64,000 nt of DNA from Raillietiella orientalis (taxonomy: Eukaryota). Of the stretch, positions 1 through 64,000 are shown one piece after another. The stretch covers positions 1,674,001 through 1,738,000 of the forward strand of contig JAYWIR010000002.1 of NCBI GenBank assembly GCA_036172245.1, given 5' to 3'. A program made the translations under genes and the position numbers. The notes below the pieces were generated by a model that did not search any database, had not been told where the DNA came from, and saw only the letters and a list, made by a program, of their open reading frames with translations. Positions within the stretch are counted from its first letter, which is position 1. Each line of letters begins with the position of its first letter.

Positions 1-2246
1 TAATTAACTGATAAAAGGAATTCATTCTACTGGTGTGTTGCACTTGGTTCTCCTGAAAGCAGATTATAGAACCATAGGCATTTAAGAAAAACAAGTACAT
101 ATGTTGCTACTAGTGTACCTCATCTTTGATTACATAAGCTTGGATCAAATGAGATTTCTTTTGAACTTCAGCCATTAAATGCTGGCAGGCTTCCTCCAAA
201 AATTCAATGCGGTCCTTCTTTTTGAACAGAGATTTCTCCAATCTTATAACCTTCTCTATCAACTTTTTCTGCTGTTCCGGCTCCAATTGTAATTGCACAC
301 AATTGGAATGATTGTTAGCATCATCTAGGGAATGCATAGAACTGGAACAGGAATCTAAACTTCTGTTTTCCCAACTATCCACTTTTCTGCGTAATGTTTG
401 AATTTCTTTGCTCATTTCCTGTTAAAAAAACATTTGTGGTTCTTCTAATCACATCTCACCTTCATGCAACTCATATGCTTTTTCCTGGCAATAGAGAGCT
501 CTACTTTTGTATCAGCTAGCAATCCAGCTAGCTTCTCTAATTCCACAGTCTTTTCAGCAATTGGGATAGCCATTAGATGTAGTTCTTCTTCTTTCTGACG
601 TTTGACAGCAGCCAACTGATTTGTCATTTCTGCTAGCTGTGTTTCAAGTTCCCTGATTCTTTCGGTTTGCTCTGTGCTGCAGCTAGTCAATTCCCGAAAC
701 TAAAAAAGCCCACTATTTCACTACCAAGTATCCTTGTGCCTGTGTATCTACCTGTTCTTCTAATAAGCTGAGTTCAGCCTGCAAATGCACATTCTTCTCC
801 GTTATTTTCCTGGTGAAGTCTAACATTTCACCCATTTTTTCTTGGCTGCTAGCCATATCTTGCTGAAGTTCACTGTTCTCCTTGTATAATCTTTCCACTT
901 CTTCAGTACACCTGTGTAATTCTTCCTTTTGCCTACAAAGACATTTGTTTCTTGCACTGAGGCTTAATACTTTACCCATCCAGCTGTAACTGCATGTTCT
1001 GCATATTTGACAAGTTGGCTTGACATTCACTGATTTGTTGTGCTTGAGTCCTGACAAGTTCTTTTAATTTACTTACGGTACTTTCATACTGAAATCTCTG
1101 CTCTTCTAAGCTCTGAACCTATACTTGCAGATGCATGGTTAGCCTTTCTGTATTTAAAGCTTACTCTATCAACTAAGTGATTTTCTTCCTGAACTGATTG
1201 CAAATGCTTCTGCTTAAGAGTCTCTCCTTCTGCTTCTAAATGTACAATAGTATCTGTGGCTTTAACTAGTTCTTGTTCTTTGGTGATTAGTGCAGACTGC
1301 TTGTCTTTGAGTTCTTTTTCTAGAATGTGAGCTCGATTTTCTTCAGAAAGTGAAAATGACTGCATTAACTGTTGGCACTCTAGACGTACTTGTGCTGTTT
1401 CTTCCATGCATTCAGCCTGCTTTTTCAAGCTCATTTCCAATTTTATTTTCAGTTCCTACAATGATAGATGCCTGCTTAGAATTTTGCAGGGAAAACTCTT
1501 GAATGCTGTAAAACAGCATTCCAGCACTACCTGATGAGCTTCACATTCTTGTTTCAATTTGTTCTGAAGGAAATTAACTGTCTCTTCATGGGAAAGAAGC
1601 TCATCCTTCAGACTATCACATTTTTTGTTTGCAGCAATGCACTCATTATACTTTTCAAGATTTCACAATTTTATTCAAGAGCAATCAGATATTCATACCT
1701 TTTCATCAAATAAATTACCAAGTCTCACTTTTTCATTATTCAACATTTTAATTTTTCCTTGGAATATATCATTTTCCTTCAAAGCATCTTTCAGCTTGTG
1801 CTCTAGAATTTCTTTTTCTTTTTTTAAACAAATGATTGTCTTCTGCCCTTCTGCATATTTCATCACCATTGACTCACGGTCCTTTTGAGCATTTTCCAGA
1901 TCCTTCTGAAGCTATAAAAGGACTACAATTGCATTATATTTTAAAAAAATTTGCAAACAGTCACAGATATTGTTCAAGTTTGTTGACATGGAACATTCTA
2001 CATTCTATTTCACTTCAAAATATTAAGTTACACAGTGTGATAAATTTATTAGATAAGTACCACTTTTATTGCACTCCAAAAAAGGACTTACTTTTTCCTG
2101 CACTGCTGTTGCATTTTCTACAGGTTTGCTTGAATTGTTTTTCTGTAGAGACAATAAAGTTTCCAATTCTTTTATTTTTGATAAATGAGCATTGCATTCT
2201 TCACAAATTTTATGCGATATACAATCTTGGTTGTCTTTTTTCACTT
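1..2246 (-). CDS. CCDC186: Coiled-coil domain-containing protein 186-like golgin (CCCP-1/Golgin104 family); partial: 3' end runs off the window, 5' exon(s) unresolved (possibly ~2772-2820)
   Basis: Minus-strand exons 2246-2092, 1911-1699, 1650-1531, 1455-1165, 1118-976, 932-752, 699-460, 418-119 and 52-<1 join in frame through GT-AG introns of 41-180 nt. The product is a continuous coiled coil with family-type segments 'KDRESMVMKYAEGQK', 'FLQNKLKQECEAHQ' and 'LIEKVIRLEKSLFKKKDRIEFLEEACQHLMAEVQKKSHLIQAYVIKDE' (recalled similarity to vertebrate CCDC186). Confidence 0.88.
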
Positions 2247-5149
2247 CTGAACTTTCAAATTCAAACCAAGTTTAATAGCAAAATTCTTAGAAAACTGTTT
2301 TTATACAGACATATTTGTGCCACTTACTGGTAATCAATTAAATTAAATTCATGCATTGATGTCTACACATGATATTCAACATTTTTAATACAAATTCATT
2401 CCACATGCCAAACTTCAATAGAAGATGCCATGTTTCTAGATAAAAGGGCAAACAGTAACTCGATTTGTTTTGCAACTCAAGCAAATGAATAGCGATTTAA
2501 AAGATGCACGTCTTTTAAAGGCATAAAAATTTGTACAATCTCATAGAAAAAACCATTCGATTCAAAAACTTTATTCTCAACATATAATGTAACCTAGGAT
2601 GGAACACAGGATATTGTGTACCCATTATTTTGGTTTAAACGTGATACGAAAGAACTGAAACATATTTATGCTAGCACCAATTTCCACGATCCTATTTAAT
2701 ATACCTACTCGTCTTTTTTAAACTGCTGCTGCACATAATTATACGGCATATTCATTAGGAAAGTAACATACCTCTCGATCATGATGGCTTATCCTTGGTT
2801 ACTATGCATTTCTTGAATGCTTTCAAAAGTTGAATTACAAACTTAGGCTTCATATCGCATTTTCACATATCGAACGATCTTTTAAAAAATTTCCAATGTC
2901 ACAAAACGAAAATGCAGCATTTGAAATCCAAATGAAAACTGTGGATCGGAGATTCTCAGTTTCGAAGAACCTGTATTCCACATGCTTCAAAATCCACCGT
3001 TGACGCCACAAGGGTTCAACTGTACATTCGTGAGAGTGCAAACAGGGTGCACTTCAAACATGTCCCAAGTACGTGTACATGTTAATTCCCTGACTTTTGG
3101 GATCCTTGATTTTGTTCAATTTTACAGAGAAAAACACAAGTCTTCAGACTACGGTCGTGATGTCCAGTAATTTATCGTAAAATATCACCCTAATAAAAAC
3201 GAGCGTAACGTTAAATTTCATAACGAAGCAAACTCATTGGACTTTAGAGCATACGGTCCAAAGGGTTTTGAGTGTTTATTACTTGTAATCTTGTAAAAAT
3301 TGTGCTTTTGATATTTTTAAAAGTTCGACTAACTAATGGACTTTGTTTTTTTTTTTTTCTTTTGGGAGGGCGGTGCATAGTTGAAATGTAATAATATCAA
3401 CTATTAATAATATTAATGAGGTTTCCTCTCCTCGCTAGATAAACTACAGTCCAGTTCATAACTTCATAATGACTACAACGGCTTTGGCATTTAAAACACC
3501 GAGTGCATGAAGGTATTACATCTGAGCAATTCATTTATTATTATTATTATGACATTAAACAAATTTCGTATCATCTTTGCTTGAGGCTGACAAGCAACTC
3601 TTGTTTCATACGTTCAAAGATCTTTCTTCCATTTATTTGGCCCATTCATGTGCAGCCAAATTTCCATATTCAGTGAAATGCCACTGCTGTGTACATACGC
3701 TGCCACTAATTTCGTCATTTTCAAGCATTCTGCTTGTATTATAAACTAATTAGAACTGATTCAGAAGATAACATTTAAGCGTTGAGCAGCATTGGTATTT
3801 AATTTAACAAATAACTCTTCGACCGTCAATTTGAATGTAGGATGGAAAGAGGGAGTTTAACTTCAGAACATGGTAAAAACTGTAACAGATGGAAATAATG
3901 TAAAATATGGCCAAAAATACAAAAGCTGCAAAAAGTATAAGAAGCCACACCGAAACCAAGCCGATATCCGTGGGCAGTTCTGATTTAGCATTTCTTTTTC
4001 ATTGTATGATCAAACTATAAGAATTTGTAATGACTTTATTAAAGATTATATTTCTCAACGAATGCATATGAAGCTGAATAAATGCACGATGCAGTTGAAA
4101 CTACTAAATTCGAATGTCACTTTTTGTATGTACAAAAAGATTATCATGGAAGAGTACGCTGATCACAGTTTTTAACTGTATCGCTTTTCCTTGCATACCT
4201 GACAAAAAAAATCGAAATACTCGATTTCTGCATTAATTTCCATTATTACAATAGTTTTGTATGTGCATCCGAAAGTAGAATGTCTAGAATATCTACTCTT
4301 TTCTTGCCATTGTAAATTTAGATTTAAGACTGAAACTTATTCTCGTTGCTTGGTTTACACCTCATTAAGCATCCATGCTAAATACATTGCAAGCATATTG
4401 TCTTTTTGAACACAAGTTAAAATGGCAAATCCTTCTTGAGAGAATTCTTGTACACTCGTTAATAGAAAGAGTCCTTTCTGAATGTGAAAGGCATACTAGG
4501 TTGAGAATTCACATCTTATCAGAATGAAAAAAACAGTCACAGTCATTTACGATTATTACTGACAACCCGTTTTACAGTACATCTCGCAAACCTTGCATTG
4601 CATTGGAGGCTCAGGACAGCCTTGTAAGCGACTCTTTGAGAAGATCGAGTTTCTGTCATAATCAAGATAACTCATTTTGTGTTCTGAAGTCACGTTATGC
4701 ATATGCAATGTTAACTTTTTGAATAGCTTTTTGTGAATAGTGTCCCATTGTTTCTCCGATGGAATGTTCACTTGTTTGAAGTGAGACGAACAGTTTCATG
4801 ACTTGAAGCTGGAACTAAAAACATTTCTTTTCACTTTGAGATGGGTTTTCCTATTCTTTTCCTGTTTCCCTTATGAGTTGCATTGTCTGAGTTCGAAAAG
4901 TTGGCGTATCAAGCAAGGGGAATTTTTTTTTTTTTGCGTGTATTTTGGCTCTAAAACGAAAAACGTTGGTCTTTGTATTCATATTTATGTTTCTTTGGTA
5001 AGAAACAAAAGCATCAGCCGTTTTGAAATATAATTTTCCATTGAGGAGCGATGTTCAAAATTCAGAAAGGAATTGGTTGACCAAGAAATAGCCCAACATA
5101 GGTTTCAAGGAGATTTACAGAATTGCAAAAGGAAAAAAAATAAATATAA

Positions 5150-5600
5150 ATATAAGTTTCTAGAGTCCAATTCTCCAATCCACAGCATTTCTATTTTGGA
5201 TGGATGATGACTGAATTATAAGTTCCATGCGTTTAGCTGAACTCTTCAGGAACTGTGAACAAAGGCTTATGAATCCAATAATTTCCCGAGTTCCAGTTTC
5301 TCTTCGCTTTCACTTAAGGGAGGAGAACCGACTCGCGCTTGTCAAAAGTAGATTTTTTTCTGAACTATGAGACCTGTAGTTGCTCAAGAGGATTCACGCA
5401 GATACCTGTCTTCACGCTGCACTTGCCTCCTACCAATCCGAAGCTCGAATTGCCACTTCACCGAATGACCGCATAGCTCCCTCATTTCCAGCTTTGTTTT
5501 GCAAATGTTTCCTTTTTATTCCATCCACGGAGAAAAGCTTACATCTCCGCTAATGCAAATGTTCCTCCTCAGCGTTTAAGTCAACTTTCTTTCCTGCTTG
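5150..5600 (-). mobile_element. Highly decayed non-LTR retrotransposon reverse transcriptase fragment
   Basis: Minus-strand translation with stops and frameshifts gives 'KLFSVDGIKRKHL' (cf. KxPGxDGI), then 'VLLP*' and 'NY..ISLCSQFLKSSAKRME' (cf. LLPK...NYRPISL), in the expected order. Confidence 0.45.
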
Positions 5601-8600
5601 ATCATGGTGACAATTTTGGTTCTGTTTTTACCATCGGATACAGGATTAAAGCAGTGACGTGAACAAGAACGCTGGCGTGGTCCTTGTTATTCGATGTTCA
5701 GAAGTGTGGGGGCCAGAGCTCTTTCAAACAGCAGCAAGACGCCGATAAAGAAGCCAGAACAAAGATAACTCTAGCCCCAGCAGCGGAAGAAAAAAAAAAC
5801 CAAAAAAAAATTCGGAAAACCTTGCTATGAGAGGGAACTGCTGGAAGCGGGCAGCTTGTTTGATCAGTTCCAAGAAACCCTCATAGATACAAGCTAGTTG
5901 TTCCTGGAGTTGCGCGTCAGAGTTGCTGAGGTGTTTAAGAGAAGGTGTTTGTCAAACTGGAACTAGGAGCAGCATCCTGTTCTCTTAGTCACAATCCGGG
6001 AACGTAAGAAAAGATACGAACGAAACATTGCGGATCGGTTAGATAAAGAGAAGCATGGCAAGCGGATGGGTCTAACATTTCTGACAGAGCTCTCGAAAAC
6101 TGCGATATGAATGTACCGCTTTAAAGAGATTCTAGGAGCAGAGAATAAGAGTTACCAATGAAGAGGGAAGACCCTGATGGGACGATTCTTGCACTCACTG
6201 CAGATCTCGCGCTTCCGTTGCAGTCTGCATGGTGTCGAGGAGAGATGGGCAGCATTGACTGAAAAAAGTAACAAACGCGCTCTTCCATCATGGCGCTCCG
6301 TGCGAAACGGTTGGTATTCGGAATGCTCCTATCTTGAAGGGAAAGTTGCCCTAAATTACTCTTGAGGAATCCCGGGTCCTTAATGCCTTCTGGCTCGCCG
6401 CACTAGCTGAGAGCAATTGGCTGTCGTTTATAATTCGTGTGCTGGAAACACGTTGAATGCTTCACTCTGAAGAAGCGGAGCACTCTTTCAGCAGCCAAAA
6501 ATTGCAAAGCCTAACTGCAGAGAATGCGATGAAGAATCTTGCAAGTTTTACAGGAAATCTTGCATTACAGAACGGCGGATGAATTTTACTAATGCAGATG
6601 CATTCAGTGCATCCACAAAGAAAATGGTTCCTTCAGCGAAAATCTCGCCTAGAGGTCTGACATGCATTTCTGAAGAGGGATTCCGAAGATTGCTTTTTCA
6701 CGGAATATTCAGAGAAAAAGATGGAAAGCAATTGGATCCACCTTTTCTCAAGAGGTTTTAATGAAGATATCCATACATAGCAGAAGAAGAAAAAAAAAAT
6801 GTGGAAGCGCGCTTTCCGAAAGACCGAACTGAGATAAACGTTCAAGAAGAAGCATTTTCCTCCCTCATCCCGAATACTAGGAAGGAGAAAGCTACTGAAC
6901 TTGCATTTATGTGCATTTGTGCTTTTTGAGGAAAAAAAACTCCCAAGAAGCCATGGGACAGAATAAAGACATTTTTCGAAGTGCAATTCTTTTCTTTGGT
7001 CGGAAAGTCGGCAAATTTTTTTTTTTTTTTTAATTTTCGGAAGCTGTGTACAGTAGCTAACAGGAGAGGTGATGTAAACAAGCCGAGTCGATGCCCAGTC
7101 CCCAAGGCTCTTGAATTTCCAACTTCAATCATTTCTCATTCAGATGAGAAATTTTCTCTCTCTTTTTCTCAATGTTTGTTGAAAACGATAATCACATCCA
7201 ATCGCTGGCAAATTCGATACATATGGCACTGGCGGAAGGTGATTACGTGAGGAGCCATTTGAAAAATAGGACGAACCCAATAACGTTTTGGAACTTCGTC
7301 TTCTGTAAACAGGTGTCTTCCTCCATTGCTGTACAAGTATAGCTTTGAACTGGAGAGTTGACCTCTTTCTGCCTAAAGAAATCAGAGCAAAAAACGATCA
7401 TTATTTCAGATTGGAATTCATGTCAAAACTGGTTACAACATTTTGAGTTTTCTTCTACAGAACGCAGACCGCATTCCTAAAATACAAGAGATCATAGATA
7501 AAAATTCATTTTTTTTTTCCCATCAGTTTTTGATGTTCCTGATTTCACATGAGTTCTTTTCCGAGCTCTGCGCAACGCGTACCGTCCACTATGTACCTTA
7601 AGGCAGAGAAACTGAGTGCTTCATATCCTCAGATCGAGGCAGCACTCGAAAGTCACGGCGCTCCACCGAGGTATCCTCCACGCTGATTGGCTGCTGTGAG
7701 TTTGTTGGTGACGTTTGCATGATTAGACAGGAGACCGTGAAAGCGAAAAGGAAATCAATCCTGAGGATTGCCGACAGAGTAACGTAATTTGCTCTGTTCA
7801 ATCATTCGGATGATCAGACCGATAACAGCTCTCGCTTTCAGGAGCACAAATGATTGGAGAATGAGGAGCCACAGAACAGTCCCATCGCTTAGAAACTCTG
7901 AACTCTAGTGACTTCATTGGAGAGTGTATTTTTAGGGAAGCTGAACGAGGAAATGATCACATGTTTGCTAAGAGAGATCCTTCGTCTTCATCATCGACTC
8001 GTAATGCCTCAGAGCCGAAGATCGCACCAGGAGGTGGTGAACTCAGGTTTCTTTGGCTTTCGTTGTGAATCGGGAAGGGATTTGCTTAAGAAGTTGCATA
8101 CTCACTGTCGGAACCATGGTCTATTCTGAGCCCCTTGATGCCGAATCCTAGCTGGCGTATTCTTGAAAAGGACGTCGATCTTTCTGTTGAATACATCCTG
8201 ATGATCCGAAACCCCGCAGGATTAATTGAAGGGGTAACTTCCTCAACGTTAGGCAGAAAAGAGCCCAGGGAGATCAGATCAGATAGCTGTGTCGGACAAT
8301 CAATCGACTCGTCGAGACAGCCACTCTGCAAATTCTGTCAGCCATGTCCCACGTTCCCATCGTGAAACCAGCTTGAGGGCACGCCCATTCCCTTGGAACA
8401 TGGCGTCACACTGCTGTGGTAGCCTCAATCGATCTGATGCATCTACACGCAAGGTTCCAGTCGCGGTCTCTTCCACATAAGAGAGGGGCATGGGCACATG
8501 ATCACGCTTAGGCATGCTCACAAGTTCACCTTTGCACTCGCCATCGAGCTCTCATAGAAAGGAGTTAATTCGCAGCTTCCTGCCCGCACGATGCAATGCT

Positions 8601-9344
8601 CGCTGCTCCATCAAAAACCACCAGTCCTCATCCCGAAACCACATTGCCTTTCCGTACATCGTCTACCGCACATACAGGCAGAACCGGGTCAGTTCAGTCT
8701 GTCAGTTCGCGACGCCTGAACGTTCTGAGCGTTTCATGTGCGTGCAGTTCGACAGACAACAACGAGAGGCCGTGTGGCTGCACGATGGGGGGTGGCAAGG
8801 GAGGTGATCTGCTGGAAAAATCCCCTGATCAGCTCCAACTGGGCATTGGATCCTTCCTGGTTTTCCAGCCTTCAGGGTACACCTGTTGGCACGCGCTGTT
8901 CGTGCCAGGTTGCGTCATGCCATGCATCGCTGCTCCCATTGGCACCACGTCGATGCGATTATTTGGCATTCGTATGCACTATTTGTGCGTGTAAGTGTTT
9001 GCGGGCATTGTGAGAGATTGTATTCACGTTAGGGACTTGCGCTCCCGTTTTTTTTTCGAACTATTCAAGTACAAGTTCGTGTTCGAGTACTCCTTAAAGT
9101 GTACACGAGTCGCGGTATGGATGTAACCCGAATTTCCACTTTAAGGATGGAAAGCCAGAGTCGGCCACTCAGTTAAGTTTCTAATGGGATGATATTTTCC
9201 TGCATGGATGAAACTAGGAGTATGAACTAATATGGAGGGAGAAGGGGGAAGGGAATGCAGAACGAAGGCACTTAACTCAGGTTTCATGAATGCATAATCC
9301 TTTTATTTTTAGAAAAGTTATGATCTGAATTCGGAGGCTCGAGT

Positions 9345-9650
9345 TATCCCACCTCCCACCATCACGAAAAAATTCGAAATCATTAACGAAACAGAACACC
9401 CAATTTTCATCTCCGCGATCCCTTCCACCTCCCTACTACCCCCTTTAACTAACCATCCTAACATTCTCGATACCTACAAATAACTGTTAATACCATTCCA
9501 AACATTACCAACACTTCGACCATATTATCCCACATTGAAAATCGTATTCACTCTATCAGATAATCCCCTCCTATATTAACACCGTAAAAAGGGAAATCCC
9601 CATCATACACCTGTTGATATCATACTAACACTATAAACTATCCTTAAAAA
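9345..9650 (-). mobile_element. Possible L1/Tx1-like ORF1 remnant with extreme strand bias (see findings)
   Basis: Minus strand reads 'MVEVLVMFGMVLTVICRYREC*DG*LKG' and, in another frame, 'IAEMKIG....ISNFFVMVG', resembling LINE ORF1 RRM-like segments (L..FG.V..I.R; M....IP.F..G). The plus strand has only ~18 G in ~305 nt. Confidence 0.35.
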
Positions 9651-12089
9651 TGTAAAGCGCTGCTCCACTCAGGTCTTTTTAATCTTTTGCAACACCACAT
9701 CTAACGATCCAGATAGGGTTGGTAAGTTTGCACGTCTTTCACGATGGCAGGGGTTGCTGAAAATAAGGCTCTTGTGAAGGCTTTTGATCGCCTTCTGAGT
9801 TTGATTAGAGTTCAAGATTAGAGTCTGCTTGCAGTAAAGTCGCAGAATGGGTACTGGAGGGATGAACAGCAGGTGGACAAGGGAAACGTTCGAGAGACTT
9901 AATTGATGGGACACATTCAACGAGTGATGTCCGGATGGCAATCGCCTTGGGTACAGAAGGTTTGCTCACTTAGTAGTATGTAATCTTCTTCGCCATCCAG
10001 CATTCTGATGAAAACGCCGTTCGTAATGGAGTTGCATCCTGTTTCAGACCGGGAAAAATGGGGACTCACGTGGGAATTCGTTTCCGAGTTATAAGTTGAT
10101 CTGACCCGCTGGAGATGCGTATCCCCTTTTGCACTCGCGTGAGCTAGCGTAGTCCATCCCCAAGGATGTCCTTGGTATTAAAAACATTGGAAATCGATTC
10201 CACCTTTGTTTTCTGGAGTGAAGCAACCGGGGAGGGAATTTACAAACTGGGGTTCAACCTCTGCTCGGAGGCGAGTATTGAAAGCCGCAAGTTCAACGAG
10301 GAGGAGAGATGTTGCGCGTGCTCTTCTCCAGGGAATCCTGGAACATGGGAGAGTTTGGTGGATATTCGGTATCCAGTGCTACGTAGCTCACGAAGCTACG
10401 ATCGGAAAGAACAGCACCTTCAGAAGTTACGATCGGTGCTTCCAAGAGGAATGTGACGAACAAGAAACAGTTCATTTTTTGATGAACGAATGGGGAGAAA
10501 CGGATTAAGTTCGTAGAAGCCATCTTATCAATGATTTATCGATTCCTAAGACGCATTTATGTCTCCCTAGATTATTTTGGAACCTACAATCACTACGGGT
10601 AGCCATTTGCTCATGGAGTGTGAGAAACAAAGTTACTGGGAGATGTAAAAAAGAGAACCAAGGACAATAAGAAGAACAGAACTAGGAAGAGATCACAAGT
10701 TGAGAGAGAAGAATTCGGTAAGACAGCTAGTAGTGAGAGAGAAGGATAGGGAGAACAGTGAATTCAGGTTGTGAGGTGTCTGACATGGAGTGGGGAGGCT
10801 GTCGGCGTGTTTATGATAAGACTGAGCATAGGACCATCTTTTCGGGGAGGGAGGTTATATTCTGTGCAGTTACCATCACCCAGTTCATCCCCACTAACAC
10901 TGCAGTTGCCATAGGCTACACAACCCAAGCATCCTAACTCTTTCGTATGCTATGTAGATACAGTTGATTTCGGTGTCATCAACATAAATCCTAAGGCGCA
11001 AGGAAAGGTTAGGTGGCCACAGCGAGAGAAATCTTGGGAGACGTCCGCATCTCAAGATCGCACGTGTTGGTCGAGGGCAAAAGGCGAACTGCTACAGATC
11101 CCTGCTTCCCGAATAGGAATCTCCCTCCACGGCTCGAGCCCTAATCAGAGGGAGGTGGCCGATCGAGGATGCCGCTCGGGAAAGCCTCCCTGCTAGTCGG
11201 ATCCGAGTTTCAGAGCGAGCCACAGCCCACCCACGGGCGGTGTCTGGCCTTGCATCCGGATTGGGGGCATTCGAAACCCCTCCGAACGATCCCGTTGCAC
11301 AGCGGAAACCGGCAACTTTCCCATGGTGACCAAGAGGGTTCGCCTGCTAGAGAGGCGGTGGTTCCTGACGCTCCTCGTTCTTTCTCGTAACGCAACCAAT
11401 AAAATTTGCCGGTCGTTCGCGCGCCCGACACCCGGCGACCGCTGCCTCCGAACCTGGAATGCTTCCCATCCACTCTGCGAGTGCCACTACATGGCGGGGT
11501 CGGTTCTCGAGTGCCTCCCCCCGAGCTCACGCAGCTTCCCCCATTTTCTGAAAAATGCGACCTCCCTCCTCTCACGTTCACGAGAAAGCTGTCTCTCTCA
11601 TGATCCCAAGTGAACGAGCGCACTTTGCGCGGCGATCAGGAAAGGCAGGGGGGGGGGGGAGGAAGGGGGAACATGCGAACGAGGAGAGGACGCGTCCTCG
11701 CGCGAGGGCAAAATGTGCCAGTTTGGTACGGAGCGGCTGCTTACGTTGCTGCTGGGTTTTGCTTGGCCGTTCCCTCGCCTCTCCCACATTCCAAGGCGGC
11801 AGCGCTTCCAGAATCTCCGCGTCCCTTTGTTGCCGCTCGCTTTTTGTCGTCGACGATCACCTCCCTCTCCCTCCCCCTTCCGAGAAAAAAAGGGGGGAAG
11901 AGGTCTGCGGTGAACTCGACAAAGCAACACGGACCGCTTCCGGTTGCAGCACTCGGACTCTTCGGGACAAAAATCAGGGGAGAAGAGGTAGGGGGAGGAA
12001 GAGCCTCAAACCCCTGCTTTCGAGCCAGAGTCCAGCCTTCTGATTCAAATGAACCCCGTGTCATCTCGCCGCCGACCTTCTTCCGTGGC

Positions 12090-13290
12090 TCGACTTCCAA
12101 GTGAACCATCGCGACTCTTTCCCGTCCCCTCACCACTTCTCGCTCTGCCGCACCATCCACTCACCACACCACCTCGACCGCTGACCCGGTGCGACTGTCC
12201 TACTGGAAGGATCCGGATCCAGTCGGAACCGCTGGACCCTTCCGTGGCGCGCCACAAGGACAGGGGTTAGGAGAGGAGGCTCTTCCTCCAGCGGCAGCGG
12301 AAGATCGCGGCGTCCTCTCTCTTCCGCCTACCTCCCGAGGAAGACAAAGCCTGCCTTTCCTCGCGGAAACAGACCCGAGAACAGATCCGGTTGCCAGCGC
12401 CTGCTTCAAGCTGGCTCTTAGCTCACGTGGGTGAACTCTGACGATACCCTGACGACGATCTGTCTCCTGTCGACGACCTGTTCCTTTAGACCGGCCATGT
12501 CAGCCTGCACCAAAAGGTCCTTCCCTTCTGTACGCCACAGAGACGTCCCTCGAGGCATCCTTCCAGCTGATCCTTCGAGGGATAAGGGCGCCAGCAGGGA
12601 ACGACAAGGCATCCAGACTGCACCCTTCCTGGTGACCCTTGTCGACAGGGGTAGTAAAAGTGCTCTCAGGGTACCTGTGGGCGACTTTATTCCTCCGGAG
12701 GAGTGGGTCAAAAGAGCGAGGAGGGTTCCCTTCTGGACATCAAGTTACTCTTGGCTCCAGAGCGTCTTCTCCTCCTTCCTCCTTCTTGCCCTGCTCTGTG
12801 CTCGCCATCTGTCATTTGAAACGAAGAAGAAAACCGAGATCCTCCTCAGGAAAGAGCCGTGGGTCTCCTGAAGGACGATGCTGCCTCACGCCGAGATGCT
12901 GGCCCACCACTGGACCTTCTCGAAGAGACCTGGCGTCCGCTACGCCTGCTGACCTGAGGCGATCGGCGCCGCCTCCGCCTCACTGCCGCGGAGAACGAGG
13001 TCCACCGGCTTCCCTCCGAGGAGGGTGCGATGGCCCCACGGTTGCAAAAAAGAATCTAGAGGATCTCCTGCCGCTTCCACGAACTGGAGCGCTTGGTGAT
13101 AGGAGGAAGTGGGCAACGCCGCCTCAGCACCAAGCTGGGAGCATTTCGTCTCGAGCACCATCTGGGGAGAGTCTCTGTCCCGCAGGAAGACGGGTGTGAT
13201 CCCCACGCCCTTGGCCACAGCGCTCAAAGTCTTCCAAGAGAGAGTCGGCAGATTCCAAGCTCGGGATGAGAGCTCATCTGGACCCCATCT
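12090..13290 (-). mobile_element. Decayed L1/Tx1-clade LINE: apurinic endonuclease (APE) domain remnant plus upstream sequence
   Basis: One long minus-strand frame with scattered stops contains 'GSIVLQETH' (APE DIxxLQETH motif, ~12860-12885) and 'TEGKDLLVQADM...IVVRV' (cf. EGRxLxV...LxNVYAP). A frameshifted 'RLD(R)IL' follows near 12205-12225. Confidence 0.55.
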
Positions 13291-16200
13291 TGGGTGCCAA
13301 GGACTCCTCTGCCAATGGGCGGGCAGGCAGCTTAGCTGGCAAACGCGGCCACTCCGACGGGGCAGGGAAGAGTCCCTCGGAGGAGTCCTCTATCTCGAAG
13401 GAGGAGACAATCCTTTCCGATCTTCCATGGAAGCCTCCGGAAACCAAGAAAACGGTGGGGACGCCGTTCCAGCTTCTAAGCAGCTCTCCCCTTCCCCTTT
13501 CCCTTCTTTTCCCACTGTGACCTTAGCTTCCTCCTTTGCTCTCCCGCCTCATTCTACCTCGGAGCGCCGCGATGGGTGGGTGGGGTGGGAGAATGTCGAG
13601 AGCGCCGCTCGTGGAGCTCCGGCTCTGATCACGGAGGGACAGAGGCGACATCCGCGCGCACGTGCTCAGGTGCCCTCCGAAGATGCCGGAGGGCGGCTGA
13701 AGGGTATGCGCACCGAATGCAGGAGCCAGAACGAGAGGGAGGAAGGAAGGCAAGGGATGCTGCCGAAGGCAGGAACCCCCTGCGGGGGATGCGAGGGATA
13801 GGAAGACGAAAATAAGGAGGACATCTGAGAATGGAAGACCCTCCGCTCCTGCTGAAATCAAGTAGCCGCTCTCTAGAAGAGTGTCCAGGAAGGAGTGCCG
13901 AAAATACCAAAAAGTCCAGGTGCCGAAATTTCTCCCGAAGACGAAAGGAAAAACTCAGCTGGCATGCTCGAAAGAAGAGGACGATCGAGAAGGGAGGCAA
14001 GCAAGGAGGAGGGAGGGGACTGGCCATGTGACCAGTGGTTACAAAGGACCTGCACTCAGTGGGTCAGTCCCTCAGTAGAACTATTCCCAGGTCAGCTCCG
14101 TCTTCCAAAGGGAATTGGAGGGAGATGGCCGGGAATGTGCTCCCGCCACCCATCTTCCCCCCGCCCCCCACCGCTCCTCTTCACTGAGACAGGCAAAGCA
14201 TCACCTGGCTCTGTTAAGGAAAGGAGGAGGGTGTAGGGATCCCCTCTTGGATTTTCCAGGATGCCCTCGGGCAAAGCACCCTGCCTTCGAGCTCTGCTGC
14301 TTTCCATTCTCTTGTGGGAGGCGAACTGCTGGAAGCAAAGAGGTCAACCAGGTCAAGATCAGCGAGGGGGAGGCGACGATGCGCGCATTGTTCCTTAGGG
14401 AGGGGAGGTCGGGGGAAGCGGAAGAGCAACGGAAACTGTTCGAAAGAAGACTGCAGGACGAAGGTCTGACACGTTACTAGTGCTCTGGGGGGAGGGGAAC
14501 AGATGAAGGGAGGTGGAGTGGGATCTGTCCTCTTCTCCTCCTCCTGCGGCTCGTCAGTCACCTCCAAAGGACTCTGGGGGGGGGGGGGGATCCAGAGGAA
14601 GGCGATTGGGGAGGGGAATGATAATTTCTTGAGCGTCAGTGCTGGCACGACTCGGTAGAAGGGAGCGTGGGATGGAGGCTGCGAAAAGTACCCAAGAGCC
14701 GGAGGGGCACCTCTGCTTTCAAGAGAGGGTCGAGCTGCTTGACATGAAGGGCGAACGAAGAAGGGCCGCATCCCACGACCCCTCTCATCCCTGCACCGGA
14801 CAAGATCGTTGCAGATCAGGGATTATCTTCCTTTCTCAGTTGCCCCGTGGGCCATTCCTTTGTAATTGCTCGACTTGAGTCCCCAGGAAGTGGAGACTGG
14901 AGAGGGAAATGGGTAAGTAAATCCCGAACATGACGGAACCGTCTCAAGATGGTGGTGTTAATGATGATAATGCTGATTCAGGAAGACGTACAGTTTCATC
15001 CCAGATGCGCCGGACCCTCACTTATCAAAGCGAATACAGTGGTACTTTGGTACTCGTCGATAAGTCGTTCCGGAGCTTATGACGGGTGCTAAAACTGACG
15101 AATACCGAACAAGTTCCTTTCTAAGCTTCGTGATATCATTTTTAACCATTTTAAAACCCATGATTAACGCTTAAAGTGCACAGGAAGCATTAAAAAAGGA
15201 ACGATTCGGGAGACACTTTTGGAAGTGTTCAGCACTGTTCGCGAGTTACCATTTGATTAAAGCGTTCACTTGTTTTATCATGATTGGGGTGTCGAGTTCC
15301 GAGCATGAGCCGAGTGTTGGATAATTTTATTTCTCGTCAAAATGTGACGAGTGCTGAGCTTGATAGCGTCTAGTAGCATGGCACCACTGTAAATAGAGTA
15401 ACATGAAGAGTGGGTCCCACGCAAAGGCGAGGTGCACTCAATAGCGGGAAGAGTTCTGGAGTGACAAGTAGGGGAGGGGAGAATGAATGGAAGAAAAAGA
15501 AAAAGCAAGGAAGAGGAGGGTCACCGGGATCCAGTCTATCCTCCCAGAGTCACCGCGCGATGCAGACCGTGTCTTTCCTCGCTTCCGGGGTCAGACGAGG
15601 TCGCCTCGCACCTCTGCGATTCATGGAGAGGGAAGAGAGGTCTCTCGTCGCGGTGCTCCCTCGCGGCAGGATGCGCCTCGATATCAAGGGATCGGAGCGC
15701 TGCAGCACCGGAGCGGGTTCATCCAAAATGAAGTGCCGCTGCGCGAAGTCTTTAGAGATGTCTACCGGATGGTGGGGACCTCCTGTCACGCGCTCCCATC
15801 CGCTTGCACTGCCCCACAGGAGGCTCGCCGCATCGGCGGGACCAAACCATGCCCCACCCACGCGCTCCCCCCTTCCTCAACGTCTCTGCGACCTCCTCCT
15901 GGTGCTGCTGCTCCTCCCCGTCGGATGCTAAGCTGGAAGGACAAAAGAGATTCGTCCCCCCCCCCTTCCCCCCCACGGCGTCTCCGCCGTTCCCGTTCGA
16001 AGTCCCTGGCCTTCCTTACTTCCCCACCTCCCCCGGACTCCTCCGTCAGGTGGAGTGGAAATTTCTTTTTTTTTTTCGCGTGTGTTCCCGCAGTTACGTT
16101 TCTTTTCTTCGGGATTACCTCCGGTTCGGTCGGCGCCGCTTCCCGGTTTCTCCGGAGAGAAAAGCGCCGCCATCGTCCGCCGTCCGCCGTTGCGACCCTC

Positions 16201-16639
16201 TCTCAAGGAGCGCCCTTTTCGGCGAGCCATCTCCCCAGGCGCCGAGGCAGGAAGGCCGCCGACAAGGCGAGAGAGGAGGAGAAAGAGAGGGAGGGAGGGA
16301 CCTATTCGTGGGAACAGCGCCTAGGAATCTCCGCGGGAAGGAAAAAAGCACTTGAGAGAGAGACGGAGCATGCGCTCCCGGATGCTGAGGACGCTGAAGA
16401 GGCACGACTGCAGTTCGGATGCCTCCGCCCGCCCACCCGCGGTCGTGACTTCTCGCGCGTCACGCCCACTCCTCCTCCCTTTCCTTTCTTCCTCTTGGGC
16501 TTGGCCCGAGTAGGGCGAGATCTCCTCGTCGCCGCCCGCCGCTCGCCTCGCCGAAAAGGAAACGACCGGCTTCTGTCCTCCTCCCCTTTCTCTCCTCTTC
16601 CCTTCCAGAGGGGGAGGCGGAGTAGAGATCGCCATCTGC

Positions 16640-17771
16640 TTAGCCGGTGAGTCTTCGGTGGTGCGTGCGCGCCCCCTCAGCGCCCTCTTGCTGCTCTTCC
16701 GGAGAAGTGGTGCTGCTGGTGGTGCGAGGCGTTGCCTTCGCCACCGCCACCGCTACTGCTGCCGCCGGCGTCGAGTCGTATGCGCGCACCTCGCGGTGAA
16801 TTCCGCACACACAACCCAACGGGCGCTTCTGCGTGGGGTGCGATGGGTTCCGCCGAGTGCGTTCCTCACGTTCCTCGCTGTGTGTCGCCCCCCACGTGCT
16901 GCTGTTGCTCCGTGGTAAGTCTTTGTGCCACCAAGAGTGGGGGTGATGATGGGGAGAGAGTGAGGAGGAGAAAGGCAGAGATCGCCGTGCGACGGTCGTT
17001 CCATTGGCATTTTCTTTCGAGGGTAGACCTTCGAGAATGAAGTGGTGCCTTCGCAAAGGCATCACCGCTTCTTCCAGGGGTTTTGTGTCGTAGAGCGCGC
17101 ACCCGCCCTCCCCCTGCGTCTGCATTCTAACACCCTCCCCCCTGCAGGCTTGGCTGTCGGAAGGAAGCTCCACGGAGATTTCCATCCGATCCTAAGGGGG
17201 GAGGGGATCACAGGAGGTGTGGGGATTTCCGGGAGCCTCCACGCCTCGTGTCTTCCTCTACCGAAGAGAGGAATGGCAAGGACGCCTCCATCCCGTCCGG
17301 TATTTCCTGTTGCTGCCGTATCCAAGGTCGGAAGACCCGTTGCTCGCTTCTGCCAGAGAGAATGCTATTCTCGCTCTCCTCCCCCCTCCCTCTTCGTCCT
17401 TGCGATTCGGGATTTCCTTTCTTGGTCCCGGCATTCCCCCTCCGGATGGCCCCATCAGCTCCGGGTGGGTTCCCGCGGATGAGCTGTGGAGACTCCCCAT
17501 CCCCTCTCCACCTTGTGGCTCTTCCTCCCCTCCCGTAGACGGAGGGAGAGGAGGGTAGGTCGAGGGGAAGAGAGAGAGAAGAAGGCGACCGGCGAATCGC
17601 TCTTGGGCGCCCGATGATCGTAGGTTGGGGAAGCCGTTCCTCGAGCGAGCGCGCCAGGTCAATCCGGAGCGGAAGCGCCGCCTCCACGTTGCGCCAAGCG
17701 GGGCGAAGTCCATGAACTTTGGAGCTGCAGAACACCTCCGGGGCTTTGCGATGTTTAAACCGTGACTCCAA
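16640..17771 (-). CDS. Hypothetical low-complexity protein, possible two-exon gene divergent from Sur
   Basis: ORFs 17771-17208 and 17185-16640 join in phase 0 through a 70-nt GT-AG intron (17261-17192, TCG|gtagag...cccttag|GAT). No recognisable domain; it may be a GC-rich chance ORF. Confidence 0.2.
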
Positions 17772-17829
17772 CGGAAAAGAAGGACCCCAAGCACTCGTTC
17801 AGAGCTCTCTCCTCCCTCTCTCTCATTCT

Positions 17830-17915
17830 GTTTTCTTTCTTACTTCCTCTCTCTCTGTCTCTCTCCCTCTCTCTCTCTGTTTTCTTTCTTACTTCCTCTC
17901 TCTGTGTCTCTTTCT
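17830..17915. repeat. (CT)n-rich microsatellite with a short internal duplication
   Basis: 'ttttctttcttacttcctctctct' occurs twice (~17831 and ~17880) within CT tracts upstream of Sur. Confidence 0.8.
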
Positions 17916-18301
17916 CTTGCGCGCAAACCTGCGTTCTTTTTTTTTTTCCTTCTGTTACTCCCCGTGACGTCACGGCCGGAGACGTTTGGTGCGTGCGCTT
18001 TCCGTCCGGACGCGTCGAAATTATTCCCCGGGCACGGCGGATCTTATCAGCGCTCATCCGAACAAAGGAGTCCCATGAAGGCACCGCGATAAGTGGTCGG
18101 TTCGTAGGGTGCCTCCAGCCGGGAAGGGAGGAAAAAAAAGTGGATCGTTCCTCGCCCCCGCCTCGCCGGCGGACATCCCGACGTCCGTGCCTCCCGAACG
18201 AGTTGACGAGTGCCCCGGAGCTTCCTCCTCCTCCTCCTGCGTCTCCCCGACGACACCCGATCCCCTCTCCAGACCACGGCCGCCAATGTTCCAGGAAAGT
18301 A

Positions 18302-21300
18302 ATGGGTGGCAACGCCCCGCCGGTTCCCATGGTGGTCCTGTCTAGCACGTGCAACAACCTCTCCAGGACGACTCCGAACGCCACGGGAGCAGGGACCACG
18401 GCGCCCTTCTTCTCCCTGTCGAACCCCTGCTCGTTCGAGCTGCTCGTCCTTGCCCAGAATGTGACCTTCCTCTGCTGCGCCTGCGCCTGCATCGCGTACT
18501 TCCGCCTCGCCCGCTCCTCTGGACGCTTCCCCCCGCTTCCATCCCTTCCCCTGACCCCTCCAGCGGCTCACAGGAACGACCGCTTCGGAACTAGCAGGAA
18601 CGTGCTGAGGTGTCTCCTCCTGTTCTTCCTATCCCTGGTCAGCGTCTGGGAGCTCGTGGACGCGGCCTTCGGCGAGTACGTGTCCGAGGAGTTCCACCCG
18701 GCGGTCGTCGCTTCCCCCGCGGCGTGCACCCTCGCGGTCGCCGCCCACGCCTGCCTGTACCACTACCTGGACCAGAAACGCTCCGTCCACGGCCTCTGCC
18801 TGCCCCTCTCCCACTGGACCAGCTCGGTCGTCCTGAGATCAATAAAAATTTCCATGCTCGTCGCCCTCCGCCTCAGCTTCCAGAACACCAGGATGCTGTG
18901 GAGCCTGCTGGCTCTCCTCGCCTGCCTCTCCCTCGCGGCGCTGGACGTCTTCTTCCTCGTTCAGGTAGAGAGGGGTCTGGGAAAGGGGGAAAAGGGGGGA
19001 GGCGAGGGGTGGGCAGGTGGCACCCTGCAAAAAAAAAAAAACCGTCTGGATCACGTGCAGAGGCTCCGCGGGAAGGGAACTTCCAACGGCGACTCCCTGC
19101 TAGAGGCGGAGCAGCAGCAGAACTACTACTACCGCTTCCACGAAGCCAGCATTCTGTCCAAGTGCCTCTTTACCTGGCTACTGCCGCTCCTGTTCCTCAG
19201 CATCAAGCAGAAGATCGGGTTCGAAAACGTCTCGACGTCGTCTCCCAAAGAGAAGTCGGAGATCCATTTCTCCAGATACCAGAAGACGTTCGCTTGGAAC
19301 CACGTGAGTACCGAGCGGAGGGTGGATCACGCGCCGCACAGCTCCCAGAATTCCCCCTCACCCCTTTCCCTGTTTCCATTCCGTGTGCCGCCGTCGTCTC
19401 TTTCCACGCGCGGAGCGCGCACGACTCGGCTTCTCCGTCCACCCTCGCGGGGACCCTTGCTCTATCCACGAATGCATCCGAGCGAACTTCTCTCCTGGAG
19501 GGAGTGGTTCTCAGTTCTCAGTCTCTTCTCAGTTCTCCACCAACACCTTTCCTGCCCTTGCTTCTTCCATCCGGCTGGCTCCAGATGGAGGGGAGGAACT
19601 CACAGGAAGCGTCCAGGGAGGGGCTCTCACACTCTTGTCCCGGTAATCCCTTTAAAGACTCCCGTGACGTCCGCGAGCTCTCCCAGGGAAATGGTGGGAT
19701 TCGATCGCTGGCGAAAGACTGCGAGGCGACCGCCGCTCAAGCGCCCGTCAAGCAGGGTTCCCGCTCCTTAATGAGGGATTCTTCCATGACTACCCGGCGG
19801 CTTGCTCCTTGCTTTCAGGTGGAAGCGCTGTGGAATTTGCTCTCGAAGGAAAACGGGGAATCAGGAGGAGACAGGGAGGAGACCTTCCCCTTCCCTGCTT
19901 CCAAAGAGCAACTTGGAAGAAGAGGAGAAGGAGGACTCGCGCAGTAGCGCTTTGGCATCCTGTGGTCAGAGACTCCTTGGAGACTCCCTGCAGAATCTGG
20001 AACCACGATTGGGAAGCCCACTGGTCCTTCGACGCCTTGCGCAGCGATAGGACTCCATGCTTTCTGGTTCCACTCATCGTGGCGTTAGAAAAAAAAAAAA
20101 AAAACGGAGGCCAAGACGCTGAGGATACTCCTAAAGACTTGAACAGCGATCGCGAAAAAAGACCTTCTGGAACCGATTCTTCATTCATGGTACCTTCGTA
20201 TTTTCGGAAAAATTCCCAGAACGCGAGGAATTCGACGGGACCCTTGCGAGACACCCGGGAAGCGAGGGAGAAAGAAGAAGGAAAGGGGATCAGCTTTCCA
20301 GTCACCGTCCTTGCAAAAACGGCTCTGGCGGATTCGTGGATCGCAGCACCATTCCGATCTGGAGGTTTATAGCAGCAGCAGCAAGAACAGCCGCGCCAGT
20401 AGCCAATCTAAACGACTGTCAGGTCGGTGAAGAGCCAGAAGACCGAGGGGAGCTCGTCGGCTACAGACCGCCGGCGTCGGTGCCTTCGGAACCTGAAGGC
20501 ACAGGTTTAAGCGGACATCTAGCAAAGAGCAGACTCCCATCCCTCGCATGCCAGCGGGAAATGCAGGGCGCGAGACGAGGAAGGGAGAGGAGGAAACGGA
20601 CGCTCCCTTCGCCCCATTTTCCAGAGATCCGCGTCTCCTGTGGGCAAAAAAGGGTGAAGCTGCCGGTCGAGGATCCGATGAGACTTAGGGCAGATGGTGA
20701 CGCTATGAAGAGCCAACGGAGGAACGGGAGCGAACGACCTACCGAAAGAGAAAACTCGGGAATGGGACCACCCTGGAAGAGGAAGCGATGGGATCTCACG
20801 TAGCAGTTCCGATTGCTCAAGCCACGCCGCACGGAAGATGTCCCGGTTCTCGGGAGGGACAAAAGGAGTCCTAGGAAGCAGAAGAAACAACTGGAAAGAA
20901 CAACACGTCTGGTACTTATCATCCAGAGAGGAACTCTTAGCAAGCAGCCCCTAGAGATGAAAAGGATGAAAACATCTCCTCCCACTCGAAAGCGGGAACT
21001 CTGCCGATCGATCGCTGCCCGTCCTGTAGGGGAACTTCGGAGTCCCTGTCCGAACTCGCTAGCTCCCGTTCCCCTGATGAAAACCGTGACCTCGTCCAGC
21101 AGGAGGAAAATGACCTTGGATCGTTCTTGTCCTGAGAAAGGTGGCGAGGGGTATTCTGGAACTCCCGAGGATCTCCGGTATCCCTCGGGCTAGAAATCCA
21201 GGTCGATCCGCGACGTCCATGCAGAGACGCGAACCGAAAAGGAGAAACCCACCGTCCGTTCGCGATACGGGGGCAGGAGACAGAGATCCCGAGAAGGAGG

Positions 21301-24300
21301 CTACGGATGGCGCCATCAGCATTCTCCAGTGACTCACTGAAAGCCAGGAAGGCATGAGGCCGACCTTGGCACCGGTGTAAGGACTGACCGAGAGGTGCGA
21401 ATCGTCGACCTCTGCTCCGGCGTCCTGCAGCCTTCCGCACCTCACCTGCTAGGAAGAGCAGCAGCATCTGTGAGGAAAAGTTCCGCCGTCGGGGTGTTCT
21501 ACCTTCTTTTTCTTTTTTTCTCCGTGGAGCCATTCTTCGTGTCGGGGAAAGACGGGACGGAGTCGCCTTCCCACTTGGGAACACGCGCTGCTCCGGGACG
21601 TTTCTGGCCGACCTTTGTAGCACCCCGCCTCTTGGACTCCGCAGTCGCTGATCCTTTCTCCGGAGGGAAGGGTTTCGTCCACCTCTCTCGAAAGACCTCG
21701 TCTGGGACGCGCTCCGCGGGAGAGTCGCTGCCTCCTCGATCGGTGGATAGGCTGGACGCTGCTGTAACTTCCTCGGTTTACTCTTCCTGCGCGTGCTCCA
21801 GCGACCCGCCCCACAAACACGGGAAGGGAGGGTGGAATTTCGCTATTCCGGTTTCTTTGGAGACTAGGCGCGGTACTCCGGGAAAAGCACTTTCCTCCTG
21901 GGAACACATTTCCGCTGTAGGGAGAAGAAAGGAGGTGTAGGCAGGGCTCCTGCTGCACATAGACCTTTTTTCCTCCTCCCCCCTCCTTCTTTCTTACGCT
22001 CTTACAGAGCGTTCCGAAACGTGGAGCTTCCCTTTCGACTCGCTGCGAGGCATCCTTGTGCAACTCGGTCGCGTTTGCATGCGCTGAGCCTCTTCAGACT
22101 GCTTGCAAAGGGGAATGACTGGTACCTTCATTTCTAGGGAGGAGGAAGGGGCCCTACTCCCATGCTGTTCTGGATACACTGCCTGCGGTTCGGAGGAAAG
22201 ATATGGATTCTCAGTGGGCTGCTTCGGCTGATGGCAGACTTCACGGGACTCGCCGGCCCGCTGGCAGTCAAGCAGATCATCGACTTCGTGGAGAGATTCC
22301 AAGAGAAGAGCAACGACACGAATGTCGCTGAGGTATGGCGCCCCGCTCCTCCCAACTTCCGTCTCTCAGACGACCGTTGGTTGCAGAAACCCGACCTGTA
22401 CATGCCGACGTTCTCAGACCTCTTCCGCAACGGTTTCGTTCTTTGCATCATCCTGCTGTTCCTCAGTTTGATACAAAGCAGCTGCTCCCAGAGCTCCTCG
22501 TTCTTAGGTGTGACGCTGGGAGTGCGCATGCGAGCCATGTTGCAGCTGGCACTGTACAGGAAGGTGCTGCTGTCTCCGAGGTGTTCCAGGTCGAACCAGG
22601 AGGCTTACATCCTGACACTCATCTCCGAGGACGTGATCAACGTCGCGAACTTCCTGGGCCAGTGCCATTTGCTCTGGACCATCCCCCTCAAGGTAGAAGC
22701 AGGTAACGACGCGGGGTCCGGGTGACTCACTTCCATCCATTGAAGCTCAGCTTCATCCTCTCCCTGCTATACTACCAGCTCGGGTACTGCGGTATCGTGG
22801 CGACCGTCACCTCAGTGGCCATCCTCCTCCCCGTGCAGCTGTGGCTGGGATTCCGGATGTCGAAGAACCTGAAGCTGCTGATGGTACGCGGCGGGCGGGA
22901 GGGGCGCCCGAGCGCACCCCTTGGCGGGATGCCCGTACCTCCTCAGGAAGCCAAGGACGTCCGCCTGCAGTCGTCCAACGACATGTTGCAGTCGATACGC
23001 CTGCTGAAGATTATGAGTTGGGAGCACCTGGCCGTTGCGAAGGTGAACCTCCAGAGGAGTGAGGAGCTCAAAGTTCTGTACTGGGATTCCGTGTACCTAA
23101 CCGTTTGCGGTGAGCGATCGGGAAACAGGAGGGGCAAGGATAGACGAGGACCTGCGAGGGTCCTCAACGGTTTCCCCCGAGCGACTTCTTCCTCTTCTTT
23201 TCTTGCAGCCTGCCTCACGCAGACCACGGCCATCCTGATCACCTTGCTGAGCTTCACCCTCCTAACGGAAGTGGCCCGCCGGCCTCTCTTCGTCGCCGAG
23301 GTCTTCGCGAGCCTCGCCCTTTTCAACCAACTCACTATCCCCCTTTACCTGCTCCCCATAAGCATAAAGGATTTCATCATCGCCTGTCGCAGCGTGAAGA
23401 GGATCTGCAGCTTCCTTGGCAGTCCCGAAATCATGGGGATCCGGTCGGAAAGCACGGATTCGGTGAAACCCGTGAGTTCATCTGTCCTTCTCTCCACCAC
23501 CCCTAACCCCCTATTTCCCCTTTTTCGACCTCCCTTCCGAGTCCTCACGTTTCCCGATCGCTTTTCCTACCTCCTCATTCCCCCTTAGCCGATGAACAGG
23601 AGATCGCAGAAGATCTTCTCCACTCCTCCGCTCAACACCCTGGAAGAGGAAGACGAAACGAACGAGAGAAAGCAGGACTGGCTCGTGAAGATCGAGTCAG
23701 CCTCCTTCAGCTGGGACCCGCACGCGAAGGAACCGACCCTGTCGGACATCAGTTTGCAGCTCTCGGAAGGTTCGGAATGCACGAGTTCGGGTTAGGAGGG
23801 AAAGATGAGAGGAGGAGGAGGGGAGGAATACGGCGGGGAACAAGAAGTGGGGTGGGATAGGGTGGGAAGAGAGCGCGCGCGCGCGCGGATCCTCGTCACC
23901 AAGGGCGCTCGTTCCAGGAAAACTGACGATCGTGCTGGGAAACGTCGGAAGCGGGAAGACCTCCCTACTGTCGGCGTTCCTGGGAGAAATCAGCATCGTG
24001 GCCGGTCGAATCCACTGGGCAAAGTAAAAGCGGCGCGACCTTCGCGAGCTTTTGACCTAATTCGGGATGGGCGGGGCGGGGCGAAAAGTGATGTCCCCTT
24101 CGCCTTGGTATCCCAAGAGCCGTGGCTCCTCCATGCGTCGCTGAAGGAAAACATCACCTTCGGGAACTCCTACAGCTCCAAGCGCTACCAGACCGTGATC
24201 ACAGCCTGCGCCCTGGAGGAGGACATCGCCATCTTGGGAGGAGACCACGTCGAGATCGGCGACGGAGGCGTCAACCTGAGCGGCGGCCAAAAGCAGCGCA

Positions 24301-27300
24301 TCTCCCTCGCAAGGGCTCTCTACTCAGCTGCCGACATTCTCCTACTGGTGAGAGAAGGTGGAGGGAGAGGAGGCAAAAAAGGATGAGAGTGGGACGGACT
24401 CCGCTTCAGGACGACCCTCTTTCCGCCTTGGACGCACAGATCGGACTCCACATTTTCCAGGAAGCTATCCAGAAGCTCCTCCTGCACCGCCGCAAGACGG
24501 TCGTCCTCGTCACTCACCGCCTGCAGTTTATCCTGCATGCGCAGAAGGTACTGCTAGAGTCGCCATCTTCCCCCTCCTCCTCCTGGTCGACCTGTCGTCG
24601 TCTCATCCCGCAATGCTCCCGACGCAGATCGTCATCATGGAGGCCGGCCGCATCGCGTTCCAGGGATCTCCCGCGGACATAGAAAGGGAAGCGCCCTATA
24701 CGTGGGAGGCATGGAAGCGGCAGATCTCCCGTGAGAAGAAGGAACTCTTCGGGGCGATCGAAAGCCGGACGCAAGCCGAGCGCCACCGGCTAAAGAAGCT
24801 CATCGAAAGGACGTCGTCCGGAGGAAGCGGTCCCCAGCGCGCCGCGGAACCCATGATCGGGACCTCACCCTCCGAGGTTGGAGTTTGAAAAAGGGGGGGA
24901 TCCTGTCTGCCACTACCAGCTTCTGGCCTCATGCAGTGTTCCGAGGAGATAGCCATATGTCCTTGGAGGAACCAGCTCTTCTCACAGCGCTCTAGGAAGA
25001 CGAGCAGCAGCCAGGGAAGCTATGAGGACAGCAGTAATTCGAAAAAGTGCAAGAAGCCGAGCATCAAGAGGATCCGGAACCCGTCAGCGGACAGCTGTGA
25101 GTGCCCCGGGGCGGCTTTCCTCCCCTCCCTCCCCCACAAACCACTTATGCTTTAGCAGTGTCTTCCACATCTCCCGGAATCATTTCTCTTGCTGATGATC
25201 CCGCCTCTGCCGATGAGGTCTTCCCAACCTTTCTCAGTTCGGCTTCCAGGACCGTCCAGAACTTTCCAAAGCCTCCACTGCTGAAAAAGATTTCCGCCAT
25301 CTCGAACATGAGCTACACAACCATCAAGGAAACAGAAGGTGCCGTCTCGATGCGCTCTATCCCTTTCCCTTCCCTATCCCTCACAAACGCACGCATCACC
25401 GCCACCGCCGCCATCACCACCACTACCACCAACAGCCTCCTTCATCTGAGAAGGCGGGGGAGTAGAAAAGAAAAAGAAAAACTCTTTTGCAGATCAGCTA
25501 GAGCTTGGCGAAGTGGCCAAGTTCCTAGCCGAAGAGCGCAAGAAAAGCCGCGGAACGCTATCCCTTTGCCTGTACTACGTGAAAGCGTGCGACCCGCGCT
25601 GGGTCATCGTCTACGTTCTTCTGGCGTTTGGCTCCCAGGTCTGCAGGATCTCTTCGGATTTCCAACTCCGGAGCTGGACGGAAGGTTACTCCAAGGATAA
25701 GGAGGCGTCGAGCCTGGACAACGAGACCGTAAGTGCCCAGAACCGGGCGCCGAAGTTCAGGGAGAACTTCTCTTTCCTTGTTTTCCCTGCAGCTTTACGG
25801 ATACCTGCTCGTGTACGTCAGCCTCTCCCTGACCTTCGTGGTACTCACCCTGGCGACCAACTTCATGGGTCAGCACGCGGGTTCGAACTCGAAGAAATGC
25901 TTGCACTACAACCTCGTCAACAACCTCATACATTACAAGATGCACTTTTTTGAGAGCACCTCGCTAGGATGCATCCAGAACTGCTTGTCTTCTGACATCT
26001 CCGCCGTGGATAAGGTGGGTGGAACCACGCATGATGATGCCTGGGAGTGTATTTTCTTTCCTCCTTTTTCACTCTCCATCTTTTTGCCCTCTTCTCTTTT
26101 CCTCAGAAACTTCCATCCGAGTTCACCAAGTTCACCTTCTTCGCCTTCTTGTGCCTCTCCGCGATCATTGTCAACGCCGTGATCACCCCTTGGTTCATCG
26201 TGGCAGCGATCAGCCTCCTCGCCGCCTTCATCTCCTTGCAGCGTTTCTACCGCCCCATGGCGAAGGAGCTGCAGAGGCTGGAGGCCTTGAGTCGCTCCCC
26301 CATCAATTCCCTGTTCGCTCAAACCATGAGCGGTGTGTCTGCCATACGGGCGAGTGGCCAGAAGCGTCGCTTCTTGAAGCGCATGATGGACATTGTGGAC
26401 CTGCACAACAACGTGTCTCTGCTGCTGGAAGCGAGCGATCGTTGGCTAGGAGTAGCCTTGGTGACGACGTCCCTCATTCGATTCAACCTTTTTTGAGGTG
26501 GCTCTCTCTTTTTTTTTTTTTGCACATTGCAGGATTTCCTGGGAGGCATCGTGACTTGCATCGCCACCCTGATGGCTTTGTTCATGTCCATCTACAGACC
26601 CGACAAAGTAGACGCCGGTTTAGTCGGTCTCAGTCTCAATTACAGTCTCCTCCTTCCTATGTACCTGATTTGGGTCATGAGGACGTGGAACAACTGCCAG
26701 CATTTCCTACACGCCGTGGAGCACCTGCGCCAGTTTTCCGAATTTCCGAAGGAAGAGGAATTCAGCGCCCAGCAACAAAAGGGCCAGCAGAGGAGCTCGC
26801 TGCTGATACACCACGTGGACAACTGGCCCAAGCGCGGCCGCATAGAGTTCAGGAAGCTGTCCGCCTATTACGACGATCCCTCGAAGCTGGCGCTGAACTC
26901 GATCACCCTGTGCGTCCGTTCCGGTGAAAAAGTGGCCCTCTGCGGACGTTCCGGAAGCGGAAAGAGCAGCCTGCTCTTCGCGCTCCTGAGGCTCATCACC
27001 TTCGAGAGAGGCTTGATCTCCATTGACGGGATCGACATCAGCTCTGTGCCACTGCACGTGTTGCGATCGAGGTTGGCCACAGTACCGCAGGATCCGTACC
27101 TCTTCTCAGGTTCCATCCGGCACAACCTGGATCCGGAGCGGAATTTCGAGGAAGACAAGCTCTGGGCATGCCTGGAGGAAGTGAAGATCGCTTCTCTTGT
27201 CCGTCGCTTCCCTGCAGCCCTCGGTGAGTCCAGAATCTTCTCACGGAAGCGGTTGGCTGACGAGTCCCTACAAATGCCCAGACACGGAGATGTCTTCCTG

Positions 27301-27768
27301 CGATTCCCTCATGAGCGTCGGGCACAAGCAACTCTTGTGCTTGGCTCGGTGCATCCTGCGTGATTCCAAGGTGACTAGTGGTGGCGCTGGCCTCCTTCCG
27401 CTGGGAACTGTACCTTTCCGCCAGATCATCCTTTTGGACGAGGCCACGAGCTCCGTGGATCACGAGACCGAGAACATAATCAACCACATCATCGCCGACC
27501 TTTTCAAGGAGAAGACGGTGATCAACATCACGGTGAGGGATGGCGCGGTTTGCAGCGTTGCGGTGGCAACATCCCTTTCCCTTCTCCCTCTCAGCACCGC
27601 ATCCTTGGGATCATGCATTACGACCGCGTGCTCGTCATGGAGCAGGGGCAAATCGTCGAAGACTCTTCTCCTAAAATCCTCCTGTGCCAACCGGATTCCA
27701 TATTCCAGCAAATGTACCAGGCCGTCATCAGGAGATCCCCGACGGATTTGGAAGATGGGCATCCTTGA
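18302..27768 (+). CDS. Sur: Sulfonylurea receptor-like ABC transporter (ABCC8/ABCC9/Sur type): TMD0-L0-TMD1-NBD1-TMD2-NBD2, 21 exons
   Basis: Exons: 18302-18964, 19061-19303, 22138-22332, 22387-22692, 22746-22883, 22947-23109, 23209-23471, 23589-23769, 23918-24023, 24089-24347, 24410-24547, 24628-24876, 24937-25096, 25156-25338, 25493-25728, 25793-26014, 26107-26460, 26533-27223, 27282-27370, 27425-27532, 27595-27768; all GT-AG and in frame. SUR-type TMD0 ('NPCSFELLVLAQNVTFL', 'RNVLRCLLLF', 'CLYHYLD') and L0 ('SILSKCLFTWLLPL'). NBD1 has GNVGSGKT, LSGGQKQR and LLLDD; NBD2 has GRSGSGKS, SVGHKQ and ILLDEAT. The start could instead be the ATG at 18329. Confidence 0.92.
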
Positions 27769-28789
27769 AGAGTTCGAGACATCACCTGTTTTTTTTTTCC
27801 TCCTCTCTCTCCTCTTTTTCGTTAACCAGCAGCTATACAAAAAATCATTTCCGACTGATCCCTACAGCAGCATTACTCTCTTTTGACGTGGGGAAAACTG
27901 CTGGTTCTTCCGACGACGAGAGGCAACTCGGAAAGACGCAAGGAAAGTCTTCTCGATCGAGCGGCAGCGTTTGCCGCGCTACCGAGATATCCACCTTCGA
28001 AGGGATCCTGTGAGAGCCAGCGGGTCCCTTCGGCATAACTTGAATCCCAACACTCGGAGTGAGGGGAGAGCGTCCTGAAAGACTCTTCCAGTGCGAGGCG
28101 GCGTCCACAGTCGGGTGCGATCGGGGCTGGAGGATGGGGTGACCCGCGATCGCATTCGGTTCTTTGAGCACTCTTTCCGCGTATGGCCTGCACGCCGGTC
28201 TGAGTGTCATCGAATTACCTTGGCTGGGAAGAAAGCCGGGAAGCTTCGAGGGGATAAGGAATATTTGCACACGCGAGCCACACCCAAGAATACCCAAGGA
28301 CTCCATGGGGAACGCTGCAGAGGTTGAACGACCTCAAGCAGGAGCGCAGATTGATGAAAGCAGTTCATGGAATCTCAGGTCCTTGGTCCAATTTGCAGGA
28401 GAGTTTTCAAGGGTCCCTTACTCTGGACTCCCCACCGATGGCATGAAGCGTTTCATTCGGAAAACTCACGAAAGACTGGAACCTGAAACCAACGAAAGAT
28501 GCCATCTAAGGGACGTCTTTTGATCTGATCAGAAAAAGGGACATGAACTGGAGCACGGTGGTAGGGATGGGTATATTTTAAGAGTGGTGTTGGAGTACGA
28601 AGTGTTCCTATGCAAATGAGGGTAGATTCTGGCTATAGAATACTCTATCCATCTACTACTCTATCGTCTAGCTATGGCTGGAATAGCCTGCTGGTCAAAA
28701 TGGATAGCTAGAATAGAGTGTGGCTGGATTCACATCAGGATGAGAGAATAGTAACGGTATGTGGATGCTACTTGTTCTGTAGCTAAGTT

Positions 28790-31700
28790 ATGGAAGGGTG
28801 AACACTGCTGCTATTGTAAGAGTAGAGATCTTCACTGGAGCAACAGCGAAGGCTGGAGAGATGGGCAATGGTTTCAAATCAGGAAGGGTGTTGATGTGAA
28901 TTCTGGGATCTATAGATTCTTGCATGACACCTGGAGCTTCGTGCAATGGAATCTTCACACGGAAGAGTTCCCATTCCAGGTTGCGTTTCACCCACAATGC
29001 CTTGAAGATTCTGTTCGTCTCTATCGAGGTGAAGATGAGAGCATAGGGTTGGTCGGAAGCGGAAAGCGTTTGATAAGGGTGGCGGCATGCCAGGAAATGG
29101 CACCTGGTCAGAAGTAGTCGACGGAGCGGAGCCAGTTGCCTGATCACCCGTACGAAACAGTACACGTACGGATTTGCAGGAACGATGTGCTCAGCAGATA
29201 GATAGCCAGGCGCGCGCATCCGTGGTTTTCGAAACTTGATGCAGAGCGGCCGACTCAAGTTTCGAGCTGGAATGCAAAACACGCGCACCTCAGGCAAATG
29301 ACGTTGGTGCACAGAAGTGTTTGCAGAACTCTCACGGAAAGCTGAAGAGCACTGGCTCCGCTCCCGGTTACAAACATACCGCCTTCAACCGCTCTCAGAA
29401 TGAGCCCGAAAGTGCATACTGGAAGATTTCGAGGCTGAATTCTGGCAGAATTTTCCCGCGTTGATAATCAACGGAAAGAAAGACTATCAAACCAAAAAAA
29501 GGTAAAGAAAGAAAAAATGGAAATTCGAAATTGAAGCGATAGAGTGCTGAAGAAATTATCGCCCAAGCTGGCGAAAAATTCCAAATTTAATTTCTTAAGA
29601 ATACTTTTCAAGAAATTACTTGCAGATGGAGTTGTTGCTGTAGAGAAAGTAACATAAAAGGAGAAACACCTGACCTGAAGAGTGTGAAAAGGGACACTGG
29701 AGTGGTCCAGGGATAACAACGAAAGCGCTCTCTTACAAAAGAATGAAAGGCAACTGTACATTCAAGTATGGCTGAGTTTGTTAAACCCTGTCTGATAAAA
29801 AAAAGAGAGAGAGAGAGAGAGAGAGAAAGTGCAGGTTTTCTAAGGATGAGGAAAAGCTGGTGGACAAGAGGACAAAAAGTCGTCACTGACCCACTTTCAT
29901 GAAAAAAAAAAAACTGAAAAAAAACAAAAAAAAAAAAAAGAATGCAGATCTGAATGCACCGTCTCTTCCATTACCGACCTGCAGGGCAGGAAAGGACAGA
30001 AACGAGATTCATCTGACGAAGGAAGGAACCAGGATTTCCGCATGGAAAGGTTTCCTTTCCTGGAAACACACCTGCCGACGTTGAAAATAGTAGCCATGCG
30101 GCTACATGACCCGACGAAAACGGAAGTCCCTATACTCCTTGACCTCAACATGAGGATGAGTTACGGAACATTCCGAGACTCACTCCGGCCACATCCGTTT
30201 CTAGAGTTATGCTCACGGAGAAGAGTTGTCACGGTTTCAAATCAGTAGGTGATACATGCATGTTCGCAGGGTCCTCGGAGCAGACTTCCCTCGTAGCTCA
30301 AAGAGGTCATGCAGGAATGTAGGGAGGAGACGTAAATCAAAGCTGGCCGAAGCGATTTGGGACTCATCTGATAGAAGAATGACGGAGAGCGTCGTAAAGT
30401 TGTGGAAGCTGCCGCACGCCCCACAGCAGGGAAACCCTGTGAAATTCGACCTCAAACTTGGCAAAAACTTCCCTGTTGGATTTTTTTCCTTTTTCGTTTT
30501 GTCCGCAGTATCTTAATAAAATTCTCAGAGATAAACATCGAGTTCCGTGTTTCTCCTTGGGGATCAGCTCCAGATTCGGTCATTCAGATAACGGCAGTTT
30601 CGTCATACACTATTCATTACGTTTTGAACAAATGCGACTCAACGGTGATGGCCTTTCTTTTGCCCATACCTCCACTGGGAAAGAGTTAATAGTAAACTTG
30701 TGAGCTGACTGCCGCTTCTCCGTATTGAGCATTTGCTATTCATACCAATAAGGAAATCAGAAGACCTAGGATGCTACTTAAGTAATAAGAGTATTGGTGT
30801 TACAAAGGCGGCAGCAAATGAAATGGAAGCACCGAAGAAAGCTGTAAGCACAGAGCAGGTCCATTGGCGCGTTATGTAGTGCTGATGGACATTCCTCTAC
30901 TGTGATAAAGGGGAATGAGTTTAGCAGAGAAAACGCTCTTTTCTTGCTGAAAAAAAAAAAGATCGCTACATCACGAGGATGAAGAAGATCCGTATTGAGC
31001 AAGAAATCACACTGTTGTGACTTGAGATACTCAATCGCCTGTGCCTCCTGGATGGATATAAATTATCCATCGATGATGTTTTGCATCTTCTCAAACACGT
31101 AAAAAGTCGACACGAGAAGGTATTTCTGGATTTCTTCTTCGTTGATAGCAGTCGAGTAGTAGTGTGAGAGAAGTAAACTCTCCATGAAAGGCACCAACCA
31201 GTTGCCTTAGTGACTAGCTGAAAGAGATCGTCGGAAACATTGAGAACGGGCGATTGAAACTTCCAAAGGCAAAAAAGAATCTTGAAACTGGCACTTACAT
31301 ATCCTCCAAGATAACTCAGGAAAGTATGAATGCATCGAACTGCTTGGAAAAATATGTACACAAGATGTATAGGAATGACAGCCGATGTCAACCATCAAAA
31401 CTCAAAGGGGAGCGGACTGCTTCGAAGGATGCAAAGGAATGTTTGCGTCCCCAACTTGAAGTAATCCACTCTCTTCTCGTAACTTGACAAAAACTCTGAC
31501 TGTTTCGAGGTGTCTCCTTGTTTCCTAAAGAAGGAACTCGATTGATTGAAACACAGTGCTTGTGGACGGAAAAAAAAATTCGCAACAAGAGATTGTTTTC
31601 CATTTTCACTCGAAGGCACAAGACACATGCAAAGAAACAAATGAACCAAATCGCAGTCCTATCTCGAGCACAAGAGATAGAAATCACGGAATCCTTTCTA

Positions 31701-34300
31701 TTTCAAAGAAAATAAATCGAAATTGTCTGGCTGCTCAGAAGTCGCTTCCAAAAAGTCGCTGCCGGAGCGAGGACCATCGTTCTCAGCTGAGCAGCTGGGC
31801 CGCGAAATAAAACGTGAGCTGCATCTTTTCCCACTCTCTGTTGCTCCGAGACCATCATGAACTTTTTGAAATCAATTCCCAGACAGAAACATCCTTCACG
31901 TTTTCCATTCGCCTCCATCTGGTGGTCAGATGTCACCTGGTTTCCTCCTCCATGGGAAAGTTCAAGCTGGAAGGGGTCAAAAGTGAAGATATAGGAGGAG
32001 CTACCATTCTTATCAGGAAGAGTGTTTCATGTGAATGGGAGGAGAGGATTCGTTTTTAAAGTTAACAAAGTCAACACAAAGCAATCGCGCACTGGATGAC
32101 CAGGCAGAAAGGAAGATGAAGCTGAAGAACGGCAAATCGAAACTAGAATTCCACAAGAAGGGAACTGGAGCTCGGGAGAGGGACCACGAACTTTGCATGA
32201 AGAGCAAAGAGACCGTTTTAATCCAGGGAGCTGATGAAAAGTGATTGGTTGCTGAACCTTCGTTAGCATCTGCACAGAAGGAATCAAGGAGACGCTGGAA
32301 GGTTAGGGACTCAAAGAACACGGGAGCCGTTGCGAAAGGAGGTGCTCGCAAACAGCAAGCAATCTCAACACGAATACTTGCCAGTTTGTAAACAGAGCAT
32401 CATCGTCGGCCGACCGTACCTTCGTCAACGGATTAAAGGTAAGAGGCGCTGCTCTGAGGCAGACTTGGATCCAACAGTGGGAATAAGAGGCCCCGGATTT
32501 CGGGGTGACAGGTCATATTGGAATCCTGCTGGAGAACACCTTTCCAGTGTGGATTATCAGACTGCACCCATCTGCGCTGGGCCGCAGAATGGCCGAGCTC
32601 TTTAGCACAATACTTATGGATCTACGAAATATGGGGCTGCTTTTGCAATCGAAACTGAAAGCTGGGTGGAGGGCTGCCAGCAAATGCGTCATTGAAAAGT
32701 ACAACTTATCGGCGTGCATTTCATGACCACACTAGTCACTTCCCTTATCGCCTGAGTATTTATCTGACAAAAGAAGGATCCAGGACTTGAGAACGCGATT
32801 CTTCATAGAGTTTGCGGATCGGGAATGAATCTGCTGCTGGAGGATGTAACTTTTTAGCCTTCAAGATTCTTCAGATCGCCGGGGAACGCAGCAGAGGGCT
32901 TCGGGAGAAGATAGTTTCTGCGCGACACAGGATGACCGGTGGGAGGTTCACGCGCGCTAGGCAGAAACTCGTCGAGGGGCGGTGACGATTCGTGTTGCAG
33001 GGCAACACAGCACGCCAGGTGATTCGGCGGTGCATTCTCCAGCTTCCAAGACGAAAGCTACGATGGCACACGTGCTGAGAGAAAGGCGCTCAGAAGACCT
33101 AACCCACAAGTCGATTTGTAAAGCAATAGGGAGCAGGACATCGGCAGACGAAGGAACAGTCTTCTGGACGCGGAGGGCTCCAGAGGATTTCGAAACCTCA
33201 CGTGCTTCGGAGCAAACAGTTGTCAATAGCTGCAGAAACATAAGGCACAGCAGCGTCAATTTGAAACGGACATACACGCACAAACAAAAAAAGGGGGAGG
33301 GAAATGTGAACAGCAGTGCCACTTCGTTTATAGCGGCTGCTTTCAAAGCTTTCGATGCTCCTTGCATAGAGAAGAGCTCTCCGTGGGAGGGACCATGCGC
33401 AATTTTCAGCGTAATCCCTCTTTGCCTTCAAAACACTTTCGGCTGCAACAACACGCTTCTCCAGGCATCTCCTGAGTCGGGAGGGAGGAGGGGCAGCACC
33501 TCCGACAAGCCGTGCGTGGGATCACGGAGAGCTGCTTGAGGTTTTCGCTCTTCCGACCTTCCTCTCGGCTGAGCAAGGGCACGCGGTGGGGCTCGACGCT
33601 TTGGTTCGGGATGGCTTGCTCAGCCGTACTGAGCCGACGCGCGCGCGCTGAAGCACCCGGGACACCGGGTGCGTCCGTTTGCCTTGTCGTTTCCCCTTCG
33701 GACGCGCCGCGAAGGCACCTCAGAAACTCCTAGGTCGAGAGGTGGTCATTCCTTCCTGAGGTCGCGGTGTCGCGCACTCCGAGGAGGAGCATGCGCGGAG
33801 ATGGGGAGGCCATCCCCGTTGTGCACCGGGAGTTTGCGCAATCGTGCTGGGATCCACAGAGAGAGCTGGGCGCCACTCGGCTTGCGGCGGTGTGGCAGTC
33901 GGAAGAGAACCGTTCAAACGATCTAGCAGAGCGGGCCGCGCGTGGGTCCAGATCTTCCACGACGAGAGTTTCCATGGCTGCTGCAACAATCTCCTCGGGC
34001 GCATCGATCGCCGGATTTCACCTCCGCCCGCTTCGATTCCTCCCAAACTGGGGTTCGGGGCTATCCCATTCGTCTTTATCGATTTCGGCTGGGAGAAAGG
34101 GATGGATGCCTCCTTCTTGCAATCCTGCTCCGAACTCAGTGACGAACGGGAGCGCTCGTTCCAAAATGCTACCGTTTCCTCTTGGCTGCTGGTGCTGACT
34201 GTTTATTTCGAACAGTCAGCACCAGCAGCACCCCGGGTCCCACCGAGCTCTGTGCTTCGTGTCCGTAACTGCAAGCAGCTTGCTGGCGGGCGCGATCGGC
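28790..34300 (-). mobile_element. Decayed, near full-length L1/Tx1-like LINE (ORF1 knuckles, APE, RT, C-terminus)
   Basis: Minus-strand remnants occur in canonical order over ~5.5 kb. ORF1-like: 'LPFVTEFG...IDAPEEI' and knuckle-like 'SDCHTAASR..SLCGSQHDC' (~34150-33830). APE-like: 'ADVLL', 'AIVAFVL' and 'HADKLYFS' (33240-32690). RT-like: 'CKTSSMDNL', 'KKRAFSLLNSFPFITV' (cf. KKGD..L.NWRPISL) and 'SGADPQG' (31090-30550). C-terminal 'ALWVKRNLEW' (cf. WxxRN, ~28990). All are heavily disrupted. Confidence 0.5.
29805..29826. repeat. (GA)n microsatellite
   Basis: About 10 consecutive GA units. Confidence 0.9.
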
Positions 34301-34859
34301 TTTGAGGAGGTGGGAAGACGAAAGGAAAAATAAATAAATAGCAAGATATTTTATGTGGAGGGAAAGGTCTCGTGGGGGGGTTAGGAGGGTAACTCACACC
34401 CTCGGAGATCAAAATCAGAAATGGACTGATGCGGTTTTTTTTTTTTTTTGGCTGCTTCCGTGCCCTTCCAGCTTTTTTTCTTTCTTTCTTTTTTTTATAG
34501 GAGAGGAGAGGGAAGGAAGGATTCTTTATGGACTCGAGAGCCGTTGATTAACCCACTGGGGGGACATCGGAGCGACTGGATAGGGCCACAAACGGGAATT
34601 CGCAAGGTTCCCCTGTTTTCCACTGTCTTGCATTTATCATGGTGCACGCGAATCAGGAAGAGGTGACCCCAAAGGGTGCACCTGCAGTTCCGGGCAAGCC
34701 GACAGGGCATCCGGACGCGGATGAGAGAACGTCTACCGGTGTACACCTGAAGCCTGGGAGTGGGTCCCAGAGTCATCATGGGTTCTCCTGTTGCGCTGTT
34801 TCCCTTCCAGATTCTTTTTGCTTTTGTTTTTCCGGGTTTTTTCTTTGGGTCCTCAAGGA

Positions 34860-37100
34860 GTGCCAAAGAACCGCCCATCTCCTAAGGGAGGGGATCTCAC
34901 AGAGCTCTTCACAATGCCCACGCCACCCGAGGGTGGGCGTCACTCTTCAAGAGTTACGGGATAACCGCTGAGGGAGCACTCTGTGAATCCAGGAATGCTC
35001 TGGTAGAAGCAGTCCGTTCCTCCTGCTCTTGGGAGGGAACCTCTAAGGGAATCCTCCACGCTGGTTGTCTCCGAAGGGGACCTCTTCCTCATTCTCTCCA
35101 GAGGGATCCCCTGGATTATTTCTTCTCCGAAGGGAACCTGGAAACGATCCGCTCACGGAATTTCTACACCGGAGGAAACCCCCGCAAGAGAACCGCTCCT
35201 TGTTTCCTCCTCCTCTGAGGAGACCCGAAGGGATTCTTCTCAATTCCTCTGAACGGCGCTTCTTGCACTCTGGGGATACATCAACCAGCACCCTGGATGT
35301 TACGCGATAGAGGTGTATATGTTTCTCCATCCACCCATCCTCACCCCCGAGGAGAGGGACGGCTCCATTTTCACGAGGGGGACCCTGGAGGTAACCGGTG
35401 TTCCTAGATTCCTGGAAGGACGCCGGGGGGTCAACTTCCAATTCCGGCCCGTCAACGGGGGCATCCTGTTTCCGGCTTCCACCAGTGATCCACCAGTGTT
35501 CAGAAAGCACTTCAAGCGCTCGACCCATTTCAAAGAGGCAAGTTTTACCTGCGGGAACGGGACGCGGTGTGGAACACGTTCGCGGCTCCCCTCCTCTGTC
35601 CCTGTTTTTTGTTTGCCTCCGCCATGCAGCATCAGAAAGTAGATAAAGGACCTCCTCCAGATCGCCCTCAGGGGCAAAGAAGGGCCTAGAGTCCGCCTGA
35701 AGGACTTGTGTGCTCCGCACTGGAACAGTGGCCTTGGCCTCCTCCAGATGCTGGAGCGGATGGAGTTGCAGCTCCAGTTCCGAACTCTTGTCTTCGTGGA
35801 AAACCTTTGGAGCACCACCTGGAGTCATCCTGCACGTTTTCTTGTCCAGCAAGCTACCGGCAGCGTGGGACTCGCGTACTTCCTTGCCCGCCGTCCACGC
35901 ATTAGATGTGACGCAATAGATGTGACGCGGCACGTCTCATCTATTGCGGACTGCACCTTCTGCAGGTGACCATTCTAGCCAGAAAAAACGGATGGATCTC
36001 GTGCCGCCCTGCGAACGGTATTTCCTGGTTGCAGGCAACCGCTCGCACGTGGGCGAGGATCCAGGAGCCAAGCGTGGAACAGATGAGACGTTTCCTGTAC
36101 GCGCGCAGCAACAACTGCACGCTCCGGGAGATCCTGGAAGATCCCGTGAGGAGTGCGTGGGCAAGCAGAACCTCCCTTGCCGCCGCTCTGCCCTCCCTTA
36201 GGATAGCAGTCTTACGTCTAGATGAGAGGTTACTATGAAAATCTCCGCCAGGAGGAAAGGACTAGGCTAGTGGACGATGGTCCAGCTTACCGACGCTACG
36301 ATCCCGATTGCTCGACTTTGTGGACTTTTGCACTGGGGTGTGCAACTGGGTATTCCGGAGGAAGAACTGCATTGGCCCCCCGGTGCTCATGAACACCCAC
36401 ACTCTTCCTTTGAAGTTGCAGGGGTCGGCATTGATGCTGCTGCACTGGGACCCACCATGCAACGCCCTCCGTCATCATTGGACACGAGAGTGTGTGTACC
36501 CAAACGTGCAAGGCGCGGGGAGCGGGAATTCCTCCTGCACCTCCTAGTGGACTGTGTTTCCCTCCGGTTCCTTTGGGGACGTTTTGTCACGACTCTTGGA
36601 ACCCCCAGCAACAACGCCAGAGATGTTTCGAAGTGCTTCTTCCTGAGCGATGCCCTCACGCAGGCCATAGCAGCACTTTGCTGCCTACGCGGCGGGACCG
36701 TGGCTGCATGGAGCAGCAAGCCAGAGGAGTCCAGAATGACAGGGACGCCATCTATTTTGCTGTCCTCTTCGTGAGGACAGCGTCAAGATGGCCCCATCTG
36801 GGCATCTTGAAGCAGGAACCTGCCGGCATCCTTACAAGGATGAAGAGGACACCCTCCAGCATACAGTATTCCCTTCCCAACCCAACTCAACCCCCCTCAT
36901 TTTTTTGAATGTATATTGTTTGTTTTATTTTTTTTCTTTTTATTTGTCTTCTCTTCCCCTGTGCTGCCGAAGCAAACCCTGCTGGCTTGTGTGCCAGTTT
37001 CCAGCAGGTTCCTTCTCGTAGTTATCAGCAGAGTTGGCAGGTTAGCGGCAGGACGTGGATTTTTTATAAATAAACTCCCCGGCGTGACCGGGTGTCGAGC
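34860..37100 (+). mobile_element. Decayed, internally deleted L1/Tx1-like LINE, copy A of a local family
   Basis: APE-like 'RFLEGRRGVNFQ...PPVFRKHF...FTCGNG' (~35405-35560). zf-RVT-like 'LPLKLQGSALMLLHW' and 'EREFLLHLLVDCVSLRFLWGRF' (~36400-36585). C-terminal 'RWPHLGILKQEPAGILTRMKRTP', then a T-rich 3' UTR, AATAAA (~37069) and a terminal hairpin at 37078-37092. Confidence 0.7.
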
Positions 37101-37119
37101 AGTTACACAACCGGTGCGA

Positions 37120-37780
37120 TAGCTCCGGGAGATCCTGGAAGATCCCGGGAAGAGTGCGTGAACAAGCCGAATCTCCCTCGCTGCCCCTCTGCCTTCCCTT
37201 AGGGAAAGCATGGGCAGCAGCCTTAGGGAACACATGGGAACCCCTCCCGTGCTCCAGGTAGACTATATTGCCCCCTGCTCCTTTGGGAACTCTTTTCCGC
37301 GACTCTTGGAACCCCTGGAGACCCCAGAGACGTTATACGCCTCCTCTTTGTGCGAGACGCCCTGCACCCATCCTCAGCCCTTGCGGCACTTTGCTGTTTT
37401 CGTGGGATCGTGGAGGCGTGGAGCGAAGCCAATGGAGGAGCCAACGACAAGGACCCCGTCCACTTCGCTATTCTCTATTTACGGATAGAGGCCAGATGGT
37501 CCCACCTGGAAGTCAATATCAAGCAAGACCTGCCGGCATCCTGCAAAAGATGCAGAGAACCGCCCCCAACAGGACATGATCGCTTCCCGCATCCTCACTC
37601 CCAGAATTGTTCATTTTTCCTTTTGTTTGTCCCCTTCCCTCTACTGTCGTGGTGGTCCACCGGTCTGTGATCCAAAAACACGGCAGGGTATCTTCAGAAA
37701 GGACGTGGTTGGACCACAGACCCAACCACAAAAATTGTAAATGTTTATTTTAAATAAACGGCCCGGCGAACCCGGGTGAA
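37120..37780 (+). mobile_element. 5'-truncated second copy (B) of the same LINE family, head-to-tail with copy A
   Basis: Direct nucleotide similarity to copy A: 37122 'gctccgggagatcctggaagatcccg' equals 36121; 'gactcttggaacccc' occurs at 36591 and 37301; 'acctgccggcatcc' at ~36818 and ~37528. It ends in AATAAA plus a hairpin at 37762-37776. Confidence 0.8.
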
Positions 37781-37819
37781 ACAAAACGATGCCGATAGAC
37801 CAGCCAGCGTCACCCTTCA

Positions 37820-38025
37820 AGGGGGACTCGAAACTCACGACGCACCCCCAGTTCTAGGCGTCGATCCTTCCCCCGGACGGGATTCGAACCCGCAATGCTT
37901 GGTGCGATGCGCGGAGGCAGCGCCGACGTGTGCGTAGGGGAATTCGAAAGCCGCGACGCACCCAACTAGGCGTCGATTCCTCACGCGTGTTTGAACCCGC
38001 GACGCCATGGCCACCAACGCGGAAG
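37820..38025 (-). repeat. Tandem tRNA-derived (pseudo-tRNA/SINE-head-like) repeat, two ~115-bp units
   Basis: 'cgacgcaccc...ctaggcgtcgat' recurs at ~37838 and ~37954. The minus strand of 37869-37893 reads GCGGG-TTCGAAT-CCCGT-CCGGGGGA (T-arm/B box plus 3' acceptor strand). The D and anticodon arms do not fold, so it is not called a functional tRNA. Confidence 0.6.
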
Positions 38026-39259
38026 TTTCCGATGCTTGATGATCGGATCCCGGATCCATTGTGCCTCGAAAAGTGGATCTGGTGGATCTCGAAAAGGCAC
38101 CCTTCTCCCAGTTCCTTGGAAAAGTGCGAAGGCTTCAAAAGGATGCGTTTCCTCCCTTCGCACCTCCAGCCCCGCTTTCGTTAATGAGGCAGGAAAAGAA
38201 AAGTACCGTTTCGTCCAGCTCAGGGATGTGCACCCTTCCTCCAGACACCGCAAGCGTCGCCCTCTTCTCCACAAAATACCCAAATGCCTGTTCCTCACTT
38301 GCTCTTCATCCCTTGGCATGTTTCGTTACTGCTAGGGGGAGGGAGGAAAAAAAAAAGGCGCGCACCCGGTGCGGCTTCCCAAAGATTGGCATCGTGTTCC
38401 TTGGCCAGCGGCAAAACACAGTGGATCCGCCAGTTTGATTAGGGGAAGACTGGCAGTTGTCTGGGATGATTTTCAGCAATTCATTGGGAATACGGTCGGA
38501 TCGCTGTCCATCCCCGAGAGGTCGCTCCCTCTTTTGTCACTATCCACTCATGGGACGCTCAGGCATCTAGCTGAAAAGACAACGAACCCTGCTGCATTGG
38601 AGAGCTGAGGAAATATAAAACGAAAGAGTGGTGACCAAAACGAAAAAGAAACAGCTTGACAGCTTGATGGCGAAGCAAACAAGAAGAAAAAAGGAATCTA
38701 TTGAAAAATCTCAAAGAAGAAAAGAAAATCGGGCATTTAAAGCACCGGTAGGCTAATAAGCATGCGTGATTGCTCAGCCACTTAAATTGGCCAGCAACAC
38801 TTTGAACATGCATTTGAGCACAACGCTTCTAACGGGAAGGAACGCTGTGAAACCAATTCTGCACATCCATAGCGATCTTCCTGAAAATTCGAGAAAAACC
38901 TGGAATATTTTGCGTGTTCTTATTGGCAAGGGCGTCAACAAAGCGGTACATTGCTTTACTTCATATCTTTATTGAGAAATTTTTATCAGAGGATGAACCA
39001 CTCAATGGTGCTTCCCTTCCACGCTGTATATCTCAATCACATGTATACTGGGGGACGTACAAGGTTCAAGTAGTAGCCCAGCCTTCACTGTGAAACACAG
39101 CTGCGTAAAATAAGCTGCATCGAGAGCCTGGCACAACGGCTTGCTTGTCCGTTCGAATTTTAGCCATTATCCGATGTGTTTTACTGCAGACCTGCATACT
39201 CCTCCATGACTGGCATTCGCTTTCTTTCTGCTAGTATTACCTTTTCCTTTTCTTTTCTT

Positions 39260-39660
39260 GTTCCACCTTGTCCATGCCGATACAAAACAAACGTGCTCTG
39301 GGATGCGAAACAGTCATTACTTCATGCTTCCATGAAATGTTCGGGCGGCCTCTTCTGTGTCAGGAATGCTGCACATTTACACCTAGCGAAAAAAAATCCT
39401 GGAAACCCCAGCCCACGCGAAGCGTCTGGAGGAAGCAGCCGAAAAGAGAAACGCGTTTTCGAAGAGCATCCGCCAGCAGCTACCGTCAGCACTCTCCTTG
39501 TCGAAGAGACTCAGCGGAGCTATGCTGCAAGGTCCTGTCTAAGGTTTTTGGACATGGCAACTCGGGGATCCAAAAGTATCCGGGCGCTGAATTCTGTGGT
39601 CATATCACCATCTCAGCAGCCATCCCGAAAAATTTAGGATATACTGGTTCAAGTGCTACT
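39260..39660 (+). mobile_element. Very decayed LINE C-terminal fragment, possibly the same family as copies A-C
   Basis: 'CPCRY...SLLHASMKC', 'PGNPSPRE' and 'LCCK...GIQK' parallel copy A's 'LLHLLVDC', 'LGTPSNNARD', 'LCC' and 'GVQN'. The similarity is weak. Confidence 0.3.
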
Positions 39661-42417
39661 CGGAACCGAGTCTAATGAGGTCACGTGCAAAAGCGATCAG
39701 AAAATTCGCTTCCTGTTCGTTTTTTTTTGCTATGTAAATGAAATTCACTGCCGTCAGGAAGATGGCGCGTAGTAAGACTGAACTTCGTTCGGCTTTCATA
39801 AATCCGAAAATCCCTTCTGCAACTCCGAGAAGCTTATGAAAACTCCGCTCGTATTCTTTCGCAGCCGTTGCGAAGGAAGCTGCACCTTTATCAAGGAAAA
39901 GTCGCGCAATCCACAGTTGTGCTTGCGCTACTTCATGCTCCAGAGTCCCGATTCACAAAGATGCTTTCTCATTCGTCCGAGATGCTTTCCGGAAACTGCG
40001 TTGTGCCTCATGCTCTCCTATAAGATTGGCAACTTTGATATCCTAAAGGAAAGACAATGTGAAACCTTAAGAGGCGACACGAAACTTTCCAGTTCAACCC
40101 CTTAAGGTTTCATGTCACCAGTACTTAAGGATCACTTCAACCGGTATCCGCATTCTGGTCTTCACAAATCAGCCAGCCTTTGCAAATCCGAAGGAGTTCG
40201 CGTGTTTTTGCCCACGTTCACCACAAGAATCACCACAGATATACTTTTGCTGATTGAACAAAATCCATAAACCCACTGATCACCTCCTCACACATTCGCT
40301 TGTGTTTCAAATGGTTTACAGTGTGAACGCAGATTGCAGAAAATTTTCCACTTTGCACGTTACACCAAAGTTGTGAAACATTTTCAGGAAAAAAAAAAAA
40401 ACAGGAGAAAGCACCTTAAGGATTCAAAGCCACCCAGACTGCATCCCCCAAGAAAAAAAAAACAGAACTGGAGGGGGGTGGGGGAAGGGGTGAGACATGT
40501 ACTCGTTTCAAAAGCAGAAAAGACCGGGTCGAAATCTATTTAAGATCGCTTCTATCAAATGGGTTGTTTTCTCCTTGAAAGAATACGAGGTCCGTCCTTC
40601 TAGTGCTCAACATCAAGGATGCAGTGGATGAAACGCAACTTTTAGAGGACGACTCTCGGGGCGTCTCTCCTTCCTCGCTCGAGTATATGACGTTCCCATG
40701 GAGTGCAAACTCGAATGCAAGGTCATTCCCGATTCCCAAACCTCGAAAGTGAAAGACGGGAAAGTGGAGAGTCGTCTACCTGAGAACGAGTGAACGCTCC
40801 CCCGCACACCACCGGTCATGATGATTCGAAAGACAAATCCCTGAGCATCCCGTGGAACTGCGCCCAATTTGAGATTTTGAAAACCAAGTCGAGGAACGCC
40901 GCTGTGCGCAAATTACATATCCGTCTTCGATGTACAACATTCTTTTCTCTCTCTGGAGTAGTTTGCTTTCTCTCTCTCTCCCCCCCCCCACCTCTCTCTT
41001 TCTTCCTTTATGAAAGCACACACTGACTATCTTGAATTTATATTCGGTGATACAAGAGATGCTGATAAGAGAAGGACTTTTACGCACACCCTCACTTACG
41101 CGAGACTGACGTTGCGGTTACCGCTAACACGGAAGAATTTCGAAAGAAGCGCTAAGTTTCTTGAAAGCTGTGAATTCCGCGACACCTTTCAGGATGTGAA
41201 GGCTTTGAAACTGTCATGCTTTTGGAATGCTTTTGGAGCTCACGTCGTCCAAAGAGCAAGTTTCTGGCTTCTCATGCCATCACCGTGCTTGTGTTATCAC
41301 TTAATTGACCGGACAGTTTGGACTCTTGCAGAGGCAAAGGAGGCAACCTCGATTCTCCCTTTCCAATTTTGTAAGGTAAAATATTGAATATTGTGGTTTG
41401 TTACCATGTCAACACAAACACGACGTTATTTAAGAGGGAGCAGCGTTCCGAGTCGAAAGCGTGGATTCGATTTTCCGAAAATATGACGAATTCTGAAATG
41501 CGGAAAAAAGCTCAGATTGCATGCTATTATAATTCCGGCTTAATGGTACAATTTCGATATTAAGAAATCTACTCCAATTAGCACTTTCATTCGGCACAGG
41601 TCACTGCATTGCAACAAGCGAAGTCTTACACCTTCCTTAGCCCTAATACCATTTTCCTGCACGCTTGCTTTCGTAGAGGAAAGTTTCCGATCTTACTACA
41701 AATTATCACATGGCACATTTTCATGATTGTGTACGATAGATAAAAATCAAAATTCCGGATTTCTGCAGCGATCGCGAACTCCCCCTCCCCCTCCCCCTCC
41801 TCCTCAGCATCTTGATGCCAGAAATAGCCTTGTATCCAGCTCAGATCGAAAAGAAGAGTTTAATTCAATGTGAATTAACGTTGAAAGTGAAGTACTACTC
41901 GATAATGTTGGATTTAGATTTAGCCTGCGTGAACATTTCGTTCCAGAAATCCCTTGAATACAAGGAAAAACTTTTTCACATAGCACTTTTAGAGGAAGCC
42001 CACATCCCAGCGAGCAGGAGCATACACAACATCTTCAACTCTTGTTTCCTTTTCTTCCCATGGGGTGGACTAAAAAGTTTTGCTTTCCCGAGCACAGGGG
42101 CGATTAAAACATGTCAAAGGGGCACGGATATACGTGTATCCCTCCCCTAGTTCAAATGAATGTGCTCTTGAAAGAAATAAATTCCTTTCAGGAATAATCC
42201 TGGAATACTTCAGAACGCACCCACGTTTAATGCACCTCGTGTTTGCTCGAAACACCAGAGTTTTTTTTTTTAGTTCCCGATGTACAATTTGAAATACCCT
42301 TTCTTAGCCGCACTCTTGAAAGCATGAGCTGCGGATGCTGAACACATTCATAAGATCTTTTTCCCTGTTTAAGTGAAGCATCACGCTGCACGTGCACCAC
42401 ACCATATCTCTTGAAGA

Positions 42418-42840
42418 TCATAGCTGTTCTTCCGGATTTGATGCCAACTGCTTATGCCGTATCATATTCGACATTATACTATCTAAAGTGACCGTCTTTT
42501 TGCGCGCGCTGCCTTTAAGTTCGGAGAGGGAAGGATTGCGACGGGCGAGAAACTTAAGTTGGGACTGCTCCTCGTCAAAATCGAAATCCCTTAAAACATT
42601 GATAATGGGACCATCGGTCTTCTCCACGACGCTGGAGGACAGAAATCGTTCCACGGGAGAAGGGGGGCGGCGACCCGGGCACCGCCATTCCAAATCAAGA
42701 ATGCCATCTTTCTGCAGCTTTTCATAGAGGATTATTATGTCGGGGATAGGAATTTGCCATTCTTCGTCAGGGCTTTTGGTTATTCCTTCCCCATAATACT
42801 TCTCGTCATCAGAGCATTCGACTTCCCAGTGATCACTCAT
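42418..42840 (-). CDS. PAGR1: PAXIP1-associated glutamate-rich protein 1 (PA1), 140 aa, single coding exon
   Basis: ATG at 42840. Family motifs: 'WEVECSDDE', 'IIILYEKLQKDGILDLEWRCPGRRPPSP', 'FDFDEE' and C-terminal 'LDSIMSNMIRHKQL'. A tttcag acceptor lies 9 nt upstream of the ATG. Confidence 0.92.
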   Translation of the reverse strand: MSDHWEVECSDDEKYYGEGITKSPDEEWQIPIPDIIILYEKLQKDGILDLEWRCPGRRPPSPVERFLSSSVVEKTDGPIINVLRDFDFDEEQSQLKFLARRNPSLSELKGSARKKTVTLDSIMSNMIRHKQLASNPEEQL

Positions 42841-43899
42841 AATTAGGAACTGAAACCAAAAAAGAACGTTTGAACACAGGAGTGAACAACAGGGGCAGAG
42901 CCATAAAAAAGAACACACACACACGATTACTTAATGCTATCTCAACTAACCCGTGCAACGATGAAAAAAAATGCTTTCTAATCAAATGTTTTTTTAAATA
43001 ATTTACAAAATGCTCAGGAAAACTCGTGAAATGAATCGTTTGTTACATAGTAAAAAACAAAACAAAAAAAACAAAATGGTGTCGTTTTTTTTTTGCTTTT
43101 TGTTTTCATGAAGGAAATGCGCGATAAGATTGCATCATGAAAGTTTATTACGATAGAGTGAACTTTGCCACAGCTACGAAAGTGTGTGCCCTCGTGCAAG
43201 CAAGACAAAGAAATTCCCTGAATGATGAAGAAACAATCAGATGTTAAGGAAGCATTTTCTCCAAATCCTTCTGGGAGAAATCCAAGCACCAAAAGATAAT
43301 CACGTGCTGCTGGTGTTTTGAATACGTTAAAAAAAAAAAGCAAGACATACCTCAAGTTAATACAAACTTTGCACCAAATGCATAAAGTAAATACAAAATA
43401 ACCAATAATGAACAAATCAGGCAATAATTGAATGCAACAAATGTAATCCTATATTACTGAAGTATCAATACTGTAGGTAACATAAAAAATTCAAATGACT
43501 GTTATGCTGTTCCCCACCCACCCAAAAAAAAAACGTTACAAGGAAAATGCAATTAAAACTGCCAATTTCATGCCAATTTCATTGTGACAGCAATGAGCAA
43601 CTTTCTTCTGGAGATCTTTAATTTGCATATTTCTGATAAAGTCCAACACAAAGGTTGAAATAATAGCGTGACCCACAAACCAACTAACATGTTCATATTA
43701 ATTTTCGGTTTCACTGTTCCATATAAGAAAAACTGAGGAAAAATTCCGCAACCTTAGATGTTTTCCTTTACAAAGAAACGTTGCGATTCAGAATTTTTGC
43801 ATACAATATTTCGGTTGGTACGAACAGAATACAACTTTTGGCCTCTAACGCTACAATGGGAATACTAGAAAGTTACAGCTAGTAAACTATGTAAATTTA

Positions 43900-44065
43900 A
43901 GTTTCAAAAAATTAATACATTTATGTATATACGCATATATGCGTGTATAAAAAGTATATAAAATTTACATTAAAATAAATGGAAAATGAAAATTTAAATA
44001 CAAAAATATATATATATATATAATATAAAAATACTAAAAATGGGAATATAAAAAATAACATATGC
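43900..44065. repeat. Very AT-rich tract with (TA)n microsatellite
   Basis: Almost purely A/T sequence, including atatatatatatata at ~44007-44021. Confidence 0.8.
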
Positions 44066-45670
44066 CAAATCGGTGAAATTACGTGTTGAATTCTAATGCT
44101 TAAAAAGAAAATAATTGCTACAGATTTCTCGACTTTTGTGATTCATAACAAAACATCGAAAGGATTGCAGTAAGGATTTTTAATGGTTTTAGTTCGCAGA
44201 CTGGAGAGTTATCATTGGGGATTATGATTTTTGCAGCCTTACAGGTTACACTGAATGCTAGAGGTTTATAGCATCAGGTTTGCAAAACTATCTAGTTGAC
44301 AATTATTGGATAATATTAGTATTTTTTTTTTATTATTTATCCCAGTTTACTGAACATTAATTACAAATGCTACACCCATTCTCACAAAGCAATTGTAAAA
44401 CAAAAGCATAATTCTCCAATCAGTCCCTTTACATCACAGAAAATTCATATCCCCAAATTTCAGGAACTGCTATAGCAACAAAAACAAAATATGCCACAAT
44501 TAGATTTTTAACAATAATTTTAAACAAACAAAAATGATCTTAATTTGCAAATCTGCATCACAAATCCTTTGAGATATGCAATTATTTGGTAATTTATAAT
44601 CTCTTTCATTTTAGCAATCATTAGATTGAAAAAAAGAAAAGAATGAATCACCACTTCTGTTGTAAACATTGCAACATTTGAGTCGCAATAAAATAAGTTG
44701 TGCAATAAATCAAAATATTCATGCAGGCAGACTGCTAAACCTGTTGATACATCCATCATGATCACATGAAACCACTGAAGAAAAAGATACCTTGTTCCCA
44801 CACAACAAAATGCATGACAATGCATGAAATTCCAATGTATTTCACCAAACATAAAATGATGCTGTTTACGCACATGATATCATAGGATACCACAAGGGTA
44901 TTCCAATTTTGCACACATGCAACCACACTAATAGTGCAAATAATGATTATTAATAATTGTTATTTGCATGTGTTGAATTTTGACACAAAAGACTAATATT
45001 TAATATTGATAGCATTAATATTTATCAGAGCATGATGTCTGAAGAATCCATTTTTCCTTAGAAGGTGCTTTTTTGTTTTTTTTCGAGGTTACTCAAATAC
45101 ATGTAGCCACTCAAAAAAGTAGCATGAATAATGCACCAATAATGCATTAACTAACTTCGGCAATTACATGAATCATGGCAATTTTTTCATCAAAAACGGC
45201 AATGCAAGAATGTTTGGTGCAAGCTATTTCATTGTCAATCAATTTAATCTCGACATATACTGTGCAAGTGAATATAAAAAACAGGTCAATATTGCACTAC
45301 ATGCATGTAATGAATTGACATAAGACTTACATATCTTTAAATTTTACTCATTTATCTGATAAGCAACCAATAATTATCTAAGACACTGATTTTTTAGATT
45401 TCATTAAAAACTCCATGTTTCAAATAATAAGCAATCATTAGCTACATGCTTAGAAATTCAATTTTCATTTCTTGTTTATTAAAACTTGTTATTCAAATAG
45501 ATGTTTATCAAGCTCTATATGCAAAATTACTTACTTACGAACAAAACAAAAAAACATGCAATTTGACTTGAGTATACATGTAAAATAAATCAATGATAAT
45601 ATCTTTTTATTAGAGTTCATGAAGTAGCCCTTAGCACATTCAAGAGGAAAATCTGGGAGTTCAGACAAGC

Positions 45671-46387
45671 ATGAAATACACATACGCAATTTGCATTTTG
45701 ATTCCAAACTTCTTTGCTCTGAATCAAAAACAGATGCATTCATCTAACACCACAGAGTTACTTTCATCAACATTTACAAAAAGTAAAACATCCACTCTCA
45801 CCCCAGAATCAGCAAATAAAAGTGAACAAACACAAACTTGTAAGTACTTACCAGGAATCTAAACCGGATATAATTTATTTGCAGATACAACACAACTGGT
45901 GTCAGAAACAACAAGCATGGTGTCACCAAAGGAATGTCCTTGTGAAATGCCTTCTTATTTATTGAACCCCATCCCTTACGAAAAGAATATTTTAAGCTCT
46001 CCAAACGAAAACATTAAATTAAGTTGTGGAGCTGAAGTTGAAGCATCAGAGACAATAACAGTTAAATGGCAATTTGTAAGCAATACAGGTAGCAACTGTA
46101 TTATTACACATAACAACACATGTGGCTTTAACTTTTATTTGAATGAAGAAACTGCAAATAACTATACAAAAATAATACTCTTAATATATAACACAAGTTA
46201 CAGAGAAACAGGAGACTATGACTGTGTTCTCCAGATACCCTGCTGTGAAGACATGCATCACAACATCAGAGTATGGTTTATGCCAAATTATACTTTGCCT
46301 ATAGTTATAGTTTGGATCATTAATGGATTGTTAGCTATCATTATTGCTACACACTATCTATATGAACAGAAAACTTCCAAAATATGA
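45671..46387 (+). CDS. Type I membrane glycoprotein: signal peptide, Ser/Thr-rich stalk, one Ig-like domain, TM helix, short tail (223 aa; basigin-like C-terminal half)
   Basis: Exons 45671-45839 and 45885-46387 join through a 45-nt gtaagt...ttgcag intron. Hydrophobic N-terminus MKYTYAICILIPNFFAL. Ig signature 'LSC...VKWQF...LLIYN...ETGDYDC'. TM 'LPIVIVWIINGLLAIIIA' followed by 'YLYEQK'. Several N-x-S/T sites; AATAAA at ~46462. Confidence 0.8.
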
Positions 46388-47284
46388 AGATTTTAAACCA
46401 TTTCTATTAAAAATATACATGTACAGATGTAAGTTTGCAGAATTATTTGTACCATAAACTTAATAAAAGCTTGAAATTTTGATGAGTTGTGGCGTATTAC
46501 AAATGTATACTGAAAACTGTCAGCATTTTCACACCGTAAGTCTCCATCCTGAGCACTTCATGGATCAGACACTGGTTTAATAAATCCAGACTTATTCTTT
46601 AAACACAAAGCGCAAATACCTTAGATACTGAGTTCGACTAGAATTGGCAGGGGAACCTCTGTGCCTTTTATTATGCTTACTTTATCATTTTTACTCTAGC
46701 TGTGTGCTAAGGAGCCTGTTCCAAGCAGTGCGAAAACCGTAAACAGTAGCATAAGACTTATTGCCGCCACCATGAGAACCTCCGTTTGACTTCATATTTT
46801 CTTTAATTTTTCCCACATAATCTGGCATGCTATTACGCAACTTCTGCTTCCATCAGAGACGTAATCCAATCTTAGGTGTACAATTTCACTGTTTATGCGA
46901 TTGCATACTCTTGTGCTGATTTTACGAGTAAAACATTAAATGGTTGCGTCTTTCACTAGCAGGTCTAAATCAAGTGGAACGATAACAGTTTATTCAAAAA
47001 TGTCATAAACTACCTTTGCATACTATTAACAGCAGCAAAAAATCCATTCTTCAGAAAATTTAATATTCCATTGAAACGCGCGAATCTGGAATTTTCCGTG
47101 CAGGCCAAGTGAGCACGTGCTTTCCTGGTGTTATCATATCTGGAAAATATCCTTTGATAGTACATTATCTCAAATGAAATGTAACGAAACAGCCTCAGAA
47201 ACTGGGTCTTCTTTTGAGAAGGCCTTTCACCAAGTGTGTCTGGGTTTGTCTCAGAGATCCTTGGGCGAATTCTAGTGAGAAAAA

Positions 47285-47470
47285 TTGAGACTACTGAGAA
47301 CACGAAAGACGGGCTTAACTCTTAAGAAGGTGGAATTTAACTCGGAAGAAAACATCAACTCGAAAAAACAAATCAAAGGGGATGGGATTTCCGCCAACAT
47401 ACTCCAACTGATCGACTTCCATAAATTACATAAAAGCTTCGAAAAAGACAAGTGCAACGAAGAATAATAG
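47285..47470 (+). mobile_element. Possible LINE RT-proximal fragment
   Basis: 'INSKKQIKGDGISANILQL' resembles the KxPGxDGIxAExLK motif. No further motifs could be read. Confidence 0.3.
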
Positions 47471-48534
47471 ATTTGAAAGACATTTCATGAAAACAAACGA
47501 ACTTCATTCAGCCCAATGTAACAAAGAATGCTTTGGTATAAAGGAGTTTGTTCCTTCCGGACGTTTCTTACAAATACTGCGCTGTCTCCTTGTGATTAGT
47601 TTGTCTGTAACCTTTTTTAATTGAAGGTTTTGATCGTTCCGACGTAATTCAATCTGCATGAGAGATATTATCTCCAAGATTTCAAGATTGCTCGGAAATG
47701 AATTTCATTTGTATCTCTTCCGTGACAATTCTCAAAATTGTATTCGCAAGATGTAAAATCTTTACTACAAAAATGTACCTCACTGCATTTGCAGCTTCTT
47801 TATAACGACTATAAGCTATAGATGGTGCCTCAACGAAGTACGAGTCGAAAGCACCTACCGAGAACAATCAGAACTGACGAAAACAAATTCTAAATGTTCT
47901 CAATCAAGGCTTCCGAAATTCGTGCTCCTTTAGTCCTTAGCTTCTGCTTTTCCTGTGGTAGTTCCAAGATTGAAGTCAGCAGGCACGAAGGCCATCGTTT
48001 TTAAACCTGCATAATTGAAGGGTAGCCGAAGAACAAAGAACAGATTTTTGCACTTTCAATATTTAGGGCTAACTCGTCAGCAACGTAACAACGCATGCAG
48101 TATTTTTCGTAAACTCATATTTTCCTTTATTTGCATAATAATGGAAAATATGCTTAACTGGAACCACATCAATTTTATTATCCATAACTCTTTGCTAATA
48201 TGCTGAAGTGGTTCATTCGTATAAGTGTATGTGTGCATTAGGAACACAAAAGAATGCATTATGGTCCGAGTCCATCTTACTCTTTGCTGTGGGTACGTAT
48301 TATGAACTACAATAAAGCTTATTGTACAAACTTTCAAATCTTATAAGAAAAGCTATCTTATGCAGCAACTTTGAAAACTTCAAGGATTACCATCTATCAA
48401 GTTGGCTAAGATGACCTGACTTCATTAGTCTTCATTTGGTTAAAAATAAAAAGGCAAGGCTGACACAACACTTGAAAATTTGTTCTTGTTACCCCTCAAA
48501 TTAGATATTCTTTTGCTGGTTTCATTCTCTTTTA

Positions 48535-48925
48535 AGCCCATCTCTTGTTTTAATGACCATACTGGAGTTTGGCAGCTCCTACAGATTCATATGAAATCCC
48601 ACATAAACACTGTTATCCACTGTTCCTGCATCTATCCCCACAATTCTTGCATAGTGATAGGCAACCTTCACACTTTGTGATCACCTTTGACAACAGCTAT
48701 CTTTGTGATTAAGGTGAGGTTTTAAGACTTGGGCTTTCCATCTATTTTCTCATTTTATAAGCTAGGATCCAGAATCTCACAATGCATTATGGAGTTTGTA
48801 ATTACATTAATTCGGAATAGAGTCCATGCCTCTGACCATTAAATTCATCCCACAAACATCGACGAGTTTGTCTTTTGGTATGATACACCTTTCGTTAAGA
48901 AGAGGATTCTTTTTTTATTCACTTT
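48535..48925 (-). mobile_element. Tc1/mariner-like transposase relic (pseudogenised)
   Basis: Minus strand reads 'NERCIIPK', 'SSMFVG*I...TLFRINVITNSIMHCEILDPSL' (cf. SVMVWGCI...LxxIxGxxNSxxYxxIL), 'MQELWG*MQEQWITV' and 'VIKTRDG' (cf. ELWxxLQEEW...AVIKAKGG). Stops and frameshifts are present; no TIRs were identified. Confidence 0.65.
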
Positions 48926-49482
48926 TGTCAGTTGAACCCATGTGATTCCCTTTGTCAAAACAACTGAATATCAGTAACAAATTTTCTAGTCACTGCTAAC
49001 ATGAATTGGCCACATAAATGAATAGTAATTGGAAAAAATTACAAGTAGAATGTACAGGAATGTGAACTGCACTGCAAATGCTAAAAACCTGAGGAGAAAA
49101 GAATCAACCATGAATCCTTGGTTGCATCACATAATATCAAAAGTTTTTTGTAAGTGAACTTACCAGAACAGGCTTTGCAATGATGCCAATACGAGACTAA
49201 TAAAAAATAGAAACATAATAGCAATTATAAGAATTCAACATACTTGAATCTAAAGAATCCTGAACTTTCTCTAACAACAATACAAACCAAAGCCAATCAT
49301 TTTCATTGGTTTTCACTTGCTAACTTTATGTCAAATTTTTATAAAACCAATAAAAAGAAAAATCCATTAATTCGTATAGTGTCTGAATAAATGTTGTGTG
49401 CACTGCACAGAATAATTAAGAAAAAAGCATAAACAAATTGTCACAGAAGTTATCTTTATATTTTGTATACTATCTAAAGTGT

Positions 49483-50251
49483 TTATATAAGTTTTACTTG
49501 TCCACTACTTATTAAAGGAGCAACAGAATGATATGACAATAAATGCTGAGATCCCTCTGTCAGTTCTACTTGCTGATGGTTATCAAGCAAGACATTTGTT
49601 GTTCCATGTCGGCATTGAGCAAATACATAACCATTTACACATGATGCTGTAAGTCCATGGATTTTATCAAGTGACTGCAATGGACGAGGCATATGCTGTA
49701 AAGCAAGAGCTTGGAAGTGAGCTTCTAAGTCTGCTTCATAACTGCTGATATTTTCTAAGTGGAAAAAAAATATTGATAAGCTACTTGCGAGCAAACTGCA
49801 CTTCAGCTGAACTCATTTTCTGAGGTGTTGGATTGGCCAAAAGAGCCTGATGAAGACGTTCTATTTTGTATAATCGACAACGCAAGTAATCATTGATTAC
49901 ATACTGAATGCGATCCATCTGTTCACCACATATGGTGTACTCAAAACAATATACCAACTACAAACCCACCTCCAATCTGTGCAATGACATTCTCAAATCA
50001 CCTTTCTGTAAATAAGTTAAATTATTTTCCATTTCTTGTAATTGTTCTAACATGCAATCTACTAAATCCAGCTGAACATCCAAAAGCTCGGGTGCAAACT
50101 TCTCATTAAGCCATGCCTAGCTCAATAAATGAATACAAACAGTGAATACCACCTACTGGAATACCTGATGCAGTCTCTGCAACACCTCCCCTGCTGTTAC
50201 AGTTTCTTCCTCTTCGCCAGATTGCTGGAATATGTCAGCATCTTCATCCAT
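49483..50251 (-). CDS. GINS4: DNA replication complex GINS subunit Sld5, 208 aa, 4 exons
   Basis: Exons 50251-50165, 50116-49970, 49918-49785 and 49741-49483 (introns 48, 51 and 43 nt). Motifs: 'LHQAWLNEKFAPELL', 'LEMDRIQYVINDYLRCRLYKIE', 'ALQHMP' and 'LTEGSQHLLSYHSVAPLISSGQVKLI'. Confidence 0.95.
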
Positions 50252-52940
50252 ATCTGGCAGAACAGTTTACAAAAAAGTTGAACAAAAAATCCTCTAGTAC
50301 TTTCGAAAAAGTATGCTAGTTAGGATAATTTTGGAGATTCATTTCCATATTTTCCTACAAAAATAAAAGTTTATACGTAGATAAACATGTGTTCCCACTT
50401 AACCTAAAAAAGTAATGAGATACTAGCAGAATCCTGTTTATAATGCGTTCCTGATTAAAACCTACATATGTTCTGCCTGATCGATACAGATCAACATTTT
50501 CATTAACGTTTTTAAATCATGATCCATTTTATCATTAGTAACAAAAATGACGAAATAATCTCTCGGTAGTTATTCCAAATGTGTTCATTCCGTTAAACAA
50601 CGAAGAGCAGTGATACATGCCAAAATAGCTCAAGAAAGTGATCGACTCTTTCCGATTCGGTGGCCATTGTAAATTCACAAAACTATTAGGTTTTAAGTTG
50701 CAAGTCATGATCTAGGATTCCTCATTCTGTCAAAAAGTCGTTAGTTTTAATATGATTCAGGGTTTTAAAATAAGAGATTGAAGACACACACATCATCAAA
50801 TGACTTCTAGAGAACTCAAAAACGTTCTACGTTACCTAATACATCAGCCTTGCTAGGATATTCACTGGGTACTCGAATACTATGCCACAGATTCACTGAC
50901 TTGAAACAAAAGACCTCATTTATACTTTCACATATGCATCGCCTTTGTGAGACACTTAGAGACGTATGAATTCAAACAGTGATCGTTTTGCACAGCGAGA
51001 ACCGTTTCACATGCCCAATACTAACGTGTGATTCGTTCGTTAATGTGAGAATCTCTCCCTGACTTAGTGGAACCTCTAAGAATTTCGCTTCCTTGAGAAT
51101 GCCTTATACATTCTGCATTATCAATGTGCCAGTTATGTCCTTTCGCCAACCAAAAAGTGCACGAGCACGCTGTGTTTCATTAAGCGGTAAAACTGTGGAA
51201 GAGAACGGGCACCGACGTATTTTTCAACAAACAGGAATAAATACCAAGAGGAGATTTTGTTTCACAAAAGAATTTAACACCTATCTCCACTGAAAGAAAA
51301 CACGGAATCTTCACCAAAATATTCAAAATAATGCAAACTAACAGGGCCTTTTGGGGTTACTGGAGAATTCCTGAAAAAATTGCCAATATTTGGAACTTTG
51401 AAAAAAATCTGCTTTATACACCATTCACCCCAAATGATTCTTCCCGAACCAAATTGGCATGTACCCGTTTGATGTGATTACAAAAAATCATGCTAGGGCA
51501 CAAACACTGATGTTTGCAAACACGTTTCCATACCGAAGTCCGTATGTCGTGACACCCTGTTTCAGCATATCCGCTAAAAGGTTCTAATATGTGTCATTTC
51601 ACAAATACAGGTTTGTACTTGATCATACTATCACTGCTTTCCAAGTAATACTATACACATTCCACACGAATTGCACTAAAGAAATACTGATAGATCATAC
51701 AACAGCAGAATTCCGTGATTTGTCAGAAAAGAATATGGATGGCGACTCTTTGCATATGAGATTTTCAAAAAACAAGTATTACATTAATTCGTTGCTAATG
51801 ATGCTATCTCCATTGGACAAACAAAAATTGTTGCATGAAGAGTTGAAGGATATGTCCTGAAAAACCTGATATTGTTCTGAATTTTCTTAGGGTAAACTGC
51901 CTTTCCCAGTGCATATAAGATAGTCAATCAATTCACAGCCCATCACTAATTTGCGGCTTTTCATTAGAGAGTTTCATTTCAGTACTTATCGTTTCTGTGA
52001 TCTACATATTATTATTTGTGCCATTACAATATACATATTTATTTGTGCCATTTGCACCGTCCACCCATAGATAAATTCAACAATAAGACGACGACTGCAG
52101 TAAAACTGAACTAGATTTTTATATGCCAACGACTCAGTGAGTATATTTTTCAGTCAATATCAGTTTTCTCTTAATGTGCTTTCTTTTATGAGCTTATTCC
52201 TTCTTTAGGAAATTTTCCCAGACATGGACCATTTCACTTACAGTTAACTACGACTGGAATACCACACAAATCATGGACACATCCGATGCCGTGTTCAATG
52301 ACTCCAGAATTTTGAAGAACCAACTTTTGGAAATCCACCTATAAATATCTGTTGAATAACACCTCTGTGTGGTGTTTTGTTTATTTAATTCATTCACATG
52401 CTCATATGCATATAAGCAAATAGCTTTCATCATGTCTTTCTTTATAATGGAAACATTATAATTCACCAAATTTACATTCACCAAATCTCCTGATGTGAAA
52501 CTTCTTTCACTAGCAACCAAATAGTAAAATTCTTCGTTAACTGAAACTACTGTACGCCTTTTGTAAGGCTACTGATGAAGGCAGGGCTCCATTTAAAAGA
52601 TAGAAAATTATATATTAACTTGAAAACTAATTCTAAGACTTTCTATAGATTTTGTCGCATTGTTAACAAACCCTTCTGCATGTTCAAAATTTATTGCAGA
52701 CCGAGTAGGCGAAAAACTTGATCGTGTTAAATTTACTCAGTATCCCATTTGCATAGGTTTCAAAAACAAATGAACGACCTGTTATTTAAGCAATATGCAT
52801 ATACGTGCTTCTTTAATGAATAAGAACCTTCCAATAGAACAAAATCTTAAAAAGTACTTCATTACATCTATAGAAGGATATAAATAAGACCTAAAGTTTT
52901 ATGAAATCAAGTCAGTTGAACTGTTTTGCAAAGTTTTTAA

Positions 52941-55535
52941 TTACAAAGATGCTGATAGCAAATTGTAGACTGTATCAAACAAAGAATATTTGTATGGTGA
53001 ATCGTACTCTGAAGTAAATCGATCATTGGAGCACATTTTCCAAACATTGTCAGTATCTAACACAATTGGTTCTGCATTAGTTCGGGGGAAAATAAGTCGA
53101 GGAACTTCCATATAGAAATCAGGAAAATCTGTCAATAAAAGATTTAAATCAGTCAATAATTGTTTGGCCTGATAGCAAATAGTCTCAATAATAGGTAATG
53201 CAGATAAGAAATCATGGCACATTGATATTTGTTTTTCAAGAGCTGTCAGTGTTAACTGGCGGCATACATGCCAACATGAACGATCTGAAACAGGAACACA
53301 CTCAACAAGTACTGCAGCCATTTTGGCAGAAAGTATGGGCCATCGTTTTTCCGTGGTGGCTATTTGAAGTTGCAATATGAAGGCATTCCACAAGAAACGC
53401 AACTCCAAGATATCAATTTTAACATCAGTGAGGTGCCATTGCCATGCTGGTAACTCAGCTTGCCTGGTAACAGCATCTTGGATTTGTTTGGCCCAGCACT
53501 TATACCTTAATTGAGATAGGGGCTCTGATAGCTTTTGTTGTGGTCGAAGATCTAGAATATCAGGAGGGAACAACACACTCTTTTCAAAATGAAACAAGCT
53601 TTACCAGATTGAGATGGGTTTGGATGCAAACATGAAGTATGGATGCTATGGTATAGGGTACTTTCAGCCAACTGCTGTTTGCAGTATGAATCGCTTTTAG
53701 GTGTAACCTGTGGATCTTCTTTCTGAGGAAGATGAACTTGAACATCAGGATCTGTATCTGTAACTGTTACACTAATATTTTTATGCACATGGTCATCTAC
53801 AGAATTGCTCATTTGGGTGAAGTCAGACTGTGTAGTCTCTGTACACAGACCATCACCAGCAGCACCAACTGTCACTTCCAATATGTTGCAGGGGTGGCTG
53901 TGATCATCAGATTCTTTTGGTGAGCCCATGATATGACTGCTATTTTTAGTTTCAAACAGTTTCTGTATGGGTCCTGGTCTAATTTGACTGAGTGTGTGGG
54001 ATTGATCATGCTTTGCATTGCTTGGGAAGAGCTGTGATATGTCACCTTCATTTCTTGCATAGCCTTGCAATTTCTCTAGTTGCAAACTTTCATTTTTAAA
54101 TCCTACTTGTTTTGGACACAAGGAAGTGTTGCTCTCGGAAGTACTACCTGTAAAGCCTAAAATGGGGGAAACAGGTGAGGAGGCATCTTGAGATTTGAGT
54201 TTGCATACAGAATCTTCTTTGGATGACAAGCTATCTATGTATGTAATTTCACCATGAAAAGGAAGATGAGCCAAACTATCTCCCAGTAAGTTTTCATGAA
54301 ATACTGCCTCAGAACCATTTTGTGTGATGCTCTTTTGATTGCTGGATGGAAAAATCACGGAATTTGCTTCAGTAACACAATCTAGTTCTATTTTTGGAAA
54401 TAACGATGTGAGACTCTCTCTTGATGCCTCTTTTGGAGAAAGCTCATTTTGTTTCAGCCCTAAGATGTGATCTGTGCTAAAACTTGAAGATGTAGAAACA
54501 GATTCCATAGGGCACACAAAATTTTTTGGATCTGGTAAAATATCTGTTAATTCTTCTTTGAAAGACAGTTCTCCAGAATTACAATTAAGTTTCCAACTAG
54601 AATTTTGATTTGTATGGTAAAACACCCCCGTAGGTGAATACACTTCCTCAACACAAGGAAGCATAGTTGACAAATTGTCATTTGAGGAGTCTTCTGATAA
54701 GCTTTCAGCATCCATATTGTTTTCTTCAGAAACTAAGGGGCACAGAATTTCTTCTGATGGAAACATGTACGAAAAAGGCTTTTGCAAGCATGAAAATGCT
54801 TTGTAGGAAGGGAGCAGATTGGTCAACGAATCGCCAAATGGTTCTTTTTGAAATCCTGATTCAACTTGATTGGTTCCTGTAGTTGAAATGTGAGAGACTG
54901 CTTTAAGTTTAACAGTAGTAACATTTGTTGCTGGCACGCAAGCATTACGAATCACTTGCGCTAAAAATATACTTGAAATTAAAATCGCAAAAACTTTGTG
55001 AATTATTTGCTGTATTTTACCATAAATTTCTCATCCACAATAAAAAAGAATTTTAACTAAATTTAAATAAAAGAAACGAGACCATAATGAGTACTTATTT
55101 GCTGTATTTTACCCCACAATGAGTCAGCTAAAATCGTGCTTACCAGATTCAATGGTGATGCAATTTGAGTTTAGGGCAATAGCTTCTTCAGAAGCACTGG
55201 ATTTTCTCAGCAACTGCCTGCACAATGGATACAAATAATTGACTATATAAAGTAGCAAATTAAGTCAAATGAGAAGTGGCAGAATTTTTTCAAGAATTAT
55301 CAACAAACAGAAATACACGGAAAGATCCATATTACACTCACCTGACACTATCTTCAATTCTGACTGAATGGCAAGGCATATCATTTGAATCTTCTAATGT
55401 TGGAGAATTCTCTGCAGTGAATTCTCTGCAAAAACATGGTATACCATTGTAGAGCAAATAATCTCACCTGATCTGAAGAGAATTGGCAAAGCTAACTCTT
55501 CTTATTAGGTTTTTATCTTTCTTCTGACTATTCAT
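52941..55535 (-). CDS. KNL1: KNL1/Spc105-like kinetochore scaffold protein, ~730 aa, 5 exons
   Basis: Exons 55535-55468, 55425-55342, 55217-55144, 54960-53605 and 53551-52941 join in frame. N-terminal PP1-docking 'RRVSFANSLQIREF'. Long S/T/acidic disordered middle with repeated [DE]xL[TS]xxxP motifs. C-terminal RWD-like 'WQWHLTDVKIDILELRFLWNAFILQLQI'. The gene model is solid; the orthology is an inference from architecture. Confidence 0.72.
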
Positions 55536-56239
55536 CTTTAATCAACCAAATCATACTTGTGAATTGAACATGTATTCTTCAAGCGCAAATATTAAAAACT
55601 TAATAAAATGTGTTTTCTGTATAAAGATGTTGTGAATGTTGCAAAATATTCCACTTCAAAGGCATATTACTAATGATTAAGTGAGACACAATATTTTTAT
55701 CTTTCCTTACAATGTTTACATTTGTTTACAGCTTTTCTGAAGAACATAACTTACTAAATGTAAGTATCTTCAATACAAATGAAAGGAAACTCGCATTTCA
55801 TTTTCAAGTCACGCGAACTTTCCAGAAACTCAAACCAATATTTTAAACATCGACTGCTTAGCAAATATAAACATAAATGCGCTAAGTGTTTGTAACAACC
55901 GCGAAACATCGATGCCAGGGATACCGAAACTAAGGTATAATGAACGATAAATTAGGATGCCAAAAAAAAGTTTAACGTTTGAAATTGAGGCCTAAAGCAA
56001 TATAATTTACATGACATTGGAAAAAGCAAATAATTAGAGAAGAGAGAACATTATGTAAATGTTTATAATACTGTTTAGCTATAAAAGTCACGAGTAGAAC
56101 ATGTTTACTTTTTCTTTACTTAACTTATTCACTGAATGAAGTATTTAATTCCACTGGAACAAAACAGAGACTCACAGAAAAACAAACAAGAAACTGTGAA
56201 GAATCATAAGAAAATGGTTTGTGAGGAATCACATTGGAA

Positions 56240-56660
56240 TGATACAACAATAATGGTTGAAAGCAGAATAATTAGAGTGTCTAAGATCCAATAATGTTGC
56301 TTACTGCTGATTCCACATCATAATTCTGCCTGACAATTTTCCCATTCTCGAGGAGGTAGTGCTGGTATAGAGCTCTTGATCTAGAAGGTCATTTTCGTTT
56401 GCGTTTGCAGGAAAGTTCGACAGTATATGCTTAGCTTCATTGGTGATGGTAAATTGCATTGGGGAAATGAAAACAATGAATAAGTAGTAGGAAATTTCTA
56501 GTGCTCTTTCGTGATAAGAAACTGGATCGCTCCTTATGATTATTGGTGTGGAAATAAAAAATAGAAATTGCCGATTGAAAGTCAGTTAAGAGGCATATAC
56601 TGGATCAATGGAAAAATTCAGAATTTACCTTAGTTTCGGAATCACCACTCACAACATCAT
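56240..56660 (+). mobile_element. Decayed LINE endonuclease fragment (RTE/CR1-like)
   Basis: 'VESRIIRV' and 'FIGDGKLHWGNENNE*VVGNF...YWCGNKK...IYWING' resemble APE motifs (SDRII; GDFNAxxG...VVGxFG...NG...TW). Confidence 0.35.
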
Positions 56661-57457
56661 GGCTCCCTTTTCTAATGAAGTTTCTCCGTATGCTACATCT
56701 CGAGAATTTATAGAGAAAATATATATCTGGTGGAAATAAAATGCTATCGTGAATGTCCACTTCAATGTGTCAAATCAGAAGTCTAAATTAAGAGCATGTC
56801 TTTAAGAGAAGGACAGGAAGTTTGCCGAAGATAAGGCAAAAGGAAGATCAATCCTAAATTACTGACAAGTGTCTATGACGAATTCCGATTCCAGGCAGTT
56901 ATTTCTCGCAATAGAAAAAAAGGTGCATATTTTTACACAGCTTGGGAAAATGCAGGTTGTGGAGGGAATTCACTTATCAGTAATCTACCTCACTTGGAGG
57001 GAATCACTTTGGGGGAATGTACATTGGACACTCCTTCCGTGCAAAGAATCGGAGACACAGACGAGGGCGTAATCTTTCTGCCGCTGTCTCTCCTCCCATT
57101 CATGCATTTTCCGGAAGCAGCCGCTAACGCTCCTCCTATATCCCTCTCCTCCCACACCTTCCCCCTTCTCTGTCCGCCCCCCTGATTTCCTCATTTTCAG
57201 TTTCCCACCCTCACTCCAGCAATGCGTGTTTCTCCTTCCCCTCTCCCCCCCCATTCCCTTTTACCGCTCTCCTTCCCTCTTTCTAGAGTCGCAGCAGTTG
57301 AGTTCTGGAACTGCGCTTCTGCTCACAGTTTTAAGAACAACGATGTCTGTTTTTTAAATTTGCTATTTACGCAACGAATTTATGGTTATTCGATCCCCTC
57401 CCTCTCCCCTCTTGCCCACGAATGACTCTCGATACCTCCGATCCAACCGTTTTCATA

Positions 57458-58900
57458 TCCGGTCACGCCGGGACGTTCACTGTAAGACACTTTCCTTAGT
57501 TACAATAAACAGAGTCCGTTTTCCTCTACATCCCTCTCTCTCGATACGGACCTGGAGTCTGTGCTGCTCGCGGGCAGCTTCCTCCGGAGAGAGAATGAAT
57601 TGCTCGACGCCAGAGTCCCGCACAGGAAAAGATAAGGGGAAGAGACTCGACACACAAAGATAAATAAATAAATAAATGAAACAGTTGCCAAAAGTTTGGG
57701 GGAGCAAGGGAAGGGGTCACGGATATACTCCTGGCGTCCTCTGCACCCTTTGCAAGATGCCGGCGAGTTCCTCCTTGTGCCGAATGAGGTGCGGCCATCT
57801 CGAGGGCACCCTGAAAAAGATCGTCATCAGGATGGCAAATCTCTGTTTGTTTGACCTCAGCATCATCGTAGCTCGTCGATTGCAGCTAAGTGCTGCAGGC
57901 ACGTAGCTGCAGTCGACGCTGCAGGTAACATTCCGCAGCGAGTGAAGAGGTCTCTCACATTTCTCGCGTTCTCTCTCGATGAGTCCAGGGATGCAGCCAA
58001 TAGTCCCCTAGCATTCTGGAGGGCAATACACTCGAAGAACAAATACGGGAAGTTCCCCTTCCGCCGCACCCGCGCCTGGCACAGTATGGAGCCGCCTTTC
58101 TACTGGCCCAGTCGGTGAGGGCGTGCGTTGCACGGGATGGTCCAATGCAACGGTCACAACGCAGAGTCCTGCCACTTCTGGGGAAGCACGGAGCCACCCA
58201 TGAAAACCGCGAGAATCTGCACTTCCTCCAAGGGGATTTCGAGGAGATCTTCACAGCGAAGTCCTTTGGGAAGGACAGCGGAGGTGAAAGCCGTGAACTA
58301 ACTATCCTTCCCCGTACAGCATTCGGATTCCTTTTTCCTTCCTGTGATTTCGAGGTTTATTTCCCACTTTGAGGGCTGATCGCAGTCGTGGTTTTCCCGC
58401 AGGGACAAGTCCACGAGTTCTCCGGGTCCAGGATGAAGTCTTCCTGGGGCATTAGACAATCTCCTGCAACGAGCGTAACTGGAGCACCGCAGACACTGCG
58501 TTTCGTCCAAGCTACACTTTGATTTTAGCCAAAAGGCCGAGAAGCGAAGCCAAGCTCATGCCGTTCATGTTGGCCCACGTCTGAACTGTTTCCTGTTCCC
58601 AGACACTAAAGTTGAGCAGGGGTTCCATTCGTGGTCCTGCACCAAGGCAACCCTTTACCGAAGCTGGAACCTTCATCGGAGTAGTCTTCGGTAGCTGCAC
58701 TTCGGTAGGGACCCTTGGTTAACCCCTTGGTTCCTCGCTTGGCCAAGAATCATGCTGAGACGCACCCATCCAACTGTTGGTCACAAGGGTCGCCTGCGTC
58801 AGAGATGGGCTCAAAGGAAAGCGAATAACCCTTTGGGTGTGGAGCTCATCAGATCGAAACGTTCTGTAATGATGGCGAGTCGCAGTTGCGACCCTTGTGG
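57458..58900 (-). mobile_element. Third copy (C) of the L1/Tx1-like family, minus strand, 3' portion
   Basis: 'PYCARRGCGG / FPYLFFECIALQN...ENARNV' and 'RVPSRWPHLIRHKEELAGILQRVQRTP' match copy A ('NNARDV', 'RTASRWPHLGILKQEPAGILTRMKRTP'). It has a T-rich 3' UTR and the same terminal cccggcgtgaccgg motif at 57459-57472. The 5' boundary is approximate. Confidence 0.75.
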
Positions 58901-60829
58901 ACGGGGTGCTTTTTCGCACAACGCGTACTCTATCGAGGCACTGATAAAGTGCTGATTACGGTTACTATTGTAATTGTTTAATTAAATATTAATAAATGAA
59001 TAAAAATATTTTTATTTTTCCCAAACATATATTATTTCTTTAAAACTTGGGATTATAATTTGAATAAATCAATAATTCATTCGCATTTTTAAGATATCAC
59101 AAAGAGGAAAAACGATACAATAAATTCTATACGACGCCGAGAAAAACCCAGAATAGTTTATCCAGAATAGTTTAAATAGAGATTTTGTTTACTGTCGTTG
59201 CTGAGGGAATTCTAAGAACGTCAATGAATGCGTCCATGTCAAACATGGATAGTGTTAACTTAACTGTCACGTGTATGCGTAAAAACATTTGCCAGACGCA
59301 TCTATGCGTCCATAGCACTCAAAGGAATAAACGGGACAGGACAGCGCATTCCTTCATTAAGCAGTAATTAAATCCATTAAACACGAAGCAAAGGCAGCAA
59401 GAGCTTAAAACACTAAAGGACACCTGAGCAATCAGCTCTCTATCTTTCCTCCTTATTCAATTTCGCTCCAGTTCACAATTTGTCTTTCTCCAATGGACTG
59501 GACAGATTATTCATTCATAAATGGATATCAAAAGACTTATAGTACATATAGTCTTCTTTTATGGCGCTCGAAGATTCAATAAAACGATGGAAATGTATTT
59601 ATAATTCATTATATACTTCTATGGCTTTAAACATCCTTCTTTGGAATGTGTGCGACAACTAATAATAATAATAATTGAACCGAATGATATAAAACATTAA
59701 TTTTACATCAGCTGACTGTTCACCATTATGCCTGAGCAGGAGTGCATCTTAACGAGCTTTTTGTGTGTGTTCCTTCTGCACAACGTCGTCTGCATCGGGA
59801 CGGGATGATGAATGGCAGTGCGGAGATGAGCGTGAAGATTTTCGTCTCCGAGTTCCCCCCCTTTTTGCCTTACCCCCTTTTTACCTTTTTCAAAGATCAT
59901 ATTTAGGGAAAACCGTTACCCCCGGTGCGTAGCTCTGAGAAGAGCATGCGTTTTCCAAGGCATTCATTTTTTAGGAGGGTATTTTCCTGTGGAGCACGGG
60001 TCTCATAAGATTCTGTTAGCAGAAGTGAACTGCGTTTCCTCCGAAGTGAAAATATTGGCTCGTAAACAGATGACCTCGAAATGAAAGTTTCCGCTGCGCC
60101 GAGACGAGAGTCAGGAATAGATTCAGTTCATCTCGATTTGATAGAATGCTTATCGGAACATGTTACCCACTTCTCCTCTACACTTTTCGGATCCCCTCCC
60201 CTAATTAACACGAAGTGCCAGATTTATCGATTGTGGTGTGGCGAAACGTAACGAGTTGTTGGTAGGAAACTGGTTTTTCACAAGGCACTGGTGTTGCGAC
60301 AGAAAGAGTGCACAGGGCTACGCAGTTTGGTGTCCAGCAAATGGGCACCCTGTCTACGGGAAACGCCAAGTCAATCGTTCCTTGAGGTTGCGGCTGCCAC
60401 ATTCTCTTTCATGTCCATAAACGATTTCACTTCCCGATTTCCCAATATTCGTGGATCTATAGGATGAGCATATACATTTACGCTTTACGATCTTTACGAC
60501 ATACACGAATCTATACGATAAGAGTATGTACCTAGAACACTTTACCTTCGCTGAGCTACCTAGCCTGAGGACAATGCGGGGAAGATGCTCATCTTCCGCA
60601 GTGAATTCATGCATGAATTGCTTGGATTGGCGACATTTTAGACTATGATTTCTAATGGAATGTAAGAGGTTGGTTGCCACGGATATTGCTGCATTGACGT
60701 TTAAGCACTGGACGCAAAAGATGTTCTTGATCTAGGATTAGAGGCAGAAATGTTCGGATCTGGGCCTCTAAATTTCAATCTCTGTTTCCGCTACGAGATG
60801 GTGCTACTAGGCATGCCACTTCTGAATCC

Positions 60830-61330
60830 AGACTTTGGGGAGATTGGAACCGCAGCTGCTCTTCCCAAGATCCTCCTCGCATGGTTGAGCCACCAGGTCA
60901 GAGCGCCGTCACTTTCTCGTGCGTGAGGAGCGCTGCCAGGGACTGACACCCCCACTTTCGCGCGACTGGCGTGAAAGCAATCCCTTCGGTTCTTCGCTAT
61001 GGGAGACGACCTCCTGCCGTCCCGCCAGCCAGGAAGTGCGGCTGCAAGGCCAGGTGCAGGGCGCGCAGAGCTTCCGGGACATTTTTTCCCGAGTCGCAAG
61101 AAACTCAGAGGGCTACCAACCTGCTCGGCGGATCATCGGCAGTCCAGCTCGTCTACGCGGTCACAGCTAGCGTGCCAAATCAGGTTATACTGCGATGGGC
61201 GGAGCTTTGGGGGTCTTCTCAATCTGTCCGAATAGTTCTATACCCCTCCCTCCCTAGCACACGACAACATTGTTCCATTCTCGGAATTTCCATGCAAGAA
61301 GCGACGTCGTCAATGGATCCGTTGAGAGTT
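60830..61330 (+). mobile_element. Decayed LINE zinc-knuckle/C-terminal fragment
   Basis: 'PTFARLA*KQSLRFFAMGDDL' (cf. P..RDLxW...L.TG.RL), followed by 'RKCGCKA' and 'QSFRDIFSR' (cf. CxxC...ESxxHIF). Confidence 0.4.
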
Positions 61331-62169
61331 TAATCACTTTTCCTTCGAATTGTCTAAGACGCGTAAGATCTCAATGGCCCCATCCTCTTGCTGGAGTGTG
61401 GCCCCCTTTTGTCAGAGGCTGAGAGGCTAGCTGCAGCCCTCATGCACTCAACCAACACCCCGCTTGCACGTTGTCAGGGGTTTGTCTCTTTCCCAAAGAC
61501 CCTCCGGGGCCGCGGTCGGGGAGATGCCGTGCTACGTTCGCATCATCGTGGCAGGACGCCTGAGGCGGGAAAATCTCCAAGACCTAGAGTGAGGCCACAC
61601 TTCTGGAGACTGCCATGGTGCACGGAGCTAGCAAGCAACAAAAGTGAAGACGTCATCCACATGGTAGGACTTTTCAGGAATGGAAGGACTGGACTTCTGC
61701 TAATTCGCACATCTGCTAATTCTCCCCCTCCTCCCCCAGTTCCCTCAAGCAATTGTGCGTTTTTTCTTTTTTTTTTTAATCACAATAGATCCCCCCATAT
61801 AAGGCGTTCCGCTTTATGCCAGCCCTATCGGTTATAGACGGATAATATGATAGTATTTATCAAAAGATATCGAATGAATCCTGTAAGCTTATAGCAGTAG
61901 AAATGTATTATTTCACTTTAGAACAAAAGCAAAAAAAATTGAAAATCTTTATTTCTTATTCGGCTGAAAGTAGGGCAAGGATTTCAGAGTTGATATTTAA
62001 TCAATTGAAAACAATTCTATGGCTCTTTCGTTCTCTTTGTTGAAAAATGCATCTTCTTGTGCTATTTCATTCATTCAAATTTCAGTGAAACAGAGTTTCA
62101 CTGAAATTTGAATTAAATCACATGCTCGTATCTTTCTTTCTTTTCTTTTTTTTAAAAAAGAGATTCTGT

Positions 62170-62305
62170 CGCCTGTGCGCGGCGCAACCAGTCCCTCCCC
62201 CGAATTGCAGGGACGGCTGCTCATCCGCACTTGTTGCAGGGGTAGACTCGTTTTTTTCCTCGTGGTCCATTGCCTTGCAACTGACGTCCCCGGTGTGACC
62301 GGGTT
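62170..62305 (+). mobile_element. Isolated 3' end (D) of the same LINE family
   Basis: 'tgccttgcaactgacgtccccggtgtgaccggg' matches copy C read on the minus strand ('tgtcttacagtgaacgtcccggcgtgaccgg') and copy A ('ctccccggcgtgaccggg'). Confidence 0.5.
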
Positions 62306-64000
62306 ACAGCACCGTGGGTGGAGCTCCATCTGGTGGCTGCACGCGCAAGATTTTCATGCGGCAAGTAAGGCTTTCGTAATGCCATTTCCCTCGGATCTTT
62401 CGCGGCGTGGTGGTGGTTGCGATCCAAGGTTAGTACCTTGAATTGCAGCCGCCTGGTGCAAATCTCCGGAAATCCTCGCTGGTCGATCCGGTCCTCTGAC
62501 GGAAAAAGGAAGAAGAAAAAAAAATGGCAGCTGGGGCGCGTTCGCAGCAGAGGTCAGCTGTCTCCTCGAGAGCCTCGGCGAAGCGACACGACGTTTCGTT
62601 TCGCCTCCCCAAGTGCGGGGAGTCGACTGGGCTGGTCGTTACCTCGCCTTCAGCGTACAGCCCTGTCTCCGTCACGTGATCGGGAAAAGCAAAGTCCGGT
62701 GATTAAAGACAGGCGTCTTTGGTCACCAACGTTTCTCTTCTTTCGAGGAACTGCTCACGGCGCCTCCCCGTCCCTCGAATTCCTCGTAGTTGCCGGAAAT
62801 CGTTGCGTGAGGAGGGCCAGGAGGAGGAGATGAAATGAGAAGGGAACGGGGAGGCTATGAGGGAGGTCCCTCTGGACGGGACGAAGGCTCCTTCTTCCTC
62901 TAGATTGCCCTCTCCCTCAATAACTCGAACGTTGGGTTGAGGAGGAGAGAGGAATAAGGAGAGGAGGAAAGTCTGGAAACCTAGAAGAGCCTCCGCGCCA
63001 GATCTCCCCCCCCCCTCCTCCCCGTTGGTTCCTGAAGGCTGCGAGGTTCTCTCTGTTCCAACCCTTCCTCAACCGCTCTCCTATACCACTTCATCGGACC
63101 AGTCTGACCGCTTGCCGGGGGTCACGGCACTTTCAGAAGATGGTGCCCAAGGGGAAGCGATCACTGGGATCCACCCCGTTCCCAACTTCGTTCTCGAGCC
63201 CGGAAGTCCAGTCCGGATCTCTCTAGCACGTGCTCTGGGAAGAGGAGGAGGGGGGGATCAGGAAGACCTGGAAAAGGACGGTCAAAGGTCTGCGGGGGAC
63301 ATGAGGGTGCGGGAGACCGCGCACTCCCTTGGGGGGAATCCGGGGAGGATCAGAGGAGGAGCAAAGTAGACGTACCGAAGCTCGAGTGGGGGGGGAGCAA
63401 ACCCCCTCGCCCCTTAATTCCTCTTCCTGCCTTTCTCGAAGGAAGTCTCGTCGCTATGGAAGCAGGTATGAAGTGGCACGTAATTGCTCCATGGGAAGAA
63501 ACGGTACGAAGGAAAGGAAAAACGCAGGTGGAAGGAGTGGGGTGGGAGGGGGGAATGTCGCCTCCTTCACAACTCCTCTCCTTCGTTCCTTCGCCTTCCC
63601 GTTTCCGCGGCAACGCTCGGCAGGCGGCGTTCGGGCCCTGCGAAGGAGAATCCCTGGGTCCCTCGATCGAACGAGCAGCAGCTCCCTCAGTGAGCGAGAC
63701 CGTGCGAGATGCCTCCAGCTGTAGGGGGAAGGATGTGGATCGAGGGAAAGGAGGGGAAAGGCCAGATCCTCCCTCGCCGGACCACCTCGGTGGTTCCGCC
63801 CGCCAGGGGTTTAGTTGTCTGGCCGGACTGTCGCTGGCGTCCATCCGCAGAGAACGCGGATCCCGCATGGCAAAAGATGACCCCCCGTCCATCTCCCTCG
63901 GCTCTCCCCGGACCATGACTCCTTCCCTCACCCAGTTTTCGCCGGACCCTGACACCAGTGGACACGCATGTTGCCGTCAGCGTTGTTCTTTTCCGCTCTT

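Follow-up and report, generated by a model that had tools for sequence, protein, structure and literature searches.

The window, that is, the whole 64-kb stretch of DNA analysed here, carries on its plus strand, at about 22.1–27.4 kb, exons with the ABC_membrane and ABC_tran domains of an ABCC-type transporter, whose protein matches reached 37–42% identity at best. On the minus strand lie an open reading frame (ORF) with a PAXIP1_C domain (42421–42930) and an exon for the C-terminal part of SLD5 (49486–49812). For the latter the best alignments were to GINS4 of human and Xenopus (identity about 40%, estimated by eye); the fly protein aligned less well, and the yeast one did not align. By its sequence the window is evidently eukaryotic, and its genes look non-vertebrate, and holozoan rather than fungal. 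The ratio of observed to expected CpG (CpG o/e) is 0.17–0.44 in the AT-rich parts (positions 1–2000, together with four 2-kb bins out of the six from 44 to 56 kb) and 0.73–0.96 in the GC-rich parts, a pattern typical of mosaic CpG methylation. Within a CpG-retaining compartment, about 1.5–2 kb upstream of a long, ORF-dense, GC-rich region, sits a block of about 0.3 kb almost devoid of G on the plus strand. The features in and around it are the following.

9151 to 9300, plus strand: left flank with the opposite skew (G 30–31%, C 13%; 100-nt skew +0.40 and +0.41).
9304 to 9311, plus strand: TATA-like word TATTTTTA, 33–40 nt upstream of the left edge, seen by eye and relevant only to a possible leader exon (see below).
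9327 to 9343, no strand assigned: left edge, running from GAATTC to CTCGAG, with normal G content up to 9343 (by eye).
9344 to 9651, minus strand: the G-poor block, on this strand G+T-rich and C-poor (C 5.8%), with a GC skew of −0.69, non-repetitive and with stops in all six frames.
9366 to 9616, plus strand: span holding all 18 surviving G: nine belong to CpG, a single AGGGA run contributes three, CAG or CTG accounts for four and TTGA for two.
9652 to 9657, plus strand: right edge, AAAAAT followed by GTAAAG, which has the look of a splice donor (by eye; a lead only).
Same edge, minus strand: ...TTTTTAAG followed by G, which has the look of an acceptor (by eye; a lead only).
9751 to 9950, plus strand: right flank with the opposite skew (G 29–34%, C 13–17%; skew +0.33 to +0.43).

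The original prediction, a patch at 9345–9650 with about 18 G in about 305 nt, nine of them in CpG and four in TpG, held on recounting. The plus strand contains 110 A, 98 C, 80 T and 18 G in this interval, the base before the G being C in nine cases, T in four, A in three and G in two. The best-fitting bounds were 9344–9651 (308 nt; 110 A, 98 C, 18 G and 82 T), which gives the minus strand a composition of T 36%, G 32%, A 26% and C 6%, the GC content being 38%, the pyrimidine fraction 58% and C/(C+T) 55%. The flanks had been described as normal in G content, and they are: the adjoining 308-nt segments contain 77 and 87 G, against 18 in the block. The binomial probability of so few G (at most 18 in 308 nt) is 4.5 × 10−16 at the G frequency of the window and 3 × 10−21 at that of the flanks. 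Along the sequence, G falls from 22–31 per 100 nt outside to 4–8 in the block and returns to 21–29, each edge being crossed within about 50 nt. The first internal G lies at 9366 and the last at 9616, and the two ends of the block are G-free runs of 22 and 35 nt. The 100-nt skew across the block is −0.57 to −0.81, and −0.71 to −0.81 in three overlapping intervals, where the 1st percentile is −0.57. Tandem Repeats Finder detected no tandem array in the block, no autocorrelation period was found there, and telomere-like k-mers were not enriched. The depletion of G is real, local and sharp-edged.

The block is the most G-poor and the most GC-skewed 308-nt stretch of the window. In the 63,077 windows of this length that do not overlap it, the lowest count was 24 G per 308 nt, at 44310, in a region of 30% GC. 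We also calculated D = C/(C+T) − G/(G+A), which is expected to be near zero for strand-symmetric DNA. At 308 nt, D is 0.40 for the block, about 5 s.d. out (window mean 0.017, s.d. 0.075, next-best value 0.26); at 150 nt, the two halves of the block give 0.47 and 0.36, values of 0.36–0.38 being reached at three further places of the window. The remaining base-poor patches, as seen in a 200-nt scan of the window, are CT or AT low-complexity tracts. Since other G-poor stretches exist in the window, the block is less exceptional than the contrast with its flanks suggests. Its distinguishing trait is very low G combined with high C and with CpG kept: the other G-poor stretches of the window contain from zero to two CpG, and CpG o/e is about 1.57 in the block (hand calculation) versus 0.83–0.91 around it. 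Composition, sharp edges, uniqueness within the window and difference from the flanks are direct observations. The anomaly in composition is genuine and has clear bounds; what caused it is not settled by a 64-kb window alone.

The block also differs from its surroundings in C, of which it has 98 against 52 and 56 in the flanks (about twofold). Relative to the mean of the two flanks, it has 64 fewer G, 25 more A and 44 more C. Because of this excess of C, it is a distinct unit and not flank-like DNA mutated in place, a finding at odds with a hypermutation patch dropped at random on the local sequence. The block was thus already a compositionally distinct unit, and any conversion has the bounds of that unit. 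With such shared bounds, the block could be a fragment edited whole, a native unit resembling an exon, or an insert of foreign origin. At the right edge (9651/9700) the polarity of the skew switches. Near the left edge, seven palindromic hexamers were counted by eye in about 400 nt, about six being expected, and the EcoRI and XhoI sites located there were judged to be due to chance.

The minus strand had been thought to resemble a segment of LINE ORF1, a likeness that the protein-level searches did not bear out. Six-frame translation of 9300–9700, with stops written as X, gave no Pfam family at E ≤ 10 except DUF3098 (E = 0.077), and the most open minus-strand frame gave 0 phmmer matches at E ≤ 0.001 among 1.84 billion protein representatives. 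This frame has 4 stops in 102 codons versus about 8.6 expected from composition (hand calculation), a difference that is not significant given three frames. A 3-base periodicity is absent from the block (counts of C over the three phases, 33/31/34), whereas it was significant in an equally long ABC exon. It had further been argued that reverting T to C repairs the stops of the putative ORF1; this argument is empty and proves nothing, because T is the first base of all three stop codons (TAA, TAG, TGA). The 221 ORFs of at least 90 amino acids in the window yielded no domain of a reverse transcriptase, ORF1, transposase, integrase or deaminase. The edges of the block show neither target-site duplication (TSD) nor poly(A), and a search for terminal inverted repeats (TIR) with conversion-tolerant pairing was negative, its best match being equalled by 91 of 200 shuffles. 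There is no second copy in the window: self-BLAST of 7500–11500 returned the self match only, and BLAST of the block against both window strands after collapsing G to A gave nothing beyond short, low-identity matches. Rfam and tRNA scans of the block had no match, and its RNA structure z-scores were −0.29 and +0.35. Nothing supports the block as a LINE or as any other transposon. Searches for a source elsewhere were equally blank, with 0 matches for exact 40-mers of the right flank and of the block in metagenome and genome contigs, and again 0 for a degenerate 38-mer, in which every A was written as R, in contigs of metagenomes, genomes and viruses; since prokaryotic, viral and metagenomic sequence makes up most of these collections, blanks in them say little.

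We then modelled the block as converted DNA, using a hidden Markov model in which each A is treated as a possible former G and the underlying Markov models are trained on the rest of the window. The maximum-likelihood G-to-A conversion was 0.80 outside CpG and 0.45–0.50 at CpG, with a fit 37–47 nats better than that of native sequence. The modelled original would have had about 67 G and a composition of about A 20%, C 32%, G 22% and T 27%. Against 300 native segments converted in simulation, the likelihood of the block falls at the 11th percentile; in this window its 'un-converted' form would thus be nothing unusual. G-to-C and G-to-T served as control conversions. The gain over native was 33–44 nats for G-to-A, 28–30 for G-to-C and 22–34 for G-to-T; the lead of G-to-A over the two controls was 10–16 nats with GC-rich or local backgrounds, but only 3–6 nats over G-to-C with the whole-window background. 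Moreover, a natively A-rich stretch, 44349–44657, reached 29.3 nats on the same statistic. The narrow lead with the whole-window background and the score of this native stretch count against conversion. In a scan of 828 tiles, several AT-rich plus-strand tiles at 43–50 kb reached 21–29 nats, and the log-likelihood difference was dropped as a detector of conversion-likeness. As control models and other G-poor stretches score so near, most of the signal says only that G is missing, and the model gives moderate support to the view that the missing G specifically became A.

The modelled loss of G depends little on the preceding base. Four rates according to the preceding base did not fit significantly better than one (2ΔlnL = 5.2, 3 d.f.), and conversion was equally high after T and after G (0.79–0.84), with an equal loss after A. 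When sorted by the 5′ neighbour on the putatively edited strand, the modelled conversion was 0.94 after G, 0.80 after A, 0.69 after T and 0.40 after C (2ΔlnL = 9.3, 3 d.f.; these values rest on hidden states). The resulting order, GC > AC > TC > CC, is unlike the preferences of A3G or of A3A, A3B and A3F.

The proposal also had G lost except at CpG. This part is weak: nine of the 18 surviving G are in CpG, and the other nine are not. With 32% C on the plus strand, about one surviving G in three would follow C by chance. For 9 of 18 G following C, a binomial test gives P = 0.086 when the C frequency of the block itself is used and 0.0045 when that of the whole window is used, and a comparison of G and A in the block for being preceded by C gave P = 0.053 (Fisher's test). 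In the conversion model, a separate rate for CpG had a likelihood-ratio statistic of 5.1–5.8 (1 d.f., P about 0.02). The sparing of CpG is therefore suggestive, not established, being marginal at P about 0.02–0.09 depending on the test, and the emphasis originally placed on it was overstated. The direction of the effect sets the block apart, all the same: when the model was applied to the other G-poor stretches, CpG appeared to be lost preferentially (q 0.80–0.95 at CpG versus p 0.35–0.55 elsewhere), whereas the block gave the reverse pattern (q 0.45 versus p 0.80). Among the human polynucleotide cytidine deaminases, 5-methylcytidine is deaminated efficiently by A3A only (PMC3688686), so most such enzymes would spare methylated CpG.

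Taken together, these results lead us to rank highest, at a probability of about 0.4, the deamination in vivo of the cytosines on one strand of a discrete fragment. The block would then carry the footprint of C-to-U changes (read as T) made on the minus strand only, while that strand was single-stranded. Its source may have been a GC-rich fragment of roughly 0.3 kb, hyper-edited on one strand in a one-off event by an AID/APOBEC-like enzyme or another cytosine deaminase acting on single-stranded DNA (ssDNA). Such an event would have converted about 80% of the non-CpG C and half or fewer of the CpG C, methylation, if present, partly protecting the latter, and the edited fragment would subsequently have been fixed here, upstream of the GC-rich gene region. 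In a slower variant, the G-rich strand might have been exposed repeatedly in an R-loop or transcription bubble. Deamination is favoured because of the strand specificity, the sharp shared bounds, the advantage of G-to-A over the control conversions and the relative retention of CpG. No single substitution is actually observed; we infer A in place of G and the rates of conversion, as well as the ssDNA intermediate, the enzyme and the insertion.

Clusters of editing by APOBEC/AID enzymes are like the block in being strand-specific, clustered, of a single transition type and of sharp extent, and the poor handling of 5-methyl-C by most of these enzymes (PMC3688686) could explain the partial retention of CpG. 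Strand-specific G-to-A editing clusters are a known class in a survey of germ-line DNA editing (PMC4866542), and to call the process undescribed, as had been done, is unwarranted. In the same survey, fixed germ-line editing averages 22.7 sites per element, in LTR elements of vertebrates, and is absent from 19 invertebrate genomes (PMC4866542); the block, with about 50 modelled sites in 308 nt, corresponding to about 80% conversion, would be far denser than that. It is also unlike the known cases in having no retroelement identity, no clear GG- or GA-type preference and a host that is probably not a vertebrate. The same points weigh against deamination, as do the lack of a progenitor copy in the window, in either four-letter or collapsed space, the marginal CpG effect, the non-vertebrate look of the genes, the absence from the block of TSD, TIR, poly(A) and transposon protein, and a context preference that, as far as hidden states reveal it, matches no well-known APOBEC3. 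That a non-vertebrate germ line has fixed 0.3 kb of non-retroelement DNA in which an ssDNA cytosine deaminase outside the vertebrate APOBEC context had, in a single near-saturating event, deaminated about 80% of the C on one strand while sparing methylated CpG, seems to us rather unlikely.

We ranked second, as a serious possibility, a native composition that evolved with no conversion at all, the block being intrinsically an A+C-rich, G-poor plus-strand unit. The block could belong to a plus-strand transcript, as an untranslated leader that is unstructured and AUG-free or as another non-coding exon; alternatively, it could be a short minus-strand transcription unit with an extreme version of the sense-strand excess of G over C and of T over A that the minus-strand genes at 43–50 kb show. 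Native composition is in keeping with the occurrence of further G-poor stretches in the window (a count of 24 G in 308 nt at 44310; D of 0.36–0.38 at 150 nt in three places), with the near-expected contexts of the surviving G (P = 0.086) and with a G deficit, relative to the flanks, that is filled more by C than by A, where in-place transition predicts otherwise. As plus-strand RNA the block is the least structured 308-nt tile, with a minimum free energy of −16.2 kcal/mol versus −39.8 kcal/mol for the next (414 tiles, mean −83), and it has no ATG versus 4.7 expected, but both properties are automatic consequences of having few G. The GTAAAG after the right edge and the TATA-like word 33–40 nt before the left edge, both noticed by eye, would suit a leader exon; such splice-like and TATA-like words are common by chance, however, and the exon is predicted only. 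A switch in skew polarity like that at the right edge reportedly occurs at divergent promoters. GC-skewed, R-loop-prone promoters would further resemble the block in that the strand to be displaced is G-rich and C-poor and in lying upstream of a GC-rich gene region, but the −0.7 to −0.8 that the block shows over 300 nt is much stronger than the skew reported for promoters of this type, and the G clusters of the block (nine runs versus about seven expected, by hand count) are no more than composition predicts. The magnitude of the skew in the three overlapping 100-nt intervals, extreme even against the 1st percentile of −0.57, argues against native composition, as does a CpG o/e of about 1.57 when every other G-poor stretch has lost its CpG.

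An artefact of laboratory or assembly, through converted DNA (bisulfite, EM-seq or non-denaturing bisulfite footprinting) or one miscalled read in the consensus, we consider unlikely. At 308 nt the block is as long as a read or fragment; its edges are sharp, and it is found once in the 64 kb. C kept at CpG while other C is lost is the hallmark of bisulfite chemistry, to which the block bears some likeness, three letters dominating one strand and half of the surviving C there lying in CpG. Good bisulfite conversion, though, leaves about 1%, and in the block nine non-CpG G survive of about 49 expected, so that the modelled conversion outside CpG is about 0.8, with about 20% left unconverted, rather than near complete as in bisulfite or EM-seq libraries; of the modelled CpG, only about half is retained. 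Normal, unconverted sequence abuts both edges, with G up to 9343, so a converted read would have no k-mers in common with these flanks. No sign of a vector, lambda or plasmid origin emerged, distant blastn of 9300–9700 being blank in plasmid and phage collections, which speaks against lambda or plasmid spike-in controls. Systematic Sanger G-to-A errors occur as single-read runs and are reported to enter low-coverage references, as an artefact of this kind would, but are specific to AGA and AGG contexts (PMC2873906), unlike the block, where the modelled loss of G is even after A, G and T. Capture of a piece of a strongly strand-skewed genome, for instance a NUMT-like insert with its G+T-rich, C-poor strand on minus, appears distinctly unlikely. 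Heavy-strand-like mitochondrial DNA of several animal groups has a composition similar to the T 36%, G 32%, A 26% and C 6% of the minus strand. The undepleted CpG, sharp edges, lack of a TSD and single occurrence of the block in the window would all suit such an insert. One minus frame has only one stop under genetic codes 14 and 33, but this count is not significant, given about three TAG expected by chance (hand calculation) and the many frames and codes tried. The blank Pfam and phmmer searches described above (all frames, and 1.84 billion proteins, respectively) speak against an organellar origin, together with the absence of any mitochondrial tRNA (ARAGORN -mt) or Rfam match; these protein, tRNA and rRNA tests would miss a fast-evolving mitochondrial rRNA or a non-coding region.

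The scenario originally proposed now looks very improbable: a piece of LINE ORF1 would have suffered processive deamination of its sense strand through an undescribed anti-transposon system, RIP-like or deaminase-based, that spares CpG. Only the compositional pattern speaks for it, together with the one minus frame of 4 stops versus about 8.6; the protein searches, the lack of periodicity, the absence of a repeat copy in the window and the absence of any element or deaminase domain speak against it. Fungal RIP (repeat-induced point mutation) resembles the block in consisting of C-to-T transitions that may be strand-coordinated within one event. RIP needs duplicated sequence, prefers CpA and drives DNA to AT-richness; the block has no duplicate in the 64-kb window, shows no CpA-to-TpA bias, has a GC content of 38% and lies among holozoan-looking genes. 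The RIP indices are unremarkable, borderline and not strong: TpA/ApT is 30/34 = 0.88 and (CpA+TpG)/(ApC+GpT) is 33/36 = 0.92, the usual thresholds being >0.89 and <1.03. Our literature search listed no directly relevant paper on RIP-like hypermutation in metazoa or on bisulfite contamination of assemblies.

As it stands, the block is a well-defined anomaly and not a discovery, and what it means depends on its cause. An artefact would reveal a mistake in a publicly available assembly. A native block would illustrate the extremes that local strand asymmetry can reach, and would warn that a 'bisulfite-like' look can come from composition alone, since a rare G on a C-rich strand often follows C. 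If, as we tentatively favour, a single strand was deaminated and an un-edited progenitor exists, the block would be among the densest germ-line-fixed, strand-specific editing footprints known, in a lineage from which fixed DNA editing has been reported absent (PMC4866542). In that case a deaminase active on ssDNA of the genome would be indicated, and the block would give a direct read-out of the CpG that were methylated at the time.

Exons of an ABCC-type ABC transporter lie at about 22138-27360 on the + strand, and the - strand carries a PAXIP1_C (PA1) reading frame and an exon of SLD5:

22138-22722, +, ABC_membrane domain match
23796-24383, +, ABC_tran domain match
25733-26179, +, ABC_membrane domain match
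26038-26493, +, ABC_membrane domain match
26497-27360, +, ABC_tran domain match
42421-42930, -, PAXIP1_C (PA1) domain ORF
49486-49812, -, SLD5 C-terminal exon

The top named relatives of the ABCC-type exons reach just 37-42% identity. The best alignments of the SLD5 exon were to human and Xenopus GINS4, and the PA1 ORF aligned to unnamed metagenome proteins only. The source organism appears to be thinly covered by databases.

The region 11200-21900 is GC-rich (55-61%) and contains many long ORFs in several frames on both strands, the longest (670 aa) at 17759-19768. None of its long ORFs gave a match in the Pfam scan; these frames probably stay open as a side effect of composition. A Ser- and Thr-rich open frame of 492 aa, at 53555-55030 on the - strand, also had no Pfam family; Atlas returned for it only a weak lead (0.82), to chordate growth-hormone-receptor fragments.

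Besides the G-poor block at 9344-9651, the 200-nt composition scan of the window detected only two further base-poor patches:

17802-18017, CT-rich low-complexity tract
43855-44058, AT-rich simple-sequence tract

On the + strand, several stretches at 43200-50200 have high A+C and low G; one of them, 44349-44657, has A130 C60 G27 T91. These stretches are antisense to local minus-strand ORFs and nearly devoid of CpG, a pattern that fits sense-strand G>C, T>A asymmetry combined with methylation decay.

The composition of the window is a mosaic. The AT-rich blocks (1-2000 and 44001-56000) have a GC content of 30-37%, and several of their 2-kb bins show an observed/expected CpG ratio of 0.17-0.44, with TpG and CpA over-represented. 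By contrast, the GC-rich blocks (4001-44000 and 56001-64000) reach 61% GC, with CpG ratios of 0.73-0.96. This contrast looks like mosaic germ-line CpG methylation.
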